64,000 bases of DNA. Origin: an uncultured Actinomycetes bacterium. Lineage in GTDB: Bacteria > Actinomycetota > Actinomycetes > Streptosporangiales > Streptosporangiaceae. Position 1 is the first letter of the stretch. Each line of letters begins with the position of its first letter. The DNA is taken from positions 1-64,000 of the forward strand of contig CAVWLF010000001.1 of NCBI GenBank assembly GCA_963755815.1, written 5' to 3'. The translations under genes were made by a program, and so were the position numbers. The notes beneath the pieces are model-generated. The model had not been told where the DNA came from. It ran no database searches and saw only the letters and a list, made by a program, of their open reading frames with translations. This document shows positions 1 to 64,000 of the stretch, piece after piece.

Positions 1-33
1 GCAGGCGCGCTAACCAAGCTGCGCCACATCCCG
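1..33 (-). tRNA. partial tRNA (5' portion only; anticodon lies outside the window; 5' half resembles tRNA-Pro)
   Basis: Reverse complement of 1-33 reads CGGGATG-TG-GCGC-AGCTTGGTTA-GCGC-G-CCTGC. That is an acceptor arm, a D-arm and the start of the anticodon stem. Cut by the window edge. Confidence 0.5.
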
Positions 34-170
34 TCAAGCCAGCCGAAGCCTATCCTGTCCGATCAGCCCAGGACGGGCACCGGGTCTCGCCCGCCCCTCG
101 CGCGCCTGCGGGCGCGGCTACTGCGGCCGTGCGGGAACGGTACGCTACGGTGTGGCGGCCAAGCCGCTGC

Positions 171-244
171 GCGGGCGTAGCTCAATGGTAGAGCCCCAGC
201 CTTCCAAGCTGGTCATGCCGGTTCGATCCCGGTCGCCCGCTCCA
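171..244 (+). tRNA. tRNA-Gly (anticodon UCC)
   Basis: 74-nt cloverleaf read by hand: acceptor GCGGGCG/CGCCCGC, D-arm GCTC-AATGGTA-GAGC, anticodon arm CCAGC-CTTCCAA-GCTGG (TCC), T-arm GCCGG-TTCGATC-CCGGT, discriminator T plus encoded CCA. Confidence 0.9.
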
Positions 245-256
245 CCGCTCCTCCGC

Positions 257-289
257 AGGTCAGCGCTATAATCCTCGCACCGCTGACCT
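257..289 (+). terminator. hairpin downstream of tRNA-Gly (possible terminator)
   Basis: 9-bp inverted repeat AGGTCAGCG...CGCTGACCT with a 15-nt loop, 13 nt after the tRNA 3' end. No clear U-tract. Confidence 0.3.
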
Positions 290-484
290 ATGTCACGACG
301 CGTTCCTCGTGCCCATGCCCGGTACGGTCAGCGATCATCAGGGATGAACTCGATCGGGGCGACATCAGCAAGCGGGCCGCCATTGAGGCAACGCCGGTCC
401 AGTCACTACAGGCATCTGGCCCGGGCGGGCACGACGCGGTGCCAGCCGGGCCAGAACGGGGTCGCTACAAGCTGCAGCTCGCCG

Positions 485-1114
485 TCACGATGTTCCGCCC
501 CTGAGGAAGATCGCAATGGTGCGGGGCTGCAGCGGAGTGGCGTGAGCAGTGCAGGTGTAAGAGCCCTTGTCGATGAGCGCGAAGTTGGTCTGCTCACCGT
601 TCGTCAGCTGGAAGTTACCGAAGCTCAGCTCCGTTCCGGCTGGCATTGCCGCGGGATTGATCGTGATGGTCCGAACGTAGCGGGTCCGCGGGATGGACAC
701 GACGTGCAAGAGACCGGCCGGGGCCGGGTCGGAGGAGCAAAAGCTGCCCACCGTGACCTTGGCGGAGATGCCGTCTCGCGCGAGGTCGCGTTGCAGGGTG
801 CCGGGCTCGAGGAGCACCTTCGGCTTGATGGTCAGCGTGGCCGTGCCGTTGGCGTTGCTGACCAGCGTGAAGGCCGCGGTTTGGATCGTGCTTGTGCCGT
901 GCACCGGTGCGGAGCTGGCCAGGCCAACGGCCAGCACCGCGGTCACCGCCACCGTCCCGGTTCCGGCCAGGCCAATGAGCCTGCGGCGCCTGCGTGTTGT
1001 CCGGCCCTGCCGCACGATGGTATCCAGCGGCGTGCTCATCCGAACCTCGGAGAGGGAGTCCTTGGCCGTGGTGAGAGAGTCCTGGACGGTGCCGAGCGCG
1101 CTGTCGTCGTTCAT
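485..1114 (-). CDS. putative membrane-anchored anti-sigma factor / hypothetical protein co-transcribed with ECF sigma
   Basis: 209-aa ORF. Its ATG overlaps the upstream sigma stop (ATGA at 1111-1114). Arg-rich segment followed by one hydrophobic helix (LIGLAGTGTVAVTAVLAVGLA), then an extracytoplasmic domain. This is the typical sigma/anti-sigma arrangement. Confidence 0.6.
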   Translation of the reverse strand: MNDDSALGTVQDSLTTAKDSLSEVRMSTPLDTIVRQGRTTRRRRRLIGLAGTGTVAVTAVLAVGLASSAPVHGTSTIQTAAFTLVSNANGTATLTIKPKVLLEPGTLQRDLARDGISAKVTVGSFCSSDPAPAGLLHVVSIPRTRYVRTITINPAAMPAGTELSFGNFQLTNGEQTNFALIDKGSYTCTAHATPLQPRTIAIFLRGGTS

Positions 1115-1623
1115 TTCCGTATCTCCTGATCATCGTGATGCGGGATCGCGGATCGCAGCGTCGCTACCGCTTTGTGCAGGTGGGCGCTGACGGTCCCGGG
1201 GGCAATGCCTAGGAGCTTGGCCGTGGTCTCGGTGTCCAGGTCGAGCAGCAGCCGCAGGGTGACGACCTCGCGCTGACGCAACGGCAGCCGGCGAAGCGCG
1301 GCTACCAGCTCGCCGCTCATCACAGAGTCCTGATCTGCCGGAATCGCGCTGTCGTGGCTGCCCAGGGCGACCTCGCGCCGGTGGCGCCGCCACCGGGACA
1401 CGTTCACGTTCAGCGCCGCGCGCACCACCCAGGCCCGCGGCGCCTGCAGGTCGCGCACCTTCCGCCATGCCATCCACGCCCGGGCGAACCCCTCCGCGAC
1501 CAGTTCCTCGGCAAGCAGCCGGTCACCGACGTTGAGCAGCACGATCCGCAGGCAGTCATCACGGGCGGACTCGTAGAACTCGGCGAACTCCATCGACGTT
1601 TGCTCCACACCCCATACACGCAT
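1111..1623 (-). CDS. ECF-type RNA polymerase sigma-70 family factor
   Basis: 170-aa ORF with a region-2-like segment (LAEELVAEGFARAWMAW) and a region-4 HTH (LPLRQREVVTLRLLLDLDTETTAKLLGIAPGTVSAHLHKA). The true start may be the internal MEFAEFY (1593). Confidence 0.85.
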   Translation of the reverse strand: MRVWGVEQTSMEFAEFYESARDDCLRIVLLNVGDRLLAEELVAEGFARAWMAWRKVRDLQAPRAWVVRAALNVNVSRWRRHRREVALGSHDSAIPADQDSVMSGELVAALRRLPLRQREVVTLRLLLDLDTETTAKLLGIAPGTVSAHLHKAVATLRSAIPHHDDQEIRK

Positions 1624-1720
1624 CAGCCGCCGGATTCCTTTATCTCCCCTCCGGCTCCTGGCGCAGTCAATCGGCCACCGGTGATGAGGGCGTGTCCTAC
1701 CACCTCTGCCGCACCCTCAG

Positions 1721-1955
1721 CAATGGGGGACGGCAATGTAGCCGGTCAGGACTCCAAGTAGCGGAGGACGGCGAGTACCCGGCGGTGGTCGGCGTCTGGG
1801 GGGGCAGGCCGAGCTTGCTGAAGATGTTTCCCACGTGCTTTTCGACGGACCGCTCGGAAACACCAGGATCGCGGCGATCGCGGCGTTGGAGCGGCCTTCG
1901 GCCATCAGCGCCAGCACCTCGCGTTCCCTGGTCGTGAGCGTGCCGAGCCCGTCAT
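1721..1955 (-). pseudogene. remnant of the 3' end of a NarL/LuxR response-regulator gene (duplicate of 4256-4489)
   Basis: About 235 bp nearly identical to the 3' end plus 3' flank of the intact regulator at 4280-4936. By-eye alignment of 1741-1950 shows 3 substitutions and one 1-nt deletion (ggaaacacc vs ggaaaccacc). The deletion breaks the frame after ...TTREREVLALMAEGRSNAAIAAILV. Confidence 0.75.
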
Positions 1956-2329
1956 TTAGCGCGGGTACAGTCCGCGGATTGCTGGCTCGGTTTCCGTCAC
2001 GCCCTTGGCGGCCTCCCAACGCCACAGGGCAATGTCGCTGGTGAGATCGGCAAACCAGCAGTCAGCTATCGTTCCGGCTGGCTGCAAGTACCAGGCGTCC
2101 CGTGCAGCGCCGCCGCCGTCAGGTTGCCGTCGAGAAACCGGAACAGGCGGGAACTTCCGCGGGCAGTGCGCCTCCGGGTCTTGCTGGGCCAGGTCATCGA
2201 GCCCTGCCTGCATCGCCGGGGTGGCGTAAACACGGATGGCCGAGACAACCGAGTTGGCATGGAATAGAAGGCCTTGGCCCGGTCCACGTCGGAGACCGGG
2301 ATGACGACTACCTCAAGGTGGGTGTCCAT
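1956..2329 (-). pseudogene. degraded VOC/glyoxalase-family gene remnant
   Basis: The N-terminus MDTHLEVVVIPVSDVDRAKAFY is typical of VOC-family proteins. The reading frame then degenerates into Arg/Pro-rich sequence. C-terminal-like pieces (F.DGN / PDGGG..W.LQ) sit in two different frames and the total length is too short. Confidence 0.4.
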
Positions 2330-3306
2330 GGTCCGGTCATATCCGGCTCGGGAAGAAATCCGAACACTGCGAGCAGGCCAGGATTTCCGAACGAGGTAAC
2401 CTGGCTGATCCCGCGGTCGGTCACGGTCAGCACGCAGACGCCGTAGGGCTGCAGCTGCCCGTCAGCGTCCCGCGCGTACACCGCTGCGGCGGGCTGCCCG
2501 TTGGCGCCGGTGGCCAGCATCCGCCAGTCGCCGGCGGCGCCGAGGACGCGGTCGCGCAGGAACGGGATGCAGGCACGGCGGCCCGAGAACCAGGACCGCA
2601 GCGGCGTCGCCTCCAGGATGACGTCCTCGACCAGCAGCCGCTCGAGGGCAGCGGCGTCGGCGTTCTCGAACGCGGCGATGTACTCATCCAGCAGCGCCCG
2701 CGCCTGCGGCATGTCCGGCTCGGTGATCTGATCAGCTGCGGGGGCTACTTCCTCCAGCCGGGCCCGGGCCCGCTGCAGCGCGCTCTTCACTGACGCCGTC
2801 GTCGTTTCGAGCATGACCGCGACCTGCGCGGCGGGAAACTCGAGCACGTCGCGCAGGACGAGCACGGCGCGCTGCCGGGGCGGCAGATACTGCAGGCTCG
2901 CGATGAGTGCCAGCCGCAGGCTCTCGCGGGCGGTGACGATGACCGCCGGGTCGGCCGCCTCCGGGATCGCCAGCGTGTCCGGGACCGGGTCGAGCCACGC
3001 GACGGCCGGTCCGGCGTCCTCGGGCCATACCGCCGGATCCGGCTCCGCATCGTATAGTCCCGACGGCAGCACCCGGCGATCGCGACGGGACAGCGCCGTG
3101 AGGCACGCATTGGTGGCGATCTGGTACAGCCACGTGCGCACCGAGGACCGGCCCTCGAAACTGTCGTACGAGCGCCACGCGCGCAGGTAGGTCTCCTGGA
3201 CCAGGTCCTCGGCGTCCGCTACCGAGCCGAGCATCCGATAGCAGTGCGCGAACAGCTCGCGCCGGAACGGCTCCGTGTCCCGGCCGAACGCCGCGCTATC
3301 CGGCAT
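2308..3306 (-). CDS. ECF sigma factor with C-terminal SnoaL/NTF2-like domain (SigG/SigJ-like type)
   Basis: 332 aa. It has sigma region 2 (DAEDLVQETYLRAWRSYDSFEGRSSVRTWLYQIATNACL), a region 4 HTH (LPPRQRAVLVLRDVLEFPAAQVAVMLETTTASVKSALQRAR) and an extra C-terminal domain of about 130 aa. Confidence 0.85.
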   Translation of the reverse strand: MPDSAAFGRDTEPFRRELFAHCYRMLGSVADAEDLVQETYLRAWRSYDSFEGRSSVRTWLYQIATNACLTALSRRDRRVLPSGLYDAEPDPAVWPEDAGPAVAWLDPVPDTLAIPEAADPAVIVTARESLRLALIASLQYLPPRQRAVLVLRDVLEFPAAQVAVMLETTTASVKSALQRARARLEEVAPAADQITEPDMPQARALLDEYIAAFENADAAALERLLVEDVILEATPLRSWFSGRRACIPFLRDRVLGAAGDWRMLATGANGQPAAAVYARDADGQLQPYGVCVLTVTDRGISQVTSFGNPGLLAVFGFLPEPDMTGPWTPTLR

Positions 3307-3309
3307 CAG

Positions 3310-3861
3310 TCACACCGGCCGGCCGAGGTAGGCGGCGAGCTGGTCCGCGGGCCCGGCCCCGGCCGGCGCGGGCGCGACGGGCCCGAACGGGGCCTGCCCG
3401 TCCGGCCCGCGGAAACCGTCGGTGATCGCCAGCCGTGCCGAGGCGAGCAGCCCGGTCGCCAGCTCGGGGTCCAGGTCGCTCGGGTAGCCGATAGCGCGGG
3501 CCAGGTCCCAGCCGTGAGCGAACTGATCGAGGGCTGCCATGCTCCGCACGGCAGCGCCCGGGAACTCGCCGAACGGCAGCCGGATCATCCGGCCGAGCAC
3601 GCCATCGGCCTCGAACGCCGCCGCCGCCATCCGGGCGCTCTCCTCGTAGGCGGCGACGAAATCACCGGCCGTGTAGTCCGCGTCGGTGGGCTCGCTAGTG
3701 CCGCTGACGACACCGGCCCACCAGCGGGCCGTGTCGGTGAAGTGGTTGATCAGCGCGCGAACGTCCCAGGATGCACACGGCGTGGGTGCATCCAGGTCGC
3801 CGGGCTGCACTTTCTGAAGGACTGCCAGGGTGCTGCTCAGGGCTCTATCCAGTTCGGTCAC
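3310..3861 (-). CDS. DinB/mycothiol-maleylpyruvate-isomerase-N-terminal-like metal-binding protein (TIGR03086-like)
   Basis: Motifs LDAPTPCASWDVRALINHF and the family-typical C-terminus LAAYLGRPV. The stop is 4 nt from the downstream sigma start. Start chosen at GTG 3861 (AGGAG 8 nt upstream); the ORF track extends to a TTG at 3900. Confidence 0.75.
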   Translation of the reverse strand: MTELDRALSSTLAVLQKVQPGDLDAPTPCASWDVRALINHFTDTARWWAGVVSGTSEPTDADYTAGDFVAAYEESARMAAAAFEADGVLGRMIRLPFGEFPGAAVRSMAALDQFAHGWDLARAIGYPSDLDPELATGLLASARLAITDGFRGPDGQAPFGPVAPAPAGAGPADQLAAYLGRPV

Positions 3862-3896
3862 GTGCTCGCTCCTGATTCTCTCGCCTGCCAAGGCCG

Positions 3897-4118
3897 TCAA
3901 TCAGGTAGACCTGGCCGCCCGGCGAAAGGAATCGGTACCGTTCGATCAGGTCTCGGTGATGATCTTGACGGGCTGGCCCGTGACGGGCTGCGATGCCCAG
4001 GCCGGGCATACCCCAACTCCCGGAGCGCGGGCGCTACCTGCTCACGCATCATCAGGTCATACGCCTGCTGCACCCCCGTTGACGCTGACCCAGCCTGCGA
4101 CTTGCTCGACACCAGCAC
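3897..4118 (-). CDS. hypothetical protein, possibly a DUF4304-like remnant
   Basis: 73-aa ORF. The N-terminal AYDLMMREQVAPALRELGY resembles DUF4304 starts; the rest is Ser/Pro/Arg-rich and looks out of frame. Confidence 0.25.
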   Translation of the reverse strand: MLVSSKSQAGSASTGVQQAYDLMMREQVAPALRELGYARPGHRSPSRASPSRSSPRPDRTVPIPFAGRPGLPD

Positions 4119-4279
4119 CGCCCCTTCGCGGAACGCGCATTCGCAAATGCCAGCATCGACCCTAGGCCCATCTGCATCGATCAGGCCAGCCGCTCAAGTC
4201 GGCCGGCGACCGTTCCTGCCACCGCGCAGCGACCCAGATCCCGCAGACATTTTGCGAATGGTGTGGGCAATGTGGCCGG

Positions 4280-4936
4280 TCAGGACTCCAGGTAGCGGAG
4301 GACGGCGAGTACCCGGCGGTGGTCGGCGTCTGAGGGGGGCAGGCCGAGCTTGCTGAAGATGTTCCCCACGTGCTTTTCGACGGACCGCTCGGAAACCACC
4401 AGGATCGCGGCGATCGCGGCGTTGGAGCGGCCTTCGGCCATCAGCGCCAGCACCTCGCGTTCCCTGGTCGTGAGCGTGCCGAGCCCGTCGTTGCGGCGGC
4501 TGGCGCCGAGCAGTTGCGTGACGACCTCCGGGTCGAGGGCGGTGCCGCCGGCGGCCACCCGGCTCAGCGCCTCGACGAACTCCTCGACGTCGCCGACCCG
4601 GTCCTTGAGCAGGTACCCGACCCCCGCTGCACCGCCGCCCGACGCCGCGCCGAGCAGGTCAGCCGCGTAGCGGGTCTCGATGTACTGAGAGAACACCAGC
4701 ACCCCGGTCTTGGGGTGGTCGCGGCGGATGGCGATCGCGGCGCGCAGGCCCTCGTCGGTGTAGCCGGGCGGCATCCGCACGTCCACCACGGCGGCGTCTG
4801 GGTGGTGCTCGTCCACCGCCGCTAGCAGATCGTCGGCGTTACCAACGGCGGCCGCCACTTGGTGGCCGCTGTCGGTCAGGATTTCGGCCAGGCCCGCTCG
4901 CACTACGGCCGAGTCTTCGGCGATCACGATCCGCAT
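4280..4936 (-). CDS. NarL/LuxR-family two-component response regulator
   Basis: MRIVIAEDSAVVRAGL... receiver domain plus a C-terminal GerE HTH (LTTREREVLALMAEGRSNAAIAAILVVSERSVEKHVGNIFSKLGL). Start taken at ATG 4936; the ORF-track upstream extension is Cys/Trp/Pro-rich and overlaps the kinase gene. Confidence 0.9.
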   Translation of the reverse strand: MRIVIAEDSAVVRAGLAEILTDSGHQVAAAVGNADDLLAAVDEHHPDAAVVDVRMPPGYTDEGLRAAIAIRRDHPKTGVLVFSQYIETRYAADLLGAASGGGAAGVGYLLKDRVGDVEEFVEALSRVAAGGTALDPEVVTQLLGASRRNDGLGTLTTREREVLALMAEGRSNAAIAAILVVSERSVEKHVGNIFSKLGLPPSDADHRRVLAVLRYLES

Positions 4937-4952
4937 GGGGGCTCCGGTTCGG

Positions 4953-5897
4953 TCAGGCGTGGGACGGCAGCTCGACGGTGACCGCGGTGGGGCCTCCGGG
5001 CGGACTGCTGATGCCCAGCTTGCCGTCCACGGTCCGGACCCGCTCAGTGAGCCCGGCCAGGCCGCCGCGGGCGACGACTCCGGCGCCGCCGGTGCCATCA
5101 TCGCTGACCCGCATCCGCAGCAGGCCAGGCACATGGACCGCCTCCAGCCTGGCATGCCGGGCGCCGCTGTGCTTGGTCACGTTGGTGAGCAGCTCGGCTG
5201 CGCAGAAGTAGGCGATGGTCTCGATCGCGGCCGACGGGCGCTCGGGCAGGTCGATAACGAGGTCGACGGGCAGGTCGCTGCGCGCGGCCAGGGTGGTGAG
5301 TGCGACGCCCAGGCCCTGGTCGAGCACTGAGGGGTGAATGCCGCGGGCTAGGTCACGCAGCTCGGTGATGGCCTCCTTGACCCCGCGGTGGGCAGCGGCG
5401 ACCAGCTCCAGGACCCGGTCCAGGTCGGTCTGCCCGGTCCCGTCGACCATGCCGCCGAGCTTCTTGGCGGCCAGCCCCAGCTTCATGGTGACAGCAACCA
5501 GCTGCGCCTGCGCGCCGTCGTGAAGGTCCCGCTCGATCCGGCGCAGCCTGGCGGCCGACTGGTCCACCAAATGCGCCCGGGACTGCTCCAGATCACGAAC
5601 CCGCTGCGGCAGCGGAGCAACGAGCAGCCGGTAGGCGATCCAGAGTTCCAGCGCTCCCACCGCTATCAGCGCCGCGCCCCACCAGAAGCCGTAAGAGCAC
5701 AGGATGACGCCAAGGATGAACAACCAGAGACTGACGGCCAAGCACGCGCGGCCCCAGGCCTTGGGGTGGCGATATGCGGCGGGCCGCAGCAGAATTCTCA
5801 TGATCAGAGGTTCCGAGGGAGCACTGTCGTCACTCGGCGCGTATGTCGAGATGCCGTCAGCGACCTGGGATGCCTTGGCCATTCGGGTCACCCACAT
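4953..5897 (-). CDS. sensor histidine kinase (HisKA_3 / NarX-DesK type)
   Basis: N-terminal 2-TM segment, H-box RIERDLHDGAQAQLVAV, and an HATPase region (AELLTNVTKHSGA ... DDGTGG). Lies directly upstream of the response regulator. The start is ambiguous (5897, 5882 or 5801). Confidence 0.85.
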   Translation of the reverse strand: MWVTRMAKASQVADGISTYAPSDDSAPSEPLIMRILLRPAAYRHPKAWGRACLAVSLWLFILGVILCSYGFWWGAALIAVGALELWIAYRLLVAPLPQRVRDLEQSRAHLVDQSAARLRRIERDLHDGAQAQLVAVTMKLGLAAKKLGGMVDGTGQTDLDRVLELVAAAHRGVKEAITELRDLARGIHPSVLDQGLGVALTTLAARSDLPVDLVIDLPERPSAAIETIAYFCAAELLTNVTKHSGARHARLEAVHVPGLLRMRVSDDGTGGAGVVARGGLAGLTERVRTVDGKLGISSPPGGPTAVTVELPSHA

Positions 5898-6130
5898 CTC
5901 AATGCTCGCCGGGCCCGCGAAGCCTGGGAGGAATTGGTATCAAGAGTGAATATGCCGCCTCGCGCTGGCACAGGAGGGCTGGACCGCTGATCAATCGCCG
6001 GGCTGGCGCACCTGTCCATCGCGCTCCTCGCTCCTTTAGTATCCGCCGCAAGCTCGCGCCACGAGCATGAAGCATCTCCCCAAGCGGGCCGGGGGTTGCT
6101 CGGTCCCCGTTACGGGGAGATGCTTCCAAG

Positions 6131-6391
6131 CTAGGTCTGGACACTGGCCTGCAGACGGTAGGCGGTCCAGAAGATCAGCGCCGCCCCCGCCAGCGGCAGC
6201 ACGCCCAACCAGGCGAGCGGGCCCAGCCAGGGGCCGGAAGTGAGCAGGAGCACGGCCAGGGCGACGTTGAAGACGCCACAGGCAACGCGCACACGAACCC
6301 ACACATGGGGGTAGCGGTATTCGCGTGACCTGACCAGAAATCTCATGAGGGCAGATCGCGAGGAAGCGGTCTTGTCATTCGGCGGGAACAT
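6131..6391 (-). CDS. small 2-TM membrane protein, paralog of the histidine-kinase N-terminus (probably the surviving 5' part of a decayed kinase gene)
   Basis: The 86-aa ORF aligns with the N-terminus of kinase 4953-5897 (PPNDKTASSRSALMRFLVRSREYRYPHVW vs APSDDSAPSEPLIMRILLRPAAYRHPKAW; WTAYRL vs WIAYRL). About 45 nt of 5' flank is also shared (GGCGAGCATTGAGAT). Confidence 0.5.
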   Translation of the reverse strand: MFPPNDKTASSRSALMRFLVRSREYRYPHVWVRVRVACGVFNVALAVLLLTSGPWLGPLAWLGVLPLAGAALIFWTAYRLQASVQT

Positions 6392-6621
6392 CGGAATGCC
6401 TCCTGGGAGCTGCGGTACCGGGCCACCCCGGTCACCTGTATCTCAATGCTCGCCGCCCGCGAACAGGACATCCACCGTGCGGATACCCGAACCTGAGGTG
6501 GGGCTAGCACGGTCCCCCGGCTCACCCGGCAGCTACGAGGAGGACGAGGGCCAGCACGACAAATATGGGCACGGCTGAGTCATTCGGAATCGCAGTCACT
6601 GAAGGCTGGGTGTTTCGGTAA

Positions 6622-6654
6622 ATGCTTGCCGTCTAACAGTCGACGGCAAAGCAT
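6622..6654 (-). terminator. stem-loop (possible terminator)
   Basis: 12-bp stem with one bulge (ATGCTTGCCGTC / GACGGCAAAGCAT) and an 8-nt loop. It lies 19 nt beyond the stop of a short minus-strand ORF (6673-6858). Only a weak T-run follows on the minus strand. Confidence 0.3.
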
Positions 6655-7014
6655 CGTCTGCGTGACGTAACTTCAGGCCGCGCCTTGGGGGCCACAGAGG
6701 TGCTCTGCCAGCAGTGCGGCGACACCGGCAGCCCGGTCGACGGGCACTTCGAAGCGGGCGCAGGGACAAGCGGAACAGGCCGACGCGCGGGTGCTTAGCC
6801 TGGCATTACCGGCGGATAAAGCGCGCGAAAACGTCACTCGGGGTAGCGATAGCCTCACCTAGAAGAACAATGGACGCCTTCATCTTCTCATTACCGAATC
6901 TTTACCAGGTGAAATTCTTGCCCGAAAGGTCCCTGCTGATAGAAAGGAAATTGGTACTGCCCTAGCCCCTGGCAGCCGCAGAGAACTCACCCGGCACAGT
7001 GAGCAGGAGCAGCC

Positions 7015-7359
7015 ATGAATGCCGTGACCAGTACCGGGAAGGCTGCCCATCCGGCCAGGTCACCGCGCAGCGCCCGCGGCACGCGGCCAGGCACGGACAC
7101 CCCGGCGGTCCCTCCCGCGGGCCAGCCCGGTCACGGTCTTAACGCGAGGCTGCGGCGCCAGCCGGTCCGGATCGTGGACGGCCGGATCGAAGGCGGCTAC
7201 ACCGACGCGTTCGAGGTCATCTGCCCCGACTGCGGCGACCATCAATACCTGGATTACGGCGAGGTCATACCCCGGCTCCGGCGCCTGCGCGGGCCCCGCA
7301 CGCTGGAGGCGGGCCTGGCGGAGTATGAACGACACCTCGGACTCGGACTGACTGGCTGA
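7015..7359 (+). CDS. hypothetical protein (contains CPDCGD motif)
   Basis: 114-aa ORF preceded by GAGCAGGAGCAGCC-ATG. Its stop overlaps the next start (TGATG). No family recognised. Confidence 0.45.
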   Translation: MNAVTSTGKAAHPARSPRSARGTRPGTDTPAVPPAGQPGHGLNARLRRQPVRIVDGRIEGGYTDAFEVICPDCGDHQYLDYGEVIPRLRRLRGPRTLEAGLAEYERHLGLGLTG

Positions 7360-7685
7360 TGGACGTGCTCCGGGCTCGTCATGCCCGGGACCACGTGCAT
7401 CGCATCGAGGCCGGGAAGGCGGCGACCATACCTCCGACCGGCCAGGCCCGGCACGCGAACGAGCGCGATTCAAGTGCACCCGGAGCATCGGCGCTGACCG
7501 GTGCCGAACTGCGCCTGCTGCCGCTGCTCTCCACCCACCTGTCGCTTCCGGAGATCGCCGGGGAATTCTCGCTGTCCCCGCACACCATCAAGTCGCAGGC
7601 GTCGTCGATCTACCGGAAGCTGGGGGCCTCCTCCCGCAGCCAGGCGGTCGCCCTATCCCGCGAGCTTGGACTCCTGGAGGTTTGA
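7359..7685 (+). CDS. LuxR/GerE-family HTH protein (DNA-binding domain only)
   Basis: C-terminal LTGAELRLLPLLSTHLSLPEIAGEFSLSPHTIKSQASSIYRKLGASSRSQAVALSRELGLL is a canonical GerE HTH. No receiver or ATPase domain. Confidence 0.65.
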   Translation: MDVLRARHARDHVHRIEAGKAATIPPTGQARHANERDSSAPGASALTGAELRLLPLLSTHLSLPEIAGEFSLSPHTIKSQASSIYRKLGASSRSQAVALSRELGLLEV

Positions 7686-7766
7686 CCATCCGGTCGTTCA
7701 CCCATCAGCGGATGAACGGCAGACCCAGGGGCGACTTCAAAGCTGACTGCAGGAGTTCGTCCTTTG

Positions 7767-8294
7767 CTAGCTGGGCTGCTGGAGGAGCTTGACCATTATC
7801 AGGCACGGGTTTTCGGGCCATAGGCCGTGAATCTCCTCCAGCGGCCGGAAGCCCATGGCCGCGTAGAACTGCCGCGTCCGGTCGTAGCCAGCGTCAGGCC
7901 GGGACGGACCGAGGGTCTTGACCTGGAGCAGCTCAACCCCGTCGGCGATCAGATCGGCCTCCAGGGCTTCGACCAGACCCCGGCCGACACCGCGGCGATG
8001 CGTGGCGGGCTCCACGGCCATCAGGTAAATCTCGGCTGCGCCGGGGAAATGGCGAGCCGCCAGTAGCACCCCCACCGGCGCGCGCTTCCCCACCCGGGCC
8101 TGCGGCGCAGCACTAGGCCACGCCAGGTAGGTGGGCAGCTCGCGGGCCATCTCGACGTACTCGATGATCGCGGACTCGATTCCGAACCAATCAGGCAGCG
8201 AGCGCAGCAGCCGGTCGACCGCATCGGGGTCCTGCTCGCCCGAGGTCACGTGCCACGGCGGGGATGCCGGAACTTGCCCGATGCCAGAAGTCAT
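7767..8294 (-). CDS. GNAT family N-acetyltransferase
   Basis: Acetyl-CoA-binding motif HRRGVGRGLVEALE and overall GNAT length (175 aa). Confidence 0.8.
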   Translation of the reverse strand: MTSGIGQVPASPPWHVTSGEQDPDAVDRLLRSLPDWFGIESAIIEYVEMARELPTYLAWPSAAPQARVGKRAPVGVLLAARHFPGAAEIYLMAVEPATHRRGVGRGLVEALEADLIADGVELLQVKTLGPSRPDAGYDRTRQFYAAMGFRPLEEIHGLWPENPCLIMVKLLQQPS

Positions 8295-8342
8295 TCCCGC
8301 ACGCTAGCCTGACCCCCGCCGCGGCGGTGATGAGGCCTCGCC

Positions 8343-9005
8343 TCATTCGGTCCACGACTCGGTGCGGCATAGACGATCCCGCCACAGCCGGACGCCATCC
8401 CCCTTCGGCTGCCATCGCTCGCACCGGCGAAGCATGGCGCGGCATCGCGCGAGCATGGCCTGCTGGCGTGATGCCCAGGCAGGAGCAGAGCCGTACGCGT
8501 CGAAGAGCCCGTCCAGGGCCGAGGCGTGCTCAGGGTGATGCATGCGGACGATCCACTCGCACCAGGCCAGGTCCTCGACTGGATGTCCGAGGTGGGCCCA
8601 TTCCCAGTCCAGGACAGCTGTGATCGCATCGGCAGCCGGGTCGAGCAGGACATTATTCGGCCCATAGTCGCCGTGGACCAGGACACTAGGAGCCTGGCCC
8701 GGACCGCCAGCAATGACTAGCGCGGGATCAATCGAGTGGATGCGCCTGAGCATCTGCCCGCACGCCCGCAGGACGTGTTCAGCCAGGCCAGCCTCGATCA
8801 GGTCCTGACCGTGGACACCGACCATGAAGGCCATGCACAGCCAATCGGCACCGGCGTCTACGACCCTGGGAATGGGCAGGCGGCCCGCAAGCCCGCGCAG
8901 CACCGCAGCCTCAAGCGCGCACCGGTCGACGGCGTCAGGCCCCTGATAGCCCTTGATCACCGTGAACCCGGCACGAGTGGTGCGGTTCGTGTAGCCATGC
9001 GGCAT
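8343..9005 (-). CDS. aminoglycoside/choline-kinase-like phosphotransferase (APH family)
   Basis: Motifs VLVHGDYGPNNVLLD and VLDWEWAHLGHPVEDLAW (Brenner and DxD-type APH motifs). Start at MPHGYTNRT (ATG 9005); the ORF track offers a TTG at 9041. Confidence 0.8.
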   Translation of the reverse strand: MPHGYTNRTTRAGFTVIKGYQGPDAVDRCALEAAVLRGLAGRLPIPRVVDAGADWLCMAFMVGVHGQDLIEAGLAEHVLRACGQMLRRIHSIDPALVIAGGPGQAPSVLVHGDYGPNNVLLDPAADAITAVLDWEWAHLGHPVEDLAWCEWIVRMHHPEHASALDGLFDAYGSAPAWASRQQAMLARCRAMLRRCERWQPKGDGVRLWRDRLCRTESWTE

Positions 9006-9054
9006 CCGCTCAGAGATCGTCCGGCCGCCCTCGAAGTCCAACTAGCGCGGGCCG

Positions 9055-9885
9055 CTAGAGATCGACGGTGCCGGAGATGCAGGTAACGGTCGAGCCGCCG
9101 ACCCAGACCGCGCCGTCGGGGCCGCTGGTGATGCGCACCTGCCCGTTCCGGCCGAGGACGGTGCCCTGCCGGGCCAGGTACGGGGCCTGCGCGCGGCCGG
9201 TGGCCAGCAGCCACTGCGCCAGCGAGGCGTTAAGGCTGCCCGTGACCGGATCCTCGGCCGTGCCGCCGTCGCTGGCGGTGAAGGCCCGCACCTCGAACGC
9301 GGCCGGTCCGCCGGGCGGGTGCGGCCCGGCGACGCCGATCTCGAGGTCGGTCGCGCCGGGCCGGAGCGCGAGCACGGCGTCGGCGCTGGCCAGCAGCACG
9401 GCGATCCAGCCGGGTCCGTTGTCCGCCCACTGCAGGTCGACGATTTCCTCGCGGCCGATCCGGAGGATGTCAGCGATGCGCTGCGCCAGCGGCTCGTCCA
9501 CCGGGCCGCTGCGCAACAGCGGGGGCGCGGCGAAGGCCAGCCCGCCGTCATCCTGGCGGATCGTGATCAGGCCTGCTTCGCACTGCTGCACCACAACGCC
9601 GGCCCGGCGGGGCTGGCCGCCAGCCTCCAGCCAGGCGTGACACGTGCCAAGCGTCGGGTGCCCGGCGAATGGCAGCTCCCGGCTGGCCGTGAAGATCCGC
9701 ACCTGGTAGTCCGCGCTGTCATCGTCAGGCACCAGCAGGAACGTGGTCTCAGACAGGTTCGTCCAGTTAGCGAAGCGCTGCATCTGCTCAGTCGTCAGCC
9801 CGTCCGCGCCGAACACGACGGCGAGCGCGTTGCCCCGATAGGGAGTTGAGGTAAAGACGTCGACCTGGCGAAACTGTCGCAACAT
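9055..9885 (-). CDS. PhzF-family isomerase
   Basis: 276 aa. N-terminus FRQVDVFTSTPYRGNALAVV, plus FAGHPTLG and two-domain PhzF architecture. Confidence 0.85.
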   Translation of the reverse strand: MLRQFRQVDVFTSTPYRGNALAVVFGADGLTTEQMQRFANWTNLSETTFLLVPDDDSADYQVRIFTASRELPFAGHPTLGTCHAWLEAGGQPRRAGVVVQQCEAGLITIRQDDGGLAFAAPPLLRSGPVDEPLAQRIADILRIGREEIVDLQWADNGPGWIAVLLASADAVLALRPGATDLEIGVAGPHPPGGPAAFEVRAFTASDGGTAEDPVTGSLNASLAQWLLATGRAQAPYLARQGTVLGRNGQVRITSGPDGAVWVGGSTVTCISGTVDL

Positions 9886-9966
9886 GATTCGATTCTGGCA
9901 TCCGCGCCCGGAGGCGAGGGCGTCACCGGCCGGTATCCGCCAACGGCAGGCCGAAGACCTCCGTCA

Positions 9967-10479
9967 CTACGCGGGCACGGCCAGGCGCTGCATCCATAGC
10001 GAGCTGATGTACTGACCATCCTTAACCGCGTACTCGCAGAACGTGCCCACCTCGGTAAAGCCGAACTTCCGGTGCAACGCGACCGACGCGTCGTTGGGCA
10101 GGGCGATGCCGGCCAGGGCGACATGAATCTTCTCGCCCGCCAGGCAGCTGAACAGCTCGCGGTAGAGCGCGGTCCCAGCGCCCTGCCCCCGGCAGCCGGC
10201 CTGCAGCGCGATGGTGACTTCGATGGTTTCCGAGAAGGCCTCGTGCCGCCGGTAGCGCTGGCTGCCGGCGTAGCCCATGACCTGGCCGTCACGCCGGGCC
10301 ACGAAGAGCCGGTAGCAGCCGGCCGGGGAGAACTGCCCGAACCAATCGCGCCGGTCAGCCACGCTGACCGGCCGGGTGCCGAAGTTGGCGATCGAGTTCG
10401 CCGCCGTGTAGTTGAAGATCTCCACGATTCCGGGCAGGTCAGCTTCGACCGCAGGCGCGATCCGCACGGGCGTCATCAT
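9967..10479 (-). CDS. GNAT acetyltransferase, phosphinothricin-N-acetyltransferase-like
   Basis: 170 aa. VEADLPGIVEIFNY...NFGTRPVSVADRRDWF...CRGQGAGTALYRELF...HRKFGFTEVG matches the PAT/Bar-like subfamily pattern. The start overlaps the stop of the upstream peptidase. Confidence 0.85.
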   Translation of the reverse strand: MMTPVRIAPAVEADLPGIVEIFNYTAANSIANFGTRPVSVADRRDWFGQFSPAGCYRLFVARRDGQVMGYAGSQRYRRHEAFSETIEVTIALQAGCRGQGAGTALYRELFSCLAGEKIHVALAGIALPNDASVALHRKFGFTEVGTFCEYAVKDGQYISSLWMQRLAVPA

Positions 10480-12416
10480 GCTTGCCCTTCCGCCGGATCA
10501 GCGAGCCACCGGTCGAACCACGCGCGGGCCCGCCGGAGCAGGTCGAGCTGATGATTGCGTTCCGCCAGCCCGTGACCCTCCCTCGGGTAGACGACAAGCT
10601 CATGCTCGGCCCCGAACCAGCTGAGCGCGCGGTGGAAGTAGATGGCCTGGCCGAGCGGCACGTTCGTGTCATCCTCGCCGTGCACGATCAGCACCGGGGT
10701 ACGGACCTTCGAGGCGAACGAGATCGGGCTGACCTGGTCGTGCGGGTGCGGGCCGGTGCCCTCCCAGCCGCAGCTGCCGCCGTACTCTGCCTCCAGGGTG
10801 CCATTTTCGCCGGTCGCGACGAGCATCCCCCAGTCGCTGATCCCGGCGCTCATCAGCGCGGCCCCGAACCGGCCGGTCTGCCCGATCGCCCACGCGGTCA
10901 TGAACCCGCCGTGGCTGCCTCCCTCGATCCCGAGCCGGCCGGAGTCCGCGACCCCGTCCGCGATCAGCAGGTCGATCCCGCTGACGATGTCGGTCCACTC
11001 TTCGCCGCCGATCGAGCCGGTGATCGTCGCGGCGAAGTCGTTGCCATGGCCCTGCCCGCCCCGCGGGTTGGGCAGGAACACCGCGTAACCCGCGGCGGCC
11101 AGCCACTGCCCCGGGGCGTGCGCGTGCAGCATGAGCCGGTCGGACCACCGATAGTAGGGACCGCCGTGCACCATCGTGACCAGCGGAAACGGGCCGTCCG
11201 TCCGGCGCCGGCCAGGCGGCAGGATCAGCAGGCCGTCCAGGCCGAGTCCGTCGGACGCGGTGTAGGAGAGGCGCTCCTGAGTCCCCCAGCTGATCTGGCG
11301 CAGCTCCGGGCTGGTGTCGCTGACCCGGACGAGCCGGCCGCCGGGCGGCCCGGCCTGAACGTCGGCCGGCTCGTACGACGTGGTCACCAGCACGGCGACC
11401 CGCTCACCCGAGCGGCTCACGGTCAGCGAGGCGGCGTCGCCGGCCAGAACCGACACCCGGTCGAAGCGCCGCAGGCCGGCGTCGAGCCGGTAGATCGCGG
11501 TATCGAGCCCGTCGGCGAACAGCGCCAGCGGCGGGCCGGCCGATACCTGCGCCAGGCCGAGCGGGCAGACGGTCATGCCCTCGGTCAGATTGACCTGCTT
11601 CCCGGCGGCACCGGCAGCGGGCACCGGGACGTCGAAGACGGCAAAGCCGCCATTCGGCCCGGGCATCGCCAGGTAGCTCAGGTGCCAGCCGCCATCGGCA
11701 TTCCACCAGGCCAGCGAGTGCGCCTCCGCTGCGATCTGGCCGAGATCGCGGACCGCGCCGGTCTCCGGATCGATCACGTGCAGCTCGTTAGTAGACATGC
11801 CGGGATCGATCTCCGGCGAGACCCAGCTGATCACCGCCAGCGGGCCGCCGTCCGGCCGCTGCGTCACCTCGGCCACGTGCCGGTCGCCGAGCCCGTCCAC
11901 CACGCGCAGCTCCCGGGTGGCCAGATCGAGCAGCCGCAGCCGCTCGCGGGGGAACTGTTCTCCCCAGACGAACGCGTCGTCGAATTCGGCGCGCCTGCGC
12001 TCCTCCTGCTCGGTCGGCTCGTCCGTCGCGACCACGGCCGCCAGCCGGGCGCCCGCGAGCGGGCAGGCATCGGAGATCGCGCCACGCCAGCTGGTCAGAG
12101 CCTGGGCCTCGCCGCCGTCAAGCGGGATCCCGTGCAGCTGGACGGAGCCGGCCCGGTCCGACCGGAAGAACAGCGACGCCGAGTCCGGTGCCCAGCGCGG
12201 GCCGGAGTCCGCCGCCGTACCGGCGGTCAGCTGCCGCGCCGGTGCGCTCCCGTCCGCGGCGGCGACCCAGAGCGCGCTGAGACGGCGCTCCCCCCGCCGG
12301 CCGACCGGGGCGACCACGTAGGCGACCCAGCGCCCGTCCGGTGAGATCACCGGCTGCAGCGCCGTGGCCCGGTCCACGATGAGCTCCGCGGTCAGTTCCG
12401 GTGTCTCCTCGCTCAT
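10476..12416 (-). CDS. S9 family serine peptidase (prolyl oligopeptidase / acylaminoacyl peptidase-like)
   Basis: N-terminal beta-propeller-like region (PRWAPDS, repeated WW/G motifs). C-terminal alpha/beta hydrolase with the nucleophile elbow GGSHGGF and HGEDDTNVP. Start at MSEETPEL (ATG 12416). Confidence 0.9.
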   Translation of the reverse strand: MSEETPELTAELIVDRATALQPVISPDGRWVAYVVAPVGRRGERRLSALWVAAADGSAPARQLTAGTAADSGPRWAPDSASLFFRSDRAGSVQLHGIPLDGGEAQALTSWRGAISDACPLAGARLAAVVATDEPTEQEERRRAEFDDAFVWGEQFPRERLRLLDLATRELRVVDGLGDRHVAEVTQRPDGGPLAVISWVSPEIDPGMSTNELHVIDPETGAVRDLGQIAAEAHSLAWWNADGGWHLSYLAMPGPNGGFAVFDVPVPAAGAAGKQVNLTEGMTVCPLGLAQVSAGPPLALFADGLDTAIYRLDAGLRRFDRVSVLAGDAASLTVSRSGERVAVLVTTSYEPADVQAGPPGGRLVRVSDTSPELRQISWGTQERLSYTASDGLGLDGLLILPPGRRRTDGPFPLVTMVHGGPYYRWSDRLMLHAHAPGQWLAAAGYAVFLPNPRGGQGHGNDFAATITGSIGGEEWTDIVSGIDLLIADGVADSGRLGIEGGSHGGFMTAWAIGQTGRFGAALMSAGISDWGMLVATGENGTLEAEYGGSCGWEGTGPHPHDQVSPISFASKVRTPVLIVHGEDDTNVPLGQAIYFHRALSWFGAEHELVVYPREGHGLAERNHQLDLLRRARAWFDRWLADPAEGQA

Positions 12417-12660
12417 GCAACGCGTCCTTTCGCCGACCGTGGGTACCAGCCACATCCTGCCGTAGCGGAGAGAACCTTCCGCGCCGCTGCGGCAAGCTCA
12501 GCGCGGGGCCCGGCCTGAGCCAGTGGGATGCGGTCCGAGGGAATCCGCCAGCGCCCGCGGCGCCTGGCCGCGCCAGGCATCCGTGATCAGTTCCGCGAGC
12601 AGTGTAGGCACCAGCCGGAGCATCGCCGGCCGGCAGCGGGCTGCCGATAATTTTTAACGG

Positions 12661-12855
12661 ATGGCCCGGCGTCGGTCGCCCGGCCCGGCGACCCCGCCCC
12701 GCGGGAGTGCCATCCCGGCCCGGGCAGGTTGACCTCCAGCGCACGTGAGGTACGACGATGGTCCGGCGCCGGTCGCCCGGCCAGGCGGCCCGCCCCGCGG
12801 GAGTGCCGTCGCGGCCCGGGCAGGTTGACCTCCAGTGCACATGAGGTACGACGAT
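12661..12855. repeat. tandem duplication, 97 + 96 bp (third unit starts at 12854), covering the 5' region of the MFS gene
   Basis: Unit 1 is 12661-12757 and unit 2 is 12758-12853. Both start ATGG(C/T)CCGGCG and end CAGGTTGACCTCCAG(C/T)GCAC(G/A)TGAGGTACGACG. The next copy begins ATGGGCCG. Confidence 0.85.
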
Positions 12856-12861
12856 GGGCCG

Positions 12862-14088
12862 ATGGCAGCGGCGGCGGGTGATGCCGGGGAGTGGTCGTAC
12901 TGGCGCGCACTGCGCAGCGGCCGGCTGGGTGCGCTGCTGGCCGGCAACCTGATCTCCAGCGCCGGTAACGGCATGATCATCAGTGCCCTGCCGCTGCTGA
13001 CCCTGCAGATCCGCGGCGGAATTCCGGCCGGACTGGCCATCGCGCTGGTCCAGGCGTCGCCGTACATCCTGGCCAGCGTGCTGGCCCTGACGCTGGGCCT
13101 GTCCCGGCTGCGGATCCCGCCGCGGGCACTGCTCATCTGGGACAGCATGCTGCGGAGTGCCACGTTTATCCTGCTCGGCACGCTCGCGGTGACCGGGACG
13201 CTCACCTTGTGGATGCTGGTGGGCGGGCTGCTGGCCGGATCGGTCTTCCAGATCGCCTCGAACAGCAGCCGGCGGCTGCTGGCCACCGGGATGACCGGCG
13301 CCGCTGGCCAGTTCGCGGTCAACGGGCTGCTGGGGACGAGCAGCAGCGTGGCCGCCTACGCGGTGGGCCCGGTCCTCGGCGGCATCGTGGCGACGGCGGC
13401 CAGCCCGGGCGTGGCGCTGATCGTCGACGGGCTCACCTTCGTGCCGATGCTCGGCGCCGTCTGCTTCGCGGTCTCCGCCACGTCCCGGCCGGCGCGCGGT
13501 CGTTTTGCTCCGGAGTCCGGCCTGCGCATCATGCGTGCCGTCCCGCCCGCGGCGCGGCTGTTCGTGGTGGTGTTCTGCTTCAACCTGTTCTACATGCCGG
13601 TCGAGGTCGCGCTGCCGCTGCTGGTGCACGGGCAGTTGCACGGCAGCGGAACGGCGCTCGGCCTGATCTGGTCCGGGTTCGGGGCCGGGGCGCTGCTCGG
13701 CGGGATGGGCACGTTGCTGCTGCGCCGGGTCCGGAGGCAGCGCGTGCTGGTCACGATCATCGGGGCGTGGGCCGCGGCGGTGCTGCTGCTCGCGTTCTCG
13801 CCGGCCGTGATCTTCGCGGTGGGGGCGTTCTTTCTCGGCGGGCTCATCTACGCGCCGTTCACGCCGATCGCCTATACCTACGTTCAGTCCATGCTGACGC
13901 CCGATGAGCAGCAGCCGGTCATCACCCTGTGGGCGGCGGGCGCCGTGCTCGCCGCGCCGGTCGGCCTCGCCCTGGCCGGGCCGCTGGTCAGCGCCGCGGG
14001 GGCCAGGAACGCCATGATCATCTCGGCATTGCTGACGGTCGCGCTCGTGCCCCTGGCCGCCGGCAGCCTGCGCCGGGCCCGACCATAG
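12862..14088 (+). CDS. MFS transporter
   Basis: About 12 hydrophobic segments and MFS-like loop motifs. The start is ambiguous (ATG 12835, 12841 or 12862) because the 5' end lies in the tandem duplication. Confidence 0.8.
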   Translation: MAAAAGDAGEWSYWRALRSGRLGALLAGNLISSAGNGMIISALPLLTLQIRGGIPAGLAIALVQASPYILASVLALTLGLSRLRIPPRALLIWDSMLRSATFILLGTLAVTGTLTLWMLVGGLLAGSVFQIASNSSRRLLATGMTGAAGQFAVNGLLGTSSSVAAYAVGPVLGGIVATAASPGVALIVDGLTFVPMLGAVCFAVSATSRPARGRFAPESGLRIMRAVPPAARLFVVVFCFNLFYMPVEVALPLLVHGQLHGSGTALGLIWSGFGAGALLGGMGTLLLRRVRRQRVLVTIIGAWAAAVLLLAFSPAVIFAVGAFFLGGLIYAPFTPIAYTYVQSMLTPDEQQPVITLWAAGAVLAAPVGLALAGPLVSAAGARNAMIISALLTVALVPLAAGSLRRARP

Positions 14089-14245
14089 GCTGGCTTCCGC
14101 CGGATTCGGCCAGGACATATCCCGGGCCAGGCCCTGGATCCGGCATCGAGCACTCCGGTACGGCCGCCATGGGCCGCTTGACACCGGTACTCGCCGTTGC
14201 CACGCTGGCGGCGGGCCTGCCCGGCGCTGCTGACGGGGGGACGAG

Positions 14246-14653
14246 ATGCGCGACGGCCGCTGGGAAGTGGCATCCGGCGACGCCGACTTCGGCCCGTACC
14301 TCGCTGGCCAGCCGGCCGCGAGCGCTGAGATGTTCCTGCGCTTCATCGAGATGGCCCGGGCCTGCGGGCCGGTCACCTTCGAGCTGCAGAACGGACGCGT
14401 CGTCCTGCGCGGAACCCGCCGGATCTTCGCCTCCGTCCGCGCCAGCAAGCAGGGGCTGGACGGGCATATCAATCTCGCGCGCAGCGTCGCCGATCGCCGG
14501 TTCCGCAAGGTCGAGATGCTGACCAAACGCCTGTACTTCCACCGTTACGCCGTCACCTCCCTCTCCGAGCTGGACGAGGAGTTCGGGCGGTGGCTGTGCG
14601 AGGCCCGCGCGATCGGAGACGGGAGCCATCTGACGGACTCGGACGTGACGTGA
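14246..14653 (+). CDS. DUF5655-like hypothetical protein
   Basis: The 135-aa ORF has balanced composition (FLRFIEMARACGPVTFELQNGRVVLRG...RLYFHRYAVTSLSELDEEF). The antisense ORF 14018-14680 is Pro/Gly/Ala-rich and judged spurious. Confidence 0.6.
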   Translation: MRDGRWEVASGDADFGPYLAGQPAASAEMFLRFIEMARACGPVTFELQNGRVVLRGTRRIFASVRASKQGLDGHINLARSVADRRFRKVEMLTKRLYFHRYAVTSLSELDEEFGRWLCEARAIGDGSHLTDSDVT

Positions 14654-14723
14654 TCTCCTTCGAGTTACGTCCGGCCGCACCCGCCGACCGCGAATTATGC
14701 CGGCGGCAGGCCGGAGGCCGCCG

Positions 14724-15227
14724 TCAGGCGAGGTACTTACGGAAGATCACCCCGTGCCGCGCGTAGCCCATCCGGTCCTCGTAGAAGGGCACCGACAGCG
14801 GGCTGCGCAGGTTGGTATCCAGGGCGACCAGAACCGCGCCGCCGGATCGTCCCCACTGCTCGACGGCCGCCATCAGGGCCGTGCCCACGCCGGCCCGCCG
14901 GTACCTTTCGGCCACCATCAGCGCGTTGACGTAGACGCGCGGGCTGGCTGCCGCGCGGGTCAGCTGCCACTGCGCACCGGGTACCGGAGGCTCAAATACC
15001 GCCACCACGAATCCGGCTACCTGCTCGTCGACGGTGGCGACCAGCCGCAGCACGGTCTGGCTGCCGTCGGCGTGGTCCTGCTCGAACCAGCCGGCCAGGC
15101 CTGCCTCCGCGGGCAGCTGGAAGTTCGCCGGGTCCAGCTCGACGTAATAACGGGCCGCATCGAGCCAGGCCCGGGCACAACCCGCTCCGTCACCCGGCTG
15201 GATTCCGCGAACCTTCACCTCGGCCAT
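14724..15227 (-). CDS. GNAT family N-acetyltransferase
   Basis: YRRAGVGTALMAAVEQW acetyl-CoA motif. Start at MAEVKVRGIQPGD (ATG 15227). Confidence 0.8.
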   Translation of the reverse strand: MAEVKVRGIQPGDGAGCARAWLDAARYYVELDPANFQLPAEAGLAGWFEQDHADGSQTVLRLVATVDEQVAGFVVAVFEPPVPGAQWQLTRAAASPRVYVNALMVAERYRRAGVGTALMAAVEQWGRSGGAVLVALDTNLRSPLSVPFYEDRMGYARHGVIFRKYLA

Positions 15228-15447
15228 TGACAATCCCCCTCCCCGGCACCGTATCTCTGGCTGCCGCATGCCTGGCGGCGCCGCGACCTGCTGTCGCTTT
15301 CTGGCAACCTCGGAATTGCGTTCCGCATGGTGGATATGGTCGATTGGTGTTGCCAGGGCAACAGCAAGGCGCCATCGATCAGGAGGAATGCTCCCCGCAC
15401 ACCGGCCGGCCGGGCGGGCTGGGGCGCATTGGCGGGGCTGGAGAGGT

Positions 15448-16755
15448 TCATGGCTGGTCGGCGTCCACGCAGATCAGGGCCCAGGGCCGGTCCTGGACCC
15501 GGGTCATCACCAGGGTCGCCCGGCGGGATCCGGAAAGCTTGAGGCGCCGGTGCAACTGGTCCACATCGCCGGCCAGTCCGCGGCGCCGGATGTCGACCGC
15601 GCCGATATCGAGTGCGCGCAGCCGGGCCGGGAGCTGCTTCTGGTTCCACGGGGCGGAGTCGATGACCCGCAGCCCTCGCCCGAACGGGGTACGCAGCGGC
15701 ACGTCAGCGGACAGGAAGGCGATCTGATCATCGATCTTCCAGGCGCCTAGCCCGCGCGCCAGTTCCGCCACCAGGCTGGCGCGGGTGACGGCCGGGTTGG
15801 GGTCGAGCAGGAACTCGCCGGGCATCCGGACCTCCACCGGCGGCCCGGGCTCGGGAACCAGGGTGTGACCGCCGGGCAGGAGGGTGGCGCGGGTGGCGCG
15901 GCCGGCTCCGGCGGCCGGCCTGGGGGCCGTCGCGAGCGCCGGAGACCAGGCGACCGCCTCTTTCAGCGCGCGGCCGATGGCGATGAACTCCAGCTCCCAG
16001 CCGGGCGGCACCGCCTCATGCGGCAGGCCGGGCGCGGCCTTGATGCCGACCGCCTCGACCCGCTCAGCCAGGCCGAGGCACCACGCCAGCGGTGGTTCGC
16101 TCTGGCCGGCCCGGAGCCGCCGGCCGCCGGCCCGCCGGGCGGGATCGACGAAGATCGCGTCCAGGCCGGCCAGGCTGACCTCCCGGACGTCGCCCTGCAC
16201 CGGTGTCAGGTTCCCGGCGACGCCGCAGACCTCGGCATTGGCCCGGGCGACGCGCAACTGCAGCGGGTCGCGGTCAACGGCGAGCACCTGACGGCTCCCG
16301 GCCGGCCCGCGGAGATCCTCGCCCGGCACCCGGTGGTCCTCGGCCGACGCGCGGAGATCCCCGGCCCGTACCCGGGGATCGTCGGCCGGCATGCAGGGGG
16401 CCTCGGCTAGGACGATGAGGTCGCCGCCGATCCCGCAGCACAGGTCCGCGACCCGGCCCGCGGCGCGGTAGCGGGCCGCCCGGTGCCGCGCCACTACCTC
16501 CGAGGACGCTTGCTCCAGGCCGGGCCGGGTGAAGAACATCTCCATGGCCCGGCTGAACTTGGCTCGCGCCAGCAGCCGCAGCTCATGCTGGGCCAGCGCT
16601 TCGGCCACGAGATCGGCCGGGTAACGCGAACGCAGCACCGTGCCCAGCCGCAGCGGCGTGTCCGCGGCGGCCGCCTCGGTGGCGAGATGATCGAGTAGCT
16701 CCCGGCCGCGCGGGGCCAGCAGGGACTCGAATCGCTCCACGCTTGCGTCAGCCAT
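15448..16755 (-). CDS. class I SAM-dependent methyltransferase with THUMP-like C-terminal region
   Basis: SAM motif I VADLCCGIGGDLIVLAE and a conserved C-terminal block (VTRASLVAELARGLGAWKIDDQIAFLSAD). It contains a low-complexity insertion (DDPRVRAGDLRASAEDHRVPGEDLRGP). Confidence 0.75.
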   Translation of the reverse strand: MADASVERFESLLAPRGRELLDHLATEAAAADTPLRLGTVLRSRYPADLVAEALAQHELRLLARAKFSRAMEMFFTRPGLEQASSEVVARHRAARYRAAGRVADLCCGIGGDLIVLAEAPCMPADDPRVRAGDLRASAEDHRVPGEDLRGPAGSRQVLAVDRDPLQLRVARANAEVCGVAGNLTPVQGDVREVSLAGLDAIFVDPARRAGGRRLRAGQSEPPLAWCLGLAERVEAVGIKAAPGLPHEAVPPGWELEFIAIGRALKEAVAWSPALATAPRPAAGAGRATRATLLPGGHTLVPEPGPPVEVRMPGEFLLDPNPAVTRASLVAELARGLGAWKIDDQIAFLSADVPLRTPFGRGLRVIDSAPWNQKQLPARLRALDIGAVDIRRRGLAGDVDQLHRRLKLSGSRRATLVMTRVQDRPWALICVDADQP

Positions 16756-16864
16756 GTCCTCTTCCCCGGGCGGGCCGGGCATAGGCCCCGGCCGCAGCGC
16801 GGCGAGGCAGCAACAGCCAGGCCGGCGGGCGGCCCGTGCTACAAAATGCTATGAGCGAGATGCG

Positions 16865-17497
16865 ATGAGCGAGCCATCGGAGGAAGCCCGGCCGAGCCTG
16901 TCCAGGAGCCCCCGGACGGTCAGGGACTTCGATTCCTCCTACGCGGGCACGCCACCGTGGGATATCGGGCACCCGCAGCCCGCGTTCTTGCGGCTGGCCG
17001 AGTCCGGCCAGCTGACGGGACGCGTGCTCGATGCGGGCTGCGGGACGGGCGAGCACGCGCTCATGTGCGCGGGCCTGGGGCTTCGGGCCACGGGCATCGA
17101 CGCGGCGCCGGCGGCTATCGGCCTGGCCAGGCGCAAGGCGGCCGAGCGCGGACTCGATGTCCGCTTCCTGGTCTGGGACGCGCTGGACCTGGGCGGGCTG
17201 GGCGAGCAGTACGACACGGTCATCGACAGCGGGCTCTTCCACACCTTCGAGGACGACGATCGGGCCCGGCTGGTGCACAGCCTGCGGGCCGCGGTCGCGC
17301 CGAGAGGCCATTACTTCCTGCTGTGCTTCACCGATCAGCAGCCCGGCGACTGGGGTCCCCGCCGGGTCAGCCAGGACGAGATCCGGGCCAGTTTCGCCGA
17401 TGGCTGGCGGGTCGAGAAGATCGAGGCCGCCACCTTCGAGATCACCCTGGATCCCGGCGGTGCGCTCTCCTGGCTGGCGACGATCACCCGGACGTGA
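16865..17497 (+). CDS. class I SAM-dependent methyltransferase
   Basis: VLDAGCGTGEHAL (motif I) and YDTVIDSGLFH (motif II/III). Start at MSEPSEE (ATG 16865). Confidence 0.8.
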   Translation: MSEPSEEARPSLSRSPRTVRDFDSSYAGTPPWDIGHPQPAFLRLAESGQLTGRVLDAGCGTGEHALMCAGLGLRATGIDAAPAAIGLARRKAAERGLDVRFLVWDALDLGGLGEQYDTVIDSGLFHTFEDDDRARLVHSLRAAVAPRGHYFLLCFTDQQPGDWGPRRVSQDEIRASFADGWRVEKIEAATFEITLDPGGALSWLATITRT

Positions 17498-17628
17498 GGG
17501 ACGAGACGGGCGGCCGGGCCGTCCCGTAACATCGCTGCCATGGGATTCCTTTGACTGTGACCTAGCTCCGCGGCACGTGGGCCGCCTTCCTCATCTGACC
17601 TGGCCGGTGAGACGAGGAAGGACAACAC

Positions 17629-18837
17629 GTGACACGCCTGAATGCAGCCGACGGGCCAGCGCGAGCGCGACGGTCTGCGCTGGTCGGGGCGTCGGTACTC
17701 GCGGCGGCGCTCGCCGTCGAGCTTGTCGATGAGCTGGTCGGCGGTACCCAGGGCGCGGCGATGCCGCTCATCCGGCACGCACTGGCGCTGAGCTACGGGC
17801 AGATTGGCTTGCTCGCGTCGGTTCCGCTGCTGCTCGGGAGCCTGCTGGAACTCCCTATTGGTGTACTGGCCGGGCATGGCAGGCGGCAGCGGATAGCGGT
17901 CCTGACCGGCGGCCTGGTGTTCATCGCGTCGCTGGCCGCCGCGGCCGCGGCGGGCTCGTTCGCGGCGCTGCTCGTCGCCTTGGTGGCCTTCTTCCCGGCC
18001 TCCGGGGCGTTCGTCGGGCTGACCCAGTCCGGCCTGATGGACGCCGATCCGGCGCGGCAGGAACAGCACATGGCGCGCTGGAATCTGGCCGGGTCAGCGG
18101 GCGCGGTGGCGGGCCCGTTCCTGCTCATCGCGGTGCTGGCCGCCGGGGGCAGCTGGCGGACGGCTTACCTCGTGCTGGCCGCCTGCTCGGTGCTGGCCTG
18201 GCTGGGCGTGGCCGGCCGCGGTCCGCGCCCGTCGTCGCCGCCCGCGGCCGGCGAAGACGGCGACGCTGACCGGGCCGGCGCCGTGCGGCGGGTGCGGGCC
18301 GCCCTCCAGCAGCCCGGGGTATTCCGCTGGCTCGTCCTGCTGCAGCTCTCTGACCTGCTGCTCGACGTACTGACCGGCTTCCTGGCGATCTACCTGGTCG
18401 ACGTGGTCCACGCCAGGCCGGCCGAGGCGGCGCTCGGCGTCGGGGTCCGGCTGGTGGCCGGGCTGGCCGGGGATATCACCCTCGTCCGGGTGCTGGAGCG
18501 GACAGCCGGGCGCCGGGTCCTGACCGCGAGCGCGGCCGCGGCGGCGGTGCTGTACCCGGGCTTCCTGCTGGTGCCCGGGTTCTGGCCCAAGCTCGCGATC
18601 CTCGCCGTGCTGAGCATCGCCACCGCACCCTGGTATCCGGTGCTGCAGGCCGGCCTGTATGGCAGCCTGCCCGGTCGCAGCGGAGTGGCGGTGACGCTTA
18701 GCAGCGCGGCCGCGCTGGCGGGCGGGGCCGGGCCGCTGGCCGTCGGGTTCCTGGCCGAGCGCTTCGGGCTGGCCTGGGCACTGGCCGGCCTGGCGCTCGC
18801 CCCGGTAGGCCTGCTGATCGGGCTGCGCAGGCGATAG
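17629..18837 (+). CDS. MFS transporter
   Basis: 402 aa, about 12 predicted hydrophobic helices, GTG start. Confidence 0.8.
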   Translation: MTRLNAADGPARARRSALVGASVLAAALAVELVDELVGGTQGAAMPLIRHALALSYGQIGLLASVPLLLGSLLELPIGVLAGHGRRQRIAVLTGGLVFIASLAAAAAAGSFAALLVALVAFFPASGAFVGLTQSGLMDADPARQEQHMARWNLAGSAGAVAGPFLLIAVLAAGGSWRTAYLVLAACSVLAWLGVAGRGPRPSSPPAAGEDGDADRAGAVRRVRAALQQPGVFRWLVLLQLSDLLLDVLTGFLAIYLVDVVHARPAEAALGVGVRLVAGLAGDITLVRVLERTAGRRVLTASAAAAAVLYPGFLLVPGFWPKLAILAVLSIATAPWYPVLQAGLYGSLPGRSGVAVTLSSAAALAGGAGPLAVGFLAERFGLAWALAGLALAPVGLLIGLRRR

Positions 18838-19193
18838 CGGACCGGCCGGGGCGGCGTTCGGCCAGGCGGGGGCGGCCGGCGCCGATTACTGCGTTTAATC
18901 CAAAGTAGGCCAGGCAGGGCGGCAGGCCGCCTATCTCGACCGGGATGGCCCGGTGGGCCTCCCAGGCGGCCCGGTCCAGGCGCAGCCGACGACTCACCAC
19001 CGGGCGGCCCCGGACGACCAGTCGCTCGATGCCGTCGTCGGCCGGGGCGTGGTCAGTCGCAGGCCGGTCAGCGGCCAGTGCGGCGTTGTCATGCCGTTGA
19101 TTCTGCGTTACCGGGCTCGCGTCCGAAACGTGTTATCGGCACGCGGCCGGTAGCTCCCGGGCTGGCCGCTGAAACGGCAGCGCCGGAGGGGCC

Positions 19194-19514
19194 TTAGAAA
19201 GCGGGCCCTGGCTCCGTGGTGAACTGCTGGAAGTCCTGCACCAGCCCGCCACTCGGGTTCTCCCGGTCGACGCCCAGCTGGTTGGTCGGGCCGTGACTGC
19301 CAGTGTCAACAGTCAGTGCCAGCGGGTGCGAAATGAAGGTGTCGCTGGCCGCGACCCACGGGCAGTAGTTGCCGGCGATCCGGCAGTCGCCGCCGAGGCC
19401 CTGGGCACGGTCGCCCACGAACAGCGTGCGGGTGGTGGCGCCGCAGGGAACAGATTCAGCAAATTCAGGGAGTTTATTTTGGCACACGAATTTGTCGACG
19501 GAAATCGTACGCAT
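19194..19514 (-). CDS. hypothetical small Cys-containing protein
   Basis: 106-aa ORF with GC-rich third positions over most of its length and an AT-rich first ~20 codons. Preceded by an AT-rich ~130-bp island. 4 Cys, no signal peptide, no family recognised. Confidence 0.45.
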   Translation of the reverse strand: MRTISVDKFVCQNKLPEFAESVPCGATTRTLFVGDRAQGLGGDCRIAGNYCPWVAASDTFISHPLALTVDTGSHGPTNQLGVDRENPSGGLVQDFQQFTTEPGPAF

Positions 19515-19783
19515 TTACCTTGATTTAGTCGCCGGAATTTCATCTGATATCGCAGCCATAAACGATATGCATTCATCTCATGAGGATTGCCAATACAAGA
19601 TCACGCAACATTAAAATAATACGTAATCATATTTAGAGGGCATATAGCCGGCATCTTGATGGGCCCGGGCAGGCCTGACGCCAGGCGGCCGGGCGGCCAG
19701 ACGACGTAGGTAGGGCCAGAACGCGCGGCCGTAAGTCGTGGATGCGCTCAGGCGCCCGGGCCGCGACACGCCGGGCCGCAGCG

Positions 19784-19916
19784 CCGAGGCCAGGTACGCC
19801 GCCGGAATTACGTGATCCCGCCGGGGTCCGGCCGGGGCGCAGCGTGCCTGGCCGGGACGCAGCACCGAGGCCAGGCACGCCGCCGGAATTACGTGATCGC
19901 GCCGGGGGTTCCGGCC
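19784..19916. repeat. direct repeat, two ~50-bp copies 81 bp apart
   Basis: CCGAGGCCAGG(T/C)ACGCCGCCGGAATTACGTGATC(C/G)CGCCGGGG(-/G)T(-/T)CCGGCC at 19784-19833 and 19865-19916. The second copy overlaps the flotillin stop codon region. Confidence 0.6.
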
Positions 19917-21076
19917 GCCTCCTGACTGTCGTTCGCCGGACCGGAGATCTCATTCTCCCGGCCGGAGAGCTCATAGGAGGTGCCGACCTTGTCCGTCGAG
20001 CCGCTCAGGCTCTTCTTCACCGACTCGAGAATCGTCAGGCCCTGGCCGACGAGGCCGGCCGCGATCTCGCTGAGGCCGTCCGCGCCGTTCAGCACGCTCA
20101 GGTTCGCGCCCGCCAGGCCGCCGGCCGCCTCCCGTACGATCTGCGGGAGTTGCTCGATCAGCATCCGGTCCAGGGCTATCCGCTGATGCGAGGCCGCCGC
20201 CTCGGCCTGGAACTTGACTCGCTGGGCATCGGCCTGCGCGAGGATGCGCACCTTCTCCGCCTCTGCCTCGGCCGGCCTGATCACCTCGGCGACGAGCTGG
20301 CGCTGGCGCAGTTCAGCCTGCCGGTGGGCCAGCTCCGTCTGAGCGGCGAGCACTCCCATGGTGGCCTGCGCCTGCGCGAGCGGCCCGGCCTGGGCCGCCT
20401 CGGCCTGCGCTTTGTCGATCTCCGCCTTGTACTGCGCCTGCACCACCGAGGTCTGCCGGGCGTACTCGGCCTGCTTGCGCTGTGACTCCTGCTGCGCCTC
20501 GGCCGAGGCCTGGTTAGCCTGCGCCTGGGCGATCTGCGCCTGCCGCTGGATCGCGGCGTTATGCGGCGCGGCCATCGCGTCGATGTAGCCGGAGTTCATG
20601 TCGTCGATCGACTGGATCTGCAGCGAGTCGACGGTCAGCCCGATCTTGACCATCTCCGCCTTGGAGCCGTCGAGCACCTCACTGGCCAGCTTCTGCCGCT
20701 CGGTGACGATCTCCTCGACCGTCATCGAGCCGATGATGGAGCGCAGGTGCCCGGCAAAGATCCGGCCGGTCAGCGTGGACATCTGGTCCTGGTCGGACAG
20801 AAACCGCTGCCCGGCATTGACGATGCTCTCCTCATCGTTGCCCACCTTGAACGCGATGACCGAGCGGACATTCAGCGAGATGCCCTGCTTGGTGACGCAG
20901 GTCTCGGCGACCTCGGCCTCGCACATGGCCAGCGTAAGGAATCTCGTTTTCCGGACAAACGGCACGATAAAAGCACCATGGCCGGTCACGACCCGGAACG
21001 GCGCACCGTTGCGGCCATATCTCCCACCGGAGACCAGCATGGCCTCATCCGGTGCTGGAACGCGGTATCCGAACAT
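19889..21076 (-). CDS. flotillin / SPFH (band 7) domain protein
   Basis: 395 aa. N-terminal SPFH domain (FVRKTRFLTLAMCEAEVAETCVTKQGISLNVRSVIAFKV...) followed by a long Ala/Gln/Glu-rich coiled coil (AQAQANQASAEAQQESQRKQAEYARQ...), as in FloT-type flotillins. Confidence 0.9.
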   Translation of the reverse strand: MFGYRVPAPDEAMLVSGGRYGRNGAPFRVVTGHGAFIVPFVRKTRFLTLAMCEAEVAETCVTKQGISLNVRSVIAFKVGNDEESIVNAGQRFLSDQDQMSTLTGRIFAGHLRSIIGSMTVEEIVTERQKLASEVLDGSKAEMVKIGLTVDSLQIQSIDDMNSGYIDAMAAPHNAAIQRQAQIAQAQANQASAEAQQESQRKQAEYARQTSVVQAQYKAEIDKAQAEAAQAGPLAQAQATMGVLAAQTELAHRQAELRQRQLVAEVIRPAEAEAEKVRILAQADAQRVKFQAEAAASHQRIALDRMLIEQLPQIVREAAGGLAGANLSVLNGADGLSEIAAGLVGQGLTILESVKKSLSGSTDKVGTSYELSGRENEISGPANDSQEAAGTPGAIT

Positions 21077-21312
21077 CTCTCATCTCCAAGCGCATTGCCG
21101 GGTTCTGGCCCGGCACCCTCAATTGTTGTCACTCTGGCCTATCGCGCTGGTGCCAGCTCTATAACATTCGCGGCCGGGCCGACCCGCGAGGTTCACCGCT
21201 AGCCGCCATGAGGTCCACCGCTGACCAGACCGGCCGGATCGCTGCCTGCCAACCCCGGCCGGTTGACTGCCCGCCAGTCGCGGCTCGCTCGCTAGTCACT
21301 GGCCCGGCCGGC

Positions 21313-21561
21313 TCACTGGTCACCGGCTTCTCCCGGAAAGGGACCAACCGGGTCGGTCCATTCGCTGACATCGACGGACCTGGCCCCCCGGGATTCGATG
21401 ACCAGGACCGTGGCGCCCTTAGGTATCGGCTCGGGCGACCAGGCGATGTAGGCCTCTGATCCGCCCCGGATCTTGACCAGTACCTCTCCCGGGCCCTTGG
21501 TGCCCCGCGTGGCGATGAGGATGACACCGATGGATCCGATCACTGACTCTTCCCGAGGCAC
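21313..21561 (-). CDS. NfeD-like protein, C-terminal OB-fold domain only
   Basis: The 82-aa ORF (GTG start) reads IGSIGVILIATRGTKGPGEVLVKIRGGSEAYIAWSPEPIPKGATVLVIESRGARSVDV, the typical NfeD soluble domain. It lies upstream of flotillin. No membrane segments; an in-frame stop sits 13 codons upstream. Confidence 0.65.
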   Translation of the reverse strand: MPREESVIGSIGVILIATRGTKGPGEVLVKIRGGSEAYIAWSPEPIPKGATVLVIESRGARSVDVSEWTDPVGPFPGEAGDQ

Positions 21562-21876
21562 CGGCAGCCACTCCTCATACCACCCAGACCTGGGTGCTCA
21601 CACTATCCCCGCCGCCGGCATCCGGGCGACTGGCGCTACCCGGGTCAGGCCGCCAACTTCGCCGGACGCGACCCGGAATAGGGCCGCGGCCGGGTGCGTT
21701 CACTCCACCGTCGGTGTGATGTGTCCCCCGGGCCTGATCACTGCCGTCGCGGAATACCGTCCGGCTGGAACCGCGTCGCGCCACTCGCCGAGAGGCGACC
21801 ACGCACCGGCACCGGGTAACGCCCTCGCCAGCGCGATCAACGCTGACGGGGGTGTTCTCATGTCCGCCGCTGGTCA

Positions 21877-22806
21877 TCAGCCTTTCAGCGCGCCGGAGAT
21901 GAGCCCGCGCACGTAGTACCGCTGCAGCGCGACGTAGACCAGGATGCAGGGAATCATCGCGATGACGGCGCCGGCCAGCAGCAACCCGAAGTTGACCGCG
22001 CCATAGGTGCCCGTCTCGACGTTGCTGAGCGCGACCGGCAGGGTGAAGAGGCTGTCATTGGTCATGAAACTCAGCGCGCCGATGAGTTCCGTCCACGAGA
22101 ACAGGAACGCGAACAGCGCGGCGGTCGCGATCCCGGGCAGGACCAGGGGCCGGAGCACGGACACCAGCGTCCGCGTCACCGACGCCCCGTCCACCCGGGC
22201 GGCGTCGACGATCTCCCGGGGCACCTGGAGGAAGCTGTTCCGCATCACGTAGACGCCGACCGGCAGATTAAACGTGGTGTAGAACAGCGCCAGGCCGATC
22301 AGGCTGTTCAGCAGGTGCAGGAAGTGCAGCTCAAGGAACAGCGGCGTCAGCACGGCCTGGAACGGGATCATGAACGCCAGCAGCACGAGGCCGAAGGCGA
22401 GGCCCGACAGGCGGAACTTGAAGAGCGCGAAGCCATACCCGGCGAGCGTCGCCACCAGGGCCGTCAGCAGCGCGGTGAGAACGGCCACGATCAGGCTGTT
22501 CACGACGTTGCGGATGATGTCATCCTGGCCGGTCAGCAGCGCCTGGTAGTTCGCGATCGTCAGGTGGCTGAAGCTCTCCCCGGACAGCGGCGCGCCGATC
22601 GCGGACTCGGGCTGCAGGGAGCGGACGATCTCCCAGAGCAGCGGCACGACGAACACCGCGCTGATCGCCACGCCCGCGACCAGGAAAGCGGCCAGCCCGC
22701 CGCGGCCCCGGCGGCCGCTCCGGGACGCGCCGCGGGCGGGCGGGCCGGACGGCGGCCGGGGACCGGTCGTGGCCCGCTGATCCCGGCGGCTGCGCACGGA
22801 TGCCAT
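21877..22806 (-). CDS. carbohydrate ABC transporter permease (MalG-like)
   Basis: Six hydrophobic segments and the EAA-type loop (VDAARVDGASVTRTLVSVLRPLVLPG). The start overlaps the stop of the upstream permease. Confidence 0.9.
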   Translation of the reverse strand: MASVRSRRDQRATTGPRPPSGPPARGASRSGRRGRGGLAAFLVAGVAISAVFVVPLLWEIVRSLQPESAIGAPLSGESFSHLTIANYQALLTGQDDIIRNVVNSLIVAVLTALLTALVATLAGYGFALFKFRLSGLAFGLVLLAFMIPFQAVLTPLFLELHFLHLLNSLIGLALFYTTFNLPVGVYVMRNSFLQVPREIVDAARVDGASVTRTLVSVLRPLVLPGIATAALFAFLFSWTELIGALSFMTNDSLFTLPVALSNVETGTYGAVNFGLLLAGAVIAMIPCILVYVALQRYYVRGLISGALKG

Positions 22807-23765
22807 TAGTAGTCGTCCTCCCCCTGGAGGAAGTGGAACTGAATAAAGGTGATGAGCCCGACGACCACGACGAGCACGACCGACATCGCGCTGGCCAGGC
22901 CCACATCCGTCTGCGGGAATGCGGTGTCATAGATCGACATCACGACGGGTACCGTGCTGGTCCCCGGCCCGCCGTCGGTAATGATGAAGAACTGATTAAA
23001 GGCCAGAAACGAGCCCACCACCGAAATGATCAGGCTCAGCGCGATCGACCTGCGCAGCAGCGGAATCGTGATCCGCCGCTCGGTCATCCACCAGGAAGCC
23101 CCGTCGACCCGGGCCGCCTCGTAGAGTTCGGTCGGGATCGCCTGCATTCCGGCCATCAGCAGCATCATGGTCAGCCCGGCCGCGAACCAGATAACGAGAC
23201 CGCTGATCGCCGTCAGCGCCAGCCCAGTATGCACGGTCCACGCGGTATTGATGCTGGCCAGGCCGAGCTTCGACAGCACGAAGTTCGCCGTCCCCGAGCC
23301 GGGCTGCAGCTCCACCACCGCCATGTAGCTCTCCGCCACCAGCCCGACGATGTAGGGCAGGAAGATCATCGTCCGGAACAGCGACGAACCGCGCCGGTTC
23401 GACCGGACGAACAGCGCCAGGGCGTAGCCGAGCACGAAGATCGGGACCGTGACGATCGCCGTGTACTTCAGCGTGAACACGATCGACTGGATGAACACCG
23501 TGTTATGGATGAGCCCGCTGTAGTTCGACAGGCCGATGAAGTGATACGCCCCGATGAGCGGCCAGTTCGTCAGCGAGATGTAGATGCCGAACCCGAGCGG
23601 GAAGAGGGCGAAAACGCCGACGAACAGCAGCGCGGGCGAGACCAGCAGCAGGCCGGTCCGGGCGTCCCTGCGGGCTCGCGCACTGGGCGGCGACGCAGGC
23701 CGGCCCCTTCGCCGTAGCAGCGTGGCTCTGGCCGGAATCGCGCCCGGCGCCTCTGTCCGTGCCAA
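22806..23765 (-). CDS. sugar ABC transporter permease (MalF-like)
   Basis: EAA loop YEAARVDGASWWMTERRITIPLLRRS plus multiple TM segments. Confidence 0.9.
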   Translation of the reverse strand: MARTEAPGAIPARATLLRRRGRPASPPSARARRDARTGLLLVSPALLFVGVFALFPLGFGIYISLTNWPLIGAYHFIGLSNYSGLIHNTVFIQSIVFTLKYTAIVTVPIFVLGYALALFVRSNRRGSSLFRTMIFLPYIVGLVAESYMAVVELQPGSGTANFVLSKLGLASINTAWTVHTGLALTAISGLVIWFAAGLTMMLLMAGMQAIPTELYEAARVDGASWWMTERRITIPLLRRSIALSLIISVVGSFLAFNQFFIITDGGPGTSTVPVVMSIYDTAFPQTDVGLASAMSVVLVVVVGLITFIQFHFLQGEDDY

Positions 23766-23858
23766 CGGTCCTCTTCCTCCGCTTGTCGCGCCCTGCGCCC
23801 GCTTGCGCCGCGTCCGGCCTGGCTCCCGGCCAGGCCGGACGCGCGGCGCAAGGTCCGG

Positions 23859-25190
23859 TCAGCCCTTCACGGTGTCCAGTGTGCTCTGGACACCGGACTG
23901 GCCTTCCTGCAATCCGGCGCTGAGATTGCCGTTGTAGACCGCATCCTCGAACATCTTGAACCACGGCGACCCTGGCTCGTTGAATACCGCGTCGTAAGCG
24001 AGCGTGTACTCGACCGATCCCTTGGCCAGTGCCTTTAGTGCCACGGCGTCGTAGGGGAACTTGGCCGCGAAGGCAGGCGTCAGCACGTCGCTGCGGACCG
24101 GCGTGTCGCCCAGCGTCGGGTACTCGGCCTGCTGCTTCGGCTCAAGCGCCCACTTGACGAACTCCCAGGCACCGGACGGATTCGGAGCGCCGGCCGGGAT
24201 CACGAAGTTGTCGCCGCCGTCGAAGGTGCTGTAGCCGCCGCCGTTGACCGCGGGGAGCGGCGCGTCGGCGAAATCGGCCTTATCCTGCTTGCTCGTCATC
24301 GCGGCCGCGAATCCGTAGTCGCCAGGTAGGATGCCGACCTTGCCTGCTTCGAAGTCCTTGCCCCAGGTGAGGCCATTCTGGGTCTGGTCGGCCACGGGCA
24401 CGAGGTGCTTGGCCCACAGCGTGTGGTAGTCGGCCAGCATCGTCTTGAGCGGAGCGTCGTTAGCGACGTTGGCCTTCTGCGTGCCGAGGGGCCCGACAAT
24501 GAGGTGCTGGCCGGACGCCCACAGCGAAGGCAGCATCACGAACCCGAGGCAGCCCTGGCAGTCGCCGGCGAACGAGAATCCGGAGATGCCGTGGCCGAGC
24601 GCACTGATCTTCTCGGAATCCGACACAATCTGGGCGTAGCTCGTCGGCGGGGCGTTCGGGTTGAGCCCGGCCCTCTTGAACAGGGCCTTGTTGTACCAGA
24701 GGACCGAGAGGTCGGCCAGGTAGGGCACGCCGTAGTACTGGTTGCCGATGGTGGCGAGCTTCAGGTGGCCCGGGCTGAGCTGGTTCTTGTACGGCAGCGC
24801 GTTGACGTACTTGGTGATGTTCAACAGCGCGTGCTCACGGGCAAAGGCTGGCACGTCGATGTCGTTCAGCCCGACGACGTCGGGCACCGAGCCGGCCCGG
24901 ATGGCCGTCGCCAGCTGGCTGGTGTCATCGTTGGGCGGGGTGAGGTGAAGCACTACCTTCAGGTTCTTGTGCGTCGCGTTGAACTGGGCAGTCAGTGCCT
25001 TGGCCGGGCCGTCAGTGGCCTGCCTCGCCCAGAAATGCACCACGCCGGTGGCGTTCACGCCGAACGTCTTGGCCGACTGCCCGGTCCCTGATGATGACGA
25101 CGACCCGCCGCAGGCCGCGAGCACCAGCGCTGCGGCGGCGCCAGCCGCGATGACCGCAAGCGATCTGGAGTGGGCATGTCTCATGGCCAT
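23859..25190 (-). CDS. extracellular sugar-binding lipoprotein of ABC transporter
   Basis: Lipobox LVLAACGGSSSSSG after MAMRHAHSRSLAVIAAGAAAA, and family-1 SBP length. Start taken at ATG 25190 (AAAGG upstream). Confidence 0.9.
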   Translation of the reverse strand: MAMRHAHSRSLAVIAAGAAAALVLAACGGSSSSSGTGQSAKTFGVNATGVVHFWARQATDGPAKALTAQFNATHKNLKVVLHLTPPNDDTSQLATAIRAGSVPDVVGLNDIDVPAFAREHALLNITKYVNALPYKNQLSPGHLKLATIGNQYYGVPYLADLSVLWYNKALFKRAGLNPNAPPTSYAQIVSDSEKISALGHGISGFSFAGDCQGCLGFVMLPSLWASGQHLIVGPLGTQKANVANDAPLKTMLADYHTLWAKHLVPVADQTQNGLTWGKDFEAGKVGILPGDYGFAAAMTSKQDKADFADAPLPAVNGGGYSTFDGGDNFVIPAGAPNPSGAWEFVKWALEPKQQAEYPTLGDTPVRSDVLTPAFAAKFPYDAVALKALAKGSVEYTLAYDAVFNEPGSPWFKMFEDAVYNGNLSAGLQEGQSGVQSTLDTVKG

Positions 25191-25280
25191 CCGCCTTTCG
25201 TGCCTAGTGCTCGAACCGCGGGCGGGTGCCGCCCGGGTGTTACGCCCTTGCATGTCGATGAGCCTCCTCGGTGAGGGGTC

Positions 25281-27434
25281 TTACGCTTCTTCTGCTGACA
25301 GCGGGGCCCGGCCAGCGGCCGGGTGATCCCTGGTGGCCGGCTGGCCGGACCGGCTCAATGGCATCCAGACCCGCATGGCCTGGCCGTCGCGGTTGTCCCA
25401 CTGGAAGTAAGGGACGGCAACCGCCGTTACGGGACCGCCGCCGGGCTCGTCCGGCAGCGGGGCATAGGGCAGTCCGCCGCGGCTGACTGACGGCAGCCGG
25501 ACCGCGGCCGCCTCGATGATCACGGTCGGGCCCACGCCCGGCAGCCTGGCCTCGCGCTCGGTGAGGCCGCCCGCGCCCGGGCCGGCGGAGCCGCCGCCGG
25601 CGCCCTCCGGGCTCTCGCCGCCAGCGCCCGCCGGGCTGAGCGCGAGATCTTCGACACTCACCCCGCTGGGCTGGTCGGCCTGCTCGAAGCAGTAAGTGAG
25701 CGGGCCCCGTTCTACCGCCACGGTGCCCCGCAACGCGTCAATCCGCCGGTTCGGATACGTCAGGCGCGGCCTGACGTCCATCGACAGGGACAGCACGTCA
25801 TCCGGCTGCCAGCACCGTCGCACGATCAGGTAACCGTGGTCATCGGCGGCCGAGGCAACCGGCTGGCCGTTGACGCTGACGGACGCATCGCGGCACCAGC
25901 CCGGGATCCGCACCGCCAGCCCGCACTCGGCGCCGGGCGCACGGCGCACCCGGAGGTCAGCGGTGCCGGTCCAGGGGTAGCTGGTGGCGACGTCCAGGGC
26001 GAAGTCGCCCTCCGGCAGCCGCGCGCTGACCTGCGAGCCGGTTAGCTGGTGCAGGTACAGCACGTCGCCGGCCACGGTCGCGATGTAGTGCTCAAGCGAC
26101 GCCATCAGCCGCATGATGTTCGGCGGGCAGCAGGCGCAGGAGAACCATTCCCGGCGGCGCCCCGGATCGTCGTCCTCGAAGTGATCATCACGCCGCTGCA
26201 GCGGGTTGACGTAGAAGAACCGCCGCCCGTCCGCGGACAATGCCGCGGCGAAGCCGTTGTAGAGCACTCGCTCCATCAGGTCCGCGTACCGTGCGTCGCC
26301 GGTCGCGAGCAGCAGCCGCCAGCTCCACTGGAAGCTCGCGATCGCGGCGCAGGTCTCGTTGTAGGCGCGGTCCGGCGGCAGCTCGAAGGCGTCGCCGAAT
26401 GCCTCGCCCGAATGCCGGGACCCGTTGCCGCCAGTGAGCGCGGTCTTGGTGGCGACCATGTCCTCCCAGCGGGCGATCGACGCGGCCAGCAGTTCGGGGT
26501 CGCCGGTCTCGACGGCCACGTCGACGACGCCGCTCTCCAGGTACAGTGCCCGGACGACATGCCCGACCTCGGTCGGGGACTCGCGGACGGGCAGGTGATC
26601 CTGCAGGTAGCGGATGCCGAAGCCGGAGTCGCCGATCATGCCGTGGCCGCGCTGGTTGATGAACTGCGTGGCCAGCTGGAGATAGCCGGGCGTGCCGGTC
26701 TGCCGGTATAGCTCCACCAGGGCCGTCTCGATGATCGGGTGACCGTCCAGCCCGGCTTCCTGGCCGAGGAAGACGTCCACCAGGTGATCGGCGAAGCGCC
26801 GGGCCACCTCCAGCAGCCCATCATCGAACGTCCTGCTGGTTGCGACCGCGGCCTGGATCAGGTGGCCCGCGCAGTACAGTTCATGGCTCGACTCAAGCCT
26901 GGCGTAGCGCCGGGCTCCGCTGGCCTGGATGCAGGAGTTCAGGTATCCGTCCGCCTGCTGCGCCTTCGCCAGCAGGGACGTGACCTCGGCGGCGAAGGCG
27001 GCCAGCCCGGGATCTGCCGCGTGACCGAGCTCCCAGCCGATCGCCTCCAGCGTCTTGTAGATATCGGAGTCCATGAACGCCGGGCCGCGGTACCCCTCGC
27101 CGGTCCCGGCGATAGCCAGCCGCAGGTTGTCGAGGTTGCCCGCCGCCTGCAGCTGGCGCAGCGCCAGCGGAAGGCTCGCCGCGCGATTCCGCTGCTGCCA
27201 GTCGTACAGCAGGCCGCTGGTAAGCCGGACACCGCTCCCGACCGCACTCGTCGTGCCCGCATCATCCCCGGCCGCACTCGTGCCGTCGGCGCCCGTGCTG
27301 GCCAGCGGCCGGTGGGCCACGGCGGCCGACGCCGTCGGGTGTACCGGACCGCGGGCCGGTACTGCTCTCTCCGCATTAGCCACGTGCGCGACTCCGCTGC
27401 TGCTGACCGGGTGACCCTGGCTGCCGGAAGCCAC
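25281..27434 (-). CDS. glycoside hydrolase family 127 (beta-L-arabinofuranosidase, DUF1680)
   Basis: Characteristic blocks YNETCAAIASFQWSWRLLLATGDARYADLMERVLYNG, FFYVNPL and WFSCACCPPNIMR (the Cys-rich catalytic/zinc region of HypBA1-type enzymes). Confidence 0.88.
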   Translation of the reverse strand: MASGSQGHPVSSSGVAHVANAERAVPARGPVHPTASAAVAHRPLASTGADGTSAAGDDAGTTSAVGSGVRLTSGLLYDWQQRNRAASLPLALRQLQAAGNLDNLRLAIAGTGEGYRGPAFMDSDIYKTLEAIGWELGHAADPGLAAFAAEVTSLLAKAQQADGYLNSCIQASGARRYARLESSHELYCAGHLIQAAVATSRTFDDGLLEVARRFADHLVDVFLGQEAGLDGHPIIETALVELYRQTGTPGYLQLATQFINQRGHGMIGDSGFGIRYLQDHLPVRESPTEVGHVVRALYLESGVVDVAVETGDPELLAASIARWEDMVATKTALTGGNGSRHSGEAFGDAFELPPDRAYNETCAAIASFQWSWRLLLATGDARYADLMERVLYNGFAAALSADGRRFFYVNPLQRRDDHFEDDDPGRRREWFSCACCPPNIMRLMASLEHYIATVAGDVLYLHQLTGSQVSARLPEGDFALDVATSYPWTGTADLRVRRAPGAECGLAVRIPGWCRDASVSVNGQPVASAADDHGYLIVRRCWQPDDVLSLSMDVRPRLTYPNRRIDALRGTVAVERGPLTYCFEQADQPSGVSVEDLALSPAGAGGESPEGAGGGSAGPGAGGLTEREARLPGVGPTVIIEAAAVRLPSVSRGGLPYAPLPDEPGGGPVTAVAVPYFQWDNRDGQAMRVWMPLSRSGQPATRDHPAAGRAPLSAEEA

Positions 27435-27523
27435 GATCGGAGGAATAGGTTTTCCTCAGCAAGGTAGAGTCTGCGAATGTTGCCGTCAAGCCTGTACAGG
27501 TTCTCTTTTATTACGATATTAAG

Positions 27524-28663
27524 ATGGTGGCCGAGGCGTTAGATGGGAGCAACCGTTTGCCTGGCAGGGAAGCTGACCCGAAGCGGGCGACCATCAGGGA
27601 CGTCGCGGCGCAAGCCGGCGTCTCGATCGGCACTGCCTCGAAGGCACTCAACGGTCAGGGAAAGCTGCGCCCGGAGACCCGGGACCGGGTCGCCGCGGCG
27701 GCGCGCAAGCTGGACTTCGCGCCGAATGTCCTGGCCCGGGGTCTGCTCGCAGGAAGAACCTACACCGTGGGCGTCATCACCACGGATAGCTTCGGGCGGT
27801 TCAGCATCCCGGTCATGCTCGGTGCCGAGGACGCCCTGGGAGCGGGCCAGATTTCGGTCTTCATGTGTGATACCCGCGATGACCCGGCCCGGGAGCGGCA
27901 GTACCTGGAGATGCTGCTGAGCCGCCGGGTGGACGGCCTGATCGTGACCGGCCGGCGGATCGAGCCGCGGCCGAGCATCGGCCGGACGCTGGGAATCCCC
28001 GTGGTCTACGCGATGACGCAGTCCCTCGACAGCGACGAGCCGGCGATCCTGCCCGACGACTATGGCGGCGGCATGATGGCGGCCAGGCACCTGCTGGCCG
28101 ATGGCCGGACCCGGATCGGGCATATCACCGGTCCCGAGCGATTCCTGGCCGCGCGCAAGCGCGCGGGGGGTTTCTGCGAGGCCGTCGCCAGCGCCGGCGT
28201 GCAGTTCTCGCCGCATGATGTCCTGTACGGCGAGTGGAGCGAGCGGTGGGGCCGCGAGGGGGTTCGCATCCTGCTGCGGGGTTCCCCGGACGTGCAGGCC
28301 ATCTTCTGCGGCAGCGACCAGATAGCCCGCGGCGTCTCCGAGACGCTGCGGTTGCTCGGCCACCGGGTGCCTGATGACATCGCGCTGGTGGGCTTCGACA
28401 ACTGGGAGCCCATGGTTGCCGGCGCGGATCCGCCGCTCACCAGCATCGACATGTGCCTGGAGGACGTCGGGCGGACGGCGGCCGAGCACTTGCTCGCAGC
28501 GATCAACGACGAGCCGACGCATGGCGTGCATACCGTGCCGTGCCGTCTGGTCATCCGCAGATCAGCCGGCCTGGCCGAGAACGGGCCCGCTGACCTGGCC
28601 GGCAGCAGGTCCGGTGAGCGGCCGGATGGCGGGCCGGCCGTCCAGCCCGGCGGCGCCGGATGA
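27524..28663 (+). CDS. LacI family transcriptional regulator
   Basis: N-terminal HTH ATIRDVAAQAGVSIGTASKALNG plus a periplasmic-binding-protein-like sugar-binding core. Divergent from the GH127 operon. Confidence 0.9.
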   Translation: MVAEALDGSNRLPGREADPKRATIRDVAAQAGVSIGTASKALNGQGKLRPETRDRVAAAARKLDFAPNVLARGLLAGRTYTVGVITTDSFGRFSIPVMLGAEDALGAGQISVFMCDTRDDPARERQYLEMLLSRRVDGLIVTGRRIEPRPSIGRTLGIPVVYAMTQSLDSDEPAILPDDYGGGMMAARHLLADGRTRIGHITGPERFLAARKRAGGFCEAVASAGVQFSPHDVLYGEWSERWGREGVRILLRGSPDVQAIFCGSDQIARGVSETLRLLGHRVPDDIALVGFDNWEPMVAGADPPLTSIDMCLEDVGRTAAEHLLAAINDEPTHGVHTVPCRLVIRRSAGLAENGPADLAGSRSGERPDGGPAVQPGGAG

Positions 28664-28721
28664 CGCGGTGGCGCCGCAGCGGCGGCACGCTGCCCGGCGC
28701 CATCGCGGGCTGGAACCATCG

Positions 28722-28846
28722 GCACGATCGCGGATCACAACTACCAGCACGATCACAGATCAGAACCACCAGCACCGCCGCGGGTCAGAGCTCCGGGCAC
28801 GATCACGGATCAGAGCTACCGGCACGATCGCGGATGAGAACTTGCG
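28722..28846. repeat. 5 x 25-bp perfect-phase tandem repeat immediately upstream of the ABC ATPase start
   Basis: Units start at 28722, 28747, 28772, 28797 and 28822. Consensus GCACGATC(G/A)C(G/A)GATCA(G/C)A(A/G)C(T/C)ACC(A/G). Unit 3 is degenerate. The period is not a multiple of 3. The array ends 10 nt before ATG 28857. Confidence 0.9.
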
Positions 28847-28856
28847 GAGGGACGGC

Positions 28857-30143
28857 ATGTCCACGGTGACAGCCGAAGGGCTGACCAAGGTCTACGCGGG
28901 TGGCGTCGAGGCAGTCAACGACCTTGACCTGCAGGTCGACGACGGAGAGTTCGTCGTGCTCGTCGGGCCGTCCGGGTGCGGCAAGACCACGGCGCTGCGC
29001 ATGGTAGCGGGGCTGGAGGAGATCACATCGGGCACGCTGCGGCTCGGTGACCGGGTGGTTAACGATCTCTCGCCGCGCGAGCGTGACGTCGCCATGGTCT
29101 TCCAGAACTACGCGCTTTACCCGCATCTGAGCGTGCACGAGAACATCGGCTTCGCGTTGCATAGCAGGAAGGTTGCTAAGGTCGAGCGGGACTCGAAGGT
29201 GCGCGCCGCGGCGGCCGTGCTCGGCCTGACCGGGGAACTCGATCGCAAGCCGCGGCAGCTCTCGGGCGGTCAGCGGCAGCGCGTCGCGATGGGCCGGGCG
29301 CTCGTGCGCGAGCCCTCGGTCTTCCTGATGGACGAGCCGCTGTCCAACCTCGACGCCAAGCTGCGGATCCAGATGCGCTCGGAGGTGCTGCGGGTGCACC
29401 GGCGGATCGGGGTCGCGACGCTGTATGTCACGCACGATCAGACCGAGGCCATGACGATGGGCGACCGCGTCGCCGTGCTCCGCTCCGGAACGCTCCAGCA
29501 ATGCTCGGCGCCCAGGGAGCTTTACGACTCGCCGGCGAACATCTTCGTGGCTACGTTCATCGGCTCGCCATCGATGAACCTCTACCGGGCCGGCCTCGAA
29601 TCCGCCGGCGAATCCGGCACCATCGTGCTCGGTTCGCAGCGGCTGACGCTCCCGGCCGCGGTCATGCGGCAGAACCCTGGCCTCGCCCGTTACCAGGGCC
29701 GCGCAGTCATCGCCGGGATCCGGCCTGAGCACCTGGTCGACCAGGCGATACTCGGCACCGCGCCAGAGCCGGGCGCGAGTCTCACCGCGACGGTCGACCT
29801 CGTCGAGGTCCTCGGCAGCGAGCAGCTTGTCCACTTCACCATCGACGCGCCCGGGGTTCGCGGGGAAATGGAAGAGCAGGACCAGTCCTTGGCCGGAGCC
29901 GCGCCCGGGCCCGGGACCGGGACCGGAGCCGGGCCCGGGACCGGAGCCGGAGCCGGGACTGGGGAGGGCGAGATCGTCGCCGCGGCGGTAGCGGAGGGTG
30001 TGGCCAGGATCGACCCGCGCTCGGGGATCCGCGCCGGGGAAAGGGCGGTCTTCGGAGTGGACGTCCGGCGGATCCATTTCTTCGACCCGGACAGTGGAGT
30101 CGCGATCGCGCCGGCCAGCCCGACGACCAGCACTGCCCGCTGA
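28857..30143 (+). CDS. sugar ABC transporter ATP-binding protein (MalK/MsiK/UgpC-like)
   Basis: Walker A GPSGCGKTT, signature LSGGQRQRVAMGRAL, Walker B VFLMDEPLSNLD, and a C-terminal TOBE-like domain with a Gly/Pro/Thr low-complexity insertion. Start at MSTVTAEGLTKVY with GGAGGGA upstream. Confidence 0.9.
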   Translation: MSTVTAEGLTKVYAGGVEAVNDLDLQVDDGEFVVLVGPSGCGKTTALRMVAGLEEITSGTLRLGDRVVNDLSPRERDVAMVFQNYALYPHLSVHENIGFALHSRKVAKVERDSKVRAAAAVLGLTGELDRKPRQLSGGQRQRVAMGRALVREPSVFLMDEPLSNLDAKLRIQMRSEVLRVHRRIGVATLYVTHDQTEAMTMGDRVAVLRSGTLQQCSAPRELYDSPANIFVATFIGSPSMNLYRAGLESAGESGTIVLGSQRLTLPAAVMRQNPGLARYQGRAVIAGIRPEHLVDQAILGTAPEPGASLTATVDLVEVLGSEQLVHFTIDAPGVRGEMEEQDQSLAGAAPGPGTGTGAGPGTGAGAGTGEGEIVAAAVAEGVARIDPRSGIRAGERAVFGVDVRRIHFFDPDSGVAIAPASPTTSTAR

Positions 30144-30298
30144 CTGCTGGCACCGTCGCCCCGACTGCCAGCACCGCCCCGGACGGCTAGCACCGCTCGG
30201 ACTGCCACCTCGGCCCCGGATTGCCCCCCGCCCGGATTGCCAGCACTGGGCCGGATTGCCAGCACTGGCCCGGCCCGCCCCGGATTGCCAGCACCTCC
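30140..30298. repeat. degenerate ~19-nt tandem array (about 8 copies of CCCGGA(T/C)TGCCAGCAC)
   Basis: Copies read by eye from the ATPase stop codon onward. The three best are at 30231-30249, 30250-30268 and 30280-30298. Confidence 0.6.
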
Positions 30299-30492
30299 CG
30301 GCCGCGGGCCGGGCACGACCGGGGTTTGCGAGGAGCAGCGCGGACCGTGTGCAGCCGATTCGCGAGGAGCGGGAAGGCCACGAGACCGGACGGCGTTGAC
30401 GCTGGCGCGGACGGGTGCCCACCCGGTGGTGGGCCGGACCGCCCCGGGCGGCCGCTGGCTCCGGATGACCTCGCCGATCGCGGAAAGGCTGA

Positions 30493-31293
30493 ATGTTCAT
30501 GGCTGATGTCCTGCCGGACCCCTCGAAGATGACGCTGGACGACCCATTCGCCGTGCTGTCCGGACCGCTGGCGGGGACGTCCCGGCTATCGCTGCAGGTC
30601 GTCGAGGCGGGGCTGCTCACGCCGCATATGCGCCGGCTGCGACTGACCGCGCCGGAGCTTGCCGGTTTCAGCTATGCCGCCGGCCAGGACGTGATGCTGC
30701 TCGTCGACGTCGAGGGCAATCGCCCGGTCCGCCGCCGGTACACCATCCGCGCGCTGGAGGCGGCCAGCGCGATGCTGACCCTCGACATCGTCCTGCACGG
30801 AGACGGCCCAGGTGAGCGCTGGGTACGGGACACGAGCCCGGGAGACCGGATCGAGGGGATCGGGCCCCGGGGGAAGATCACGACGGCGGGAGGCGCCGAC
30901 TGGCACCTTTTCGTCGGCGATGAGTCGGCACTGCCCGCGATCTTCCGGATGGCCGAGTCGCTGCCCGGCGGCACCCCGGTGCGGGTGCTGCTCGAGATTC
31001 CCGGACCAGAGGACGAGCAGGACCTGCAGGCGGCAGCGAGCACGCAGGTCACCTGGCTGCACCGCGGTGACGGGCGCGCGGGCGAGCCGGGTGCGCTGGC
31101 CGCGGCCGTCGGCGAGGTGCCGCTCCCGGCCGGGCGCGGACATGCCTACCTGCTGGGCGAGGCAAGAGTCGTGTCGCGGCTCCGCGAGGTGCTGGCAGCG
31201 CGCGGGCTCGAACCGGATCAGATGTCCCCCAAGGCCTACTGGGGCCGCGGGCGGGCGAACGCCAGCCACGGCGAGCCGGCCAGGGACGCCTGA
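30493..31293 (+). CDS. siderophore-interacting protein (FAD-binding ferric-siderophore reductase family)
   Basis: RRYTIR FAD-binding motif, plus GDESALPAI and a C-terminal NAD(P)H-binding-like part (GEARVVSRLREVL). Confidence 0.85.
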   Translation: MFMADVLPDPSKMTLDDPFAVLSGPLAGTSRLSLQVVEAGLLTPHMRRLRLTAPELAGFSYAAGQDVMLLVDVEGNRPVRRRYTIRALEAASAMLTLDIVLHGDGPGERWVRDTSPGDRIEGIGPRGKITTAGGADWHLFVGDESALPAIFRMAESLPGGTPVRVLLEIPGPEDEQDLQAAASTQVTWLHRGDGRAGEPGALAAAVGEVPLPAGRGHAYLLGEARVVSRLREVLAARGLEPDQMSPKAYWGRGRANASHGEPARDA

Positions 31294-31352
31294 CGCGAGA
31301 CGCGGAGACTTAAGGCCCAGGGGCCCCAGTCCGCAGCGGAGGCACCGCATTC

Positions 31353-32294
31353 TCAGCCGAGTGCGGCCGGCCATTCCGCGCCGGTGGCCGCGCGGATCTC
31401 GGCCGGGCGCGGCAGCGCTACCTGAGTGCCCCGGCGGGTAGTCGCGGTGGCCCCCGCCGCGCACGCGGCCCGCAGCGCTTCGGCCGGAGTTACCCCCGCC
31501 GCCAGCATCACGCCGAGCGCGGCCACGAAGGCGTCACCGGCTCCGACGCTGTCCACGCTGCGGACCCGGAATCCGGGTACCGACTCGGCCCCGGCGGCCC
31601 CGGCCAGCACCGCTCCGTGCGACCCCGCCGTGACCACCGCGTGGCGAGCGCCAATGAGAGCCAGCGCGGCGGCCGCGCTAGCCGCGTCCCGCAGGCCGGC
31701 CACGGTCCGCCCGAGGATCGCGGACGCCTCTGACTCATTGACCACCAGCCAGTCAACGCCCGCCGACAGCAGGGACTCGGGCTCCGCCGGCACCGGCGCG
31801 AGGTTGAGCAAGCAGGTCATGCCCCGGTCGCCGGCCTGGCTGAGCACCGCCGCGAGGACTTCGGCGGGGATCTCGGCGGAGAGCACCAGCAGGCCGGCCG
31901 GGCCGGAGAGCGCCGCGGCGGCCTCTTGCTCTCCGGCCTCGCCGTTTGCCCCCGGCGCGACCGTGATCATGTTCTCGCCGGCCGCATCGACGGTGATCAG
32001 CGCCAGGCCGGTAGCGCAATCGGGCACCGCCCGCACTGAGGCGAGACCGATATCCTCCGCCCGCAGCGCTGCGGTGATCCGGTCGCCGAACTCGTCCTCG
32101 CCCACGCAGCCGACCATCCGCACCGCCGCGCCAAGCCGCGCCGCGGCGACCGCCTGATTGGCGCCCTTTCCGCCCGGCGCGATCACCGCCCCGGCACCCA
32201 GGATCGTCTCGCCCGGCCCTGGCAGCCTGCGGACAGACACCGAGATGTCCATGTTCAGGCTGCCCAGAACAGTCAGCCGGGGCTGGCTTCGCAT
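31353..32294 (-). CDS. rbsK: ribokinase
   Basis: N-terminal LTVLGSLNMDISV...PGETI....PGGKGANQAVAAARLG and C-terminal DSVGAGDAFVAALG, the PfkB/ribokinase signatures. Confidence 0.88.
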   Translation of the reverse strand: MRSQPRLTVLGSLNMDISVSVRRLPGPGETILGAGAVIAPGGKGANQAVAAARLGAAVRMVGCVGEDEFGDRITAALRAEDIGLASVRAVPDCATGLALITVDAAGENMITVAPGANGEAGEQEAAAALSGPAGLLVLSAEIPAEVLAAVLSQAGDRGMTCLLNLAPVPAEPESLLSAGVDWLVVNESEASAILGRTVAGLRDAASAAAALALIGARHAVVTAGSHGAVLAGAAGAESVPGFRVRSVDSVGAGDAFVAALGVMLAAGVTPAEALRAACAAGATATTRRGTQVALPRPAEIRAATGAEWPAALG

Positions 32295-32321
32295 GATCCT
32301 CCTCAGGGCCGGGCTGGGGCC

Positions 32322-32415
32322 GGGGCCAGGGCCGACCCCTGGGCCAGGACCGACCCCGGGGGCCAGGGCCGAGCCGGGACCAGAGCCGAACCGGGGCCAG
32401 AGCCGGGCCGGGCCG
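32322..32415. repeat. degenerate ~18-nt GC-rich tandem repeat upstream of rbsK
   Basis: GGGCCAGG(G/A)CCGA(C/G)CC-type units repeated about 5 times, starting 28 nt upstream of the rbsK ATG. Confidence 0.5.
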
Positions 32416-32693
32416 GCCTAGCCGGGCACTGCGCCCGCCTCCGCCGACCTGCCCGCCCCGGATCTCATCATTGTCTGGCCTGCCGCCGCTGGCCCGGTGC
32501 CCGGGTCACCGGCCGGGCACCAGGCCGGGGCACCAGGCCAGCTACCCGCCCGGGATGGAACGGGCAGGAGCCCGGTTCTGGATAAATAACAGCGAGTCAT
32601 GCCAGAACAACTGCCCGTTCTTTCTCGATATGAGCAAAGCTGCTCCATAATTGGACGATCCGCTAGCAATCGGGGTCGGAGGGAGCGCAACCC

Positions 32694-34751
32694 GTGACGT
32701 CTGGGATTAACACCGAGATCTCCGCGCTCCTGTCGCACACCTCAGCCCCGACCTTGCTGCTGGGGATCGACAAGGCCGGGCGGATCATCCAGCATGATCG
32801 CAATGCCGCGGATATCCTCGCGTACCCGCGGGACGCGCTGCTCGGCGTTGAACTCAGCAGCCTGATAACCGACTCCCCCGCGTCGGCCGCGGCGCTTGAG
32901 GGCCTGCTCAGCGCCGCCTTGGCTGACCGCGAAGGCACCGCGGTCCTGACCCTGCAAACCGGTAAGGGCGATCAGGTCGACTCGGTGGTCACCATGCAGC
33001 CGATGCGATCCTCCGATCCCCAGCTGGCCGCGCTGGCCGTCGTGCGCATCCCGCAATCGGAAGGACGGTTTCTCGACCCGGCGGTGATGCGCCGCGCCCT
33101 CCTCGATAGCGCCTTCAAGCGAATCGGCGAGGCGCTCGACATTGACCAGCTGGCCAGCGAGTTCGTCAATATCGTGGTCCCGCACTTCTCCAACTCCGCC
33201 GGCCTGCTGGTACTGGAGAGCCTGGTCGGCGGCGACGAGCTCCCGAGCAGCGCCCCGGACGGATCGCACCTGCTCCGGCGGCTGGCGATTGCCTACGACG
33301 ACGGCGAGCCAGGCTGGGACGCGGCGTTTCCTACCGGCGAGATCCTCCGCTATCCGCCGGACACCCCCTTCGCGCGGTGCATGGACTCGGGCGAGCCGGT
33401 CCGGGAGATCAGCTTCGCCGCGGAAAGCGCCCGCGCTCTCGCTGAGGCCTGGCTGCGCCCGCCGGTCGCCCAGCTGCTTTCCAGCACCTCGATGCTGCTG
33501 CTGCCGCTGGTGGCCAGGGACGTCACGCTGGGTTTTATCGTCTGCACCCGCACCGAGGGCTACCGCCGGTTCGACGCGTACGACACCGAGATCGGGATGG
33601 AGTTCGCTTCCCGCTCGGCGATCTTCATCGATAACGCCCGCCGGTACAACCGGGAACGCGCGACCGCGCTCACCCTGCAGCGCAGCCTGCTGCCGACCGG
33701 GCTGTCCGCGCCCTCGTCGGTGGAGGTCCGGCACCGCTACCTGCCGGGCAGCAAGATGATCGAGGTAGGCGGCGACTGGTACGAGTCAATCGCCCTGCCG
33801 GGCGGCCGGGTGGCGCTCATTGTCGGGGACGTGGCCGGGCACGGCGTGCGCGCCGCCGTCACCATGGGCCGGCTGCGGACCGCGATCCACACACTGGCCA
33901 TGCTGGAGCTGCCGCCCGCCCAGACCCTGCAGCAGCTCGACGAGCTGATGCAGGAACTCGGCGAACGCGAGCCGCACTTCGCCACCTGCGTCTACGCGGT
34001 ATTCGACGCGGTCTCCGGGACGCTGGAGGTCGCGTCCGCCGGTCACCTCCCGCCGCTGCTGGTCCGGCCGGATGACACGATCGAGTTCCTCGACGTCTCG
34101 CCCGCACCGCCGCTCGGCGTCGGCACGGGACCGATCCTGAGCCGGACGATCAAGATCGACGATGGCAGCCTGCTGGTGCTCTATACCGACGGGCTGGTGG
34201 AGAAGAGGACCCAGGACATCGACGAGGGCCTGCGGCTGCTCGGCGAGGTCTTCGGCCCCGGCGCGACCAAGCGCCCGCTGGAGGATCTCTGCCGGGCGTC
34301 GCTGGCCGATGTCTACGGCGATGAGCAGCGTGACGACATCGCGCTGCTCGTCGCGCGGCTGAGCCGGATCTCACCGGACCGCCATGTCAGCTGGAAGCTG
34401 GCGCCCGAGCTGACGTCAGCGCGGCGCGCGCGGGAGCTCATCCGGCGCCCGCTGACCCGCTGGAACGTCGCCGAGCTCATCCCCGTCACCGAGCTGCTCG
34501 TCTCCGAACTCGTCACCAACGCGGTCAGGTACGCGCAGGGCGCGATCGAGCTGCGGCTGGTGCTGGAGGGCGGGCTGGTGTGCGAGGTACTGGACAATTC
34601 GGCCGCGCTGCCCCGGCTCCGGTATCCCGGCAACGAGGATGAGCGCGGCCGGGGACTCCAGGTCGTCAGCCGGATGGCACAGCGCTGGGGCGCGCGGCGG
34701 ACAACCGCTGGCAAGATCGTCTGGACCGAGCAGGCCCTCCCCCGCCACTGA
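32694..34751 (+). CDS. multidomain signalling protein: PAS/GAF-like sensor + PP2C (SpoIIE) phosphatase + HATPase_c anti-sigma-kinase-like domain
   Basis: PP2C motifs GGDWYE, VGDVAGHGVRAA and LYTDGLVE. The C-terminus (ELVTNAVRYA ... RGRGLQVV) is typical of RsbW/SpoIIAB-like ATP-binding domains. Confidence 0.85.
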   Translation: MTSGINTEISALLSHTSAPTLLLGIDKAGRIIQHDRNAADILAYPRDALLGVELSSLITDSPASAAALEGLLSAALADREGTAVLTLQTGKGDQVDSVVTMQPMRSSDPQLAALAVVRIPQSEGRFLDPAVMRRALLDSAFKRIGEALDIDQLASEFVNIVVPHFSNSAGLLVLESLVGGDELPSSAPDGSHLLRRLAIAYDDGEPGWDAAFPTGEILRYPPDTPFARCMDSGEPVREISFAAESARALAEAWLRPPVAQLLSSTSMLLLPLVARDVTLGFIVCTRTEGYRRFDAYDTEIGMEFASRSAIFIDNARRYNRERATALTLQRSLLPTGLSAPSSVEVRHRYLPGSKMIEVGGDWYESIALPGGRVALIVGDVAGHGVRAAVTMGRLRTAIHTLAMLELPPAQTLQQLDELMQELGEREPHFATCVYAVFDAVSGTLEVASAGHLPPLLVRPDDTIEFLDVSPAPPLGVGTGPILSRTIKIDDGSLLVLYTDGLVEKRTQDIDEGLRLLGEVFGPGATKRPLEDLCRASLADVYGDEQRDDIALLVARLSRISPDRHVSWKLAPELTSARRARELIRRPLTRWNVAELIPVTELLVSELVTNAVRYAQGAIELRLVLEGGLVCEVLDNSAALPRLRYPGNEDERGRGLQVVSRMAQRWGARRTTAGKIVWTEQALPRH

Positions 34752-34770
34752 CATACGGCAGAACGGGGCA

Positions 34771-36501
34771 CTACTGGCCAGTGAGCCGCCGCCAGTTGGG
34801 CACCGACGGGTGCTGGCGGCAGGCCGGCCCGGTGCCGAACGCACGCAGGATGTTGCCGGTGATCCGCCGCACGATCGCTGACGCACAGGTCCCGGCCGCA
34901 GTCTTCCCGCCTGGCCTGTTCCCGGTCCTGTCCCTGGTCGTGTTCCCGGTCCTGTTCCCGGTGTTGCTCCCCGGCCGGTCTCTGGCATCGCATCCGCTCC
35001 GGCCGGCGAGCGCGGGAATCCAGTTGGTGGTCCCGGTGTCCAGCACGCCCGCGCCGCCGGCCGCATCGGTGTAGTACGTCATATCCGAGTAGAACGGCCC
35101 GATGTCCGTCTGGCCCAGGCCCGCCGGGATCGGCGAGTGCGACAAGACCTGAAGGCCCGCCGGATGGATCATCGCCGGGTAAAAGCGATCGACGTCCGAG
35201 CCGATGACCCCCGGCACCGTCGACCCGTCATGCAGGCCGGTGCCGCGGTACACCCAGGATGATGCGTCGGACACCACCAGGCTGGCCCGCAGGCCGGGCT
35301 CCAGGAAGCCGGCGTACATCTCGCCGACGAAGTCACTTTCCGGCCAGTTGGTGGGCGGCGACCCCCAGGTGTTAGCGGTGACCTTCAGCCGGCTGCCCTT
35401 CCCGTCGAGCGGGTCCTCCGCGGCATCCCGGTAGTCGACCTCCTCGCGGCCGGGCCCGAGTGGCGAGGGCTGCAGCCGGACATGCCGCAGGATCGGCTGG
35501 CCCCGAAGAAGACGATGTTCATGCCTGCGTCGTGGGCGGCCACGACGGCGGTCCGCTCGGACAGTGACCAGCATTCGTCGTGGCCGAGGGTGAGCAGGAC
35601 GCGATGACGCAGCAGGTAGCGCGGATGCTGGGCGACCGCCTGATCCGTCACGTAGGTCACGTCCAGGCCATGCTGCTCGGCGAACCGGACCAGCGGATAT
35701 TCCAGGGTCAGGAAGTTCCCTGACCCTTCCTCGGCGGCATAGGGGCGGCGTCCAGTTGGCGCAGGACACCATATTTATCCCGGCCGTCACCGGGCAGCGC
35801 TGCTGCACCTTTCCGGCTATTTCCGCCGACTGCCATACCAGCCGGGCACCTTTGCCCTGGTAGTAACCCATCCGGAATGCCTCAGCGCGGAATTCGGCGG
35901 CGGCGGTGGTGACGTAGAGCCTGACCTGCTGGCCGCGGTGAGCATAGGTGCGGCTCGCGAATCCGGCGATACTGCCTTTCGGGTGCCGTATCTTCCATGC
36001 GGTCGTACCCGGCCGGTTATTCTCGGTGATAACCCACTGGGCTTTCCTGCCGTCCGGCCCCGGCCACGTCGCCGCCGCCGTCCTGGCGCCGGGCGGACCG
36101 CCGCGGCCGGCCCGCGATCCGGTGCCGCGCCCGGTGGCCGGGCCCGGGCCTCCGCCCGGAGGCGCAGCCTGCGGGCGGCCATTGGCCGGCGCCGCCACAT
36201 CGCGCAGGCTGTGCCGGATAAGGACCACGCCGGCCGTGACGACGACCGCTAACAGCAGGATCCCGGCCACGCCCGCCATGCCCGCCCGGATACCGGGGCG
36301 CCCGGGTTTGCCGCGGTCCCGCCAGATCCCGGAGTTAATGACTGATCCTCCTGCCTGCCGCTGCCCGGGGGGAGCGAGGATGCCGCCCCGTGCATCAGCG
36401 CGACGGAAGAGGGCAGCTAGGGAATGAGCCCGGCCGTACGCGAGCAGCACGCACATGATCTTCGCTGCATTAATTCTAACGGCAGGCAAATCAAACAACA
36501 A
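34771..36501 (-). pseudogene. frameshifted gene for a membrane-anchored N,N-dimethylformamidase-beta-subunit-like (DUF6605-type) protein
   Basis: The long ORF stays open, but its middle (about 35500-35760) is Arg-rich nonsense. The sensible sequence (EEGSGNFLTLEYPLVRFAEQHGLDVTYVTDQAVAQHPRYLLRHRVLLTLGHDECWSLSERTAVVAAHDAGMNIVFFGA) is in another frame. It rejoins the main frame at ILRHVRLQPSPLGP after an apparent 1-nt deletion near 35500. The family call is tentative. Confidence 0.55.
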
Positions 36502-36684
36502 AGAACTCCGGCGGCTTATTCAGCTCGGCTCGCAGCCGGGCGAAAGCCATTAGCCGGTATTTGCCTGAATATAACTAATGACGGCGCTGTGCGGGACTAC
36601 GGCTATTGCCCGATACATGTACCAGTTAGCCGCGGACCAGGTAAGCTCGCGGAAAATCCTCCTGGCCGGACTGGACGGCGGCAG

Positions 36685-38240
36685 ATGCATCGGTGGACGT
36701 GGCTGGCCGGGACGGAGCGGCCGCAGGCGCACCGCCGGACCTGGCTGGCCCGGACGGGACAGCCGCAGGCGCACCGCCGGGCCTGGCTGGCCGGGACGGT
36801 AACCGCCGCCGCCGTGCTGTGCGTTACGTCGGTTGCCGCCTGCGCGGCTCCGCCGCCACGGCTGCTGCTCGGCGGGATCACCGCGGAGCGCTCGGCGCCG
36901 GACGGTATCAGGGCGTTGCCGCCGGACCCGTCATCCCCGGCCAGCTCCGCATCCCGGGACGGTTCCGCATCCCAGGGCGGCTCCGCGTCCGCGGCTGGTT
37001 CCGCATCCGCGGCCGGCCCCGCATCACCGGCCCGCACCGCGTCGCCGGCCGGACTCGCGCTCCCGTCCCTGGCCGGACCGCCGCATAGCGCGGCGCAGCG
37101 CTGGCTGGCGGCCGGCTCGGTGCCGGGCCGCACCCCGGCGCAGCGGCAGCTGGCCGAGGGCGCGCTCATCGACCTGCGGCTGCTTACCCGCCCGGACGGC
37201 GCGGTCGCCGCCGCCTGGTTCGGTCCGTGGAAGTTCGCCTGGCCGCGTGACTCCAGCTGGGTGGCCGCCGCGTTCGCCGCCACCGGCCATTCCGGCGACG
37301 CACTGCGCATCCTGCGCTTCCTCGCCCGGGTGCAGGGCCCGGCCGGCACCTGGGCCGCCAAGTACACGCTGGCGGGCGGGCCGGCCCCGGCCGGGCCAGG
37401 GGCCGAGCTCGATGCCAACGGCTGGTTTCCCTGGGCGGTCTGGATCTGGTACGCCGAGCAAGGCGGCCGGGCCGGGGCGCGGCGGGAACTGGCCGCCCTG
37501 TGGCCCGCCGTCCGCCGCGCGGCGGACGCCACCGCGGCGTCGCTGTCGGCCGGCGGGCTGCCACCGCCATCGCCGGACTACTGGGAACAGCCGGTCAGCC
37601 AGCCGACGATCGGTACCGCCGGCCCGCTGCTGGCCGGGCTGCGCGCCGCCGCCCGGCTGGCGGCCGGCCTCGGCGACGTCAGTGACGAGCGCCGCTGGGC
37701 ATCCTCCGCGGCGCGGCTTGACCGGGGAATCCAGGCTGCGTTTGGCCCGGAATTCAATCGGTTCCCGAACTCGGCCGGGGGCACTGGCACCTGGCTGGCC
37801 CTCTTCGGTACCGGCCCCGGCCCGGCCCATGACGGCCTTTCGGCCGACTCGGTGCTGAACGGGCCCGATGCCGCGGTGACCTTTCTCGGCCCGCCATTCG
37901 GCCGGCCAGCGCGGCGGTCAGCGCGGCGGTCGCGCGCGCGGCCCGGGTCCTGACGCTGCCGGACGGCGGCATCCTGCCCGGCACTACCTGGCGGGGCGAC
38001 CGCACCGTCGCCTGGACGCCGGCGACCGGTTTCTTCGCGCTTTACGACGCGGCCACCGGCCACCGGGCCGCGGCGGCCGGCTGGCTGGACTGGCTGGCCG
38101 CGCATCGCACCGCGGACGGGGCGCTGCCCGAGCAGGTCAACGCCAGCGGGCAGCCGGTGTCGGTCGCCCCGCTCGGCTGGACGTGCGCCATTGTGCTGCT
38201 GGCGCTCACCGCGATGCGGCACCCGCTGCCGGTCCCGTGA
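36685..38240 (+). pseudogene. glycoside hydrolase family 15-like (glucoamylase-related) lipoprotein gene with a frameshift near 37905
   Basis: Lipobox-like LCVTSVAAC, and GH15-like blocks WPRDSSWVAAAFAATGH and DYWEQ. Frame 1 ends at 37953 in Arg-rich sequence. The authentic-looking C-terminus (AAVSAAVARAARVLTLPDGGILPGTTW...LGWTCAIVLLAL) continues in another frame to the stop at 38240. Confidence 0.6.
36698..36810. repeat. 42-bp tandem repeat (about 2.7 copies) inside the N-terminal coding region of the GH15-like gene
   Basis: Units are at 36698-36739, 36740-36781 and 36782-36810 (partial). They encode (W/T)WLAGT(E/G)(R/Q)PQAHRR repeats in frame. Confidence 0.7.
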
Positions 38241-38252
38241 GCCGGGCCGGCC

Positions 38253-38945
38253 TCAGCTGGCCTGCGGCCGGATGTCCTGCTTGATGGACAGCTTGCCGTC
38301 CCTCATCACCCCGACCCGCTGCGCCCGGCGCGCGATCGAGCTGTCATGAGTGATCAGGACCATGGTCAGCCCGAGTTCGCGCCAGAACTTCTCCAGCAGG
38401 GCGATGATCTCGTCTCTGGTGTCCTCGTCGAGGTTGCCGGTCGGCTCGTCGGCCAGCAGCACCTTGGGCTTCTTCACCAGCGCCCGGGCGATGGCAACGC
38501 GCTGCTGCTGGCCGCCGGACAGTTCCGAGGGCAGGTGCCGCAGCCGGTCGCCGAGCCCGAGATCGGTCAGCGCCTCGGCCGCCCGGGCCCGCCGCTGCGC
38601 GGCGGGCAGCCCGGCCGGCACCAGGGCCGCCTCCACGTTCTCCTGCGCGCTGAGCGTGGGTATCAGGTTGAACGTCTGGAAGACGAACCCGATCGACCTG
38701 GCTCGCACCGTCGTGACCTGGCTCTCACGGATGCTGGCTAGGTCCTGGCCGTCGAAGTCGACGAGGCCGGCCGTCGGCCGGTCCAGCCCGCCGAGTATCT
38801 GCAGCAGCGTGCTCTTACCGTGGCCGGTCGGGCCCTGGATGGAGAGCCACTCGCCGTCCTCGATGACCAGGTCGATCCCGCGCAGCGCGGCCACCGTGCC
38901 GCGGTCCTTCCGGTAGTCCTTGGTCACGCCAGTGAGCTTGTACAT
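38253..38945 (-). CDS. ABC transporter ATP-binding protein (MacB/LolD/FtsE-like)
   Basis: Walker [10 protein letters not shown], signature [15 protein letters not shown], Walker [13 protein letters not shown]. Start at [11 protein letters not shown] (ATG 38945). Confidence 0.9.
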
Positions 38946-39000
38946 CTGCTTCCCCTCGTCGAGGTCCGCGGAATCCGCCGCCGGGTCCGGCCGCTGCCCG

Positions 39001-40521
39001 TCACGCGACCCTGGCCAGCGCGTCCGCCGGGCGCAGCCGTGCTGCCCGCCAGCCGCCGAACGTCCCGGCGATGAGGCCGCCGGCCATGGCCAGGACCACG
39101 GCCAGCACGATGACATCGAGCGTTACCTGAGCGGTCAGGTGCACCGGCACGGTGTGGCTGGCATTCGCGGCGGCCCGCCGGAAGCCGCCGCCGAAGCCAC
39201 CGCCACCACCACCGAAACCGCCGCCGAAGCCGCCGCCACCGCCACCGCCGAACGTGCGCGCGCCGCCCGGCGTCGCGCTGCCGGTCGTCGGGCCGATCGA
39301 TGCCGACAGCGGCCCGGACAGCCGGGTTACCAGCGTGGCGCCGAGGAAGCCGAGCGCGACGCCGGCGATGCCGCCCGCCAGGCCGATCACGAGTGACTCG
39401 CCCATCACCTGGCTGACCACCCGCCGGCTCCGCCAGCCGAGCGCCTTCAGCGTGCCGAACTCCCTGACCCGGCGGGCAACCGCCGCCATCGTCAGCAGGC
39501 TGGCCAGCAGGAACGCGGCGGCGAGCACGGCGATGGAGAGCCAGCGGCCGAGGTTGCTGGCCAGGCTGGACGCGCTGGACAGCGAGCCGGTCACCTCGCT
39601 GGCCAGGTCGCTGGAGTTGGTCACGGTGGCCTTGGGCATGAGCCCGGAGATTTCCTGCGATACGGCGGTGATGTCCGACGCGCTGCTGGCGGCCACGTAG
39701 ACCGTGTTCACCTTGTTCTTCAGGCCGGCCAGGGCCTGCGCCCGGGCCAGCGGAATGTAGGTGTCCGCGGCACTGGCGCCGGCCGGCACGCCGACCACCC
39801 CGATCACCTTGAAGCTCTTCTTGGCGATCGTGATCGAGGAGCCGACCTTGAGCTTGGCCTGCTTGGCGTAGTCGGAATCCACCACGGCGACGTTCGAAGT
39901 CGCGTCGGCGGCGGTGAACGTCCGCCCGGCCGTGACCTTGCCCGAGCTGAGCGGGCCAAGCTCGCCCTGGGACAGGTCAACGCCGGAGACACTGAACGAG
40001 CTCGGGGTAAAAGCGCCGCGGAACCTTCCGCCTCCGCCACTTCCGCCTCCGCCACCACCGCCGCCGCCGAATCCGCCGCCGCCCCCGCCGCCGGCGTTGA
40101 TCGACGGGATCTTTCCGGTGATCTTGGTGTCGGTGAGGGTCAGCCCGCCCGCGGCGGCCGCGACGTCGTGCAGCCTGGAGACGGTCGTCACCGACGCCGA
40201 ACTCAGTGTCCCGAGCCCGAAGTTCCCCAGGGTGTCGATGTCAATCTTGGTGCCGGGCGCGGGCCGGGTCCGCGAGCCGGTTGTCCCCCGGAACCCGAAC
40301 GAGCGGGGCCCGCCGGCGCTGGCCGCCGGGGCCTGCGTGACGGTCACGTCCGTGCCCACCCCGTACAGCGAGTGCAGCACGGTGCCCTGCGCGGTCCGCA
40401 CCCCGGCCGACAGCGCCGCGACCGTGATGACCAGCCCGATCCCGACGGCCAGGCCGGACGCGATGAGAATGGCCTGGCGCATCCGGCGGCGTAGCTCGCG
40501 CCGCAGGTAGGTGAAGAACAA
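39001..40521 (-). CDS. ABC transporter permease, FtsX/MacB-type, with poly-Gly insertions
   Basis: N-terminal TM, a large extracytoplasmic domain, and a C-terminal FtsX 3-TM bundle (FGTLKALGWRSRRVVSQVMGESLVIGLAGG). Two long Gly/Phe runs (GGGGGGFGGGGGGGGGSGGGG and GGGGGGFGGGFGGGGGGFGGGF). Confidence 0.85.
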   Translation of the reverse strand: MFFTYLRRELRRRMRQAILIASGLAVGIGLVITVAALSAGVRTAQGTVLHSLYGVGTDVTVTQAPAASAGGPRSFGFRGTTGSRTRPAPGTKIDIDTLGNFGLGTLSSASVTTVSRLHDVAAAAGGLTLTDTKITGKIPSINAGGGGGGGFGGGGGGGGGSGGGGRFRGAFTPSSFSVSGVDLSQGELGPLSSGKVTAGRTFTAADATSNVAVVDSDYAKQAKLKVGSSITIAKKSFKVIGVVGVPAGASAADTYIPLARAQALAGLKNKVNTVYVAASSASDITAVSQEISGLMPKATVTNSSDLASEVTGSLSSASSLASNLGRWLSIAVLAAAFLLASLLTMAAVARRVREFGTLKALGWRSRRVVSQVMGESLVIGLAGGIAGVALGFLGATLVTRLSGPLSASIGPTTGSATPGGARTFGGGGGGGFGGGFGGGGGGFGGGFRRAAANASHTVPVHLTAQVTLDVIVLAVVLAMAGGLIAGTFGGWRAARLRPADALARVA

Positions 40522-40618
40522 AGGAACTCCTCAGGGTCGCGGGCGCCAGGGCCAGGACGGGGCGCCGGGACACGAGCCGGGCGGCGACGTCGCGGCCGGG
40601 CTTGCGCCAGGCGCGCAG

Positions 40619-42544
40619 TCAGGAACCTGAGGAGATCCTGGCCAGCGATTCTGAACGGACCCTGTAAGGAGTCTGCAAAATTACCGGGTTCCGGCGAGGG
40701 ACGCCGGGCCGGTATACCTTCACGCCGTCCGCGGTGTAGCCGAGCCGGAAGCCGGTCTCGTGCAGATAGCGGATGGCCGGCCGGGTCCGGCCATGCCATC
40801 TCCAGACCAGCACCCAGCCGATGTCCAGGTGGCGCGCGTCCAGCCGGGCCGCCGCCAGCTGCGCCGGGGTGACCTGCTGGCCGTGCTGGACGGCCACCAG
40901 CTCGGCGAAGAAGGCATGCTTCCTGGCCGCGGCCAGGGTGGGACCGGGTATCCGGGACAGGAAGCCCACCGCGCGCGGGTGCCCGTCGGCGGTCGCCAGT
41001 ACCTGCGCCTCCGGGTCGAACCGGCCTCCGTAGACCGGGGCTCCGCCGCGGAGGCCGTACGGGACGTCGACGACGAGTGACCCGGAATGGTCGGCGGCGA
41101 TCGGCCGGTCGACGGCGGGCAGCGAGGTCGGCATGGAACCGATGCGGGGATTGCCGGACCAGCCGGCTTCCAGCATTCCGAGCGCCAGCACGACGACGAT
41201 GGCGGGGGCTGCGTGGTAGCGCAGCCAGTTCACCGCCGCGCCGGCCAGCAGGGCGGCGGGCACCATGCCCAGCATCAGGATCCGGGCCGGCTCCCGGAAG
41301 CCGGACAGCCCGGGGATGCGGACGAACCAGGTGTACGGCATCACCGCGGACACCCGCACCCCGTCCAGGGTGGTGGCGTCGGGAACGTAGACGTGCGGGC
41401 CGATCCGCAGCACCGGACCTAGGGCCAGCGCGGCGCAGCCGAGGCACAGCAGCGCCAGCAGCCATGCGCTGCGCCGCCGCCAGGCGGCCAGCAGCCCGAG
41501 CAGGGCGAGCAGGCTCAGCACCAGGCCGTAGGTGGGAACCCCGTCGATGAGCCGGCCAGAATAGATGAGCCCGGCGGGGACGTGCAGCCTGAGCTCGGTC
41601 ACCCGCGGGGAAAGCTCGAACATGCCGGGGAGCGGGACCGAGTAGGCCAGGTAGGAGGTGCCCAGGTCACCCGCCGGGGTGGTGGCGCCGCCGGATCTGG
41701 TCTGCTGGGCGATGGCGATGAGCTGCGGGCTGGCGACCAGCAAGGTCACCAGCCCGGCCAGCGCGGCCGGCCACAGCTTCGCCACCACCGGACGCCGCAC
41801 CAGCCACGGCACCAGCGCCGCGCACGCCAAGATGACCACCAGCACGGCCATCTCCTGATCAGTCAGCAGCGCCCCGCCGGCCACCACCCCCAGGACCACC
41901 GCCCGCCGCCACCCCGGCCGCCGCGTCAGCCGCACCGCGGCCTCCAGCGCCAGCGGCAAGAACAACGCCCCCGCGGCCAGGTTCAGGTGATACCAGGACC
42001 GCCACGTCAGCATCGACGACAACCCGAAAAACGCCCCCGCCGCGATCGCGCCCACCTGCGAGGGCAGCCACAACCGCGCCACCCGGTACATCGCATAACA
42101 CAGCAACCCCGGCATCACCACCGACAGCAGGTTGTACGACGCACTCGGCCCGAACACCACCGTCACCGGCATCATCACCACGCCCGGCAGCGGCATCAGC
42201 GCATGCAACCCCAGCTGAGCCCCCGCCGGAGCATCGATATAACGGGTAAACCACGGATTACCCAGATGCTCCACCTGCCGCGCAACCCACCAGAACCCCC
42301 ACACGTAACTACCCGCATCACGCGTCGCCGGCAACCGGCCCGCCAGATACGTCACCCGCGGCCAGCTCACCGCCATCCCCGCCGCCACAAACCCAGCCAG
42401 CACCCCCAGCTGAACCGCCACCGGACCACGAACCACCCGGAAAACCCGCCACCACCCGAACCCGCCCGGCCCGGGACCACCCGCCGCAACGCCCGGCAGC
42501 CTCCGGCCCGGCTCCGGCCCCGACCGGAGCCCTGACCGCCGCAT
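40619..42544 (-). CDS. large polytopic membrane protein, putative GT-C-type glycosyltransferase (uncharacterised family), copy 1
   Basis: 641 aa with more than 10 hydrophobic helices. An Asp-containing first loop follows TM1 (LPATRDAGSYVWGFWW). A soluble C-terminal domain of about 200 aa. The GT-C function is inferred from architecture and neighbours only. Confidence 0.7.
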   Translation of the reverse strand: MRRSGLRSGPEPGRRLPGVAAGGPGPGGFGWWRVFRVVRGPVAVQLGVLAGFVAAGMAVSWPRVTYLAGRLPATRDAGSYVWGFWWVARQVEHLGNPWFTRYIDAPAGAQLGLHALMPLPGVVMMPVTVVFGPSASYNLLSVVMPGLLCYAMYRVARLWLPSQVGAIAAGAFFGLSSMLTWRSWYHLNLAAGALFLPLALEAAVRLTRRPGWRRAVVLGVVAGGALLTDQEMAVLVVILACAALVPWLVRRPVVAKLWPAALAGLVTLLVASPQLIAIAQQTRSGGATTPAGDLGTSYLAYSVPLPGMFELSPRVTELRLHVPAGLIYSGRLIDGVPTYGLVLSLLALLGLLAAWRRRSAWLLALLCLGCAALALGPVLRIGPHVYVPDATTLDGVRVSAVMPYTWFVRIPGLSGFREPARILMLGMVPAALLAGAAVNWLRYHAAPAIVVVLALGMLEAGWSGNPRIGSMPTSLPAVDRPIAADHSGSLVVDVPYGLRGGAPVYGGRFDPEAQVLATADGHPRAVGFLSRIPGPTLAAARKHAFFAELVAVQHGQQVTPAQLAAARLDARHLDIGWVLVWRWHGRTRPAIRYLHETGFRLGYTADGVKVYRPGVPRRNPVILQTPYRVRSESLARISSGS

Positions 42545-44700
42545 CCACGCCGGCCGCCACGGTCGAGCCGGCCCGGTCAGCGGCCGTCTCCGGTCCCGCC
42601 TCGCGGGAATCGATCACGCTCTGATCGGCCGCTTTCATCGCCGGGCAGCGCCGCCCGCGCGGTATACCCGCACGCCGCCCGCGCGGTATACCTTCACGCC
42701 GCCCGCACGGTGTACCTTCACGCCGTCCGGCCGGTATACCTTCACGCCGTCCGCGATGTAGCCGAGCCGGAAGCCGGTCTCGTGCAGATAGCGGATGGCC
42801 GGCCGGGTCCGGCCGTGCCATCTCCAGACCAGCACCCAGCCGATGTCCAGGTGGCGCGCGTCCAGCCGGGCGGCCGCCAGCTGCGCCGGGGTGATCTGCT
42901 GGCCGTGCTGGACGGCCACCAGCTCGGCGAAGAAGGCGTGCTTCCTGGCCGCGGCTACGGTCGGGGCCGGTACCCGGGACAGGAAGCCCACCGCGCGCGG
43001 ATGCCCGTCGGCAGTCGCCAGCACCTGCGCCTCCGGATCGAACTGGTCACCGTAGGCGCCAGTTCCGCCCCGGAGGCCGTACGGGATATCAACCACGAGT
43101 GACCCGGAATGGTCCGCGGCGATCGGCCGGTCGATGGCCGGCGGCTGGTGGCGATGGACCCAATGCCAGGATTGCCGGACCAGCCGGCTTCCAGCATTCC
43201 GAGCGCCAGTACGACGACGATGGCGGGGGCTGCGTGGTAGCGCAGCCAGTTCACCGCCGCGCCGGCCAGCAGGGCGGCGGGCACCATGCCCAGCATCAGG
43301 ATCCGGGCCGGCTCCCGGAAGCCGGACAGCCCGGGGATGCGGACGAACCAGGTGTACGGCATCACCGCGGACACCCGCACGCCGTCCAGGGTGGTGGCGT
43401 CCGGGACGAAGATATGGTTGCCGACCCGGATTACGGGGCCAAGGGCCATGACCGCGCAGCCGAGCCAGAGCAGTGCCAGCAGCCACGCGCTGCGCCGCCG
43501 CCAGGCGGCCAGCAGGCCAGCCACCGCCAGGACGCTCAGCACCAGGCCGTAGGTGGGGATCCCGTCGCCGATCCGGCCGCCGTAGATGAACCCCGGCGGG
43601 CCGTGCAGCCCGAACGCGGTCACTCGCGGGGAGAGCTCGAACATCCGGGGGAAGATGACGTCGTTCCCGAGATACGACCCGCCGAGGACGAGCTTCGGGA
43701 TAGTGGCGCCGCCGGATCTGGTCTGCTGGGCGATGGCGATGAGCTGCGGGCTGGCGACCAGCAAGGTCACCAGCCCGGCCAGCGCGGCCGGCCACAGCTT
43801 CGCCACCACCGGACGCCGCACCAGCCACGGCACCAGCGCCGCGCACGCCAAGATGACCACCAGCACGGCCATCTCCTGATCAGTCAGCAGCGCCCCGCCG
43901 GCCACCACCCCCAGGACCACCGCCCGCCGCCACCCCGGCCGCCGCGTCAGCCGCACCGCGGCCTCCAGCGCCAGCGGCAAGAACAACGCCCCCGCGGCCA
44001 GGTTCAGGTGATACCAGGACCGCCACGTCAGCATCGACGACAACCCGAAAAACGCCCCCGCCGCGATCGCGCCCACCTGCGAGGGCAGCCACAACCGCGC
44101 CACCCGGTACATCGCATAACACAGCAACCCCGGCATCACCACCGACAGCAGGTTGTACGACGCACTCGGCCCGAACACCACCGTCACCGGCATCATCACC
44201 ACGCCCGGCAGCGGCATCAGCGCATGCAACCCCAGCTGAGCCCCCGCCGGAGCATCGATATAACGGGTAAACCACGGATTACCCAGATGCTCCACCTGCC
44301 GCGCAACCCACCAGAACCCCCACACGTAACTACCCGCATCACGCGTCGCCGGCAACCGGCCCGCCAGATACGTCACCCGCGGCCAGCTCACCGCCATCCC
44401 CGCCGCCACAAACCCAGCCAGCACCCCCAGCTGAACCGCCACCGGACCACGAACCACCCGGAAAACCCGCCACCACCCGAACCCGCCCGGCCCGCCACCC
44501 CGCGGCCCGGCATCCGGCCCCCCGACCGGAGCCCTGACCGCCGCACCCACGCCGGGCGGCCGCACCTCAGCCGGCCGCACACCGGCCGGCGTTACCGGCG
44601 AGCTAGCCGCCGGACCCGGCCCGCTCAGTGCGGCCGGCCCGGGACCACCCGCCGCCACGGCCGAGCCGGCCCGGTCAATGGTCTGTGCCGGGCCGGAGGC
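40721..44700. repeat. about 2.02-kb tandem duplication (two gene-length units)
   Basis: Offset is 2021-2022 bp. The ORF track shows identical translated runs of 262 aa and identical 131-aa ORFs (41859-42254 = 43880-44275). This gives an identical block 41687-42472 = 43708-44493, flanked by visibly diverged sequence. Confidence 0.9.
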
Positions 44701-44736
44701 CAGCGGCCCCTGCCGGTCACTGTCCGCCCGGTCCAT
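42635..44736 (-). pseudogene. tandem paralog (copy 2) of the polytopic membrane protein, interrupted by a 1-nt deletion near 43150
   Basis: ORF 42955-44736 matches the N-terminal two-thirds of copy 1. The C-terminal domain (PPAIDRPIAADHSGSLVVDIPYGLRGG...) continues in another frame (ORF 42635-43846). Copy 1 has 30 nt (ATGCCGACCTCGCTGCCCGCCGTCGACCGG) where copy 2 has 29. Confidence 0.65.
42659..42754. repeat. 4 x 24-bp tandem repeat at the 3' end of copy 2
   Basis: Units start at 42659, 42683, 42707 and 42731 ((G/A/C)CGGT(A/G)TACC(C/T)(G/T)CACGCCG(C/T)CCG(C/G)). They encode (D/G)GV(K/R)V(Y/H)R(P/A) octapeptides. Copy 1 has a single unit (40709-40732). Confidence 0.85.
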
Positions 44737-44769
44737 CCGTTCCCTCGCTTAGCTCGTCGCGTGCGCGGC

Positions 44770-45801
44770 TTACAGTCGTCCTTCGCTAACGGCCTGCTCA
44801 ATCCACGGAATGACCTCGTCGAGCATCTCGTCGAGCGTGGTGGTGGCCCGGTAGCCGAGCACCCGCCGGGCCTTCTCGACGTCAGGAACCCGCCGTTGCA
44901 CGTCGTGCTCGTACGGCTGCTCAGCCACGAAGCGGAACGGCACATCCGGGCCCTTGACCTTGCGCCAGATGAGCCCGGCCAGGTCGAGCACGGTCGTCGA
45001 CTCCGCGGTCGACAGGTTGAAGTCCTCATTGACCGTGCCCGGGTGCAGCAGCGTGGCGACGATCCCGCGGGCCAGGTCACCGCCGTAGGTGTAGTGCCGG
45101 ATCTGGTCGCCCTGACCGAGGATGCGCAGCGGATCCTGGCCCTTGAGCACCTTCTGCACGAGATCGGGAACGACATGCGACATGGCCAGCCGGACGTTTC
45201 CGGACAGCACCTCGGCCTGGCCAAGCGCCCGTCCCTCGCCGATGCCAACGCAGTTGAACGGGCGCACGATCGTGTACGGCAGCTGGTACTGGTCCCACGC
45301 GGCGCGGGCGAAGTACTCCACGGCGAGCTTCTGGAAGCCGTACGAGGAGCGCGGCGGCGGGATCCGCCGCTCGTCCCCCTCCCGGGACGGCCAGTTGTCC
45401 GTGCTCTCGTACACCATGGAGGAGCTGACATAAGTCATCTTTTGCAGCGTGCCGGATTTATGCGCCCGCAGCGCCGCGTCGCAACTCGACGCGATGATCC
45501 GCTCGTTAGTGGCGAGCAGATCGTAGGCATAGGCGTGAAAGTAGCTAATTCCTCCGATCATCGCGGCTCCGGCGATGAAGTGATCGCACCCTTCCAGTAG
45601 CTCGGCCAGCAAGCCGGCCTCAGCGGCGTCGCCTTCAACAAAATGGTGGTTCGGGTGGTCATCGAAACTATGCTTCACCGGCCCGTACTTGGAGAAGTTG
45701 TCGACCCCGACCACGGTGTGGCCCTGATCGAGCAACTCCTGAACCACGTAGCCGCCGATGAAGCCAGCCGAGCCGGTGACAAGAACCTTCGCCACGAACA
45801 C
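44770..45801 (-). CDS. NAD-dependent epimerase/dehydratase (extended SDR; UDP-sugar modifying)
   Basis: Rossmann motif VTGSAGFIGG, catalytic YGFQK (YxxxK), 343 aa. Confidence 0.9.
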   Translation of the reverse strand: MFVAKVLVTGSAGFIGGYVVQELLDQGHTVVGVDNFSKYGPVKHSFDDHPNHHFVEGDAAEAGLLAELLEGCDHFIAGAAMIGGISYFHAYAYDLLATNERIIASSCDAALRAHKSGTLQKMTYVSSSMVYESTDNWPSREGDERRIPPPRSSYGFQKLAVEYFARAAWDQYQLPYTIVRPFNCVGIGEGRALGQAEVLSGNVRLAMSHVVPDLVQKVLKGQDPLRILGQGDQIRHYTYGGDLARGIVATLLHPGTVNEDFNLSTAESTTVLDLAGLIWRKVKGPDVPFRFVAEQPYEHDVQRRVPDVEKARRVLGYRATTTLDEMLDEVIPWIEQAVSEGRL

Positions 45802-45852
45802 TCCTTCGTCGCAGTACTCGTATCTGGTCTCAGTACTCGCATGTAGGTCAGT

Positions 45853-46605
45853 TCAGCGCGGTGCCGCGGCATCGCTTTCCCGGCGCGCGGTCAGTTTCTC
45901 CAGGGTCAGCCGCGGGCCGAAGGCGAAGCGATACCAGTGCAGGTAGCCAGGCAGCCATTGCACCAAGTCGAAGCGGGACTCCCCGAACGAGCGATCCAGC
46001 CAGATGGTCGGGATCTCGGCGACCGGGCGTCCCAGCCTGGTGGCCTTCGCGGTGAGCTCGAGGCCGATCTCGAATCCGGCTCGCGAGTCAATTCCTACCT
46101 GCCGCACGAACTCGGTCGAGTAGGCCTTGAAGCTATTGGTGGCGTCCCTCGTGCCGACCCGGGCGAGCAGCCGCAGTGACTTGCCCGCCGATCTGGACAG
46201 CAGGCGCTTGAGCTTCGGGCCGCCAACCTGCTGGCCGCCCGGCATATACCGGGATGCGGCGGCGACCGCAACCCCCCGTTCCACTAGCCGGGCCAGGTCG
46301 TCGATCTGCCGCGGGTCGTCGCTGCCATCCGCCATCGTCACCACGGTGACCGGCGACCGCGCCTCGTCGAAGCCGGCCCGGATGGCGTTCGCGGGACCGG
46401 GACCGTAGCCATTGAGCACGCCGCGCACGCGCGCGTCCGCGCTGGCCACCTTCTCGATGTAGGGGACCGTGGTGTCGTCTGGCCGGTCGTAGACGACGAG
46501 TACCTCACACGGCGACGTCACCGCGGCCAGCACCCGGTCCAGGCACGGGCGAATGGCCTCGCCCTCGTTGTAGACCGGAATCACCACAGTGATCTCGGGA
46601 CTCAT
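45853..46605 (-). CDS. family 2 glycosyltransferase, polyprenyl-phosphate sugar synthase-like (DPM1/ArnC-like)
   Basis: ITVVIPVYNEGEAI, the DxD-type MADGSDDP, and a size of about 250 aa without TM segments. The ATG overlaps the dehydrogenase stop (ATGA). Confidence 0.88.
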   Translation of the reverse strand: MSPEITVVIPVYNEGEAIRPCLDRVLAAVTSPCEVLVVYDRPDDTTVPYIEKVASADARVRGVLNGYGPGPANAIRAGFDEARSPVTVVTMADGSDDPRQIDDLARLVERGVAVAAASRYMPGGQQVGGPKLKRLLSRSAGKSLRLLARVGTRDATNSFKAYSTEFVRQVGIDSRAGFEIGLELTAKATRLGRPVAEIPTIWLDRSFGESRFDLVQWLPGYLHWYRFAFGPRLTLEKLTARRESDAAAPR

Positions 46606-47816
46606 ACCCGCATGCCTCTTCCGGTCACGCCCCACAGGTCCGCGACCGGCTTGTCGGTGACCAGGTCGCGATATTCCGGATGAGGTGCGGCAACGATCAG
46701 CAGGTCGGCGCGCTCAAGCACCTCGGCCAGCGATGTGAACCGCTTATCGGTGATGTAGGGGTCCGAGCACAGGACCTCGTTCGCCTTGAGAATCAGAATT
46801 TTACGGAGCTTATAGGACAAACTCTCCCGCGAGTCATCGCTGCCGGCCTTGAAGCCCATTCCCAGGACCCCGACGGTGAGTGCGGCGAGATCGTAGCGGG
46901 TCTCCAGCCGGGAGACGAGGTAGAGCGGGAGACCCTCATTGATCAGCATTGCCGAGTGGCCGAGCACGAATTTGTTCTGGTTGAATGCCGCGAGCTGCAT
47001 CGTGTCCTTGAGCAGGCACGGGCCGGCCGCGAAGCCCGGCCCCGGCATATCGGCGGCCCGCGGATAGTCGTGCCGGATGGCCCAGCGTATCCGCTCAAAA
47101 TCTAGCCCGTAGTCATTCGCCATCATCCAGAACTGATTGGCCGTCGCGAATTTGATGTACCGCCAGGTGTTGGTGAAAAGCTTAGCGAGCTCGGCTTCCT
47201 CGGGTTGCAGCCGGACGACCTCATTAGTCAGGATGCGGAAGAACTTTTCCGCCCGGTCGCCAGCACGGTCAGTGCGGGCACCGACGATTTGCGGCAGGTC
47301 GAACAGCTCCTCCATGGCATGTCCCTCGGCGATGCGCTCGGGGCAGAAAGCTATATCCACGTCGATGCCGCGTTTGCTGAGCATGCGCTCGGTCAATGCG
47401 GTGACCGTCGGGTGAATGGTGCTGCGCAGAATGACGAGCTGGCCGTCGACCAGATATTCGGCGCACCGGTCCAGGGCGGCCGGCACCGCGCCCAGGTCCG
47501 GGTTGAGATGCTCGTCAACCGGGGTCCCGACGACGACAACGAGGATCTCGGCGGTACCGACCACCGCCGGGTCGGTCGTGGCCGTGAGCCTGCCTGCGCA
47601 CACGGCCGCGCGCAGCGGCTCCTCGGCACCTTCCTCGGTGAACGGCATGCGCGCATTGCTGACAATTTCTACCGCAGCCGCGTTGAGGTCATATAGGCGC
47701 ACCGATAGGCCGCGCGAAGCCAAGGCCACGCCAAAGGGGAGGCCGACGCGCCCGCAGCCGCCAATGATCGCCACATCGGCCGAGAAGGATGGGGGGGCCT
47801 GCTTGTCCGTTGGCAT
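46602..47816 (-). CDS. nucleotide-sugar dehydrogenase (UDP-glucose/GDP-mannose dehydrogenase family)
   Basis: N-terminal VAIIGGCGRVGLPFG Rossmann motif and a catalytic Cys context GFAAGPCLLKD. Start at MPTDKQ (ATG 47816). Confidence 0.9.
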   Translation of the reverse strand: MPTDKQAPPSFSADVAIIGGCGRVGLPFGVALASRGLSVRLYDLNAAAVEIVSNARMPFTEEGAEEPLRAAVCAGRLTATTDPAVVGTAEILVVVVGTPVDEHLNPDLGAVPAALDRCAEYLVDGQLVILRSTIHPTVTALTERMLSKRGIDVDIAFCPERIAEGHAMEELFDLPQIVGARTDRAGDRAEKFFRILTNEVVRLQPEEAELAKLFTNTWRYIKFATANQFWMMANDYGLDFERIRWAIRHDYPRAADMPGPGFAAGPCLLKDTMQLAAFNQNKFVLGHSAMLINEGLPLYLVSRLETRYDLAALTVGVLGMGFKAGSDDSRESLSYKLRKILILKANEVLCSDPYITDKRFTSLAEVLERADLLIVAAPHPEYRDLVTDKPVADLWGVTGRGMRV

Positions 47817-47850
47817 GCTGTTCCTCGTCCGTTGGCATGCTGTTACTCGT
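47807..47850. repeat. 2 x 22-bp tandem duplication spanning the dehydrogenase start codon
   Basis: CCGTTGGCATGCTGTT(C/A)CTCGT at 47807-47828 and 47829-47850, 21/22 identical. Each copy carries a CAT (ATG on the minus strand). Confidence 0.75.
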
Positions 47851-48067
47851 TCGGGCGCAGACATAACGTCATCCGGCGGCTAGTTAAACTGCTGCGGAAA
47901 ACTACCGCAGCAGTCCCGCACCGCCTCGATGGTCCGCAGGCACCGGATTTCCCCGATTCCTTCCGAAGCCGAAGTGTACCTACCGGCGGCGTAACGTAAA
48001 AATCCATTACTTTACCGAGATCTGCACTTGGGGCGCACTTGACGTACGTCAATATTCCAGTGGTGAT

Positions 48068-48709
48068 CTATTTACCCAGGCCGGGAGGCGGCGGGCAATG
48101 CTTTGCCAATAGCACCGGCGCCGAATCCGCCGGCCGGCCCGGAAGCGGCCCGCCGACCCGGTAGCGGCGGCCGTCGAGCGCCGAGCACCCCGACCAGCAG
48201 GTAGCTCGCCGTGGTGGCGAGCGCCGTGACGATGGCAAACGATCGTGCGTCCTGGCCGTACCAGCTGATCTCCGGCAGCGCGGCGAAGAAACCAGCCCGG
48301 CGAAGAGCCCGGCCCGCGGCGACACCAGCCGCCGCCCGATCGCCGCCACCCCGGCCGCCGCCGCGGCCATCGCCAGCGCCGACGGCAGCCGGGTGGTGAA
48401 CTCGCTGCTGCCGCCAAGCCGCACCACGACCCAGATGATCATGTAGTAGGCGCCGTGCACGGCGTCAGTGTGGCCCAGTATCCGGATCAGGGCGCCGAAC
48501 GGGCGGCGCACCGCCGCCAGGGTGGCGCCCTCATCCCGCCAGTACGACGGGGTAGTGATCCGCCAGAGCATCAGCGTGAGCGTGGCCGCCGGCGGGACGG
48601 CCCGCATCCAGAGCGGGCCGCCGGCGGCCTGATCCGGCGGCCGCCGGGCCGCTCCGGCCGTCTCCCCGGCTGGCCTGTCCAGGACGGCAGGCCGGCCAGC
48701 TGACGACAT
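48068..48709 (-). pseudogene. truncated, frameshifted N-terminal fragment of a GT-C mannosyltransferase-like (PMT_2/GT39-like) gene
   Basis: The first ~135 aa (TPSYWRDEGATLAAVRRPFGALIRILGHTDAVHGAYYMIIWVVVRLGGSSEFTTRLPSALAMAAAAAGVAAIGRRL) match the conserved start of actinobacterial membrane mannosyltransferases. Sensible sequence then continues in another frame (FFAALPEISWYGQDARSFAIVTALATTASYLLVGVLG) and stops after about 200 aa in total. Confidence 0.6.
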
Positions 48710-48796
48710 GATGCGGTTCCTCCCGGCACGTCAGGCTACGACGAACGGGCCAGAACTAGCTACTGCCCGCAATCGGGAGAATACAAGAAGTGACGG

Positions 48797-49801
48797 TCAG
48801 GCTCCGCGCATGGCCCGGATTGATTCCCGCAGTGACCCCATCGTGGCGAGCACGGCGGACGGCTCGTACCCGCAATGGGCCATGCAGTTGGAGCACCGCT
48901 CGTCCTTGCCGCGGCCGTAGGCGTCCCAGTCGGTGGTCTCGATGAGCTCCTTGTACGTCTTCACGTAGCCGTCGGCCATCAGGTAGCACGGCTTCTGCCA
49001 GCCCAGCAGGGAGTACGACGGGATGCCCCAGGCGGTGCAGCCGAAGTCGGTCTTGCCCTCCAGGAAGTCCAGGAACATCGGCGAGTGATTCAGCCGCCAG
49101 CGCTTCCGGTTGCCGTTGTCGAACGCCTTGCGGAACAGCTCCCTGGTCTCGGTCACGCCGAGGAAGTGCTCCTGGTCCGGTGCCTTCTCGTAGGCGTAGG
49201 CCGGCGAGATCATCATGTCGCTGACCTTGAGGTCGTCGTTGAGGTAGTCGAGCACGTCGATGACGGTCTGCGGGGTGTCGGTGTTGAAGACCGTCGTGTT
49301 CGTGGTGACCCGGAAGCCGCGGCGCTGGGCTTCCCTGATCGCCGCGACCGCCTCGTCGAAGACACCGTCCTTGCAGACCGATGCGTCGTGCCGCTCGGCC
49401 AGGCCGTCAATGTGCACGGTCCAGGCGAAGTACCGGGACGGCGTGAACTTGTCGATGTGCTTGGGCAGCAGCAGCGCGTTAGTGCACAGGTAGACGTACT
49501 TCTTGCGCTTGACCAGTTCTTCCACCAGCACGTGGATCTGCGGGTGCATCAGCGGCTCACCGCCGGCCAGGGAGACCATCGGCGCGCCGCATTCCTCGAT
49601 CGCCGCCAGCGCCTGCTCCACCGGCATCCGCTGCTTCAGCAGGCTGGCCGGCTGCTGGATCTTGCCGCAGCCGGCGCACTTCAGGTTGCACGCGAACAGC
49701 GGCTCCAGCTCAACGATCAGCGGGAACTTCTCCCGCCGGGCGAGCTTCTGGCGGGCTAGGTACGCCCCGACCCGGATGCTCTGGCGCATGGGGATACTCA
49801 T
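48797..49801 (-). CDS. hpnH: adenosylhopane synthase, radical SAM (HpnH)
   Basis: 334 aa. Radical-SAM cluster motif [11 protein letters not shown], and HpnH-typical N-terminus [31 protein letters not shown]. Located in the hopanoid operon. Confidence 0.92.
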
Positions 49802-51303
49802 GTTTGCCTTACCTCCTTGGGCAGGCCGAACCGGATGTTCTCAGTAGCGACGACGCGCTCGCTCACCTCGACCGGGCCGAGGCCGCCGAGCGCGGCGATA
49901 ATCTCGTCGACGACGGACGGCGGCGCCGAGGCGCCGGCCGTGAGCCCGATCGTCGACACTCCAGCCAGCCAGCCGAGCTCGATGTCCTCAGGGCCATCGA
50001 TCAGGTAAGCGGGCCTGCCAGCCCGCTCCGCCGTCTCCACCAGGCGGCGCGAGTTGGAAGAGTTGGCCGACCCGGCCACGAGCACCAGGTCGGATTCGGC
50101 GGCCACGGCACGGACCGAGAGCTGCCGGTTGGTGGTGGCGTAGCAGATGTCGTCGCTGCCGGGCCCGCGGGCGGCCGGGAACCGTTCGAGCAACTCCCCG
50201 ACGAGCCCGCCGGCCTCGTCGGCCGACAGCGTGGTCTGCATCAGGTAAGCCACCTTGCCGGGATCCTCGGGGCGCAGGCCGGCCACGTCGGCCTCGTTTT
50301 CGACCAGGACAGTTGAACCGGGCGCCTCGCCCAGCGTGCCCTCGACTTCCTCGTGGCCGGCGTGCCCGATGAGCGCGACCAGATAGCCGTCGGCGGCGAA
50401 CCGGCGGGCCTCCACATGCACCTTGGACACCAGCGGGCAGGTGGCATCGACGGTTTCCAGCCCGCGCCGGGCCGCCTCGTCCCGCACCGCCGGCGACACG
50501 CCGTGCGCGGAGAACACCGTCACGGCACCGTCCGGAACCTCGCTCAGCTCGTCCACGAAGATCGCGCCGCGGCGCTCCAGGCCCGCCACCACATGGGTGT
50601 TGTGCACGATCTGCTTACGCACGTAGACCGGCGGACCGTGCTGATCAAGCGCCCGCTCGACGATCTCGATCGCCCGCTCGACCCCGGCGCAGAAGGACCG
50701 CGGCCCGGCCAGCACCACCCGCCGCCGCCCGGCCGCGGCCGCCCAGCTGGCGAGCGCGGGCGCGGCCAGCCGCAGGGAGCGCAGCGCCGCGACCCCGCCG
50801 GCCAGGCCCGCCGGGCTCAGCAGCGGCCGCTGCGGCGTATCCGATACGGCCCGGAGCACGATCGCGGGCCGGTCGGCGGCCGCCGCGAGCAGCTGCGCCG
50901 ATTCCATATCGGCCACCAGCGCGCCGGTGCGCGCGAGCCGCTCCCGCTCGGCGCCGTGCACCAGGTGATCGACGGTGACGATCTGGCCGGCCCGGGCGTT
51001 CAGCCCGGCCCGCCGCAGCTCGCCCGCCAGCAGCGGGGCCGACGGGCAGCTGATGGCTGCCGCCCCGGAGCCACTGACCTGCGTGCCAACGACGAGGTCG
51101 CCGGGCGACAGGTCGCCGGAGAGGCCGCCGCCGGTTCCGGCGATGGCCAGCATCCCAAACGAGCCCGGGCGGAGCTTCGCCGCCGCCGAGGCCGATTTCA
51201 CCGGCCCGTAGCCGGTCTGCCTGACCTCGGCGCCGGAGCCGATGCCGCGCCGCACGGCGCGCGCTTCCAGCCGGAGCGGCGAGCAGACGAGCAGCCGGTT
51301 CAT
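49798..51303 (-). CDS. ispH: fusion protein: N-terminal nucleoside phosphorylase-like domain (HpnG-like) + C-terminal 4-hydroxy-3-methylbut-2-enyl diphosphate reductase (IspH/LytB)
   Basis: Residues ~1-190 look like the PNP_UDP_1 family ([14 protein letters not shown]...[10 protein letters not shown]...LRAVSD). Residues ~200-500 carry IspH motifs ([45 protein letters not shown]). Start at MNRLLVC (ATG 51303). The stop overlaps the hpnH start. Confidence 0.85.
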
Positions 51304-51385
51304 CGCATTCCTCCGCTCGGCCCGGCGGGCGCGCCGGGGGCCCGCCCGCCCGCGATTAGCCCGCCCGCGGTCAGCGACGGCCGGC

Positions 51386-53443
51386 TCATCCCGCACCGGC
51401 CAGGTAGCGGCCCAGCGCGCTGACCGGGAAGACCAGGCGGTACAGGTGGTAATTGATGTAGAAGTCACCCGGGAACCCGGTGCCGGTGTACTGCGGCTCG
51501 TCCCAGGTACCGTCCGGGCGCTGATGACTGGCCAGCCAGCGGACGCCGCGCTCTACGCAGGCCGCGTCATCCGCGCTGTCCCCGTCCCCGCTGGCCCCGT
51601 CCCCGTTGTTCCCGGCGCGGCCGGCCGCGCCGTGGCTGCTGCCGGTCTCGCCGTGGCCGGGTCCGGCGGCCGTGGAGCCCTGGCTCGCGGCCAGCAGCGC
51701 GAGCAGCGCCCATGCCGTCTGCGACGCCGTCGACTCGCCGCGCCCGGCCAGGCCCGGGTCGTCATAGGACCGCAGGTCCTCGCCCCAGCCGCCGTCCGGA
51801 TTCTGGTGCTCCCGGAGCCAGGCCACGGCCCGCCTGATCGGCGGCTTGCCGGGCAGCACGCCCGCGGCGATCAGCGCGGGCACCACCGCGCCGGTACCGT
51901 ACACGTAGTTCGCTCCCCACCGGCCGAACCAGGACCCGTCGTCCTCCTGCGCCCGCAGCAGCCAGGCCACGCCGCGGCGCACCGCCTTGCTGCCCGCCAG
52001 GCCCGCCGCGGCAAGCGCCTCGATGGTGTGCGCCGTGACATCCGCGGACGGCGGGTCGATCACCTCGCCGAAGTCGCAGAACGGCAGCTTGGCCACGATC
52101 TTCCTGGTGTTGTCCGCGTCGAAGGCGCCCCAGCCCCCGTCCCGGGACTGCATGCCGGTCAGCCAGCGGAGGCCGCGCGCCGTGGCCGCGGCCGACCGCG
52201 GCTCGGCGGCCGGGTCGACCCGCCGGAGCGCGAGCACCACCTCGGCGGTGTCGTCGATGTCCGGGTAGCCGTCGTTGTCGAACTCGAAGGCCCAGCCACC
52301 CGGGCTGAGCCCGGGCCGGCGGGCCTGCCAGTCACCCGGCCCGCGGATCTCCTCGCCGGCCACCCAGCGGGCCGCTGACGCCAGCGCCGGATGGTCGGCC
52401 GGAAGGCCGGCGTCGGAAAGCGCGATCATCGCCAGCACGGTGTCCCAGACCGGCGACTGGCATGCCTCCAGCCGCCTGGTCGGGCCGTCCGGCCCGTCGG
52501 CCCAGATGGTGAACCGGTCCAGCCCGGCCAGGCCGCGCTTGATCACCGGATGCTCCAGGCCGTAGCCCAGCAGGTGCAGCGCGATCAGCGAGTACACCCA
52601 GGGCGGCTGAATCCCGCCCCAGCAGCCATCGGCCTCCTGCCGGGCGATGATCCACTCCGCGCAGCGCCGCAGGGCCGCGGTCCGGACCGCGCGCATCGGG
52701 CGGGTTTGCTCGCCATGCCGGTGGTAGGCGTGCAGCACGCGGTCAAGCCCGCCGAAGAAGGCCGGCCAGCCCGGCCGCGGCAGGCCCCCGGCGCGGGCCG
52801 CGGCCGGCCCGGGGCCCGGATCAGGCGCGGCCGGCCACAGCTCGGGCAGCGCAAAGGGCAGCGAGCGGACGGGGCGCAGCGATCCGACAATGGTCAGCGG
52901 GACGATCGTCTGCCTGGCCCAGCAGGCCCAGTCCTGCACGTTCAGCGGGAACCAGCCGGGCAGGTAGATCATCTCCGGCGGCATCACCGGGAGCTCGTCC
53001 CAGGACCACTCGCCGAAGAGGGCCAGCCAGATCCTGGTGAACACGCGGGTGGCGGGAATGCCCCCGGCCGCGCGGATCCAGCCCGCCGCCCGCGCCATGT
53101 GCGCGGCGTCCGGCGAGTCGCCGGCCAGCCGCAGCGCGACGTAGGCCTCGACGGTGGTGGAGAGGTCAGCGTCGCCCTGGTAGTAGTTCGCCCAGGTCCC
53201 GTCCGCTCGCTGCCGGGACCTGATCCACCGCGCCGCGGCCGCCGTCTCCGGCTCCGCCCGGATGCCGAGGAACTCGCGGAGGAGCAGGTCCTCCGCATCC
53301 ATGGTGACGTTGGTCTCCAGCTCGCCCTGCCACCAGCCGCCGGGGTGCTGCAGGTCAAGCAGATGACGGGCGGCCAGGTCCAGCGCCGTCCGCGCGACCT
53401 CGGGCGCCGCCTGCCCGCCGGGGCGTGCCTGCGTCACCGTCAT
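51386..53443 (-). CDS. shc: squalene-hopene cyclase
   Basis: 685 aa. Catalytic DxDDTA context ([15 protein letters not shown]) and repeated QW motifs ([57 protein letters not shown]). Confidence 0.95.
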
Positions 53444-53524
53444 GTCGCCGTCCCGCTCATCTCGCCGCTCTCCGCTTCGTCTGCCCTGCGGTACTCGGCT
53501 CAGCCGCGTACCGGTCCGTCATGA

Positions 53525-54556
53525 TCAGCTCTGCCGCGCCGTGATGAACTCGGCGATCCCCGCGAACTCCGCCCGTACGTCATCGGGCATGTCGGTCGCG
53601 GCCAGGCACTCGCCGGCCGAGGCGAGCTGCACATCCGCCTCCGCCTCGACCCAGGCCCGGCCGCCGGCCGCCTCGACCAGGTCAGCGGCCCGCAGCAGGT
53701 CGTCCTCGCCGAGCGGCCCGGTGGAACTCAGCAACTCGCCGAGCTCAGCGCCCGCCTCGGTGCCGCTGGTCAGCGCCGCGACGACCGGAAGTGACTTCTT
53801 CCTGGCCCGCAGGTCGGAGCGGACCGGCTTGCCGGTGACCTCGGGGGCGCCCCAGATGCCGAGCAGGTCGTCGGTGAGCTGGAACGCGAGCCCGGCGTGC
53901 GCGCCGAACCCGGCCAGGCCCATGGCCAGCTCGGCCGGGGCGCCGACGTAGATCGCCCCGATGCTGCAGGCGCACGCCATCAGCGCGGCGGTCTTGTCAC
54001 CCGCCATCTCCAGGCACTCATCCAGCGTCACGTCATCGCGCCGCTCGAAGGCCAGGTCCGCGCCCTGGCCCGCGATCAGCCGCTGGACCGAGGCGGACAG
54101 GCAGCGGGACGCCCACAGGCCCTGCGGCGCCGGGCCCTCCAGCAGCATGTCCTGGGCGAGCACCAGGAGGGCGTCGCCGGCCAGGATGGCCGCTCCCACG
54201 CCGAACACCGTCCACGCCGTCGGCCGGTGCCTGCGTTCGGTGTCGCCGTCCATGATGTCGTCGTGCACGAGGGAGAAGTTGTGCACGAGTTCCACCGCCG
54301 CCGCGGCGGCCACCCCGCGCTCGGGCGCGGTTCGGGCCGCCCGGGTGGACAGCAAGGCGAATGCGGGCCGCAGCGCCTTGCCCATCCCGCCGGGCCGGCC
54401 GTCGGTACCGGTCGGCTGGCCCGCCGCGTCCGCCAGGCCGAGGTGGTAGGCGGCGACGGATCGCACGTCCGGGCTCAGCCGGCTGACCGCGGCGGCGATC
54501 GCCGGTCCGACCAGATCGCGGGCCGTCTCAACGCCGGCCGGCATGGTGGCCGTCAT
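53525..54556 (-). CDS. polyprenyl diphosphate synthase (probable farnesyl diphosphate synthase of the hopanoid operon)
   Basis: First and second Asp-rich motifs LVHDDIMDGD and FQLTDDLLG. The ATG overlaps the hpnE stop (ATGA at 54553-54556). Confidence 0.9.
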   Translation of the reverse strand: MTATMPAGVETARDLVGPAIAAAVSRLSPDVRSVAAYHLGLADAAGQPTGTDGRPGGMGKALRPAFALLSTRAARTAPERGVAAAAAVELVHNFSLVHDDIMDGDTERRHRPTAWTVFGVGAAILAGDALLVLAQDMLLEGPAPQGLWASRCLSASVQRLIAGQGADLAFERRDDVTLDECLEMAGDKTAALMACACSIGAIYVGAPAELAMGLAGFGAHAGLAFQLTDDLLGIWGAPEVTGKPVRSDLRARKKSLPVVAALTSGTEAGAELGELLSSTGPLGEDDLLRAADLVEAAGGRAWVEAEADVQLASAGECLAATDMPDDVRAEFAGIAEFITARQS

Positions 54557-56004
54557 GACGGCGCTCCGGCCCCGGCCGGCGCAGGCGTGCCCGCCGGGCA
54601 GGCCAGCTCCCGGCCAGGCGGCCAGGCCAGGCCTCGTCTCAGTTCCCGCGCCGCATTCAGCCCGCTTCGCACTGCGCCCTCCATGGTGTCCGGCCAGCCG
54701 GTATCGGTCCACGCGCCGGCCAGCACCAGCCCGGGCAGGCCGGTGGCCGCGGCCGGCCGTAGCTGACCGCACCCCGGCGCCTGGCGGAATGTCGCCTGGC
54801 GCTCCCTGGTCACGAAGAAATCGGTAATCTGCGCCTGCCGGGCCGCCGGGAATAGCTCCGCCAGCGCGGGCACGAATTGCTCGCGCAGCCGCGCGGCGGG
54901 GACGTCGATGTAGTCGTCCGCGGCCGACAGCGACACCGCGAGGTACTGGCCGCCCGGCTGGCCCGAGGATGCGGTCTTGTCGAAGACCCACTGCACCGGG
55001 GAGTCCACCGCGGCGGCGAACGGCAGCCTGGTGACCCGCCGGTCGTAGATGACATGCACATTGACGATCGGCGATGAGCCGAGCGCGGCCCACCGGGTTT
55101 CGCCGGCCGCGGCCGGCATCAGGCGCGCGGCCGGCCCGGGCGGCACGGCGATCACCACGCCGTCGGCGGGCAGCGACGACTGCGCGCGATCGGCGCCGGC
55201 CGCGGCGGTGACGCTCAGCCCGCCGCCTGGCCCGGGCGTGACGGCGACCGCGGCCGTGCCGAGCCGCACCTCGGCTCCGAGTTCCGCCAGCAGCGTCGCG
55301 GCGGCGGTGCCGTGCAGTTCGCCGAGCGGAACCGCCGGCACCCCGATGTCAGCGGCATCCCGGGCGCCGAGCAGGGCCATCCGGACCACGGTGGCGGCCA
55401 GCGCCAGGCTCGCGTCATCGCCGGCGATGTTCAGGGCCGAGACGACGAAGAGATCCCACAGCACCCGGCGGGCCCGCTCGCCCTGGCCCCGGGCGGCCAG
55501 CCAGTCCCCGAGCCGCTCGCTGTCCAGGCCGGGCCGGGCCGGGTTGAGGAAGCGCATGGCCAGCGCGGCCCGGGCCACGCCGAGCCGCGCCGCGGGCGAG
55601 AGCAGCGAGTATCCGGCCAGCGCCCGGCCCATCTGCAGCGGGCCGGGCAGTGCGGTCCGGCGCAGCCGGGCCGTGCCGCCGGGGGAAAGCACGGTGATGT
55701 CAAAGCGATCCTGGATCGTGGCCGAGCCCGTCATGCCGAGCCTGGCCAGCAGGCCCCGGTAGGCACTGCAGCAGCGGAGGAAGACATGCTGGCCGTTGTC
55801 GATGACCAGGCCGTCCCGGCTGAAGGAGCTGGTCGCCCCGCCCAGCCTGGGCCTGGCCTCCAGCAGCGTGACGCCGACGCCCGACTCCCGCAGCGCGATA
55901 GCGGCGGTGATCCCGGCCAGACCGCCGCCGATCACCACCACGCTGCGGCCGGGCGCGGCATCGCCTGGCCGGGGGGCGGGCCCGCCGCCGGCCGGGGCGC
56001 TCAT
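54553..56004 (-). CDS. hpnE: hydroxysqualene dehydroxylase (FAD-dependent amine-oxidase/phytoene-desaturase family, HpnE)
   Basis: FAD dinucleotide motif VVVIGGGLAGITAAIALRESG, and its position between hpnD and the prenyl synthase. The ATG overlaps the hpnD stop. Confidence 0.88.
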   Translation of the reverse strand: MSAPAGGGPAPRPGDAAPGRSVVVIGGGLAGITAAIALRESGVGVTLLEARPRLGGATSSFSRDGLVIDNGQHVFLRCCSAYRGLLARLGMTGSATIQDRFDITVLSPGGTARLRRTALPGPLQMGRALAGYSLLSPAARLGVARAALAMRFLNPARPGLDSERLGDWLAARGQGERARRVLWDLFVVSALNIAGDDASLALAATVVRMALLGARDAADIGVPAVPLGELHGTAAATLLAELGAEVRLGTAAVAVTPGPGGGLSVTAAAGADRAQSSLPADGVVIAVPPGPAARLMPAAAGETRWAALGSSPIVNVHVIYDRRVTRLPFAAAVDSPVQWVFDKTASSGQPGGQYLAVSLSAADDYIDVPAARLREQFVPALAELFPAARQAQITDFFVTRERQATFRQAPGCGQLRPAAATGLPGLVLAGAWTDTGWPDTMEGAVRSGLNAARELRRGLAWPPGRELACPAGTPAPAGAGAPS

Positions 56005-56909
56005 GCCGCCGCCACCGGGCCGGCGGGCGGCAGCACCACTGGCATCACGCCCGCCAGCGAGCGCACCGCGACGATGGCCTTCTCCCCCGCCGACAGCGAC
56101 AGCCGGCGCTGCAGCGCCGCGGCCGGCTCCGCGCTGATGTGCCCGAGCAGCCGGACGTAGATGCCGGCCATCGCCCCGGCGCACGCCGCGCTGCGCCGGT
56201 CAAGCAGCGGCAGCAGCCGCAGCCCGGTGGCATACCAGCCGCGGGCGCGATCGGCCTCGAACCGCACCACGTCCTCCAGCTGGGCGCTGGCGGGCAGGCC
56301 GGTGGTGCCATCCGGGGCCAGTGCCGTGCCGAAGCGCGCGAGGTCGTCGGCGGGCAGATAGACCCGGCCGGTGCCGAAATCCTCCCGGATGTCCCGCAGG
56401 ATGTTGGTCAGCTGCAGCGCCACGCCCAGCGCATCGGCCAGCGGCGCCGCCACGGCCGTGTCCGGGCAGCCGAACACGCCCAGCGACAGCCGCCCGATCG
56501 AGCCGGCCACGCACCGGCAGTAGTGCTCAAGGTCGTCAAACGTGGCGTACGTGGTGCCCCGCACGTCCGCCTCGCAGCCGTCGATGAGCTCACCGAAGGC
56601 ATCGAGCGGGATCGCGAACTGGGTGGCCGCGTCGGCCAGCGCGACGAGCACCGGGTCAGCGGAGGTGCCCGCGGCCGGCCCGGACAGTGCGGTCACGCTG
56701 GCCCTGGCCTCCGCGAGCGCCGCCAGCTTGCTGGCGGCGGGCAGGGTGCCGTCACCGATGTCATCGACCCGCCGCGCGAACGCGTACACGGCGGACAGCG
56801 CGCGGCGCTTGGCCGCGGGCAGCAGCCGGATTCCGTAGGAGAAATTCCTCGCCTGCGTCCTGGTGATCTGCTCACAGTGCTGATACGCGGCACGCACCTC
56901 GATCGGCAT
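56001..56909 (-). CDS. hpnD: presqualene diphosphate synthase (HpnD; squalene/phytoene synthase family)
   Basis: ARNFSYGIRLLPAAKRRALSAVYAFARRVDDIGD and the second Asp-rich region (NILRDIREDFGTGRVYLP). Start at MPIEVRAAY (ATG 56909). Confidence 0.88.
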   Translation of the reverse strand: MPIEVRAAYQHCEQITRTQARNFSYGIRLLPAAKRRALSAVYAFARRVDDIGDGTLPAASKLAALAEARASVTALSGPAAGTSADPVLVALADAATQFAIPLDAFGELIDGCEADVRGTTYATFDDLEHYCRCVAGSIGRLSLGVFGCPDTAVAAPLADALGVALQLTNILRDIREDFGTGRVYLPADDLARFGTALAPDGTTGLPASAQLEDVVRFEADRARGWYATGLRLLPLLDRRSAACAGAMAGIYVRLLGHISAEPAAALQRRLSLSAGEKAIVAVRSLAGVMPVVLPPAGPVAAA

Positions 56910-56931
56910 CGGAACCCGGGTGTCCACCGCG

Positions 56932-58026
56932 TTACCGTCCCGTCGCATAGCAGCGCAGCAGTTCCGCCACGGTCCGGCGCGCGCGGGGGCGCGGCGTGGC
57001 CCTGAGCACATCGTGATCGGCGGCCGCGATCGCGGCCAGCGCGGCCCGGCCGCCGGCCACGTATCCGGCCACGGCCGCCCGGGCGAACCCGCGCAGCGTG
57101 CCGACCAGCGGAGCGCCGGCATCGAGCAGCGCCCGGGCCCGCTGCGTCTCGAACCCGACCAGCGCGCGCAGCGCGGGCGACGACCGGGGCGCGGAAAGGT
57201 CGGACTCGGCGCAGCCGTACCTGGTCATGTCCTCGCCGGGCAGGTAGATACGCCCGGCCCGGAAGTCCTCGCCGACGTCCTGCCAGTGCTCGGCCAGCTG
57301 CAGCGCGGTGCAGACCTGATCGGAGAGCGCGGCCCGGGCCGGGGAGAACGCGCCGAAGGCATACAGCACAATCCGGCCGACCGGATTGGCCGAAAGGCGG
57401 CAGTATCCCTGCAGGTCATCGAATGTCGGATAGCGGGTGACCAGCTGGTCCTGCCGGTTGGCCTGGATCAGGTCCAGAAAGGGCTGCGGCGGGATCGCGC
57501 ACTGGCTGACGACCGGGCCGAGTGCGCGGATCACGCTCAGTTCCGGGCCGCCGCCCTGGCCCGCGTCCCGGTGGCCCGCCTCGTCCCGGTGACCCGCAGC
57601 GGCCTGATCCGCAGCGGGCCCCCCAGCGCCCGCCCGGTCCGCATCCGGCAGGCCCGCGCCCGCCTGGTCCGCATCCGGCGGGCTCGCACCCGCCCCGTCC
57701 GCATCCGGCAGGCCCGCGTACAGCCTGCCCAGGTCGGCCTCCAGCTCATCGAGCAGGCGGGCCCGCTCGGCGACCGGAGCGCGGTCCCCGATGTCATCGG
57801 CCGTGCGGGCGAAGCCGTAGACGGCCATCAGGTGCTGCCGGTGGCGCGCGGGCAGCAGCCGGAGGGCGACCGGGAAATTCTCGCCCGCCGACCGGGCCGC
57901 CATCGCCGCCTGGATACCCGGCCCGGTGGCCGGCGAAGGGCCGGTTGATGCCGGGCCCCCGTCGGCCGCGACCGCGATTGTGTCAGCCGACAGGCCGGAT
58001 TCCCGGTCGGGGAACCCGGTGCCCAT
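56932..58026 (-). CDS. hpnC: hydroxysqualene synthase (HpnC; squalene/phytoene synthase family) with internal repeat insertion
   Basis: GENFPVALRLLPARHRQHLMAVYGFARTADDIGD and HWQDVGEDFRAGRIYLP. Start taken at ATG 58026 because the upstream ORF extension is AT-rich with low GC3. Confidence 0.85.
   Translation of the reverse strand: MGTGFPDRESGLSADTIAVAADGGPASTGPSPATGPGIQAAMAARSAGENFPVALRLLPARHRQHLMAVYGFARTADDIGDRAPVAERARLLDELEADLGRLYAGLPDADGAGASPPDADQAGAGLPDADRAGAGGPAADQAAAGHRDEAGHRDAGQGGGPELSVIRALGPVVSQCAIPPQPFLDLIQANRQDQLVTRYPTFDDLQGYCRLSANPVGRIVLYAFGAFSPARAALSDQVCTALQLAEHWQDVGEDFRAGRIYLPGEDMTRYGCAESDLSAPRSSPALRALVGFETQRARALLDAGAPLVGTLRGFARAAVAGYVAGGRAALAAIAAADHDVLRATPRPRARRTVAELLRCYATGR
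57607..57726. repeat. 4 x 30-bp in-frame tandem repeat inside hpnC
   Basis: Units start at 57607 (degenerate), 57637, 57667 and 57697. Core GTCCGCATCCGGC(A/G)GGC(C/T)CGC. They encode (L/P)PDAD(G/Q/R)AGA(S/G)-type decapeptides. Confidence 0.75.
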
Positions 58027-58087
58027 TGGCGTCCGGTCGCGTGTCACGGTCCCTATTTCTGCACAGTTCTCATGGATTTGCAAATAA

Positions 58088-58166
58088 ATGACATCGACGT
58101 CATATGACATGCGTGTCGCTCTTCCCGGAAATCATGACGCGGACGTCACATGACGTCCGTGTCGCC
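58088..58166 (-). promoter_or_regulatory. candidate operator pair upstream of the hopanoid operon
   Basis: Two ~33-bp direct repeats, 46 bp apart: ATGACATCGACGTCATATGACATGCGTGTCGCT at 58088-58120 and ATGACGCGGACGTCACATGACGTCCGTGTCGCC at 58134-58166. Each contains an inverted repeat GACGTCA-N2-TGAC(G/A)T(C/G). They sit in an AT-rich stretch 62-140 nt upstream of the hpnC ATG, next to a TTGCAA hexamer (58077-58082). Confidence 0.4.
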
Positions 58167-58388
58167 TTTCCGCGTGACTCCCGCCAGATCGCGGCGGTGC
58201 GCAGATCATATAGGCCGGCCGGGCTGGCGGGAGCACATTATTCCGTTCGTGACCGATTGTCGGCACCGATTGCAATAAACCCGCCGCGGCGGAATTAATC
58301 TGCTAAGTAAAATTCATATCGCCGGAGCGGTCCCCCGATCGGGCCGCGCCGTCGCGATCAGGGCCGCCGCCAGGTGCCGCTGGGCAGC

Positions 58389-59489
58389 TCAGGCCCGCCA
58401 GATGAGAACCAGCGCGCAGTCGTCCGAGCTGCGCGCGCCCGCCTGCATGGACCGGACCAGCGCCCCGGCCCCGGCCCCGAAGCCCGATGCCACCAGCCGG
58501 TCCGCCTCGCCGAGCAGCCGGTCAATCCCGGCGTCAATGTCCCGGCCCGGCACTTCCACCAGCCCGTCGGTGTAAAGCATCAGCGCGTCACCCGGCCGCA
58601 GCGCGCCGCGTTCCGGAACGCTACGCAAATCGGGAACCACGCCGAGGACGATCCCCCGGGCCTGGGTAATCCGCCAGGTCCCGGCGCCCGCGTCAAAATG
58701 CGCGGCCGGCGGGTGCCCGGCAGAAGCGACAATGTAGTCCCCGGTCGCGAGGTCCAGCGACAGGTGCACGGCGGTGACGAAACCCTCCGTGGATGGCCCG
58801 CGCCGCAGATAGGCATTGCACGAAGCGAGAAACTCGCCGCGGGGCACGGAGCCAAGGAGCCCGCCGAATGCGCCGGATAGCAGCAGCGCACGGGTGCCGG
58901 CGTCGATCCCCTTTCCGGGCACGTCGACCAGCGCCACCTCAAGGGTCTTGCCGTCGCAGGCGGAGACCAGGAAATCGCCGCCGAACGACGCCCCGTCGGC
59001 CGGCTGCAGGATCGAGGTCGATTTCCAGCCGGGCGGCAGCGCGGGCAGCTTGCCCTGCGCCCGGATCCGGTCCCGCAGCTCGATCAGCATCTGGTCCCCG
59101 CGCAGGCCCTGCACGCCGAGCTTGGCCCGGGTCCTGGCCAGGACAAACGCGAACGCGGCAGTGATCACGATGGTCGCGATGATGCCAGGAGGAGCCCGGC
59201 CCGCCATCACGTCGTAGGCCAGCGTGGCTGCGACGACGCCGAACAGGACCAGCAGCGCGCGGGGCCAGAGCAGCAGGCCGCCGGCCATGATGGGCAGGAT
59301 CATCACCCCGGCCGGGAACCACGACTGGGACACGTGCCCGCCCGCGATGCCGATGCCCACGGTGACGGCGGCCAGCACGACGAAGAGCCGCCGGTTCCTG
59401 GTAATGAACTGCCGCCGAACCCAGCCGCGCACCCGTGCCGCGGCCGCCTGCGCGGCGCGGAGCTGGCGGTGCGGCACCGAGGTAACCAT
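58389..59489 (-). CDS. membrane-anchored PP2C (SpoIIE-type) serine/threonine phosphatase
   Basis: Start at MVTSVPHRQL (ATG 59489). About 4 TM helices, then PP2C motifs FGGDFLV, DVPGKGIDAG and LYTDGLVE. The longer ORF-track extension overlaps the plus-strand TGT-like gene and is rejected. Confidence 0.85.
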   Translation of the reverse strand: MVTSVPHRQLRAAQAAAARVRGWVRRQFITRNRRLFVVLAAVTVGIGIAGGHVSQSWFPAGVMILPIMAGGLLLWPRALLVLFGVVAATLAYDVMAGRAPPGIIATIVITAAFAFVLARTRAKLGVQGLRGDQMLIELRDRIRAQGKLPALPPGWKSTSILQPADGASFGGDFLVSACDGKTLEVALVDVPGKGIDAGTRALLLSGAFGGLLGSVPRGEFLASCNAYLRRGPSTEGFVTAVHLSLDLATGDYIVASAGHPPAAHFDAGAGTWRITQARGIVLGVVPDLRSVPERGALRPGDALMLYTDGLVEVPGRDIDAGIDRLLGEADRLVASGFGAGAGALVRSMQAGARSSDDCALVLIWRA

Positions 59490-59717
59490 GTTGGCCGCAC
59501 TGTATCGGTATGCGGCCGTTCCGGCACGTTCCCGCCGGTCCGCGCGGCCCCGCTGCCGCCCGGCCGGGCTGGCCGGCAGCGGGCAGGCCGCCGATCGCCA
59601 AGCCGGGCCCGGCCGAGGATACTGTGCAGGCGGACTTGATACGAGGGGGTCGAAAGCAGCCTGACTACGTTCTCGCGGGAGTTCGTCACCAATCGCGGCA
59701 CCAGGCACCAGCTCCCC

Positions 59718-60710
59718 ATGTTCCTGCCCGTCTACCAGCCGCACCGGCTGGCCGGGCTGCTCGACGGCTGGGCCGGCGGCCCGGCCGTCGACGGCTGCAT
59801 TGTCAATGCCTACTTCCTGTACAAGCAGCGCGACCTCAAGCGCAGGCTGACGACCGAGCAGGACCTGCACGACTACCTGTCCTTCCAGCGGCTGGTCGCG
59901 ACCGACTCCGGGGCGTTCCAGGGCTTCACCCGGCGGCTGTACCTCAAGAACGCCGACATCGTCAGGTTCCAGGACCGGATCGGCAGCGACGTGCTGGCGC
60001 CGCTGGACCTGGTCACCCCGCCCGGTGACAACCGCGAGACCGCGACGGCCAAGCTGCGCGCCACCGAGACCCGGATCCGGCAGGCGCTGCGCATCGTGGA
60101 GCGCGGCGTGCTGGCCGGGGTCCAGCAGGGCGGCCGGTTCCCCGACCTGCGGCACGAGAGCACCAGCGTGCTGCGCGACCTCGGCGTGCGCTACCTGGCG
60201 CTGGGCAGCCTGGTGCCGTTCTTCACCCGGAATCACGACATCCGGTTCGTCTGCGCGGTCGCGGCCGACGCCCGCCAGGTGATCGGGCCAGAGGTGCCCA
60301 TCCACCTTTACGGCGCCGGTGATCCGGTCGAGCTCCCGTTCCTGGTCGCCTCCGGGGTGAGCATCTTCGACTCCGCGTCCTACGGCCACTTCGCCCAGGG
60401 CGGCTGGTACATGACGCCGTACGGGTCGCTGCGCGACATCGGCCCGGTCCGCGCCGGGGAGTACCGGTGCGCGTGCCCGGTCTGCCCGCCGGACATGACG
60501 GAACTGCCCGGCGGCGATGACCTGTTCCGGCACAACCTCTGGACCATCCTCGCCACGATGGAGGAGATCAACCGCCGCCTCGAGGCCGGCACCCTGGCCG
60601 GGTACCTGGCCGAGGTGCTCGATGTGCACGGTGCCTGGTTCCCCGGCAGCGCGCTCGCCACGTCCTGGCGCACCGTGGAGGACGGACGTGACCAGCCAGC
60701 CAGTTCCTGA
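59718..60710 (+). CDS. tRNA-guanine transglycosylase-fold protein (TGT/DpdA-like 7-deazaguanine base-exchange enzyme)
   Basis: 330 aa with TGT-family blocks: PMFLPVYQ, ATDSGAFQG, LALGSLVP, HLYGAGDPVELPFLVASGVSIFDSASY, and the zinc motif CACPVCPP...FRHNLW. Shorter than housekeeping bacterial Tgt. Confidence 0.85.
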   Translation: MFLPVYQPHRLAGLLDGWAGGPAVDGCIVNAYFLYKQRDLKRRLTTEQDLHDYLSFQRLVATDSGAFQGFTRRLYLKNADIVRFQDRIGSDVLAPLDLVTPPGDNRETATAKLRATETRIRQALRIVERGVLAGVQQGGRFPDLRHESTSVLRDLGVRYLALGSLVPFFTRNHDIRFVCAVAADARQVIGPEVPIHLYGAGDPVELPFLVASGVSIFDSASYGHFAQGGWYMTPYGSLRDIGPVRAGEYRCACPVCPPDMTELPGGDDLFRHNLWTILATMEEINRRLEAGTLAGYLAEVLDVHGAWFPGSALATSWRTVEDGRDQPASS

Positions 60711-61599
60711 CGACCTGCTCGCCCGGCTCGCGGCGGACTTCGCCGACCAGGTGACGGCGCGCTACCGCATCGACCGCGCCGATGCGGTCGCGATGATCCT
60801 GGCCGACTGGCAGGGCCGGCCCCGGCTGGTCGCGGCGGCGGCCGCCGCGTCCTCGCCCGCGGAGGTGCGCAGGCTGCGGATCTATCAGGACGCAGCCGCC
60901 GCAACCAAGCGGGACATCTACCGCCGGCTCCGGCGTTACCGGGCGGCCGGGACCGCCTTCGACGATGCGGTGCGCGCGCTCGCCACCCTGGCGCCGGGCT
61001 GCCCGCCGGACCTGCTCGCCGGACGGATCACCGCGATCGCGGCCGCGCACGTGAGCACCGCCGAGCGGCTGCCGCATCTCGGCGAGTTCCTGGCCGCGCT
61101 GACCGCCGCCGCCGGCGCCTTCGAGACGGTGGTCGACGCCGGATGCGGGGTGCTGCCGTTGCTGTTCCCGTTCGACTCGGACGCCAGCGCCGGCGTTCGC
61201 GAGTACTGGGCCATGGACAAGGACCAGCGCGCCATCACCGCCCTGCGCGAGTACGCCCGCGTCCGCGCGGACCGGCGGATCCGCCCGCTGCACTGGAATA
61301 TCGCCGATGGCTGGCAGCCGGCGTTCGACGCCGGCCTGCCGGCCCGCTGTGACCTGGGCCTGCTGCTCAAGGTGGTGCCGGTGGTCCGGCGCCAGGACCC
61401 GGCCCTGCTGCGCGGGCTGGCCGCCATCCCGGCCGACCGGCTGGTGATCAGCGGCTCCCGGACGGCCATGGCCAAGCGCCGCGATATCGAGCGCCGGGAG
61501 ACCCGGGAACTGCAGCGCTTCTGCGCTGAGCATGCGCTGACGGAGATCGGGCGTTTCCGCACGGCCGACGAGGTCTGCCTGGTGGTGCAACGGGGATAG
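60688..61599 (+). CDS. FmrO/Sgm/Rmt-family SAM-dependent methyltransferase homolog (16S rRNA m7G1405 methyltransferase family)
   Basis: GTG start with GGAGGA 6 nt upstream, overlapping the TGT-like gene by 23 nt. Motifs recalled from Sgm/Rmt proteins: HVSTAERLPHLGEF, VVDAGCGVLPL (SAM motif I), WAMDKD, and CDLGLLLKVVPVV. The comparison is from memory, not a search. Confidence 0.72.
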   Translation: MTSQPVPDDLLARLAADFADQVTARYRIDRADAVAMILADWQGRPRLVAAAAAASSPAEVRRLRIYQDAAAATKRDIYRRLRRYRAAGTAFDDAVRALATLAPGCPPDLLAGRITAIAAAHVSTAERLPHLGEFLAALTAAAGAFETVVDAGCGVLPLLFPFDSDASAGVREYWAMDKDQRAITALREYARVRADRRIRPLHWNIADGWQPAFDAGLPARCDLGLLLKVVPVVRRQDPALLRGLAAIPADRLVISGSRTAMAKRRDIERRETRELQRFCAEHALTEIGRFRTADEVCLVVQRG

Positions 61600-61645
61600 T
61601 GCCCCGTTTCCGCGTTTTCTGGTGCGGGCGGAAACCGGCCGGCCG

Positions 61646-62011
61646 TCAGGATGGCTCGTCTTCGCCCCGGTACACGCAGCCGCAGGTGCACGTCTCGCGC
61701 ACGATGACCGCCGACAGCGGCAGCTGCCCGGTCAGCCGCCGCCAGATCCACCGGGCCAGGACCTCGCTGGTCGGGTTGTCCAGGCCCGCCACCTCGTTCA
61801 GGTAGCGGTGGTCCAGCTGATCATGCAGCGGCCGGAACGCCGCGGAAATCTCGGCGAAGTCCAGCACCCAGCCGGTCACCTGGTCCACGTCGCCCCGGAC
61901 GTGAATCTCCACCCGGTACGAGTGCCCGTGCAGGCGGGCGCACTTGTGCCCGGCGGGCACCTGCGGCAGCCGGTGCGCGGCCTCGAAGGTGAACTCGCGG
62001 TAGATCTCCAT
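61646..62011 (-). CDS. queD: 6-carboxy-5,6,7,8-tetrahydropterin synthase
   Basis: [16 protein letters not shown]...[11 protein letters not shown] (zinc-binding His triad and catalytic Cys context). The ATG overlaps the queE stop. Confidence 0.9.
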
Positions 62012-62658
62012 CAGGCAATTCCGGCGTACTTGTGGGTCTGCAGGCTGAGCCGCCACTGCGGGTGCGCCAGGCAGTATTCGATGGCGGCCCTGGTATTCGC
62101 CTCGCGATCGGGGCCATCCATCGGCTGCAGCAGGAAATTCGCGAAGTCGAGATCCTCGAACCGCCCGGGCTCCGCGCCCGGCTGCGGGAACACCAGCTTG
62201 AGGTCGTCACCTTCGGTCAGCACCAGGCCGGCGCCGGCCTTGGGGCTGACGCAGATCCAGTCCAGGCCGGCCGGGGCCGGCCGGGTGCCGTTGGTCTCCA
62301 CCGCCACCTCGAACCCCACGCCGTGCAGTGCGTCGACCGCGGCCTTATCGAGCTGCAGCAGCGGCTCTCCGCCGGTGCACACCACGTAGGGCCGGCTCCG
62401 CAGGTGCGGCTGGCCCTGCCACGCCCAGGCCACCGCGGCGGCGAGATGGGCGGCGCTGTCAAACCGGCCCCCGCCCGGCCCGTCGGTCCCGGTGAACTCG
62501 GTATCGCAGAACTGGCAGATCGCCCGATGGCGGTCACTCTCCCGCCCGGTCCACAGGTTGCAGCTGGTGAAGCGGCAGAACACGGCCGGCCAGCCGGCCC
62601 GGGTGCCCTCCCCCTGCAGCGTGTAGAAGATCTCCTTGACCCGGTACGCCGGTCTCAC
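62011..62658 (-). CDS. queE: 7-carboxy-7-deazaguanine synthase (radical SAM)
   Basis: [30 protein letters not shown]...CQFCDT. The GTG start overlaps the queC stop (GTGA at 62655-62658). Confidence 0.9.
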
Positions 62659-63368
62659 CCGGCGACCGCCAGCGCCGGGTCGGTCAGGCCCAGCTCGGCG
62701 AAGCCGCGCGCGCGCAGCAGGCACGAGTCACAGCTGCCGCAGGCCAGGCCGCCGGCCGGGTCGTAGCAGCTGTGGGTGAGCCCGTAGTCCACGCCGAGCT
62801 CCAGCCCGCGGCGGATCGTCCCGGCCTTGGTCAGCTGGATCAGGGGGGTGTGGATCTTCAGCTGCTGGCGGCCCTCGACACCGGCCTTGGTGGCCAGGTT
62901 GGCCATCCGCTCGAAGGCGGTGATGTACTCCGGCAGGCAGTCGGGGTAGCCGCTGTAGTCCAGCGCGCTCACCCCGATGAAGACGTCTGAGGCGCCCAGG
63001 GTCTCGGCCCAGGCGAGCGCGAACGACAGGAAGATCGTGTTCCTGGCCGGCACGTAGGTGACCGGAATCACGTCATCCAGGTCGTCGGCGCTGTCGTGGT
63101 GCGGCACGGCGATGGAGTCGTCGGTAAGCGCCGATCCGCCGAAGATGCGCAGGTCGATCTCGGCGATCACGTGCCGGGTGGTGCCCTGGGCGCGGGCCAC
63201 CCGCGCGGCGGCGTCAAGTTCCACCGTGTGCCGCTGCCCGTAGCGGAAGCTCAGCGCGTAAGCCTCGTAGTTCTCGCTGATGGCGACAGCCAGTGCGGTG
63301 GCCGAATCCAGGCCGCCGCTGAGCAGCACCACCGCTTTGCGTTGCGCCGTCATGGCCGGGCGAGTCAC
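62655..63368 (-). CDS. queC: 7-cyano-7-deazaguanine (preQ0) synthase
   Basis: PP-loop [10 protein letters not shown], then [19 protein letters not shown], and the C-terminal zinc motif CYDP...ACGSCDSC. Confidence 0.92.
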
Positions 63369-63568
63369 TGTCCTGTTCCTTCCGGGGCAGCCCGTCGTCC
63401 TGGGCCGCCGCCACGATCCAGGGTATCCCGATCATGGCCCCCGGCCCCCGGCCGCCGGGCCGCCGGACCGGGCGCGACCCGGAGCCGGGCCGGCCGGGCG
63501 GCGGCCTGGCCGGGCGGCGGCCTGGCCGGGGGGACCCGGCGGGCCATGCGAGACTGGGCTAGGAGGCT

Positions 63569-63922
63569 GTGATGCCGGCGATGAAGATAGTGATCGATAC
63601 GGCCATGCGGGCCAGGGACGTCTCCCGGCCGCAGCCCGAGGACGTGGCCCGGGCGGAGGCGGCCGACGCGGCCGCGCGGGCGGCGAGCCCGGCCCGGCCA
63701 GCCACGACAGCCCGGCCCGGCCGGCCAGGCCGGCCACTGCCGCCCGGGAAACCGCCGAACAGCACGGGCCACCCGGGCGCGGCAAGCGCCGATGACCGCG
63801 CGAACGCCGCCAGCACCGCGGACAGGCCGGCCGAGCCAGGCTCAGGCCGGACGGACGCCCGGCCGCGCGCGGCCGGGCTGCCGTCGCCGCCACCCCGGCG
63901 GCGAGCCCGCCGGCACCGGTGA
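63569..63922 (+). CDS. hypothetical Pro/Ala/Arg-rich protein
   Basis: 117-aa ORF with a GC3-rich, ordered-looking N-terminus (MKIVIDTAMRARDVSRP) followed by low-complexity sequence. No family recognised. Confidence 0.3.
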   Translation: MMPAMKIVIDTAMRARDVSRPQPEDVARAEAADAAARAASPARPATTARPGRPGRPLPPGKPPNSTGHPGAASADDRANAASTADRPAEPGSGRTDARPRAAGLPSPPPRRRARRHR

Positions 63923-63935
63923 TGGTGGCCGGCGG

Positions 63936-64000
63936 TTACCCGCCCGGCAGCGGGGGCAGCACGCCGGTTTCCTCGTAGTCGGCGATCATCGCGAGCCGCC
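63936..64000 (-). CDS. 3' end of an unidentified minus-strand gene (partial, continues beyond the window)
   Basis: The reverse complement reads ...RLAMIADYEETGVLPPLPGG-stop (TAA at 63936-63938). Too short to assign. Confidence 0.3.
   Translation of the reverse strand, partial: RLAMIADYEETGVLPPLPGG

Follow-up and report, generated by a model that had tools for sequence, protein, structure and literature searches.

The region examined lies between a divergently oriented gene of the S9 prolyl-oligopeptidase family and an MFS transporter gene (Table 1), both located in the window, i.e. the entire 64-kb stretch of DNA that was analysed. The protein encoded by the latter gene exceeds the cut-offs of the Pfam models MFS_1 (63 bits) and MFS_3 (40 bits); its best NCBIfam matches (TIGR00900 H+ antiporter, Tap and EntS) all remain below the equivalog/subfamily cut-offs. 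Judged by these matches, the product is an MFS exporter of the MFS_3/DHA3-like, EntS/Tap-like type. The gene callers of three other assemblies pick the same ATG (12862) that the first-pass annotation had proposed as the transporter start. Directly upstream of this codon, Tandem Repeats Finder (TRF) identified an array (12660–12861; period 96, 2.1 copies, 90% matches, score 334), which is the top-ranking tandem repeat of the whole window. The G+C content of the host is 71%.

Table 1. Features of the duplicated region upstream of the MFS exporter gene (window coordinates).
Feature	Position	Strand	Description	Basis
S9 prolyl-oligopeptidase-family gene	10476..12416	-	Divergent (context)	
Hairpin CGGCAGCGGGCTGCCG and AT-rich island GATAATTTTTAACG	12631..12659	+	5' edge of the duplicated segment, itself single	
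Repeat unit 1, distal copy	12660..12756	+	97 nt: ~65 nt GC-rich spacer, then promoter P1	TRF, direct-repeat search, unit alignment
P1 -35 TTGACC	12729..12734	+		Anchored alignments
P1 SoxR-type box CCTCCAGCGCACGTGAGG (predicted)	12733..12750	+		Consensus match, alignments
P1 -10 GACGAT	12754..12759	+	19 nt past the -35	Alignment A3
Repeat unit 2, proximal copy	12757..12852	+	96 nt: spacer, then promoter P2	TRF, direct-repeat search, unit alignment
P2 -35 TTGACC	12825..12830	+		Anchored alignments
P2 SoxR-type box CCTCCAGTGCACATGAGG (predicted)	12829..12846	+		Consensus match, alignments
P2 -10 GACGAT	12850..12855	+	Overlaps the out-of-frame ATG at 12854	Anchored alignments
GATGG microhomology	12853..12857	+	Probable junction of the duplication; the pentamer also opens unit 1 (12660-12664) and unit 2 (12757-12761)	Read from sequence
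MFS exporter gene	12862..14088	+	408 aa	Pfam MFS_1/MFS_3

Alignment of the two units revealed eight substitutions and one 1-nt indel, the latter within a C-run. The same 601-bp stretch, containing both diverged units, was retrieved from one Logan and two ENA assemblies, while a 98% relative (ENA and JGI samples) was found to possess two units as well. Tandem repeats are prone to mis-assembly, and it had previously been suggested that a single unit might have been falsely expanded at this position; the probability of such an artefact is vanishingly small, as the nine differences between the units allow reads to be placed without ambiguity, the identical two-unit sequence was obtained from three assemblies generated by different pipelines, and a diverged two-unit allele occurs in two further samples. 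The duplication is real and not an assembly artefact, and the original description of a tandem duplication of the 5' regulatory region of the MFS gene is borne out by TRF, the unit alignment and the independent assemblies. Two full units and the start of a third had been reported: the two units were confirmed, but the supposed third is limited to GATGG(G)CCG and thus to the microhomology of 5 nt.

Each unit carries TTGACC, a 19-nt spacer with the palindrome CCTCCAG-N4-CRTGAGG, and GACGAT. The TTGACC hexamers are present where they had been annotated and represent plausible -35 elements, and the view that promoter modules were duplicated proved essentially right, with P1 and P2 each possessing a -35, a 19-nt spacer and a -10. 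In both units the box is situated between the -35 and the -10 and overlaps the -35, a register that is constant in all 12 aligned promoters. Within this alignment (A3, 12 sequences) the invariant positions are TTG, the CTC...TGA arm cores, two bases within the -10 (A2 and T6) and the start-codon G. Orthologs of the MFS protein (L026, 85% identity; L012, 75%; L015, 73%; L020, 71%; L019, 70%; L028, 55%; L029, 51%) are preceded by unrelated upstream genes and have the promoter alone in common: TTGAC or TTGCC, a 19-nt spacer, NANNNT, a further 6–7 nt and then ATG or GTG, with a palindrome that is CCTCAAG-N4-CTTGAGG or a close variant thereof and is perfect in some of these loci. Conversely, MFS homologs of 56–57% identity from a genome-contig search (two Streptomyces and one MAG) are uninformative with regard to the repeat, since they are translationally coupled to the upstream gene and lack the box. 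Dyad complementarity amounts to 81% of positions in register, compared with 23–56% when the arms are slid out of register. Covariation within the dyad failed to reach significance: L019 provides the single compensatory pair, and 79 of 500 shuffles equalled this. The argument therefore rests on conservation, on agreement with the consensus from the literature and on the adjacency of soxR in L029 described below. A sigma-70 consensus scan found no promoter in the region because it was limited to spacers of 16–18 nt, a range that does not include the 19-nt MerR-type spacer.

The SoxR box of Escherichia coli is CCTCAAGTTAACTTGAGG (PMC4411124), and the Streptomyces SoxR consensus is CCTCRA-N6-TYGAGG with a 19-nt spacer (PMC8867992). 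Each box in the window agrees with the former at 12 of 14 arm bases and with the latter at 10 of 12, while the boxes of L015 and L029 match the Streptomyces consensus at all 12 positions. The deviations in the window affect the innermost arm positions (CCTCCAG, CRTGAGG), and SoxR binding to these predicted boxes could consequently be weakened or lost. The pattern TTGACCTCAAG-N4-CTTGAGG, allowing at most two mismatches, occurs at only these two sites in the 64-kb window, and the box pattern with the -35 included gave no match in 100 shuffles. We consider it likely that the repeated unit constitutes the full promoter-operator of the MFS exporter gene together with ~65 nt of upstream spacer, i.e. 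a MerR/SoxR-type promoter that has been duplicated in tandem and for which control by SoxR is proposed.

Neither the 64-kb window nor the loci of close relatives yielded a soxR or MerR-family gene in searches with a cysteine-motif regular expression and tblastn, so that SoxR as the regulator in the organism from which the window derives is an assumption. The tblastn query was E. coli SoxR, and among all loci searched the sole match (E = 1e-20) was in L029, where the divergent neighbour of the MFS gene begins 12 nt from a perfect box. The C-terminal end of this neighbour, CLACGCLSLATC, fits CX2CXCX5C. Among NCBIfam models the protein scores best with TIGR01950 SoxR (109.9 bits, where the cut-off is 116.9), the next MerR-family model reaching 57 bits. 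An unlikely alternative is that the same duplicated MerR-type promoter answers to another MerR-family regulator, for example a drug-binding activator resembling BmrR or TipA. The 19-nt spacer and dyad are generic to the MerR family (PMC8113463, PMC1526738), the boxes in the window are imperfect as SoxR boxes, a soxR gene is absent nearby, and the L029 neighbour falls slightly under the SoxR equivalog cut-off; all of this would be compatible with such a regulator. In contrast, the perfect agreement of the L015 and L029 boxes with the Streptomyces SoxR consensus, the margin of ~53 bits by which the SoxR model outscores all other MerR-family models for the L029 neighbour, and the SoxR-specific four-cysteine motif of this protein favour SoxR itself.

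The first-pass annotation had interpreted each unit as a promoter/leader module in which GAGG and a following ATG direct the synthesis of Arg-rich peptides, which would in turn attenuate or tune pump translation. The GAGG elements and the three ATGs (12661, 12758, 12854) were found as described, both mini-ORF translations were exact, and the ATG at 12854 is indeed out of frame with the transporter, 8 nt ahead of the ATG at 12862. The roles assigned to these elements did not hold: the GAGG taken for a Shine-Dalgarno element forms the right arm of a conserved palindrome (CCTC...GAGG) corresponding to the SoxR box, and the ATG read as a leader start 8 nt later consists of the last two bases of the -10 GACGAT plus a G. 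Such an ATG would be located upstream of the transcription start expected for its own promoter, as it overlaps the -10 hexamer; this applies to the ATGs at 12758 and 12854. For the first mini-ORF a leaderless arrangement is geometrically possible, since TAATTT (12648–12653) lies 7 nt before the ATG at 12661. That ATG-initiated ORFs are present with GAGG 7 nt before each ATG, and that a 28–29-aa ORF is retained in single-unit strains with one in-frame 3-nt indel, would agree with translated leaders, but the reading frames shift: units 1 and 2 encode 23 and 28 aa, respectively, in the window and 28 and 23 aa in L008, owing to 1-nt indels. Furthermore, L026 (85% identity) lacks a start codon at the homologous position, and L012 (75%) has no room for the ORF, its upstream gene ending ~30 nt before the box. 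In L019, where GAGG has become GAAG, the left arm has changed in mirror image, so that dyad symmetry rather than Shine-Dalgarno strength is kept.

Additionally, the mini-ORF peptides have no Pfam match, the predicted RNA fold of the P1 leader is no better than that of shuffled sequence (z = -1.1), and Rfam, searched with the region at permissive E-values and with the whole window, returned nothing relevant, the only hit being a tRNA at 171–241. Leader-peptide or uORF attenuators are recognised by a conserved ORF with its own RBS, coupled to RNA structures or to stalling; here the ORF is not conserved, its apparent RBS is a palindrome arm and the RNA fold is unremarkable, and attenuation of translation by leader peptides is very improbable. 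The mini-ORFs, the apparent Shine-Dalgarno elements and the ATGs are by-products of a G+C-rich sequence and of the promoter itself. We regard as at least equally improbable that the palindrome acts as RNA, i.e. as a hairpin in the 5' UTR that hides GAGG in the manner of a thermometer or attenuator, two such hairpins being stacked by the duplication. CCUCAAG-N4-CUUGAGG would form a 7-bp hairpin, L019 exhibits one compensatory change, and an ATG is located 7 nt past the palindrome in five lineages. However, L020 and L029 lack this ATG, which is out of the MFS frame in both the window and L026, the stem in the window contains two uncompensated internal mismatches, and the lack of an Rfam match and the fold score given above do not favour a structured RNA. 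The palindrome always abuts TTGAC in a fixed 19-nt register with NANNNT, which indicates a promoter constraint acting at the DNA level.

The transporter start is found 6 nt past the P2 -10; in eight diverged lineages an ATG or GTG with an invariant G is likewise located 6–7 nt past the -10. Given this short distance, we infer that the MFS mRNA originating from P2 has no leader or almost none. If the promoter works like the SoxR targets that have been characterised, a SoxR dimer would be bound to the palindrome, and oxidation of its [2Fe-2S] clusters by redox-active compounds would distort the spacer, allowing RNA polymerase to fire and thereby switching on the pump. P2, which would retain the leaderless layout of the ancestral copy, is probably the main promoter, while P1, with a predicted start at ~12765–12767, would generate a ~97-nt GC-rich leader reading through P2. 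P1 transcripts probably yield little pump, since the sole well-placed pair of an SD-like element and an ATG (GAGG, 7 nt, ATG 12854) is out of frame. The net effect would be one additional site for the regulator and one additional inducible start, i.e. two SoxR-box promoters 96 bp apart, and the duplication most likely causes a modest shift in inducible expression, or is near-neutral.

Comparable promoters have been described in other bacteria. The mfsA promoter of Stenotrophomonas maltophilia, which drives an MFS efflux pump, consists of TTGACC, a 19-bp spacer and CATGCT with an 18-bp box between the -35 and the -10 (PMC4411124), and its divergent soxR–MFS arrangement is shared with the ortholog L029. 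A leader of 39 nt precedes mfsA (PMC4411124), in contrast to the window with its 6 nt between the -10 and the start codon; furthermore, the window has no neighbouring soxR gene, its boxes are less perfect and it contains two tandem copies of the entire promoter. The Streptomyces SoxR regulon (S. coelicolor ecaA-D and SCO2478; S. avermitilis sav_7218) is similar with respect to its actinomycete host and the presence of transporters among its targets (PMC4146615, PMC8867992), and its promoters share the CCTCRA-N6-TYGAGG box overlapping the -35, the 19-nt spacer and a start ~6 nt from the start codon, as exemplified by sav_7218, where transcription starts 6 nt from the start codon (PMC8867992). 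The transporter target described there is an ABC transporter, whereas that in the window is of the MFS_3 type; moreover, the window boxes differ from the Streptomyces consensus in two of its 12 arm positions. The MerR, CueR and BmrR promoters have the over-long spacer of 19–20 bp, the dyad operator and the distortion of DNA by the activator in common with this one (PMC8113463, PMC7722741), but the half-sites in the window are SoxR-like and not of the metal- or drug-sensor type. A tandem-duplicated soxbox promoter was not encountered in the papers cited here, and a literature search for tandem duplications of bacterial efflux promoters retrieved nothing directly comparable.

The number of units varies between closely related strains. 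Two units are present in the window (identical in L001–3), L008 and L009, while L007, L011, L022 and L023, whose MFS proteins are 98%, 95%, 96% and 97% identical, respectively, possess one. The intergenic region between the S9 and MFS genes accordingly measures 445 nt in two-unit strains versus 348 nt in the single-unit L007. Unit 2 bears derived changes common to the window and L008/L009, and the single unit of L007 displays none of the unit 1- or unit 2-specific changes that the two-unit strains have in common. A secondary collapse of the duplication in L007 was therefore rejected and its unit taken as ancestral, in line with the expectation of the first-pass annotation that comparison with orthologous loci might reveal a single ancestral unit. 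In L007, L011 and L023 the single unit is flanked on both sides by GATGG, which in the window is found at 12660, 12757 and 12853; head-to-tail copies and a short direct repeat flanking the ancestral single copy are the signature of tandem duplication at a microhomology. It would thus appear that in one sub-lineage of this uncultured soil actinomycete a GATGG-bounded 96-nt segment was duplicated in tandem, with slippage or illegitimate recombination at GATGG as the likely mechanism. Both differences between the boxes of units 1 and 2 also occur as alleles among single-unit strains (the T and A variants of the P2 box are seen in L022/L023), which hints at an origin, or a later reshaping, of the duplication through recombination between diverged alleles. 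The hairpin and AT-rich island at the 5' edge are kept in all strains and are still recognisable in L026.

Both the kind of system and the kind of mutation are already known, and this is a fairly ordinary regulatory mutation. In the cyp51A promoter of Aspergillus fumigatus, the tandem repeats TR34 and TR46 duplicate transcription-factor sites and raise expression, with a proven effect on resistance. The similarity lies in the tandem duplication of a short promoter segment bound by a regulator, with polymorphism in natural populations; that case is eukaryotic and its effect on expression and resistance proven, whereas the present one is bacterial, involves the entire core promoter and may alter expression. 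What had plausibly appeared as stacked leader peptides with Shine-Dalgarno sites is likely a duplicated MerR/SoxR-type promoter, which, on comparative evidence, would place an uncharacterised actinomycete MFS exporter family in the SoxR (redox-active metabolite) regulon, and whose one-copy and two-copy forms segregate naturally. In the case that the extra copy alters induction, this would represent bacterial cis-regulatory evolution through promoter/operator duplication; otherwise it would be an ordinary near-neutral intergenic duplication. It seems doubtful that the allele with two units is adaptive, as a cis-regulatory variant that segregates in a population of soil actinomycetes in the wild. 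If it were, the operators, 96 bp (~9 helical turns) apart and on the same face of the DNA, might permit a stronger or stepwise redox induction, and the pump mRNA, leaderless from P2 and leadered from P1, would be a natural intermediate between the two gene organisations.

Two long ORFs (12587–12910 and 12654–13322) were also observed to run antisense across the repeat; these lack a Pfam match and were treated not as genes but as artefacts of the high G+C content.

Tandem Repeats Finder placed the top-scoring tandem repeat of the 64-kb window at 12660-12861 (period 96, 2.1 copies, 90% matches, score 334), bordering the ATG at 12862, the start codon of a 408-aa protein that matches Pfam MFS_1 and MFS_3. 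The distal unit 1 and the proximal unit 2 differ by eight substitutions and one 1-nt indel within a C-run (~9% divergence), and repeat detection and unit alignment together bear out the tandem duplication claimed in the first-pass annotation. The proposed start of a third unit is limited to a recurrence of GATGG at 12853, extending no further than GATGG(G)CCG. An assembly artefact is contradicted by public data: six contigs encode the exact MFS protein, and in all three that were compared (two in ENA assemblies, the third in a Logan assembly) the stretch with both diverged units is 100% identical. In the ENA assembly ERZ25039460 (L002), the S9 peptidase and methyltransferase gene calls are truncated or split relative to L001, probably through assembly indel errors, while the repeat region is identical.

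Positions of the repeat units, neighbouring genes and further features of the window
Feature	Coordinates	Strand	Remark
Unit 1	12660-12756		97 nt; phased on pentamer GATGG
Unit 2	12757-12852		96 nt; phased on pentamer GATGG
MFS gene	12862-14088	+	predicted exporter
S9 prolyl-oligopeptidase-family gene	10476-12416	-	divergent; 445-nt intergenic region to MFS gene
PhzF-like, GNAT acetyltransferase and S9 peptidase genes	9055-12416	-	upstream of pump
DUF5655, another GNAT and THUMP-like methyltransferase genes	14246-16782		downstream of pump
Tandem repeat	16299-16390		period 42 nt; within THUMP-like methyltransferase gene
Tandem repeat	30158-30273		period 19 nt
Tandem repeat	36662-36799		period 42 nt
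Tandem repeat	36932-37052		period 18 nt
Tandem repeat	42649-42755		period 24 nt
tRNA-Gly(TCC)	171-244		sole RNA gene in window by Rfam or ARAGORN

Two units are also present in the related loci L008 and L009 (98% MFS identity; one ENA and one JGI sample). A single unit, directly 3' of the conserved AATTTTTAACG, occurs in L007 (98%), L023 (97%), L022 (96%) and L011 (95%); the L010 locus is truncated and was of no use for counting units. The intergenic region between the S9 peptidase and MFS genes measures 348 nt in L007 versus 445 nt in the window. Derived changes private to each unit are common to the window and L008/L009, and none of these is found in L007, whose single unit is therefore ancestral; a collapsed duplication is ruled out on the same grounds. 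GATGG flanks the single unit at both ends, and a short repeat at both ends of a single copy is the usual signature of microhomology-mediated duplication, an ordinary mutation. The SoxR-type palindromes (boxes) of the two units differ by C/T in the centre and G/A in the right arm, and both variants are found as alleles in single-unit strains (C..G in L007, T..G in L010/L011 and T..A in L022/L023); inter-allele recombination may thus partly account for how far the units have diverged. Pairwise distances among the window, L007 and L008 are roughly equal (1.5% in coding sequence, 4-6% in non-repeated intergenic DNA). The window and L008 have the same sequence in both core promoters; the changes lie mostly in the upstream spacer and are too few for a claim of selection. 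Across the strains, the non-repeated intergenic part generally diverges fast, by 4-12% versus 1.5-3.6% in the MFS coding sequence, and a 22-nt insertion/deletion polymorphism involving L011 and L023 lies at ~12617 of the window.

Orthologs were compared at protein identities of 85% (L026), 75% (L012), 73% (L015), 71% (L020), 70% (L019), 55% (L028) and 51% (L029). The genes upstream of these (gamma-glutamyltranspeptidase, GntR-aminotransferase, EACC1 protein, soxR-like gene) are unlike those of the window, and the sole upstream element common to all is a promoter. It comprises a -35 hexamer (TTGACC, TTGACT or TTGCCC), which identifies the TTGACC of the first-pass annotation, a spacer of constant length (19 nt) that holds CCTCAAG-N4-CTTGAGG or a close variant, a -10 hexamer in which the second base is always A and the sixth always T (GACGAT, GAGGAT, CAGGAT, CACACT, GACGCT, AACGCT), and an ATG or GTG start 6-7 nt further 3'. 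Judged from sequence, SoxR-activated promoters are laid out in this way. The SoxR box of E. coli is CCTCAAGTTAACTTGAGG, and the S. maltophilia mfsA promoter, which drives an MFS pump, consists of TTGACC, 19 bp holding the box, and CATGCT (PMC4411124); the Streptomyces consensus is CCTCRA-N6-TYGAGG with a 19-nt spacer (PMC8867992). Actinomycetes and proteobacteria offer well-documented cases of SoxR boxes 5' of transporters, MFS pumps included (PMC4146615, PMC4411124, PMC8867992). The Streptomyces arm positions are matched 12/12 in L015 and L029 and 10/12 in each window box, with mismatches at the innermost arm positions. A window-wide search for TTGACCTCAAG-N4-CTTGAGG, two mismatches allowed, gives matches solely at 12729 and 12825 (0/100 shuffles), and no third TTGAC-anchored SoxR box was found. 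Dyad complementarity reaches 81% in register versus 23-56% out of register; covariation is not significant, with one compensatory change only (L019, CTTCAA/TTGAAG). The box is missing from the more distant family members L004-6, L027, L030, L031 and L033.

The first-pass annotation had read each unit as a promoter/leader module in which a Shine-Dalgarno-like GAGG precedes the ATG of an Arg-rich mini-ORF. The GAGG is instead the right arm of the conserved palindrome. The ATG noted 8 nt further on does exist, but it consists of the final AT of the -10 hexamer GACGAT and the G that follows, and therefore lies upstream of its own promoter's expected start. Relative to the real start, it is in frame in L012, L015 and L019 and out of frame in the window and in L026; L020 and L029 lack it. 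A start codon 6-7 nt 3' of the -10 is kept in all of them. This argues for a leaderless or near-leaderless mRNA beginning at 12862, the start codon also picked by gene callers in other assemblies; in sav_7218, 6 nt separate the transcription start from the start codon (PMC8867992). The mini-ORF translations were reproduced exactly, but a leader-peptide role is not borne out by conservation across strains or orthologs: 1-nt indels make the 23-aa and 28-aa ORFs trade places between units when the window is compared with L008, the position homologous to the mini-ORF ATG reads GAT in L026, and L012 has no space for such an ORF. Additionally, the mini-ORFs have no Pfam match, the repeat region has no Rfam match, and the predicted leader from P1, the unit 1 promoter, is no more stably folded than shuffled sequence (z = -1.1). 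A G-to-A change in the box right arm of unit 2 creates an in-frame ATG (12841-12843) seven codons 5' of the MFS start; it is used in one public gene call (P0002, 415 aa) and would be transcribed from P1 only.

No MerR-family gene was found in the 64-kb window or beside the close relatives' loci. In L029, a perfect box lies 12 nt from the start of the MFS ortholog's divergent neighbour, a gene with a match to E. coli SoxR (tblastn E = 1e-20). Among NCBIfam models, TIGR01950 SoxR scores highest for this gene, with 109.9 bits against a curated cut-off of 116.9 bits; the next MerR-family model scores 57 bits. The C-terminal CLACGCLSLATC of its product conforms to the CX2CXCX5C [2Fe-2S] motif. The same soxR-mfsA layout has been described for S. 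maltophilia. At the L029 locus (376-732 (-) and 1047-1439 (-)), the divergent pair adjoins a resolvase-like ORF (MALVGYARVSTRDQ...), a hint that the surroundings are mobile or prone to recombination.

By sequence comparison, the repeat holds two complete SoxR-type promoters 96 bp apart, of which P2, in unit 2, retains the ancestral -10-to-ATG geometry. SoxR would bind both boxes, its oxidised form activating transcription, and P2 would yield a leaderless pump mRNA. Transcripts from P1 would start at ~12765-12767 and run through P2, giving a leader of ~97 nt. Its best-placed Shine-Dalgarno-like/ATG pair would be GAGG, 7 nt and ATG 12854, out of frame with 12862 as the first-pass annotation stated, opening a 32-codon ORF that overlaps the MFS start; the in-frame ATG 12841 lacks a Shine-Dalgarno element. 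P1 transcripts probably contribute little pump protein, and the net effect of the duplication is likely a modest shift in inducible expression, or near-neutral. New here are the putative placement of a previously uncharacterised MFS_3-type family in the SoxR regulon, its apparent leaderless organisation, and the natural segregation of an entire MerR-type promoter as one-copy and two-copy alleles.

Directly 5' of unit 1, at 12631-12659 of this 71% G+C DNA, lie a terminator-like hairpin (CGGCAGCGGGCTGCCG) and, after it, an AT-rich island (GATAATTTTTAACG). The island is kept in all strains and is recognisable at 85% identity (L026: AATTTTGAAACGG); its TAATTT, 7 nt 5' of ATG 12661, could be a -10 element. 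Elsewhere, an intergenic gap holds roughly five direct copies of a ~25-nt unit (GCACGATCGCGGATCAGAACTACCA) at 28713-28842; their period is not a multiple of 3, and they may represent an operator array or leader; just 3', the ATG at 28878 opens a product that begins like an ABC-transporter ATPase. Some of the five further tandem repeats (16299-42755) are probably coding repeats.

Follow-up and report, generated by a model that had tools for sequence, protein, structure and literature searches.

In this work we have examined a short tandem array in the spacer between a LacI-family regulator gene and a sugar ABC-transporter ATPase gene, within a stretch of 64,000 nucleotides (the window) from an uncultured member of the Streptosporangiaceae. 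The array is, with good probability, a minisatellite (VNTR) that was generated by slippage in an intercistronic spacer and that carries no sequence-specific function. Its contiguous units fall within the 10-100 nt of minisatellites and stand above chance, their number varies among close relatives, and unexpanded alleles exist. The gene pair also occurs without the array, the repeat is absent elsewhere in the DNA that was searched, and the array itself lacks structure. Judged from the comparison of relatives, it is not a conserved regulatory device, and the best reading is that it is neutral or at most tunes expression.

The array occupies positions 28722-28846 on the plus strand, where five units of 25 nt follow one another directly, exactly in phase and free of indels, their first positions being 28722, 28747, 28772, 28797 and 28822. 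The first-pass annotation had described it in these terms, and both the sequence and Tandem Repeats Finder (TRF) bear this out; the program reported 28722-28842 with a period of 25, 4.8 copies, 73% matches and a score of 130, against a top tandem-repeat score of at most 74 in Markov simulations. The consensus proposed in that annotation fits units 1, 2 and 4 perfectly (0 mismatches), whereas unit 5 departs from it at 3 positions; it matched four times in the window against 0 times after dinucleotide shuffling of the window. Unit 1 (28722-28746, GCACGATCGCGGATCACAACTACCA) has the same sequence as the first unit of a relative, L058, and is followed by unit 2 (28747-28771, GCACGATCACAGATCAGAACCACCA). 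The middle unit had been called degenerate, correctly so: unit 3 (28772-28796, GCACCGCCGCGGGTCAGAGCTCCGG) has 7 mismatches to our own consensus and resembles a degenerate unit, GCACCGCCGACCAGGACTGCCG, in relative L059. Unit 4 (28797-28821, GCACGATCACGGATCAGAGCTACCG) and the first unit in the two-copy allele of L064 differ at one position, and unit 5 (28822-28846, GCACGATCGCGGATGAGAACTTGCG) is found in every allele, including the single-copy one; it is the sole unit in L060-L063 and has an identical copy in L024. At the 5' edge, a partial unit resembling the tail of a unit (GAACCATCG, 28713-28721, plus strand) precedes the array, and a period-50 row of TRF begins at 28713. At the other end, the array stops 10 nt before the ATG of the ATPase gene (28857-28859), as noted before. 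The Shine-Dalgarno sequence GGAGGGA of that gene lies at 28846-28852 on the plus strand, 4 nt 5' of the ATG; this motif is kept in all window-type alleles. The array was also rightly taken to be non-coding and distinct from a CRISPR array, its units being contiguous with no unique spacers between them. It is not an assembly artefact, because three more contigs, obtained from three samples, match the 241 nt spanning it with 100% identity.

The genes around the array form a locus for sugar utilisation. The minus strand carries two ABC permease genes, a solute-binding protein (SBP) gene and a GH127 beta-L-arabinofuranosidase gene, and the plus strand carries, divergently, the LacI-family regulator gene (27524-28663, or from 27557 if it starts at TTG; Pfam LacI and Peripla_BP_1/3), a 193-nt spacer and then the MsiK/UgpC/MalK-type sugar ABC-transporter ATPase gene (28857-30143; Pfam ABC_tran, OB_MalK and TOBE_2), whose homologues bear the name 'multiple sugar transport system ATP-binding protein'. 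The TTG at 27557 is probably the true start of the regulator gene, because the frame from the ATG at 27524 meets a TGA in L024. Homologues carry the names of metagenome-assembled genomes of Streptosporangiaceae bacteria, the window matches ENA metagenome contigs, and a plasmid search by megablast of the region returned generic ugpC matches only. Iterons were considered and rejected: there is no rep gene, the neighbours being genes for GH127, LacI, the ABC ATPase, a siderophore-interacting protein and PfkB.

What does the regulator respond to, and how widely is its junction with the ATPase gene shared? In distant relatives the regulator orthologue is followed by araB-araD-araA (L007 4001-8975, L008 4001-8859); there the LacI orthologue overlaps araB, which encodes an FGGY kinase, and araD and araA come next. 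Because of this arrangement the regulator is probably arabinose-related, that is, an AraR-like regulator responding to arabinose or arabino-oligosaccharides, and for the same reason the regulator-ATPase junction is specific to the clade of the window. The presence of the ATPase gene in the place of araBDA in this clade points to a rearrangement at the 3' end of the regulator gene. The C-terminal tail of the regulator beyond about 28550 is unconserved and differs among relatives. In the LacI homologues P0068, P0032 and P0083 the tails after CRLV.R are likewise hypervariable in length (328-556 aa overall), several of them being unrelated tandem peptide repeats (AGAELAGADV..., PETRQSAG..., APHTAG...), and the 3' end of the regulator gene looks like a general repeat hot spot.

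The evidence that bears most directly on the nature of the array comes from the same junction in related uncultured Streptosporangiaceae contigs. The LacI gene served as the first anchor and gave loci with araBDA next to it; the junction was then traced via the ATPase gene, and syntenic loci were identified by this gene together with other members of the cluster. The nucleotide identities to the window are given here for the LacI core and the ATPase gene, in this order. L024 (98.4% and 96.5%) has four units, more homogeneous than those of the window (90% matches), one of them 26 nt long. In L058 (98.5% and 97.0%) one unit is followed by a 35-nt degenerate block and two units, which we counted as about 4. 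L064 (95.8% and 94.9%) has two units and a gap of 117 nt between the genes, and L060-L063, one population in four samples (about 98% and about 94.6%), have exactly one unit and a gap of 93 nt. L059 (91% and 93%) has one unit together with the degenerate relative of unit 3 mentioned above. The first-pass annotation had suggested comparing the number of units between strains, and the comparison gives about 1, 2, 4, 4 and 5 units at the junction (L060-L063, L064, L024, L058 and the window, respectively), with flanking genes that are 94.6-98.5% identical in this close set and 91-93% identical for L059. It had also offered the array as a length-variable spacer between promoter and gene, and of its three readings this is the one that survives, supported as regards length by the 1 to 5 units among relatives.

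Two further groups of relatives manage without the 25-nt repeat. In L026 (about 90% for both genes) there is no spacer, and the LacI stop codon TAG lies inside actagaggaggcaaaccGTG, 12 nt before the ATPase start; because of this allele we regard the array as dispensable and the gene pair as operon-like. In L025 (90.5% and 87.7%) the ribosome-binding site actagaggaggcaagccTTG is kept, and between the LacI stop and this site lies an unrelated 26-nt repeat, TTCAGCAGCGCGCCCGCGCAACCGTC, at 4811-4940 of that contig, in 5.0 copies with 94% matches. Five JGI contigs (L065-L069), whose LacI protein is identical to that of L025 and whose flanks are about 99% identical to it, carry the 26-nt repeat in 4, 2, 4, 2 and 4 copies. 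Across these loci both repeat families, the 25-nt and the 26-nt one, behave as VNTRs, and neither is required for the gene pair.

These copy numbers should be read with the nature of the contigs in mind. L060-L069 are JGI contigs, and if they are short-read assemblies their copy numbers may be understated by repeat collapse, which is plausible for the near-perfect 26-nt array and unlikely for the window-type array, in which the longest exact stretch that one unit shares with another is about 16 nt. Among the ENA contigs, L002, L025, L026 and L058 have split gene calls for GH127, SBP or LacI, which is consistent with residual indel errors. Because the split genes point to such errors, differences of 1 nt in unit length, namely the 26-nt unit in L024, the additional 1 nt in L065 and a 24-nt unit in L064, are not to be over-read.

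How might the array have arisen? We hypothesize that it started from a 25-nt segment just upstream of the ATPase ribosome-binding site, which slipped-strand mispairing or unequal recombination would have duplicated head to tail in the lineage of this strain. The LacI and ATPase genes are most likely co-transcribed, since they lie only 93 nt apart in the single-copy allele and 12 nt apart in L026, and the array would then be situated within intercistronic mRNA, between a stem-loop and the Shine-Dalgarno sequence. This stem-loop, a GC-rich element of 44 nt without a U tract (28664-28707, plus strand), lies directly 3' of the LacI stop and has a predicted minimum free energy of -38.3 kcal/mol when folded alone. 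Its sequence is kept in L024, L058 and L060-L064, where the changes are single and non-compensated. It may act as a terminator that lacks a U tract, as an element for processing or stability, or as an obstacle to replication which favours slippage beside it. Under the minisatellite explanation, the sole effect of the array would be a longer unstructured spacer, growing from 12 nt in one relative to 93 nt with one unit and 193 nt in the window. Such lengthening should uncouple translation of the ATPase from that of LacI, and it may slightly shift the output of the ATPase; otherwise the array would be neutral or nearly so.

The last point leads to the main rival of the minisatellite explanation, in which the copy number is itself under selection and the length or composition of the spacer sets the amount of ATPase. 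Such tuning could act by uncoupling from LacI translation, by providing an unstructured standby site for the ribosome after the stem-loop, or by altering the stability of the mRNA, and slippage would then create heterogeneity in transporter energisation at the level of the population. In its favour, two independent repeat families at this junction differ in copy number even among very close strains. The array also abuts the Shine-Dalgarno sequence and is less GC-rich than its flanks (61.6% vs 70.8%) and predicted to be less base-paired, with a mean unpaired probability of 0.42 vs 0.20-0.26 in the flanks, and there is a precedent in the promoter tandem repeats of Mycobacterium tuberculosis (PMC12817950). 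However, predicted accessibility of the Shine-Dalgarno sequence does not follow the copy number and hinges on the choice of transcript window: for the window it is 0.26 or 0.69, and for the natural alleles it ranges from 0.25 to 0.74. Moreover, alleles with 0 or 1 unit exist, and tandem arrays are common and labile at many places in the lineage. No special selection is needed, then, because such arrays are common and labile across the lineage, and we consider a selected, tunable spacer possible yet rather improbable.

The repeat load of the lineage is indeed considerable. In the window we counted 17 TRF clusters (score of at least 70, period of at least 10), about 100 times the 0.17 that second-order Markov simulations gave; the non-coding ones include 12660-12861, 28713-28846, 30119-30312 and 32306-32427. 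A second non-coding array on the plus strand, with 17-19-nt units (CCGGATTGCCAGCAC / CGCCCCGACTGCCAGCAC), extends from the last codons of the ATPase gene to 170 nt downstream of it (30119-30312); among relatives it has 5.3-8.6 copies in L060-L064, is replaced by other repeats in L024 and has no counterpart in L025. The ATPase gene itself contains a coding repeat at 29893-29963 (periods 6, 18 and 24), which forms a linker rich in G, A, P and T, and the protein has 428 aa in the window vs 412-422 aa in close relatives, the length of the linker being variable. The 25-nt array is thus one example among the many labile repeats that this lineage carries. By a SATFIND-like criterion (PMC6749651), which asks for four occurrences of an exact decamer within 800 nt, one cluster of the window qualifies, namely the array downstream of the ATPase gene; the 25-nt array does not, and for this reason we make no numerical comparison with that survey.

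Other arrays in the window deserve a brief description. The divergent region between pfkB and a SpoIIE-HATPase gene contains arrays at 32306-32427 (17-18 nt) and 32499-32554 (13 nt). The first of these, next to the pfkB ribosome-binding site, starts about 12 nt 5' of the gene, and its counterpart in L024 is shorter by about 40 nt. An AT-rich block at 32583-32650 (CTGCCCGTTCTTTCTCGATATGAGCAAAGCTG.TCCATAATTGGACGA), 5' of the SpoIIE/HATPase_c_2 gene, hardly differs between the window, L024 and L025, in contrast to the remainder of the spacer, and probably serves as a promoter or regulatory site. At 12660-12861, again in a divergent intergenic region, a 96-nt unit is present 2.1 times (90% matches), each copy containing TTGACC and then ...GAGGTACGACGATGG; a promoter and start region may have been duplicated here. 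On the minus strand, a 24-nt repeat at 42649-42755 gives four DGVKVYR-like peptide copies in an open frame that runs past the in-frame stop of the upstream gene (42955-42957), which may reflect a frameshift, a pseudogene or a separate small gene.

Could the units instead be binding sites? The first-pass annotation had considered an iterated binding array for the LacI-type regulator or another factor. In such an array each GATC-N3-GATC core would be bound by a protein that controls the ATPase gene. In the strain of the window and in L024 the units agree better in their 5' half, GCACGATCNCNGATCA, than in their 3' half, and three of the six GATC-N3-GATC sites of the window fall inside the array. 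Conservation from unit to unit is, however, expected from recent duplication alone, and the GATC pairs have not been kept in relatives. That annotation had assigned the pair to four units; it is exact in only three of them (1, 2 and 4), unit 5 having GATCGCGGATG instead. GATG is found in every terminal unit, and the second GATC is missing from the single-copy allele and from all terminal units. In relatives the GATCs are mutated to GGTC and GAGC in L058 and to GACG in L059. At the level of the whole array, the region is missing in L026, reduced to a single copy in L060-L063 and replaced by a different repeat in the L025 clade. With a spacing of 25 nt, about 2.4 helical turns, neighbouring sites would in addition not face the same side of the DNA.

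A conserved candidate for the site of this regulator lies elsewhere. The PurR-box-like palindrome AGCAACCGTTTGCC at 27548-27561, a candidate LacI-type operator, overlaps the probable TTG start of the regulator gene and is conserved in the window, L024, L025, L059, L007 and L008, and its position suggests autoregulation. No second exact site occurs in the window, and with up to 3 mismatches no similar site was found in or near the array. The divergent region between GH127 and LacI to which it belongs (27435-27561) is highly conserved even in the distant L007 and L008 and contains GGAATAGGTTTTCC, the perfect palindrome CCTGTACAGG and AGCAACCGTTTGCC. With the conserved palindrome at the regulator's own start and no relative of it in the array, and with the losses and mutations seen in relatives, an iterated binding array is very unlikely.

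A structured RNA leader built by the repeats, whether riboswitch, attenuator or protein-binding RNA, had also been suggested, and the array, abutting the Shine-Dalgarno sequence of a transporter gene on its 5' side, would be well placed for it. A search of 27000-31500 against Rfam at E values up to 1 gave no relevant family, only a chance-level match to an sRNA inside the LacI gene. The array folds no better than its shuffles (z = +0.82 as RNA and +1.46 as DNA), and the z value of -1.66 for the whole spacer of 217 nt is owed to the separate stem-loop, the one strong structure in this spacer. As the array is moreover unconserved in relatives, we regard a structured leader as the least probable of the explanations weighed here. 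No sigma-70-like promoter or intrinsic terminator was found in 28300-30700, and no TANNNT was seen by eye in the units; this check covered promoters of the sigma-70 type.

One feature of the spacer recalls the mycobacterial MIRU elements, which are described as carrying an ORF coupled to the downstream start and as inserting at start codons (PMC12548453). A frame of 69 codons (28660-28869) has an ATG that overlaps the LacI stop (ggATGAc), spans the whole array and ends 10-13 nt inside the ATPase gene. A short frame of this kind could link the upstream stop to the downstream start and pass translation through the insert. The frame is intact in L024, and the distance from the ATGA to the ATPase ATG differs from that of the window by 24 nt in L024 and by 15 nt in L058, both multiples of three. 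However, a TGA interrupts the frame in L058, and the homologous frame of L059 lies in another register. In the window the frame ends 13 nt past the ATG and not in a -4 overlap, and the 25-nt unit is not dispersed in the DNA searched. The plus-strand frames of the unit contain no stop codon apart from a single TGA, in unit 5, so that open frames are to be expected anyway at 71% GC. That both differences are multiples of three has a probability of 1 in 9, and indels of 1 nt cannot be trusted in these assemblies. Given the broken frame in L058 and the shifted one in L059 we dropped the MIRU-like bridging frame, which we hold to be very improbable.

The first-pass annotation had recognized that a dispersed genome-wide repeat would speak against a role tied to this position. 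Such dispersal was not seen in the DNA covered, which comprises the 64 kb of the window and two collections that do not hold this strain. The window contains no other copies of the 25-mer. Searches with the exact pattern GCACGATCNCNGATCANANCNACC, which is strict and misses diverged units such as that of the single-copy allele, gave 15 matches in genome_contigs and 31 in metagenome_contigs, all of them isolated, in unrelated taxa and without a neighbouring unit, and we treated these as chance matches.

What, then, does the array mean? As a dispensable VNTR at a single locus it is of little weight, and annotations as an operator array or a riboswitch should be avoided. It is a ready strain marker for this uncultured Streptosporangiaceae population. 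Of wider interest is that intergenic and linker minisatellites appear to be unusually dense and labile in the lineage: the ATPase gene has a VNTR on each side and a third inside, and sister clades have unrelated VNTRs at the same junction. Perhaps the junction is a repeat hot spot that acts as a tunable, contingency-like locus, at which the unrelated 25-nt and 26-nt minisatellites arose independently and differ, from 1-2 up to 5 copies, between near-identical strains. That two unrelated arrays at one junction have nearly equal periods and share a maximum of 5 copies could reflect selection for spacer length rather than neutrality. This idea is tentative and we would give it a rather small chance. 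If it is true, the length of the spacer would set the level of a shared MsiK-type ATPase that powers sugar ABC importers, sugar uptake would be heterogeneous in the population, and tandem-repeat expression switching, known mainly from pathogens, would be extended to free-living soil Actinomycetota.

It is useful to place the array beside known systems. The operators of LacI-family regulators are palindromes of 14-18 bp with a central CG, such as the PurR box GCAAACGTTTGC. The array resembles them in that it lies near a LacI-family gene and its unit contains short self-complementary GATC tetramers, but the unit has no LacI-type palindrome, is unlike the candidate at 27548-27561 and is unconserved at orthologous loci. 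MIRUs, with units of about 40-100 nt, share with the array that they are actinobacterial repeats between co-oriented genes of an operon, beside a start codon, and an open frame crosses the array here too. Their units are, however, longer. MIRUs are also dispersed over many loci and have an ORF coupled downstream (PMC12548453), whereas the unit of the array is 25 nt long, occurs at one locus only in the DNA searched, and the bridging frame is unconserved. For M. tuberculosis it has been proposed that the copy number of promoter tandem repeats changes in a phase-variable manner and thereby affects expression (Modlin et al. 2025, PMC12817950). Those repeats are, like ours, variable in copy number, located upstream of actinobacterial genes and polymorphic between close strains, but their units carry promoters (PMC12817950), whereas no promoter-like sequence of the sigma-70 type was found in the 25-nt unit. 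The 25-nt array also differs in that it probably lies inside a bicistronic transcript.

The closest counterparts are the bacterial intergenic VNTR loci used in MLVA typing, for example the ETR, QUB and MIRU-VNTR loci of M. tuberculosis. The array differs from them in belonging to an uncultured soil lineage of the Streptosporangiaceae, in having a short unit of 25 nt at one locus, and in the second, unrelated 26-nt VNTR that occupies the same junction in a sister clade. In other respects the likeness is close: the units are non-coding, arranged head to tail and tens of nucleotides long, their number varies between close strains with near-identical flanks, some units are degenerate and the terminal one is conserved, and the array as a whole is dispensable.

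Follow-up and report, generated by a model that had tools for sequence, protein, structure and literature searches.

Does a gene set that adjoins a hopanoid operon on one strand belong to it, or does it only stand beside it? This question is raised by positions 38253..48709 of the window, i.e., the whole 64,000-nt stretch of DNA from an uncultured actinobacterium that we analysed. Here, a set of genes is co-oriented and contiguous with hpnH (adenosyl-hopene transferase; 48797..49801, minus strand; TIGR03470, 529.9 bits vs. a cut-off of 225), the final gene of the hopanoid operon, upstream of which lie an hpnG-like/ispH fusion, shc, a polyprenyl synthase gene and two SQS_PSY genes. The original prediction listed a nucleotide-sugar dehydrogenase, a GT2, an extended SDR, two polytopic membrane proteins, an FtsX/MacB-type permease with its ATPase and a decayed PMT_2 fragment, and all of these were recovered, all on the minus strand, by Pfam and NCBIfam profile searches. 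Start codons were set by alignment of homologues and by Shine-Dalgarno sites, and coordinates are those of the window. The set had been described as tightly packed with several ATGA overlaps; we found a single ATGA within the block, at the dehydrogenase/GT2 junction, and gaps of 33-250 nt at the other junctions. The region is probably a nested-insertion locus, with three layers that seem separable in function.

The oldest layer would be a MacB-type ABC pair, the FtsX permease and its ATPase, directly downstream of hpnH. The ATPase (38253..38945, minus strand; 230 aa; MacB/LolD/FtsE type) matches Pfam ABC_tran (4 × 10−35, 121.7 bits) and starts at the ATG at 38945, with GAGGGGA ahead of it; homologues are likewise called at 230 aa, and a 287-aa call was replaced on the basis of homologue lengths and the Shine-Dalgarno site. 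Its top NCBIfam matches are YbbA, LolD, MacB, FtsE and DevA, none of which reaches an equivalog or subfamily cut-off. The permease (39001..40521, minus strand; 506 aa; type VII ABC), in which Gly-rich inserts accompany an extracytoplasmic domain like that of MacB, scores above the Pfam cut-offs for both MacB_PCD (55.2 bits) and FtsX (48.1 bits). It starts at a TTG with GAGGAG ahead, has 506-aa homologues at 98% identity, and its nearest solved structures are MacB (5lil, 5 × 10−7) and LolF. An FtsX and MacB_PCD permease with a cognate ABC ATPase is the make-up of a MacB-type (type VII) ABC transporter. Upstream of the permease gene lies a conserved element, a putative promoter/operator (40632..40686, minus strand), that aligns across all three architectures found, namely hpnH-FtsX, hpnH-PMT_2-FtsX and cassette-FtsX. 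This element is the right-hand edge of the insertions, and the last ~25 codons of the ORF of the adjacent polytopic protein run into it; hpnH is the left-hand edge.

Among 55 informative related loci, hpnH was found upstream of FtsX/ABC in 50, down to 62% permease identity. It lies directly upstream of FtsX in 28 loci (FtsX identity to the window 62-69%), is separated from it by PMT_2 in 13 (66-73%), and the cassette is present in eight (76-98%). The insertions followed this order, with the cassette as the latest arrival. The second layer would be a PMT_2-type GT-C gene inserted between hpnH and FtsX in an intermediate clade, of which the window retains a deletion remnant (48068..48709, minus strand; Pfam PMT_2, 5.5 × 10−6) that directly adjoins hpnH. 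The mannosyltransferase-like remnant is matched in its N-terminal part alone by the NCBIfam MT1671-like mannosyltransferase model. It was correctly predicted to be decayed: compared with the intact 580-aa PMT_2 gene in a 97% identical sister contig (L081), it lacks 1121 nt and has one extra indel that shifts the frame. Up to three PMT_2 copies occupy the hpnH/FtsX junction in another locus (L121). The youngest layer would be a mobile-looking cassette with its own 5' region, inserted, in the closest clade only, between PMT_2 and the FtsX upstream element. Given that the cassette was inserted fairly recently between the hopanoid operon and an ABC transporter that had long adjoined it, it is improbable that the locus works as a single, integrated hopanoid-envelope system.

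The cassette consists of dehydrogenase, GT2, SDR and GT-C genes and is headed by a specific conserved 5' region (47817..48016, minus strand) that precedes the leading cassette gene in all contexts, loci that have lost the dehydrogenase included. This region contains a -10-like GGTAAAGT at 48016-48009 and, within a leader of ~190 nt, a hairpin at 47889-47913. The start region is duplicated over 22 nt (47844-47801), so that an ATG in another frame precedes the start codon of the dehydrogenase. An nhmmer search of ~2 Mb of related loci found the region nowhere else; it has no Rfam match, and covariation is weak. The -35 is not conserved in the window's clade and a simple promoter scan found no promoter; the cassette may be transcribed by read-through from hpnH.

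Three of the cassette genes would supply a sugar donor. The NDP-sugar 6-dehydrogenase (46602..47816, minus strand; 404 aa; TIGR03026, 252 bits vs. a cut-off of 189.8) has its start placed at 47816, in agreement with homologues of the same annotated length. Its highest scores are to UDP-ManNAc dehydrogenases, at the subfamily level only; its nearest solved structures are the UDP-ManNAc dehydrogenases 4r16 and Cap5O, followed by UDP-Glc dehydrogenases. The GT2 (45853..46605, minus strand; 250 aa; Pfam Glycos_transf_2, 2.5 × 10−20), whose ATGA start overlaps the dehydrogenase stop, is of the polyprenyl-phosphate glycosyltransferase-like type without the C-terminal TM segment. Its nearest solved structures are Pyrococcus DPMS (5mlz, 7.7 × 10−15), ArnC and GtrB, and it is far below the cut-off of every NCBIfam equivalog. 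The extended SDR (44770..45795, minus strand; 341 aa; Pfam Epimerase, 5 × 10−41), which starts at a GTG with GAAGGAG ahead, resembles nucleotide-sugar epimerases and decarboxylases. Three of its four nearest solved relatives, WbmF (2pzj), UDP-GlcA 4-epimerase (6zl6) and UDP-GlcA decarboxylase, the other being 8vr2, act on UDP-uronic acids, which fits the dehydrogenase product as its substrate.

The two polytopic proteins are tandem copies of a GT-C glycosyltransferase. Copy A is intact (40619..42544, minus strand; 641 aa as the maximal ORF), and copy B, the upstream one (42635..44736, minus strand), carries a net -1 frameshift near 43147-43153 that splits it into ORFs 42955-44736 and 42635-43846 and is common to the window and L081; its 3' end has a 24-nt tandem repeat (42649-42768). 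The copies are tandem paralogues in which gene conversion has removed part of the divergence; they share about 92% DNA identity, with a 799-nt block at 99.7%. The proposed GT-C fold of copy A was borne out by Foldseek, in which the top 31 matches all have this fold (prob 0.80-1.00, TM about 0.25-0.46; pTM of the predicted model 0.81). The same holds for the first-loop acidic residue: R74-D75 directly follows TM1 (helix 40-66) and is invariant among 68 homologues (61-84% identity), as are D228 and E230. With the outside assigned from the Arg-rich N-terminal tail, D75 would lie in the first extracytoplasmic loop and is a candidate catalytic residue. The protein of the window gives no match to Pfam PMT_2 (PF13231) at the gathering threshold, and for the family as a whole no sequence match in Pfam, NCBIfam or PDB reaches threshold. 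Weak PMT_2 matches were obtained for 14 of the 68 relatives (best 1.7 × 10−6), more distant members give only sub-threshold matches to DUF6541, DUF2079 or PMT_2, and hhalign did not link the family to that of the adjacent PMT_2 gene (prob 1.3%). The family comprises 251 clusters at 50% identity (E ≤ 10−30, among 1.84 billion representatives); thus, the cassette defines a GT-C family that is so far uncurated.

The cassette, with or without the dehydrogenase, was found in 15 of 73 genome loci and in at least six metagenome/assembly contigs (L079, L081 and L083-L085 among them). The dehydrogenase was lost at four cassette loci and is therefore not obligatory. In at least 12 related uncultured genome loci, the cassette has neither an hpn gene nor FtsX/ABC within 10 kb; loci with the cassette away from both include L003-L007, L011, L014, L016, L021, L040 and L057, and where the flanks are annotated (L003, L006, L021) it lies between AAA_10/TcpE/NlpC_P60 and ANTAR/glutaredoxin/UvrD/WhiB genes. 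It stands beside hpn genes in just two of the 15 genome loci, the closest ones (L001, L056), one further cassette locus (L059) being too short to judge; among the contigs that reach far enough upstream, it adjoins hpn in L079 and L081. The closest clade (L056/L078, L079, L081-L087) keeps the arrangement of the window, and L001 has hpn and the cassette with no FtsX/ABC within 10 kb downstream. Dehydrogenase, GT2, SDR and GT-C thus form a conserved, self-contained cassette with its own 5' region. The original prediction had asked whether the block is syntenic with hpn genes in relatives: the FtsX/ABC transporter is, and the cassette is not. Conserved synteny does not support functional membership of the cassette in the hopanoid gene cluster, and two proposals of the prediction find no support, namely the coupling of the sugar pathway to the exporter, given that FtsX/ABC follows hpnH with or without the cassette, and a function shared with the hopanoid operon, given that outside the closest clade the cassette resides in another chromosomal context without hpn or FtsX/ABC. 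All comparison genomes are uncultured MAGs from one actinobacterial group, so that shared synteny among them partly reflects shared ancestry.

These distributions bear on other readings of the locus. If dehydrogenase, SDR, GT2, GT-C and the MacB-type exporter formed one hopanoid-envelope glycosylation and export system, co-expressed with the hopanoid operon, the contiguity and common orientation with hpnH and the persistence of the arrangement in the closest clade would be explained, and two unrelated GT-C families may have gathered at exactly the hpnH/FtsX junction for a functional reason and not because the site is permissive. Such a system would also fit the natural occurrence of uronic-acid glycosides of bacteriohopanetetrol, for which we know of no biosynthetic enzymes. 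We consider it unlikely nonetheless, given the cassette loci without hpn or FtsX/ABC and, where annotated, with unrelated flanks, the 28 loci with FtsX/ABC directly downstream of hpnH and no GT gene, the arrangement of L001, and the separate conserved upstream elements that the cassette and FtsX keep. Moreover, the SDR was rejected as HpnA (41.8 bits vs. the TIGR03466 cut-off of 367.65) and the GT2 as HpnB (18.5 bits vs. the TIGR03469 cut-off of 379.25), both far below these thresholds. Still less is to be said for the cassette being non-functional in this genome, a decaying relic like the PMT_2 remnant. The deleted and frameshifted PMT_2 gene, the frameshift of copy B in the window and L081, and the out-of-frame ATG created by the 22-nt duplication point that way, but dehydrogenase, GT2, SDR and copy A are intact with GC3 of the coding type, copy B evolves under purifying selection on either side of its frameshift (dN/dS vs. 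L081 of 0.13 ahead of the shift and, read in the shifted frame, 0.32 behind it), and L085 has two intact tandem GT-C copies. Split genes are numerous in related long-read assemblies, and frameshifts of one base may thus stem from faulty assembly. We regard decay as very unlikely.

The conserved hpnH-FtsX/ABC adjacency is the most interesting lead of the locus. FtsX/ABC could be a mechanotransmission transporter dedicated to hopanoids in a monoderm actinobacterium, which extracts or presents extended hopanoids at the outer leaflet, with the adjoining GT-C genes acting on its cargo or on the product layer; we hold this to be unlikely. Outer-leaflet lipids or lipoproteins are the substrates of other type VII ABC systems such as LolCDE and DevCA, and we know of no protein for hopanoid handling by a transporter in monoderm bacteria. 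The retention of hpnH upstream of the pair in 50 of the 55 loci, surveyed within this one clade, argues for such a role, as does a recent survey of microsynteny around hopanoid genes, in which candidate transport genes occur in diderms only and no ABC system in actinomycetes is mentioned. Against it, a SpoIIE-type neighbour gene on the opposite strand is likewise conserved, so that the adjacency may be no more than a gene order that a single family has inherited; between hpnH and FtsX lie 150-300 nt, with FtsX preceded by its own conserved element; and in five of the 55 loci, close homologues of FtsX/ABC stand without hpn genes upstream. It is similarly improbable, though conceivable, that the pair handles hopanoids and the GT-C enzymes of the junction glycosylate extended hopanoids, or a layer built by the transporter, via polyprenyl-phosphate sugars; if true, hopanoid glycosides would thereby be made by a new route. 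The adjacency nonetheless offers a testable lead on hopanoid handling by Gram-positive producers.

Under the nested-insertion reading, the cassette would work independently of hopanoids. In the cytoplasm, the dehydrogenase would oxidise a UDP-hexose or UDP-N-acetylhexosamine to the uronic acid, which the SDR would epimerise or decarboxylate, and the DPM1/ArnC/GtrB-like GT2 would move the sugar onto polyprenyl phosphate at the inner membrane face. The lipid-linked sugar would then be turned outward by a flippase; in none of the loci examined, the window and L074-L078 included, does the cassette contain a flippase gene of the GtrA, SMR or MATE type. Finally, the GT-C enzyme, here two tandem paralogues, would pass the sugar to an extracytoplasmic acceptor, for which a wall glycopolymer, a lipoglycan or a protein are candidates. 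Its use of a polyprenyl-phosphate sugar is suggested by its conserved adjacency to the GT2. The predicted lipid-linked donor for an uncharacterised extracytoplasmic GT-C agrees with the family assignments, the fold and the conservation of the cassette. A GT-C family tied to a dedicated donor-synthesis module provides a tractable entry to the envelope glycans of abundant uncultured soil actinobacteria, and the locus calls for caution in guilt-by-association annotation, as adjacency to a hopanoid operon can come from nested insertion.

Both the transporter and the cassette differ from the known systems that they most resemble. The pair shares with MacB, LolCDE and DevCA an FtsX and MacB_PCD permease with a separate ATPase; unlike these, it has no adaptor or membrane-fusion gene, carries Gly-rich permease inserts, misses all equivalog and subfamily cut-offs, and has hpnH as its conserved neighbour rather than a glycolipid or lipoprotein pathway. 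The DevBCA heterocyst-glycolipid exporter was rejected as its identity (DevA, 188.6 bits vs. a cut-off of 295.8; no DevB fusion-protein gene in the locus). The Arn pathway for L-Ara4N (Ugd, ArnA, ArnB, ArnC, ArnD, ArnE/F, ArnT) was likewise rejected (ArnA, 39.6 bits vs. 777; ArnC, 40.8 vs. 529), the cassette having no aminotransferase, formyltransferase, deformylase or ArnE/F. The cassette GT-C shares only 10-16% sequence identity with AftD, AftA and AglB/STT3, GT-C enzymes of mycobacteria and archaea that end in soluble domains. Three-component extracytoplasmic glycosylation combines a GtrB-type polyprenyl-phosphate sugar synthase, a flippase and a GT-C, as in the Gtr systems of Shigella and Salmonella and in GT136 pentofuranose systems (PMC11127046). 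In the cassette, a GT2 with DPMS, ArnC and GtrB as its nearest solved relatives is likewise encoded beside a GT-C-fold enzyme, which points to a lipid-monophosphate sugar as the donor on the outer side of the membrane; unlike Gtr systems, the cassette lacks a flippase gene, adds a sugar-tailoring dehydrogenase and SDR, and has a GT2 without C-terminal TM helices and a GT-C family without a curated model. In the rhizobial GalA system, UDP-GalA is made by UDP-Glc dehydrogenase and a 4-epimerase, and RgtA-C are among the ArnT-like transferases. The same system includes the bactoprenyl-phosphate GalA synthase RgtE and the ArnT-like transferases RgtD/F (PMC7663294). Here the likeness is one of enzyme logic, from a dehydrogenase through an SDR acting on a UDP-uronic acid and a GT2 making a polyprenyl-phosphate sugar to a GT-C; whereas the rhizobial genes are scattered and serve a diderm LPS target, those described here are united in one cassette of a monoderm actinobacterium.

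All the genes that the original prediction had named between 38253 and 48709 are present on the minus strand, as judged by Pfam and NCBIfam, with start codons adjusted by homologue lengths and Shine-Dalgarno sites. They are an ABC ATPase (38253-38945), an FtsX/MacB_PCD permease (39001-40521), two large polytopic ORFs (copy A, 40619-42544, and copy B, 42635-44736), an extended SDR (44770-45795), a GT2 (45853-46605), an NDP-sugar dehydrogenase (46602-47816) and a PMT_2 fragment (48068-48709). The several ATGA overlaps that had been described reduce to the dehydrogenase/GT2 junction, all remaining junctions being gaps of 33-250 nt. Immediately upstream of the block lie hpnH (48797-49801), an hpnG-like/ispH fusion, shc, a polyprenyl synthase and two squalene/phytoene-synthase-family genes; 3' of the ATPase, the next gene is GH15-like and converges from the plus strand, so that the co-oriented run stops at the ATPase. 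The fusion is a single 556-aa ORF (49798-51468, minus strand) with an HpnG-like phosphorylase/nucleosidase domain (residues ~63-215) and a full IspH/LytB (~244-555); gene calls in the related contigs L078 and L080 show the same fusion. The G+C content of the window is ~70%, and its nearest relatives are uncultured 'Streptosporangiaceae'/Actinomycetes MAGs; across the dehydrogenase, GT2 and SDR (44001-48000) G+C is 0.65-0.67, compared to 0.72-0.75 in the flanks. A role of the ABC, FtsX and GT-C genes in anti-phage defence was rejected, as the PADLOC matches are generic ABC-domain matches only.

We mapped the window proteins onto 73 genome loci fetched via the GT-C protein; all comparisons of the cassette and the transporter stayed within a single group of uncultured actinobacteria. 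The GT2-SDR-GT-C block, with or without the dehydrogenase, was identified in 15 of the 73 loci, four of which have lost the dehydrogenase and kept a remnant of its first codons. Genes of the hpn operon adjoin the cassette only in the two closest of these 15 loci, L001 and L056, and FtsX/ABC accompanies the two in L056 and not in L001. One locus (L059) is too short to tell, and in the remaining 12 both hpn genes and FtsX/ABC are missing within 10 kb of the cassette. In the three of these 12 that had annotated flanks, the neighbours are AAA_10/TcpE/NlpC_P60 genes on one side and ANTAR/glutaredoxin/UvrD/WhiB genes on the other. Because the block recurs in unrelated contexts with a 5' region specific to it, the cassette appears to behave as an autonomous unit that moved with its regulatory region. 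In another context (L074:12478-15057, and L075, minus strand), the cassette is accompanied by a second GT2 and a 608-aa protein without a Pfam match, which may be another donor/transferase pair.

The conserved 5' region (47817-48016, minus strand) comprises a -10-like GGTAAnGT box and a leader of 90-200 nt across loci; its counterparts include L003:6548-6731, L011:7474-7666 and, in the sister contig, L081:2558-2636. Whatever the context, dehydrogenase-less loci included, it stands in front of the first cassette gene. An nhmmer profile of the region gave no further match in ~2 Mb of related loci. The leader hairpin at 47889-47913 differs in sequence in other loci but, by eye, still forms; the RNAalifold covariation term is about 0 (weak), the single-sequence fold gives z = -1.8, and comparison to Rfam returned nothing at the gathering threshold or at E<=1. 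The leader could be a new cis-regulatory element, which may or may not act as a structured RNA. The -35 region of the cassette is not conserved within the window's clade, a scan for promoters and terminators across 37-50 kb found sites no more frequently than in shuffled sequence, and the promoter assignments are pattern-based and putative. Just upstream of the -10-like box lies a perfect 14-bp palindrome, TTGACGTACGTCAA (48039-48052), which is absent from the equivalent site of the other cassette loci examined, and the dehydrogenase start region is directly duplicated over 22 nt (47801-47844), which puts another ATG, out of frame, 22 nt ahead of the real start.

The transporter was surveyed in 80 metagenome loci fetched via the permease (L082-L161) and three assembly contexts, of which 55 loci were informative, that is, contained enough sequence upstream of FtsX. 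Of these 55 loci, 50 have hpnH upstream of FtsX/ABC. The gene hpnH is directly upstream of FtsX in 28 loci (FtsX identity to the window 62-69%), a PMT_2 gene stands between them in 13 (66-73%), the cassette in 8 (76-98%), and one locus has a 2.7-kb gap (64%); in the other 5 no hpn gene is upstream of FtsX (62-66%). An element ~130-170 nt ahead of the FtsX start (40632-40686, minus strand), in which (T/G)CAG motifs are repeated, is conserved whether hpnH, PMT_2 or the cassette stands upstream, and the last ~25 codons of the copy A ORF run into it; it may serve FtsX/ABC as a promoter or operator. Close homologues have the 506-aa permease at full length. Its extracytoplasmic domain and a later loop each contain a long Gly-rich insert of low complexity, of the GGGGGGGFGGGG... 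type.

Under the most parsimonious history, the ancestral arrangement would be hpnH-FtsX-ABC; a PMT_2 gene would have been inserted between hpnH and FtsX, and the cassette would then have entered between PMT_2 and the element ahead of FtsX, with a subsequent deletion in the PMT_2 gene of the window. The fragment between the cassette and hpnH is indeed decayed, as had been proposed: 1121 nt are missing from it, and the gene is intact in L081. The 580-aa L081 protein is distantly related to the mycobacterial MT1671-type mannosyltransferase model, against which it scores 146.9 bits (cut-off 900). Two loci contain further copies, L014 with two complete cassettes in tandem (6787-17041) and L121 with hpnH and FtsX separated by three PMT_2-type genes (4487-9155); the hpnH/FtsX junction and these genes tend to amplify in tandem.

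The observations behind the original prediction thus hold and its interpretation holds in part: the sugar pathway biochemistry stands, whereas the coupling that had been proposed to a MacB-type exporter, and thereby to hopanoids, is not supported for the cassette. Cassette and transporter would adjoin because of insertion. It is the FtsX/ABC pair, not the cassette, that stays linked to hpnH. A recent hopanoid microsynteny survey gives transport candidates for diderms only and does not mention an actinomycete ABC system, and in the literature that we searched for hopanoids with ABC, FtsX or MacB the adjacency is not reported. We nevertheless consider a hopanoid-handling role for the FtsX/ABC pair improbable. 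Inherited gene order is an adequate explanation of the adjacency, since a SpoIIE-type neighbour is likewise conserved and FtsX has its own conserved upstream element. Two unrelated GT-C families, the polytopic one and PMT_2, have accumulated at the same hpnH/FtsX junction, and there is a small chance that this build-up has a functional reason.

Copies A and B are tandem paralogues with ~92% DNA identity overall. A 799-nt block (42473-41675 vs. 44494-43696) contains two mismatches only, compared to ~90% identity in the remainder, a pattern characteristic of recent gene conversion upon an older duplication. Copy A is intact. In copy B, the upstream one, the reading frame shifts by a net -1 near 43147-43153, where the sequence is no homopolymer; the independently assembled, 95-97% identical L081 has this shift as well. 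Between the window and L081, dN/dS in copy B is 0.13 before the shift and 0.32 after it in the shifted frame (11 synonymous and 10 non-synonymous substitutions), so that the synonymous bias persists on either side, compared to 1.3-1.9 in wrong-frame controls. In the JGI contig L085, both tandem copies are intact. In the related ENA assemblies L078, L079 and L080, the shc, SDR and polyprenyl synthase genes are each broken into two gene calls, which points to frequent single-base indel errors, so that lone frameshifts in these data are no proof of a pseudogene without checking. With both halves constrained and split genes abundant in related assemblies, we did not accept copy B as a plain pseudogene; it may have become a pseudogene very recently, be a split gene or reflect an error of assembly. 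Its C-terminus contains a 24-nt tandem repeat (42649-42768) that encodes 4-5 GVKVYRAG-like octapeptides, compared to one in copy A.

Polytopic A had no match above threshold in Pfam and NCBIfam, and a profile search of PDB sequences found none. Weak PMT_2 matches occur in 14 of 68 polytopic relatives, and distant family members have sub-threshold DUF6541, DUF2079 or PMT_2 matches only. Only fold comparison gave the GT-C assignment. An AlphaFold2 model built with 68 homologues (pLDDT 77, pTM 0.81) retrieved GT-C folds as all of the top 31 Foldseek hits (probability 0.80-1.00, TM ~0.25-0.46). R74-D75, right after the first TM helix, is invariant in the 68 sequences, as are D228 and E230, and a C-terminal alpha/beta domain is modelled at residues ~465-615. 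The model thus agrees with the predicted GT-C fold with an acidic residue in loop 1, and D75 is a candidate equivalent of the catalytic residue. Derivation of the family from the adjoining PMT_2 gene was rejected (hhalign probability 1.3%). The family is of modest size: in a set of 1.84 billion representatives at 50% identity, it accounts for 251 clusters at E<=1e-30, a number that rises to 1735 at E<=1e-10; in related MAGs it is multi-copy, often as tandem pairs or triples without donor genes alongside.

The GT2, which has no C-terminal membrane segment, has Pyrococcus dolichyl-phosphate mannose synthase, ArnC and GtrB as nearest solved relatives. The dehydrogenase scores above the NDP-sugar dehydrogenase subfamily cut-off, with top scores for UDP-ManNAc dehydrogenases followed by UDP-Glc dehydrogenases. 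The best solved relatives of the SDR are an unnamed epimerase/dehydratase, Bordetella WbmF, Bacillus UDP-GlcA 4-epimerase and UDP-GlcA decarboxylase; the three named ones use UDP-uronic acids, which fits the dehydrogenase product as SDR substrate. Identification of the SDR as HpnA and the GT2 as HpnB was rejected, their scores being far under the model cut-offs. From these three family assignments, we infer that the cassette would make a polyprenyl-phosphate-linked uronic acid, its epimer or a derived pentose; together with the GT-C fold, they uphold the lipid-linked sugar donor pathway that had been proposed. The cassette works like the three-component glycosylation systems (PMC11127046) and is similar to the rhizobial RgtE/Rgt GalA system (PMC7663294), whereas its resemblance to the Arn pathway is looser. 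It differs from all three in having no flippase, no aminotransferase and no equivalog-level matches and, because several defining features are absent, belongs to none of them. Taken together, it is a glycosylation system of known type, new at the family level, within a nested-insertion locus.

Follow-up and report, generated by a model that had tools for sequence, protein, structure and literature searches.

A partly homogenized tandem pair of predicted GT-C-fold glycosyltransferase genes in an uncultured Streptosporangiaceae genome

Gene content of the locus

The window, i.e., the whole 64,000-nt stretch of DNA that was analyzed, carries two direct tandem copies of a predicted glycosyltransferase gene on the minus strand (Table 1). 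The tandem arrangement with an offset of 2021–2022 bp, which a model had proposed from the letters alone (hereafter the sequence-only reading), holds: the offset is first 2022 and then 2021 nt, and an alignment of 40701-42586 with 42720-44588 contains 155 differences in 1899 columns. The protein of copy 1 is 100% identical to P0001, a 585-aa version through which the L001 assembly was found; looking up the 641-aa ORF gave no exact match because the gene caller had chosen a later start. The ATGA coupling of the two genes is in frame in L082/P0002, L002 and L003. In neither the window nor L001 does the ancestral start of copy 1 (42638) share a reading frame with the membrane domain. The 24-nt repeat at the C-terminus of copy 2 differs in unit number among relatives (window: 4; P0004: 5; L078_up: 1). 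A promoter scan returned 0 promoter-like sites, and terminator-like sites occurred at the background level of shuffled sequence. A further GT-C gene nearby is a deletion remnant.

Table 1. Coordinates of the tandem gene pair, its identity tracts and its neighbors in the window.
Feature	Position	Strand	Remarks
ABC ATPase, downstream partner	within 38253-39116	minus	
MacB/FtsX-type permease, downstream partner	39001-40521	minus	
Copy 1, downstream GT-C glycosyltransferase gene (predicted)	40619..42544	minus	641-aa ORF, ATG at 42544; predicted start
Third near-identical tract S5, copy 1	40735..40915	minus	3 mismatches; partner 42757-42937
Diverged segment S4, C-terminal soluble domain, copy 1	40916..41147	minus	dS 0.33; partner 42938-43168
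Second conversion-like tract S3, copy 1	41148..41359	minus	212 nt with 1 mismatch; partner 43169-43380
Most diverged segment S2, copy 1	41360..41681	minus	70-88% identity, dS 0.48, dN 0.21; partner 43381-43702
Perfect block, copy-1 side	41682..42473	minus	codons 24-288, TM helices 1-7, including invariant D76 and TDQE motif
Copy 2, upstream GT-C gene (predicted)	42635..44736	minus	2102 nt, frameshift near 43140
ATGA overlap	42635..42638	minus	copy-2 stop on ancestral coupled start of copy 1 (MKAADQ...)
24-nt tandem repeat, copy-2 C-terminus	42649..42755	minus	4.5 copies, GVKVYRAG-like octapeptides
Frameshift site, copy 2	43134..43147	minus	window AGCCGCCGGCCATC (14 nt); L001 AGCCAGGCCATC (12 nt, in frame)
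Perfect block, copy-2 side	43703..44494	minus	no window-versus-L001 difference inside
NAD-dependent sugar epimerase/dehydratase, upstream partner	44770-45801	minus	Pfam/NCBIfam matches
GT2 polyprenyl-phosphate-sugar-synthase-like transferase, upstream partner	45853-46635	minus	Pfam/NCBIfam matches
UDP-glucose/GDP-mannose dehydrogenase family enzyme, upstream partner	46602-47864	minus	Pfam/NCBIfam matches

Three putative operon partners lie upstream (44770..47864). Of 81 loci, 21 link the epimerase and the GT2 to the GT-C gene, and 17 link the dehydrogenase to it. The downstream permease and ABC ATPase are kept in L001, L003, L079, L080 and L081. Based on the adjacent GT2, dehydrogenase and epimerase, the sugar donor would be linked to polyprenyl phosphate. 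SHC, HpnH and a LytB fusion are encoded upstream of the locus. A hopanoid-linked function was rejected as a family feature, with HpnH/SHC near 6 of the 81 loci, all from the closest clade; the HpnA and HpnB models scored far below their cut-offs.

Assignment to the GT-C fold

Neither copy matched a Pfam or NCBIfam family above cut-off, PMT_2 matched weakly in seven of 37 homologs, and a profile built from this 37-sequence family found 0 matches among PDB sequences even at E 10. Only fold comparison identified the protein. The AlphaFold2 model of copy 1 (pLDDT 70.7, pTM 0.74) predicts about 11 long helices in the stretch of residues 31-459, followed by a mixed alpha/beta C-terminal domain. A Foldseek comparison of the model with the PDB retrieved STT3 (6s7t_A, E 7e-5) and AftA (8if8_B, E 1.3e-4), with a best probability of 1.00, and further DPY19, ALG3/9/12, PglB, PMT1/2/4 and PimE, most with a probability >0.95, at TM-scores of only 0.40-0.47. 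Residue D76 belongs to an RD motif directly behind TM1; it is conserved without exception in the 37 homologs and follows the predicted helix 41-59/61-68. On the strength of the model, the protein is a GT-C-fold glycosyltransferase that belongs to no Pfam or NCBIfam family. Streptosporangiaceae MAGs contain many members of this uncatalogued family, often as tandem genes.

In GT-C enzymes, the region of TM helices 1-7 forms a conserved catalytic and donor-binding module, and in solved structures the parts that match S2- and S4-type segments form the acceptor site. The modular architecture of these enzymes has been described (PMC10154233).

Mosaic identity between the two copies

The similarity of the two copies is far from uniform, as a 792-nt identical run (offset 2021) stands among the 155 differences of the pairwise alignment. 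The sequence-only reading had reported this block as 786 nt (41687-42472 and 43708-44493); its perfect identity was borne out, and its length had to be extended to the limits given in Table 1. Likewise, the identical 131-aa ORFs that had drawn attention to it (41859-42254 and 43880-44275) exist, not as genes but as off-frame GC-rich ORFs inside the block. In the protein model, the block corresponds to the helices of residues 31-283. Placing the observed differences at random 20,000 times yielded identical runs of at most 209 nt.

Near-identical tracts are interleaved with segments of 70-88% identity. The second tract has a perfect core of 170 nt (41190-41359 = 43211-43380), longer than in all 20,000 permutations of the remainder outside the block (maximum 101). 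The 3' half, previously read as simply diverged, does contain diverged segments and is itself a mosaic, comprising this 170-nt core and the third tract (Table 1). The tracts hence number at least three, rather than one core. Segment S2 spans TM8-9 and the loops on either side of them, the first of which follows TM7, and the copy-2 partner of S4 contains the frameshift.

Synonymous divergence follows the same pattern. For the block, S2, S3, S4 and S5, dS of the window pair is 0, 0.48, 0.02, 0.33 and 0.05, respectively, versus 0.34, 0.34, 0.39, 0.43 and 0.11 for the L003 pair. The block holds no synonymous change in 263 codons, while the same region reaches a dS of 0.31 in the L079 pair. The diverged segments of the window (0.48 and 0.33) are at the level of the unconverted L003 tandem pair. 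Segment trees conflict accordingly, with grouping by genome in the block and by paralog type outside. In the block tree, the window copies pair together (100% bootstrap). The S2 tree places copy 1 beside L078_up (100%) and, with weak support (54%), copy 2 beside the 'up' copies from L003 and L079; the S4 tree unites both window copies with L078 (100%). Given this S4 clustering and the weak support in S2, the order of duplication and speciation is not fully settled for the window lineage. The nearest relative, L078, is equidistant from both window copies in the block (dS 0.061). Therefore, the block event is later than the split from L078, and, for the same reason, neither copy can be assigned as its donor.

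Homogenized pairs in related genomes

The L001 assembly, independent of the window and 99.1% identical to it, shares its duplication, its block and its number of 24-nt repeats. The two assemblies differ by 52 gap openings, and their divergence is patchy (e.g., 120 differences within 48-49 kb). The sequence-only reading had suggested comparing copy number in relatives, and copy number varies among close ones. Tandem pairs in the same gene context occur in L002, L003, L079 and L078/L082, and a single copy in L060 and L080. We considered whether the latter two are clean up/down hybrids left by an unequal crossover; their distances, segment by segment, hint at this but are too mosaic to decide, and the idea was dropped. 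Both paralog types are found at the same locus in related genomes, and intact orthologs from other samples, P0004 ('up' type) and P0002 ('down' type), bear the same diverged motifs.

Perfect blocks of their own are present in L002 (1191 nt), L078/L082 (1490 nt) and copies 2-3 of L017 (1548-1569 nt). Each begins close to the start of the conserved membrane domain, and each has its own end-point. At least three other lineages have thus independently undergone homogenization. As a caveat, L002 and L017 were assembled from short reads, and L078, a short-read contig that ends where the repeat starts, comes from another sample than L082, although the two are identical over their 362-nt overlap. The longest identical runs in L003 (64 nt) and L079 (80 nt) do not amount to a conversion block, and about 22 further pairs of roughly 70% identity contain no perfect block.

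The frameshift in copy 2

A net 1-nt deletion near 43140, which had been read correctly from the sequence, disrupts the frame of copy 2 and splits it into a 593-aa ORF (42955-44736) and an out-of-frame C-terminal part. This disruption is not reproduced in independent data: the L001 counterpart is intact and in frame (699 aa), as is P0004. At the site itself, L001 has two bases fewer than the window, and P0004 encodes S-R-P-A-I, implying 15 nt. C/A discrepancies at C[C/A]GG recur in both directions between the window and L001. The deletion may be a sequencing error, as the site is a CCGG-rich microrepeat, and at least one apparent frameshift at the locus is probably a consensus error at such a motif.

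That copy 2 is instead a genuine recent pseudogene with a biological deletion is conceivable, if not the option we favor. The frameshift as sequenced cuts off the C-terminal domain, the N-terminal tail of copy 1 is frame-disrupted in both assemblies, which makes decay of the locus plausible, and the adjoining GT-C gene is already a remnant. Against this stand the reading frame of the nearly identical L001, the intact P0004, which equals the window reading plus one base, and the location in just the kind of microrepeat where the assemblies repeatedly disagree. The out-of-frame part is free of stops in its own frame, which fits an artefact or a very recent shift. At 40779 and 42801, the window and L001 show a parallel A/C difference that affects both copies. 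It was evaluated as proof of ongoing conversion and then given less weight; C[C/A]GG discrepancies recur elsewhere, in line with systematic basecalling error.

Explanations for the mosaic

An identical tract far longer than chance allows, the collapse of dS, the conflict between trees and the older paralog types together form the signature of gene conversion. The sequence-only reading had proposed recent gene conversion or unequal recombination within an older duplication; dS, trees, the paralog types in relatives and the reproduction in L001 all agree with it. We therefore consider it likely that an old tandem duplication of a GT-C gene was partly homogenized by repeated ectopic gene conversion. 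In this scenario, a GT-C-fold gene for a glycosyltransferase using lipid-linked sugars was duplicated long ago, and non-reciprocal homologous recombination between the direct repeats, presumably RecA-type, would homogenize parts of them time and again. The latest event here would have copied about 0.8 kb over TM helices 1-7, with shorter tracts further 3'. The copies still differ in the post-TM7 loop, in TM8-9 and in part of the C-terminal soluble domain, where selection may act against conversion. Both enzymes would take the same polyprenyl-phosphate sugar donor, supplied by the dehydrogenase, epimerase and GT2, and likely transfer it to different acceptors.

A more specific version, in which conversion is confined to a module, so that TM1-7 is reset repeatedly while selection against conversion guards the acceptor loop and the periplasmic domain, is rather doubtful. 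A recombination hotspot at the 5' edge of homology would be a mechanistic variant. If true, the locus would be a natural system of 'one chassis, several acceptor heads', and loss down to single hybrid genes of the L060/L080 kind, followed by re-duplication, would belong to one cycle with it.

Alternatively, the copies could be recent identical duplicates, one of which later imported its diverged segments from a related strain or species. The patchy divergence between the window and L001 fits inter-strain recombination, both window copies cluster together in S4, and copy number differs among close relatives. Nonetheless, we regard import as improbable. L003, L079 and L002 carry tandem pairs with the 'up' and 'down' motifs at this locus, and P0004/P0002 show these motifs as well, so both types are older than the window genome; moreover, the diverged segments have the dS of old paralogs and each alternating tract would require its own import.

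It is very improbable that the block is an assembly or polishing artefact, i.e., that the paralogs actually differ throughout, or that only one copy exists, and that repeat collapse, mis-mapping or polishing created the identity. Support for the pair and its block is at the assembly level, from the window and L001. The source looks like a MAG from a long-read metagenome, as L001 bears the name contig_5767 and MFD long-read MAGs are numerous among the relatives; the gap openings and the recurrent C/A differences suggest some consensus error, and the L078 short-read contig breaks at the repeat. However, L001 differs from the window by SNPs elsewhere and still shares duplication, block and repeat number. 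The block edges are also sharp, and the sequence around them, at 70-88% identity, allows unique mapping of reads a few kb long; blocks with other end-points recur in other lineages and sequencing technologies. Finally, the idea that very strong purifying selection kept the catalytic membrane module identical, without any recombination, is refuted: no part of the family is better conserved than the block, with its many invariant residues, but protein-level selection is unable to erase synonymous differences, of which the 263 codons hold none (versus dS 0.34 in L003, 0.31 in L079 and 0.06 between window and L078).

Relation to known systems

The mycobacterial embC-embA-embB genes, and AftA, are tandem GT-C paralogs that use one lipid-linked donor and different acceptors; domain-swap work on this operon has reportedly been done. 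The window pair resembles them in the adjacency of paralogs and in the combination of a polytopic N-terminal part with a C-terminal domain (extracytoplasmic in emb). In contrast, no sequence similarity is detectable (0 PDB sequence matches) and the present proteins are much smaller (about 640 aa). As for the donor, polyprenyl-phosphate pathways for uronic acids and amino sugars include RgtE with the GalA transferases RgtA-D/F in rhizobia (PMC7663294), and ArnC/ArnT. The locus follows their order of genes: a nucleotide-sugar dehydrogenase, an epimerase (or decarboxylase), a GT2 that would load polyprenyl phosphate and one or more GT-C transferases that would act outside the membrane. The GT2 matches the NCBIfam ArnC model, yet scores are far below the curated cut-offs and the host is a Gram-positive-type actinomycete without lipid A. 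The domain-wise pattern offers a testable hint as to which enzyme parts set acceptor specificity.

Concerted evolution of duplicated genes is a known process, with tufA/tufB as the classic case. The prokaryotic duplicates surveyed for gene conversion are mostly core pathway genes (PMC6053082). The present pair shares with them that paralogs are closer than orthologs over part of their length, that the pattern recurs in several lineages and that identical tracts are edged by diverged sequence. It differs in involving adjacent direct repeats of an uncharacterized enzyme in uncultured actinomycetes, and in being partial, along domain boundaries, instead of covering the whole gene. As such, it is a clean and statistically strong case, replicated independently, of partly concerted evolution in a soil actinomycete that is uncultured. 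Gene conversion has also been described in repeat families such as the PE_PGRS pairs of M. tuberculosis (PMC1762029, PMC12046097, PMC13061034). There, closely linked paralogs of high-GC actinobacteria likewise exchange tracts, at places that short-read assemblies tend to miss or break. In those surface or antigen families conversion creates diversity, whereas here it mainly erases the diversity of an enzyme's catalytic module. The locus is also a practical trap: short-read contigs break in it, and gene callers disagree on gene lengths and starts.

Tandem Copies and Their Identity Mosaic

Two genes predicted to encode GT-C-fold glycosyltransferases form a direct tandem duplication, with an offset of 2022 nt that then changes to 2021 nt. 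Their longest exact match measures 792 nt (41682-42473 = 43703-44494), slightly more than the 786 nt that the sequence-only reading had given for a single identical core flanked by diverged sequence. Diverged stretches do occur, but the core is not the only conserved tract. Another tract is perfect over 170 nt (41190-41359 = 43211-43380) and reaches 212 nt when one mismatch is allowed, and a third (40735-40915 on the copy-1 side) contains only three mismatches. Because these further tracts alternate with sequence in which identity drops to 70-88%, the pair is a multi-tract mosaic. The identical 131-aa ORFs reported earlier are present as well, but they are off-frame ORFs within the block and not genes; the observation as a whole is confirmed. 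The gapped alignment (40701-42586 vs. 42720-44588) counts 155 differences over 1899 columns. Random placement of these differences, repeated 20,000 times, gave no identical run above 209 nt, compared to the 792 nt observed, and with the block removed the 170-nt tract still exceeded all permutations (maximum 101).

Coordinates of the features discussed, in the window unless a related-genome locus is named
Feature	Coordinates	Strand	Description
Copy 1 (downstream)	40619-42544	-	641-aa ORF
Copy 2 (upstream)	42635-44736	-	593-aa ORF (42955-44736) plus out-of-frame C-terminal continuation
Copy-2 frameshift site	43134-43147		AGCCGCCGGCCATC, 14 nt, frameshifted
Ancestral coupled start of copy 1	42635-42638		ATGA overlap, MKAADQ..., overlapping the copy-2 stop
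Copy-1 start region	42440-42640; L001 9733-9950	-	two 3-nt indels and several substitutions between the window and L001 (42498-42518)
Octapeptide repeat	42649-42755	-	24-nt tandem repeat, GVKVYRAG-like units
PMT_2-type remnant	48052-48709	-	second, unrelated GT-C gene
Hopanoid biosynthesis block	48797-53443	-	squalene-hopene cyclase (SHC), PNP_UDP_1-LytB fusion, radical-SAM HpnH-like gene
Poly-glycine inserts	39175-39252; 40027-40093	-	MacB/FtsX-type permease
L017 triplet	8001-14064		a MAG with three copies in tandem
L060 single copy	7833-9815
L080 single copy	4304-6142

A protein 100% identical to copy 1 (P0001) maps to the 1.41-Mb ENA contig ERZ25039482:contig_5767 (L001). Aligned to window positions 30611-52348, this contig is 99.1% identical (105 mismatches, 52 gap openings) and is therefore a separate assembly of a very close relative. 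The two copies, the 792-nt block and the 24-nt repeat array are all reproduced in L001, and inside the two genes both assemblies differ at only a handful of sites.

Synonymous divergence was calculated per segment by Nei-Gojobori, in copy-1 residue numbers. S1, within the identical block (residues 25-287), shows no change in 263 codons (dS 0, dN 0). It is followed by S2 (289-400; dS 0.48, dN 0.21), S3 (401-455; dS 0.02, dN 0), S4 (456-560; dS 0.33, dN 0.09) and S5 (561-612; dS 0.05, dN 0.01). The same comparison for the tandem pair of the relative L003 reveals no such structure (dS 0.34, 0.34, 0.39, 0.43 and 0.11). Purifying selection as the cause of the identical tracts is rejected: at the protein level it leaves synonymous differences in place, yet dS in S1 is 0, and the tracts are thus due to sequence exchange. 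In S1, both copies are equidistant from the nearest relative, L078 (dS 0.061), so the exchange is younger than the split from L078. At the level of the assemblies, a GT-C gene of no catalogued family was duplicated in tandem long ago, and recurrent partial gene conversion along domain boundaries followed, accompanied by copy-number change in relatives and by a variable octapeptide repeat tail. This supports the earlier interpretation of gene conversion or recombination within an older duplication. This type of event is already well known; the locus is of value mainly as a clean example and because it points to an enzyme family not described so far.

Paralog Types and Identical Blocks in Related Genomes

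In a scan of GTDB species representatives, the family was located in Streptosporangiaceae-type MAGs of uncultured soil bacteria, with 77% identity for the best representative; tandem pairs are common, plus one triplet. In the closest relatives the gene order is dehydrogenase, GT2, epimerase, GT-C, FtsX and ABC. Two GT-C copies are present in L002, L003, L079 and in L078 and L082 combined, and a single copy in L060, L080 and L081. The diverged segments carry motifs typical of the upstream ('up'; e.g., SYLGNDVIFPRMF, AYGDQF) or downstream ('down'; e.g., GDLxxSYLAYSV, VYGGRF) paralog, and these types are common to several genomes, including intact orthologs from other samples (P0004, up; P0002, down). 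Neighbor-joining trees per segment disagree. In S1, the window copies group together (100%), as do those of L002 (100%). In S2, copy 1 groups with the up copy of L078 (100%) and copy 2 with the up copies of L003 and L079, at only 54%. In S4, the two window copies and L078 form one group (100%), which leaves the duplication history of this lineage only partly settled. The single copies of L060 and L080 are up-like in S2a and S4 and down-like in S5 and the C-terminal tail, as predicted if tandem sequence had been lost through unequal crossover between the copies, although this mosaic signal is not decisive.

Long perfect runs between partners also occur in other lineages: 1191 nt in L002, 1490 nt between L078_up and L082_dn (on two contigs overlapping at 362/362 nt) and 1548-1569 nt between copies 2 and 3 of L017. 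The longest runs in L003 (64 nt) and L079 (80 nt) were counted as no block, and around 22 tandem pairs at ~70% identity have no perfect block between partners. All of these blocks start at, or close to, the point where the conserved membrane domain begins; this 5' end is placed to ~50-100 nt at best, since identity in that stretch is 90-97% even in L003, whose pair is unconverted. The 3' ends differ. In L017, copies 1 and 2 are ~72% identical, while differences between copies 2 and 3, with their perfect block of ~1550 nt, are confined to near the 3' end.

Protein Fold

Pfam and NCBIfam scans of both copies matched no family, a 37-sequence family profile found no match among PDB sequences, and PMT_2 matched weakly in seven of the 37 homologs. 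The AlphaFold2 model of copy 1 (pLDDT 70.7, pTM 0.74) comprises helices in residues 31-459, followed by a mixed C-terminal domain. Foldseek against the PDB gave significant matches to GT-C enzymes only (STT3, AftA, DPY19, ALG3/9/12, PglB, PMTs and PimE; best E 7e-5, probability 1.00), with TM-scores of just 0.40-0.47. Modeling thus predicts a GT-C glycosyltransferase without a catalogued family. According to work on ALG6, the conserved GT-C module reportedly comprises the first seven TM helices. Residues 24-288, the identical block, overlie helices 31-283 of the model and include the TDQE motif as well as D76, which is invariant. S2, the most diverged segment, maps to the loop after TM7, TM8-9 and the next loop, and S4 to the first half of the C-terminal domain. 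In GT-C enzymes, a structurally conserved module is joined by a variable one and by a luminal dome (PMC10154233).

Frame Disruptions and Repeat Tail

At the copy-2 frameshift site, L001 reads AGCCAGGCCATC (12 nt), in frame, resulting in a 699-aa gene, and P0004 encodes S-R-P-A-I, which corresponds to the window's coding with one extra base. C/A discrepancies between both assemblies recur in both directions at C[C/A]GG (e.g., 47591/47595, 42801, 40779, 34821). This recurrence suggests a motif-linked consensus error in long-read data, which may reflect methylation-linked basecalling. The frameshift is probably an artefact rather than real, and equal caution is due for the A/C change that occurs in parallel in the two copies. 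Further C/A (or T) differences are seen at C[C/A]GG-type GC-rich motifs (43142, 40842 and others), and transitions between the two assemblies put T or A in L001 and C or G in the window more often than the reverse (51 vs. 17).

In the window and L001, the ancestral start of copy 1 and the membrane domain lie in different reading frames; in L082/P0002 they share one frame. ATG 42544 is an in-frame substitute. The octapeptide units are duplicates of the conserved strand at the C-terminus of copy 2, with four units in the window, five in P0004 and one each in L078_up and copy 1. By these counts, the array behaves like a variable-number repeat in the protein tail.

Sugar Operon and Proposed Function

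The upstream neighbours encode a member of the UDP-glucose/GDP-mannose dehydrogenase family, a GT2 similar to polyprenyl-phosphate sugar synthases and an NAD-dependent epimerase/dehydratase. Among 81 loci, the GT-C gene is accompanied by the epimerase and GT2 in 21 and by the dehydrogenase in 17. The gene set matches the logic of the Arn/Rgt pathways (PMC7663294). A nucleotide sugar would first be oxidised or epimerised, then be loaded on polyprenyl phosphate and flipped across the membrane, outside of which the GT-C enzymes would transfer it. By this analogy, the paralogs would have a common donor and different acceptors. The hopanoid block lies directly upstream of the operon. This adjacency is kept only in the closest clade, and for that reason we do not propose a hopanoid acceptor.

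The PMT_2-type remnant retains residues 1-177 and 584-603 of a 603-aa gene found in L078, L002 and L003, an internal deletion of ~400 codons. Differences between the window and L001 peak in the 48-49 kb stretch (120 of 217 differing columns). Downstream of the GT-C genes, the permease carries two long low-complexity poly-glycine inserts (GGGGGGFGGGGG...), and tandem repeats rich in GCC/CCG encode them.
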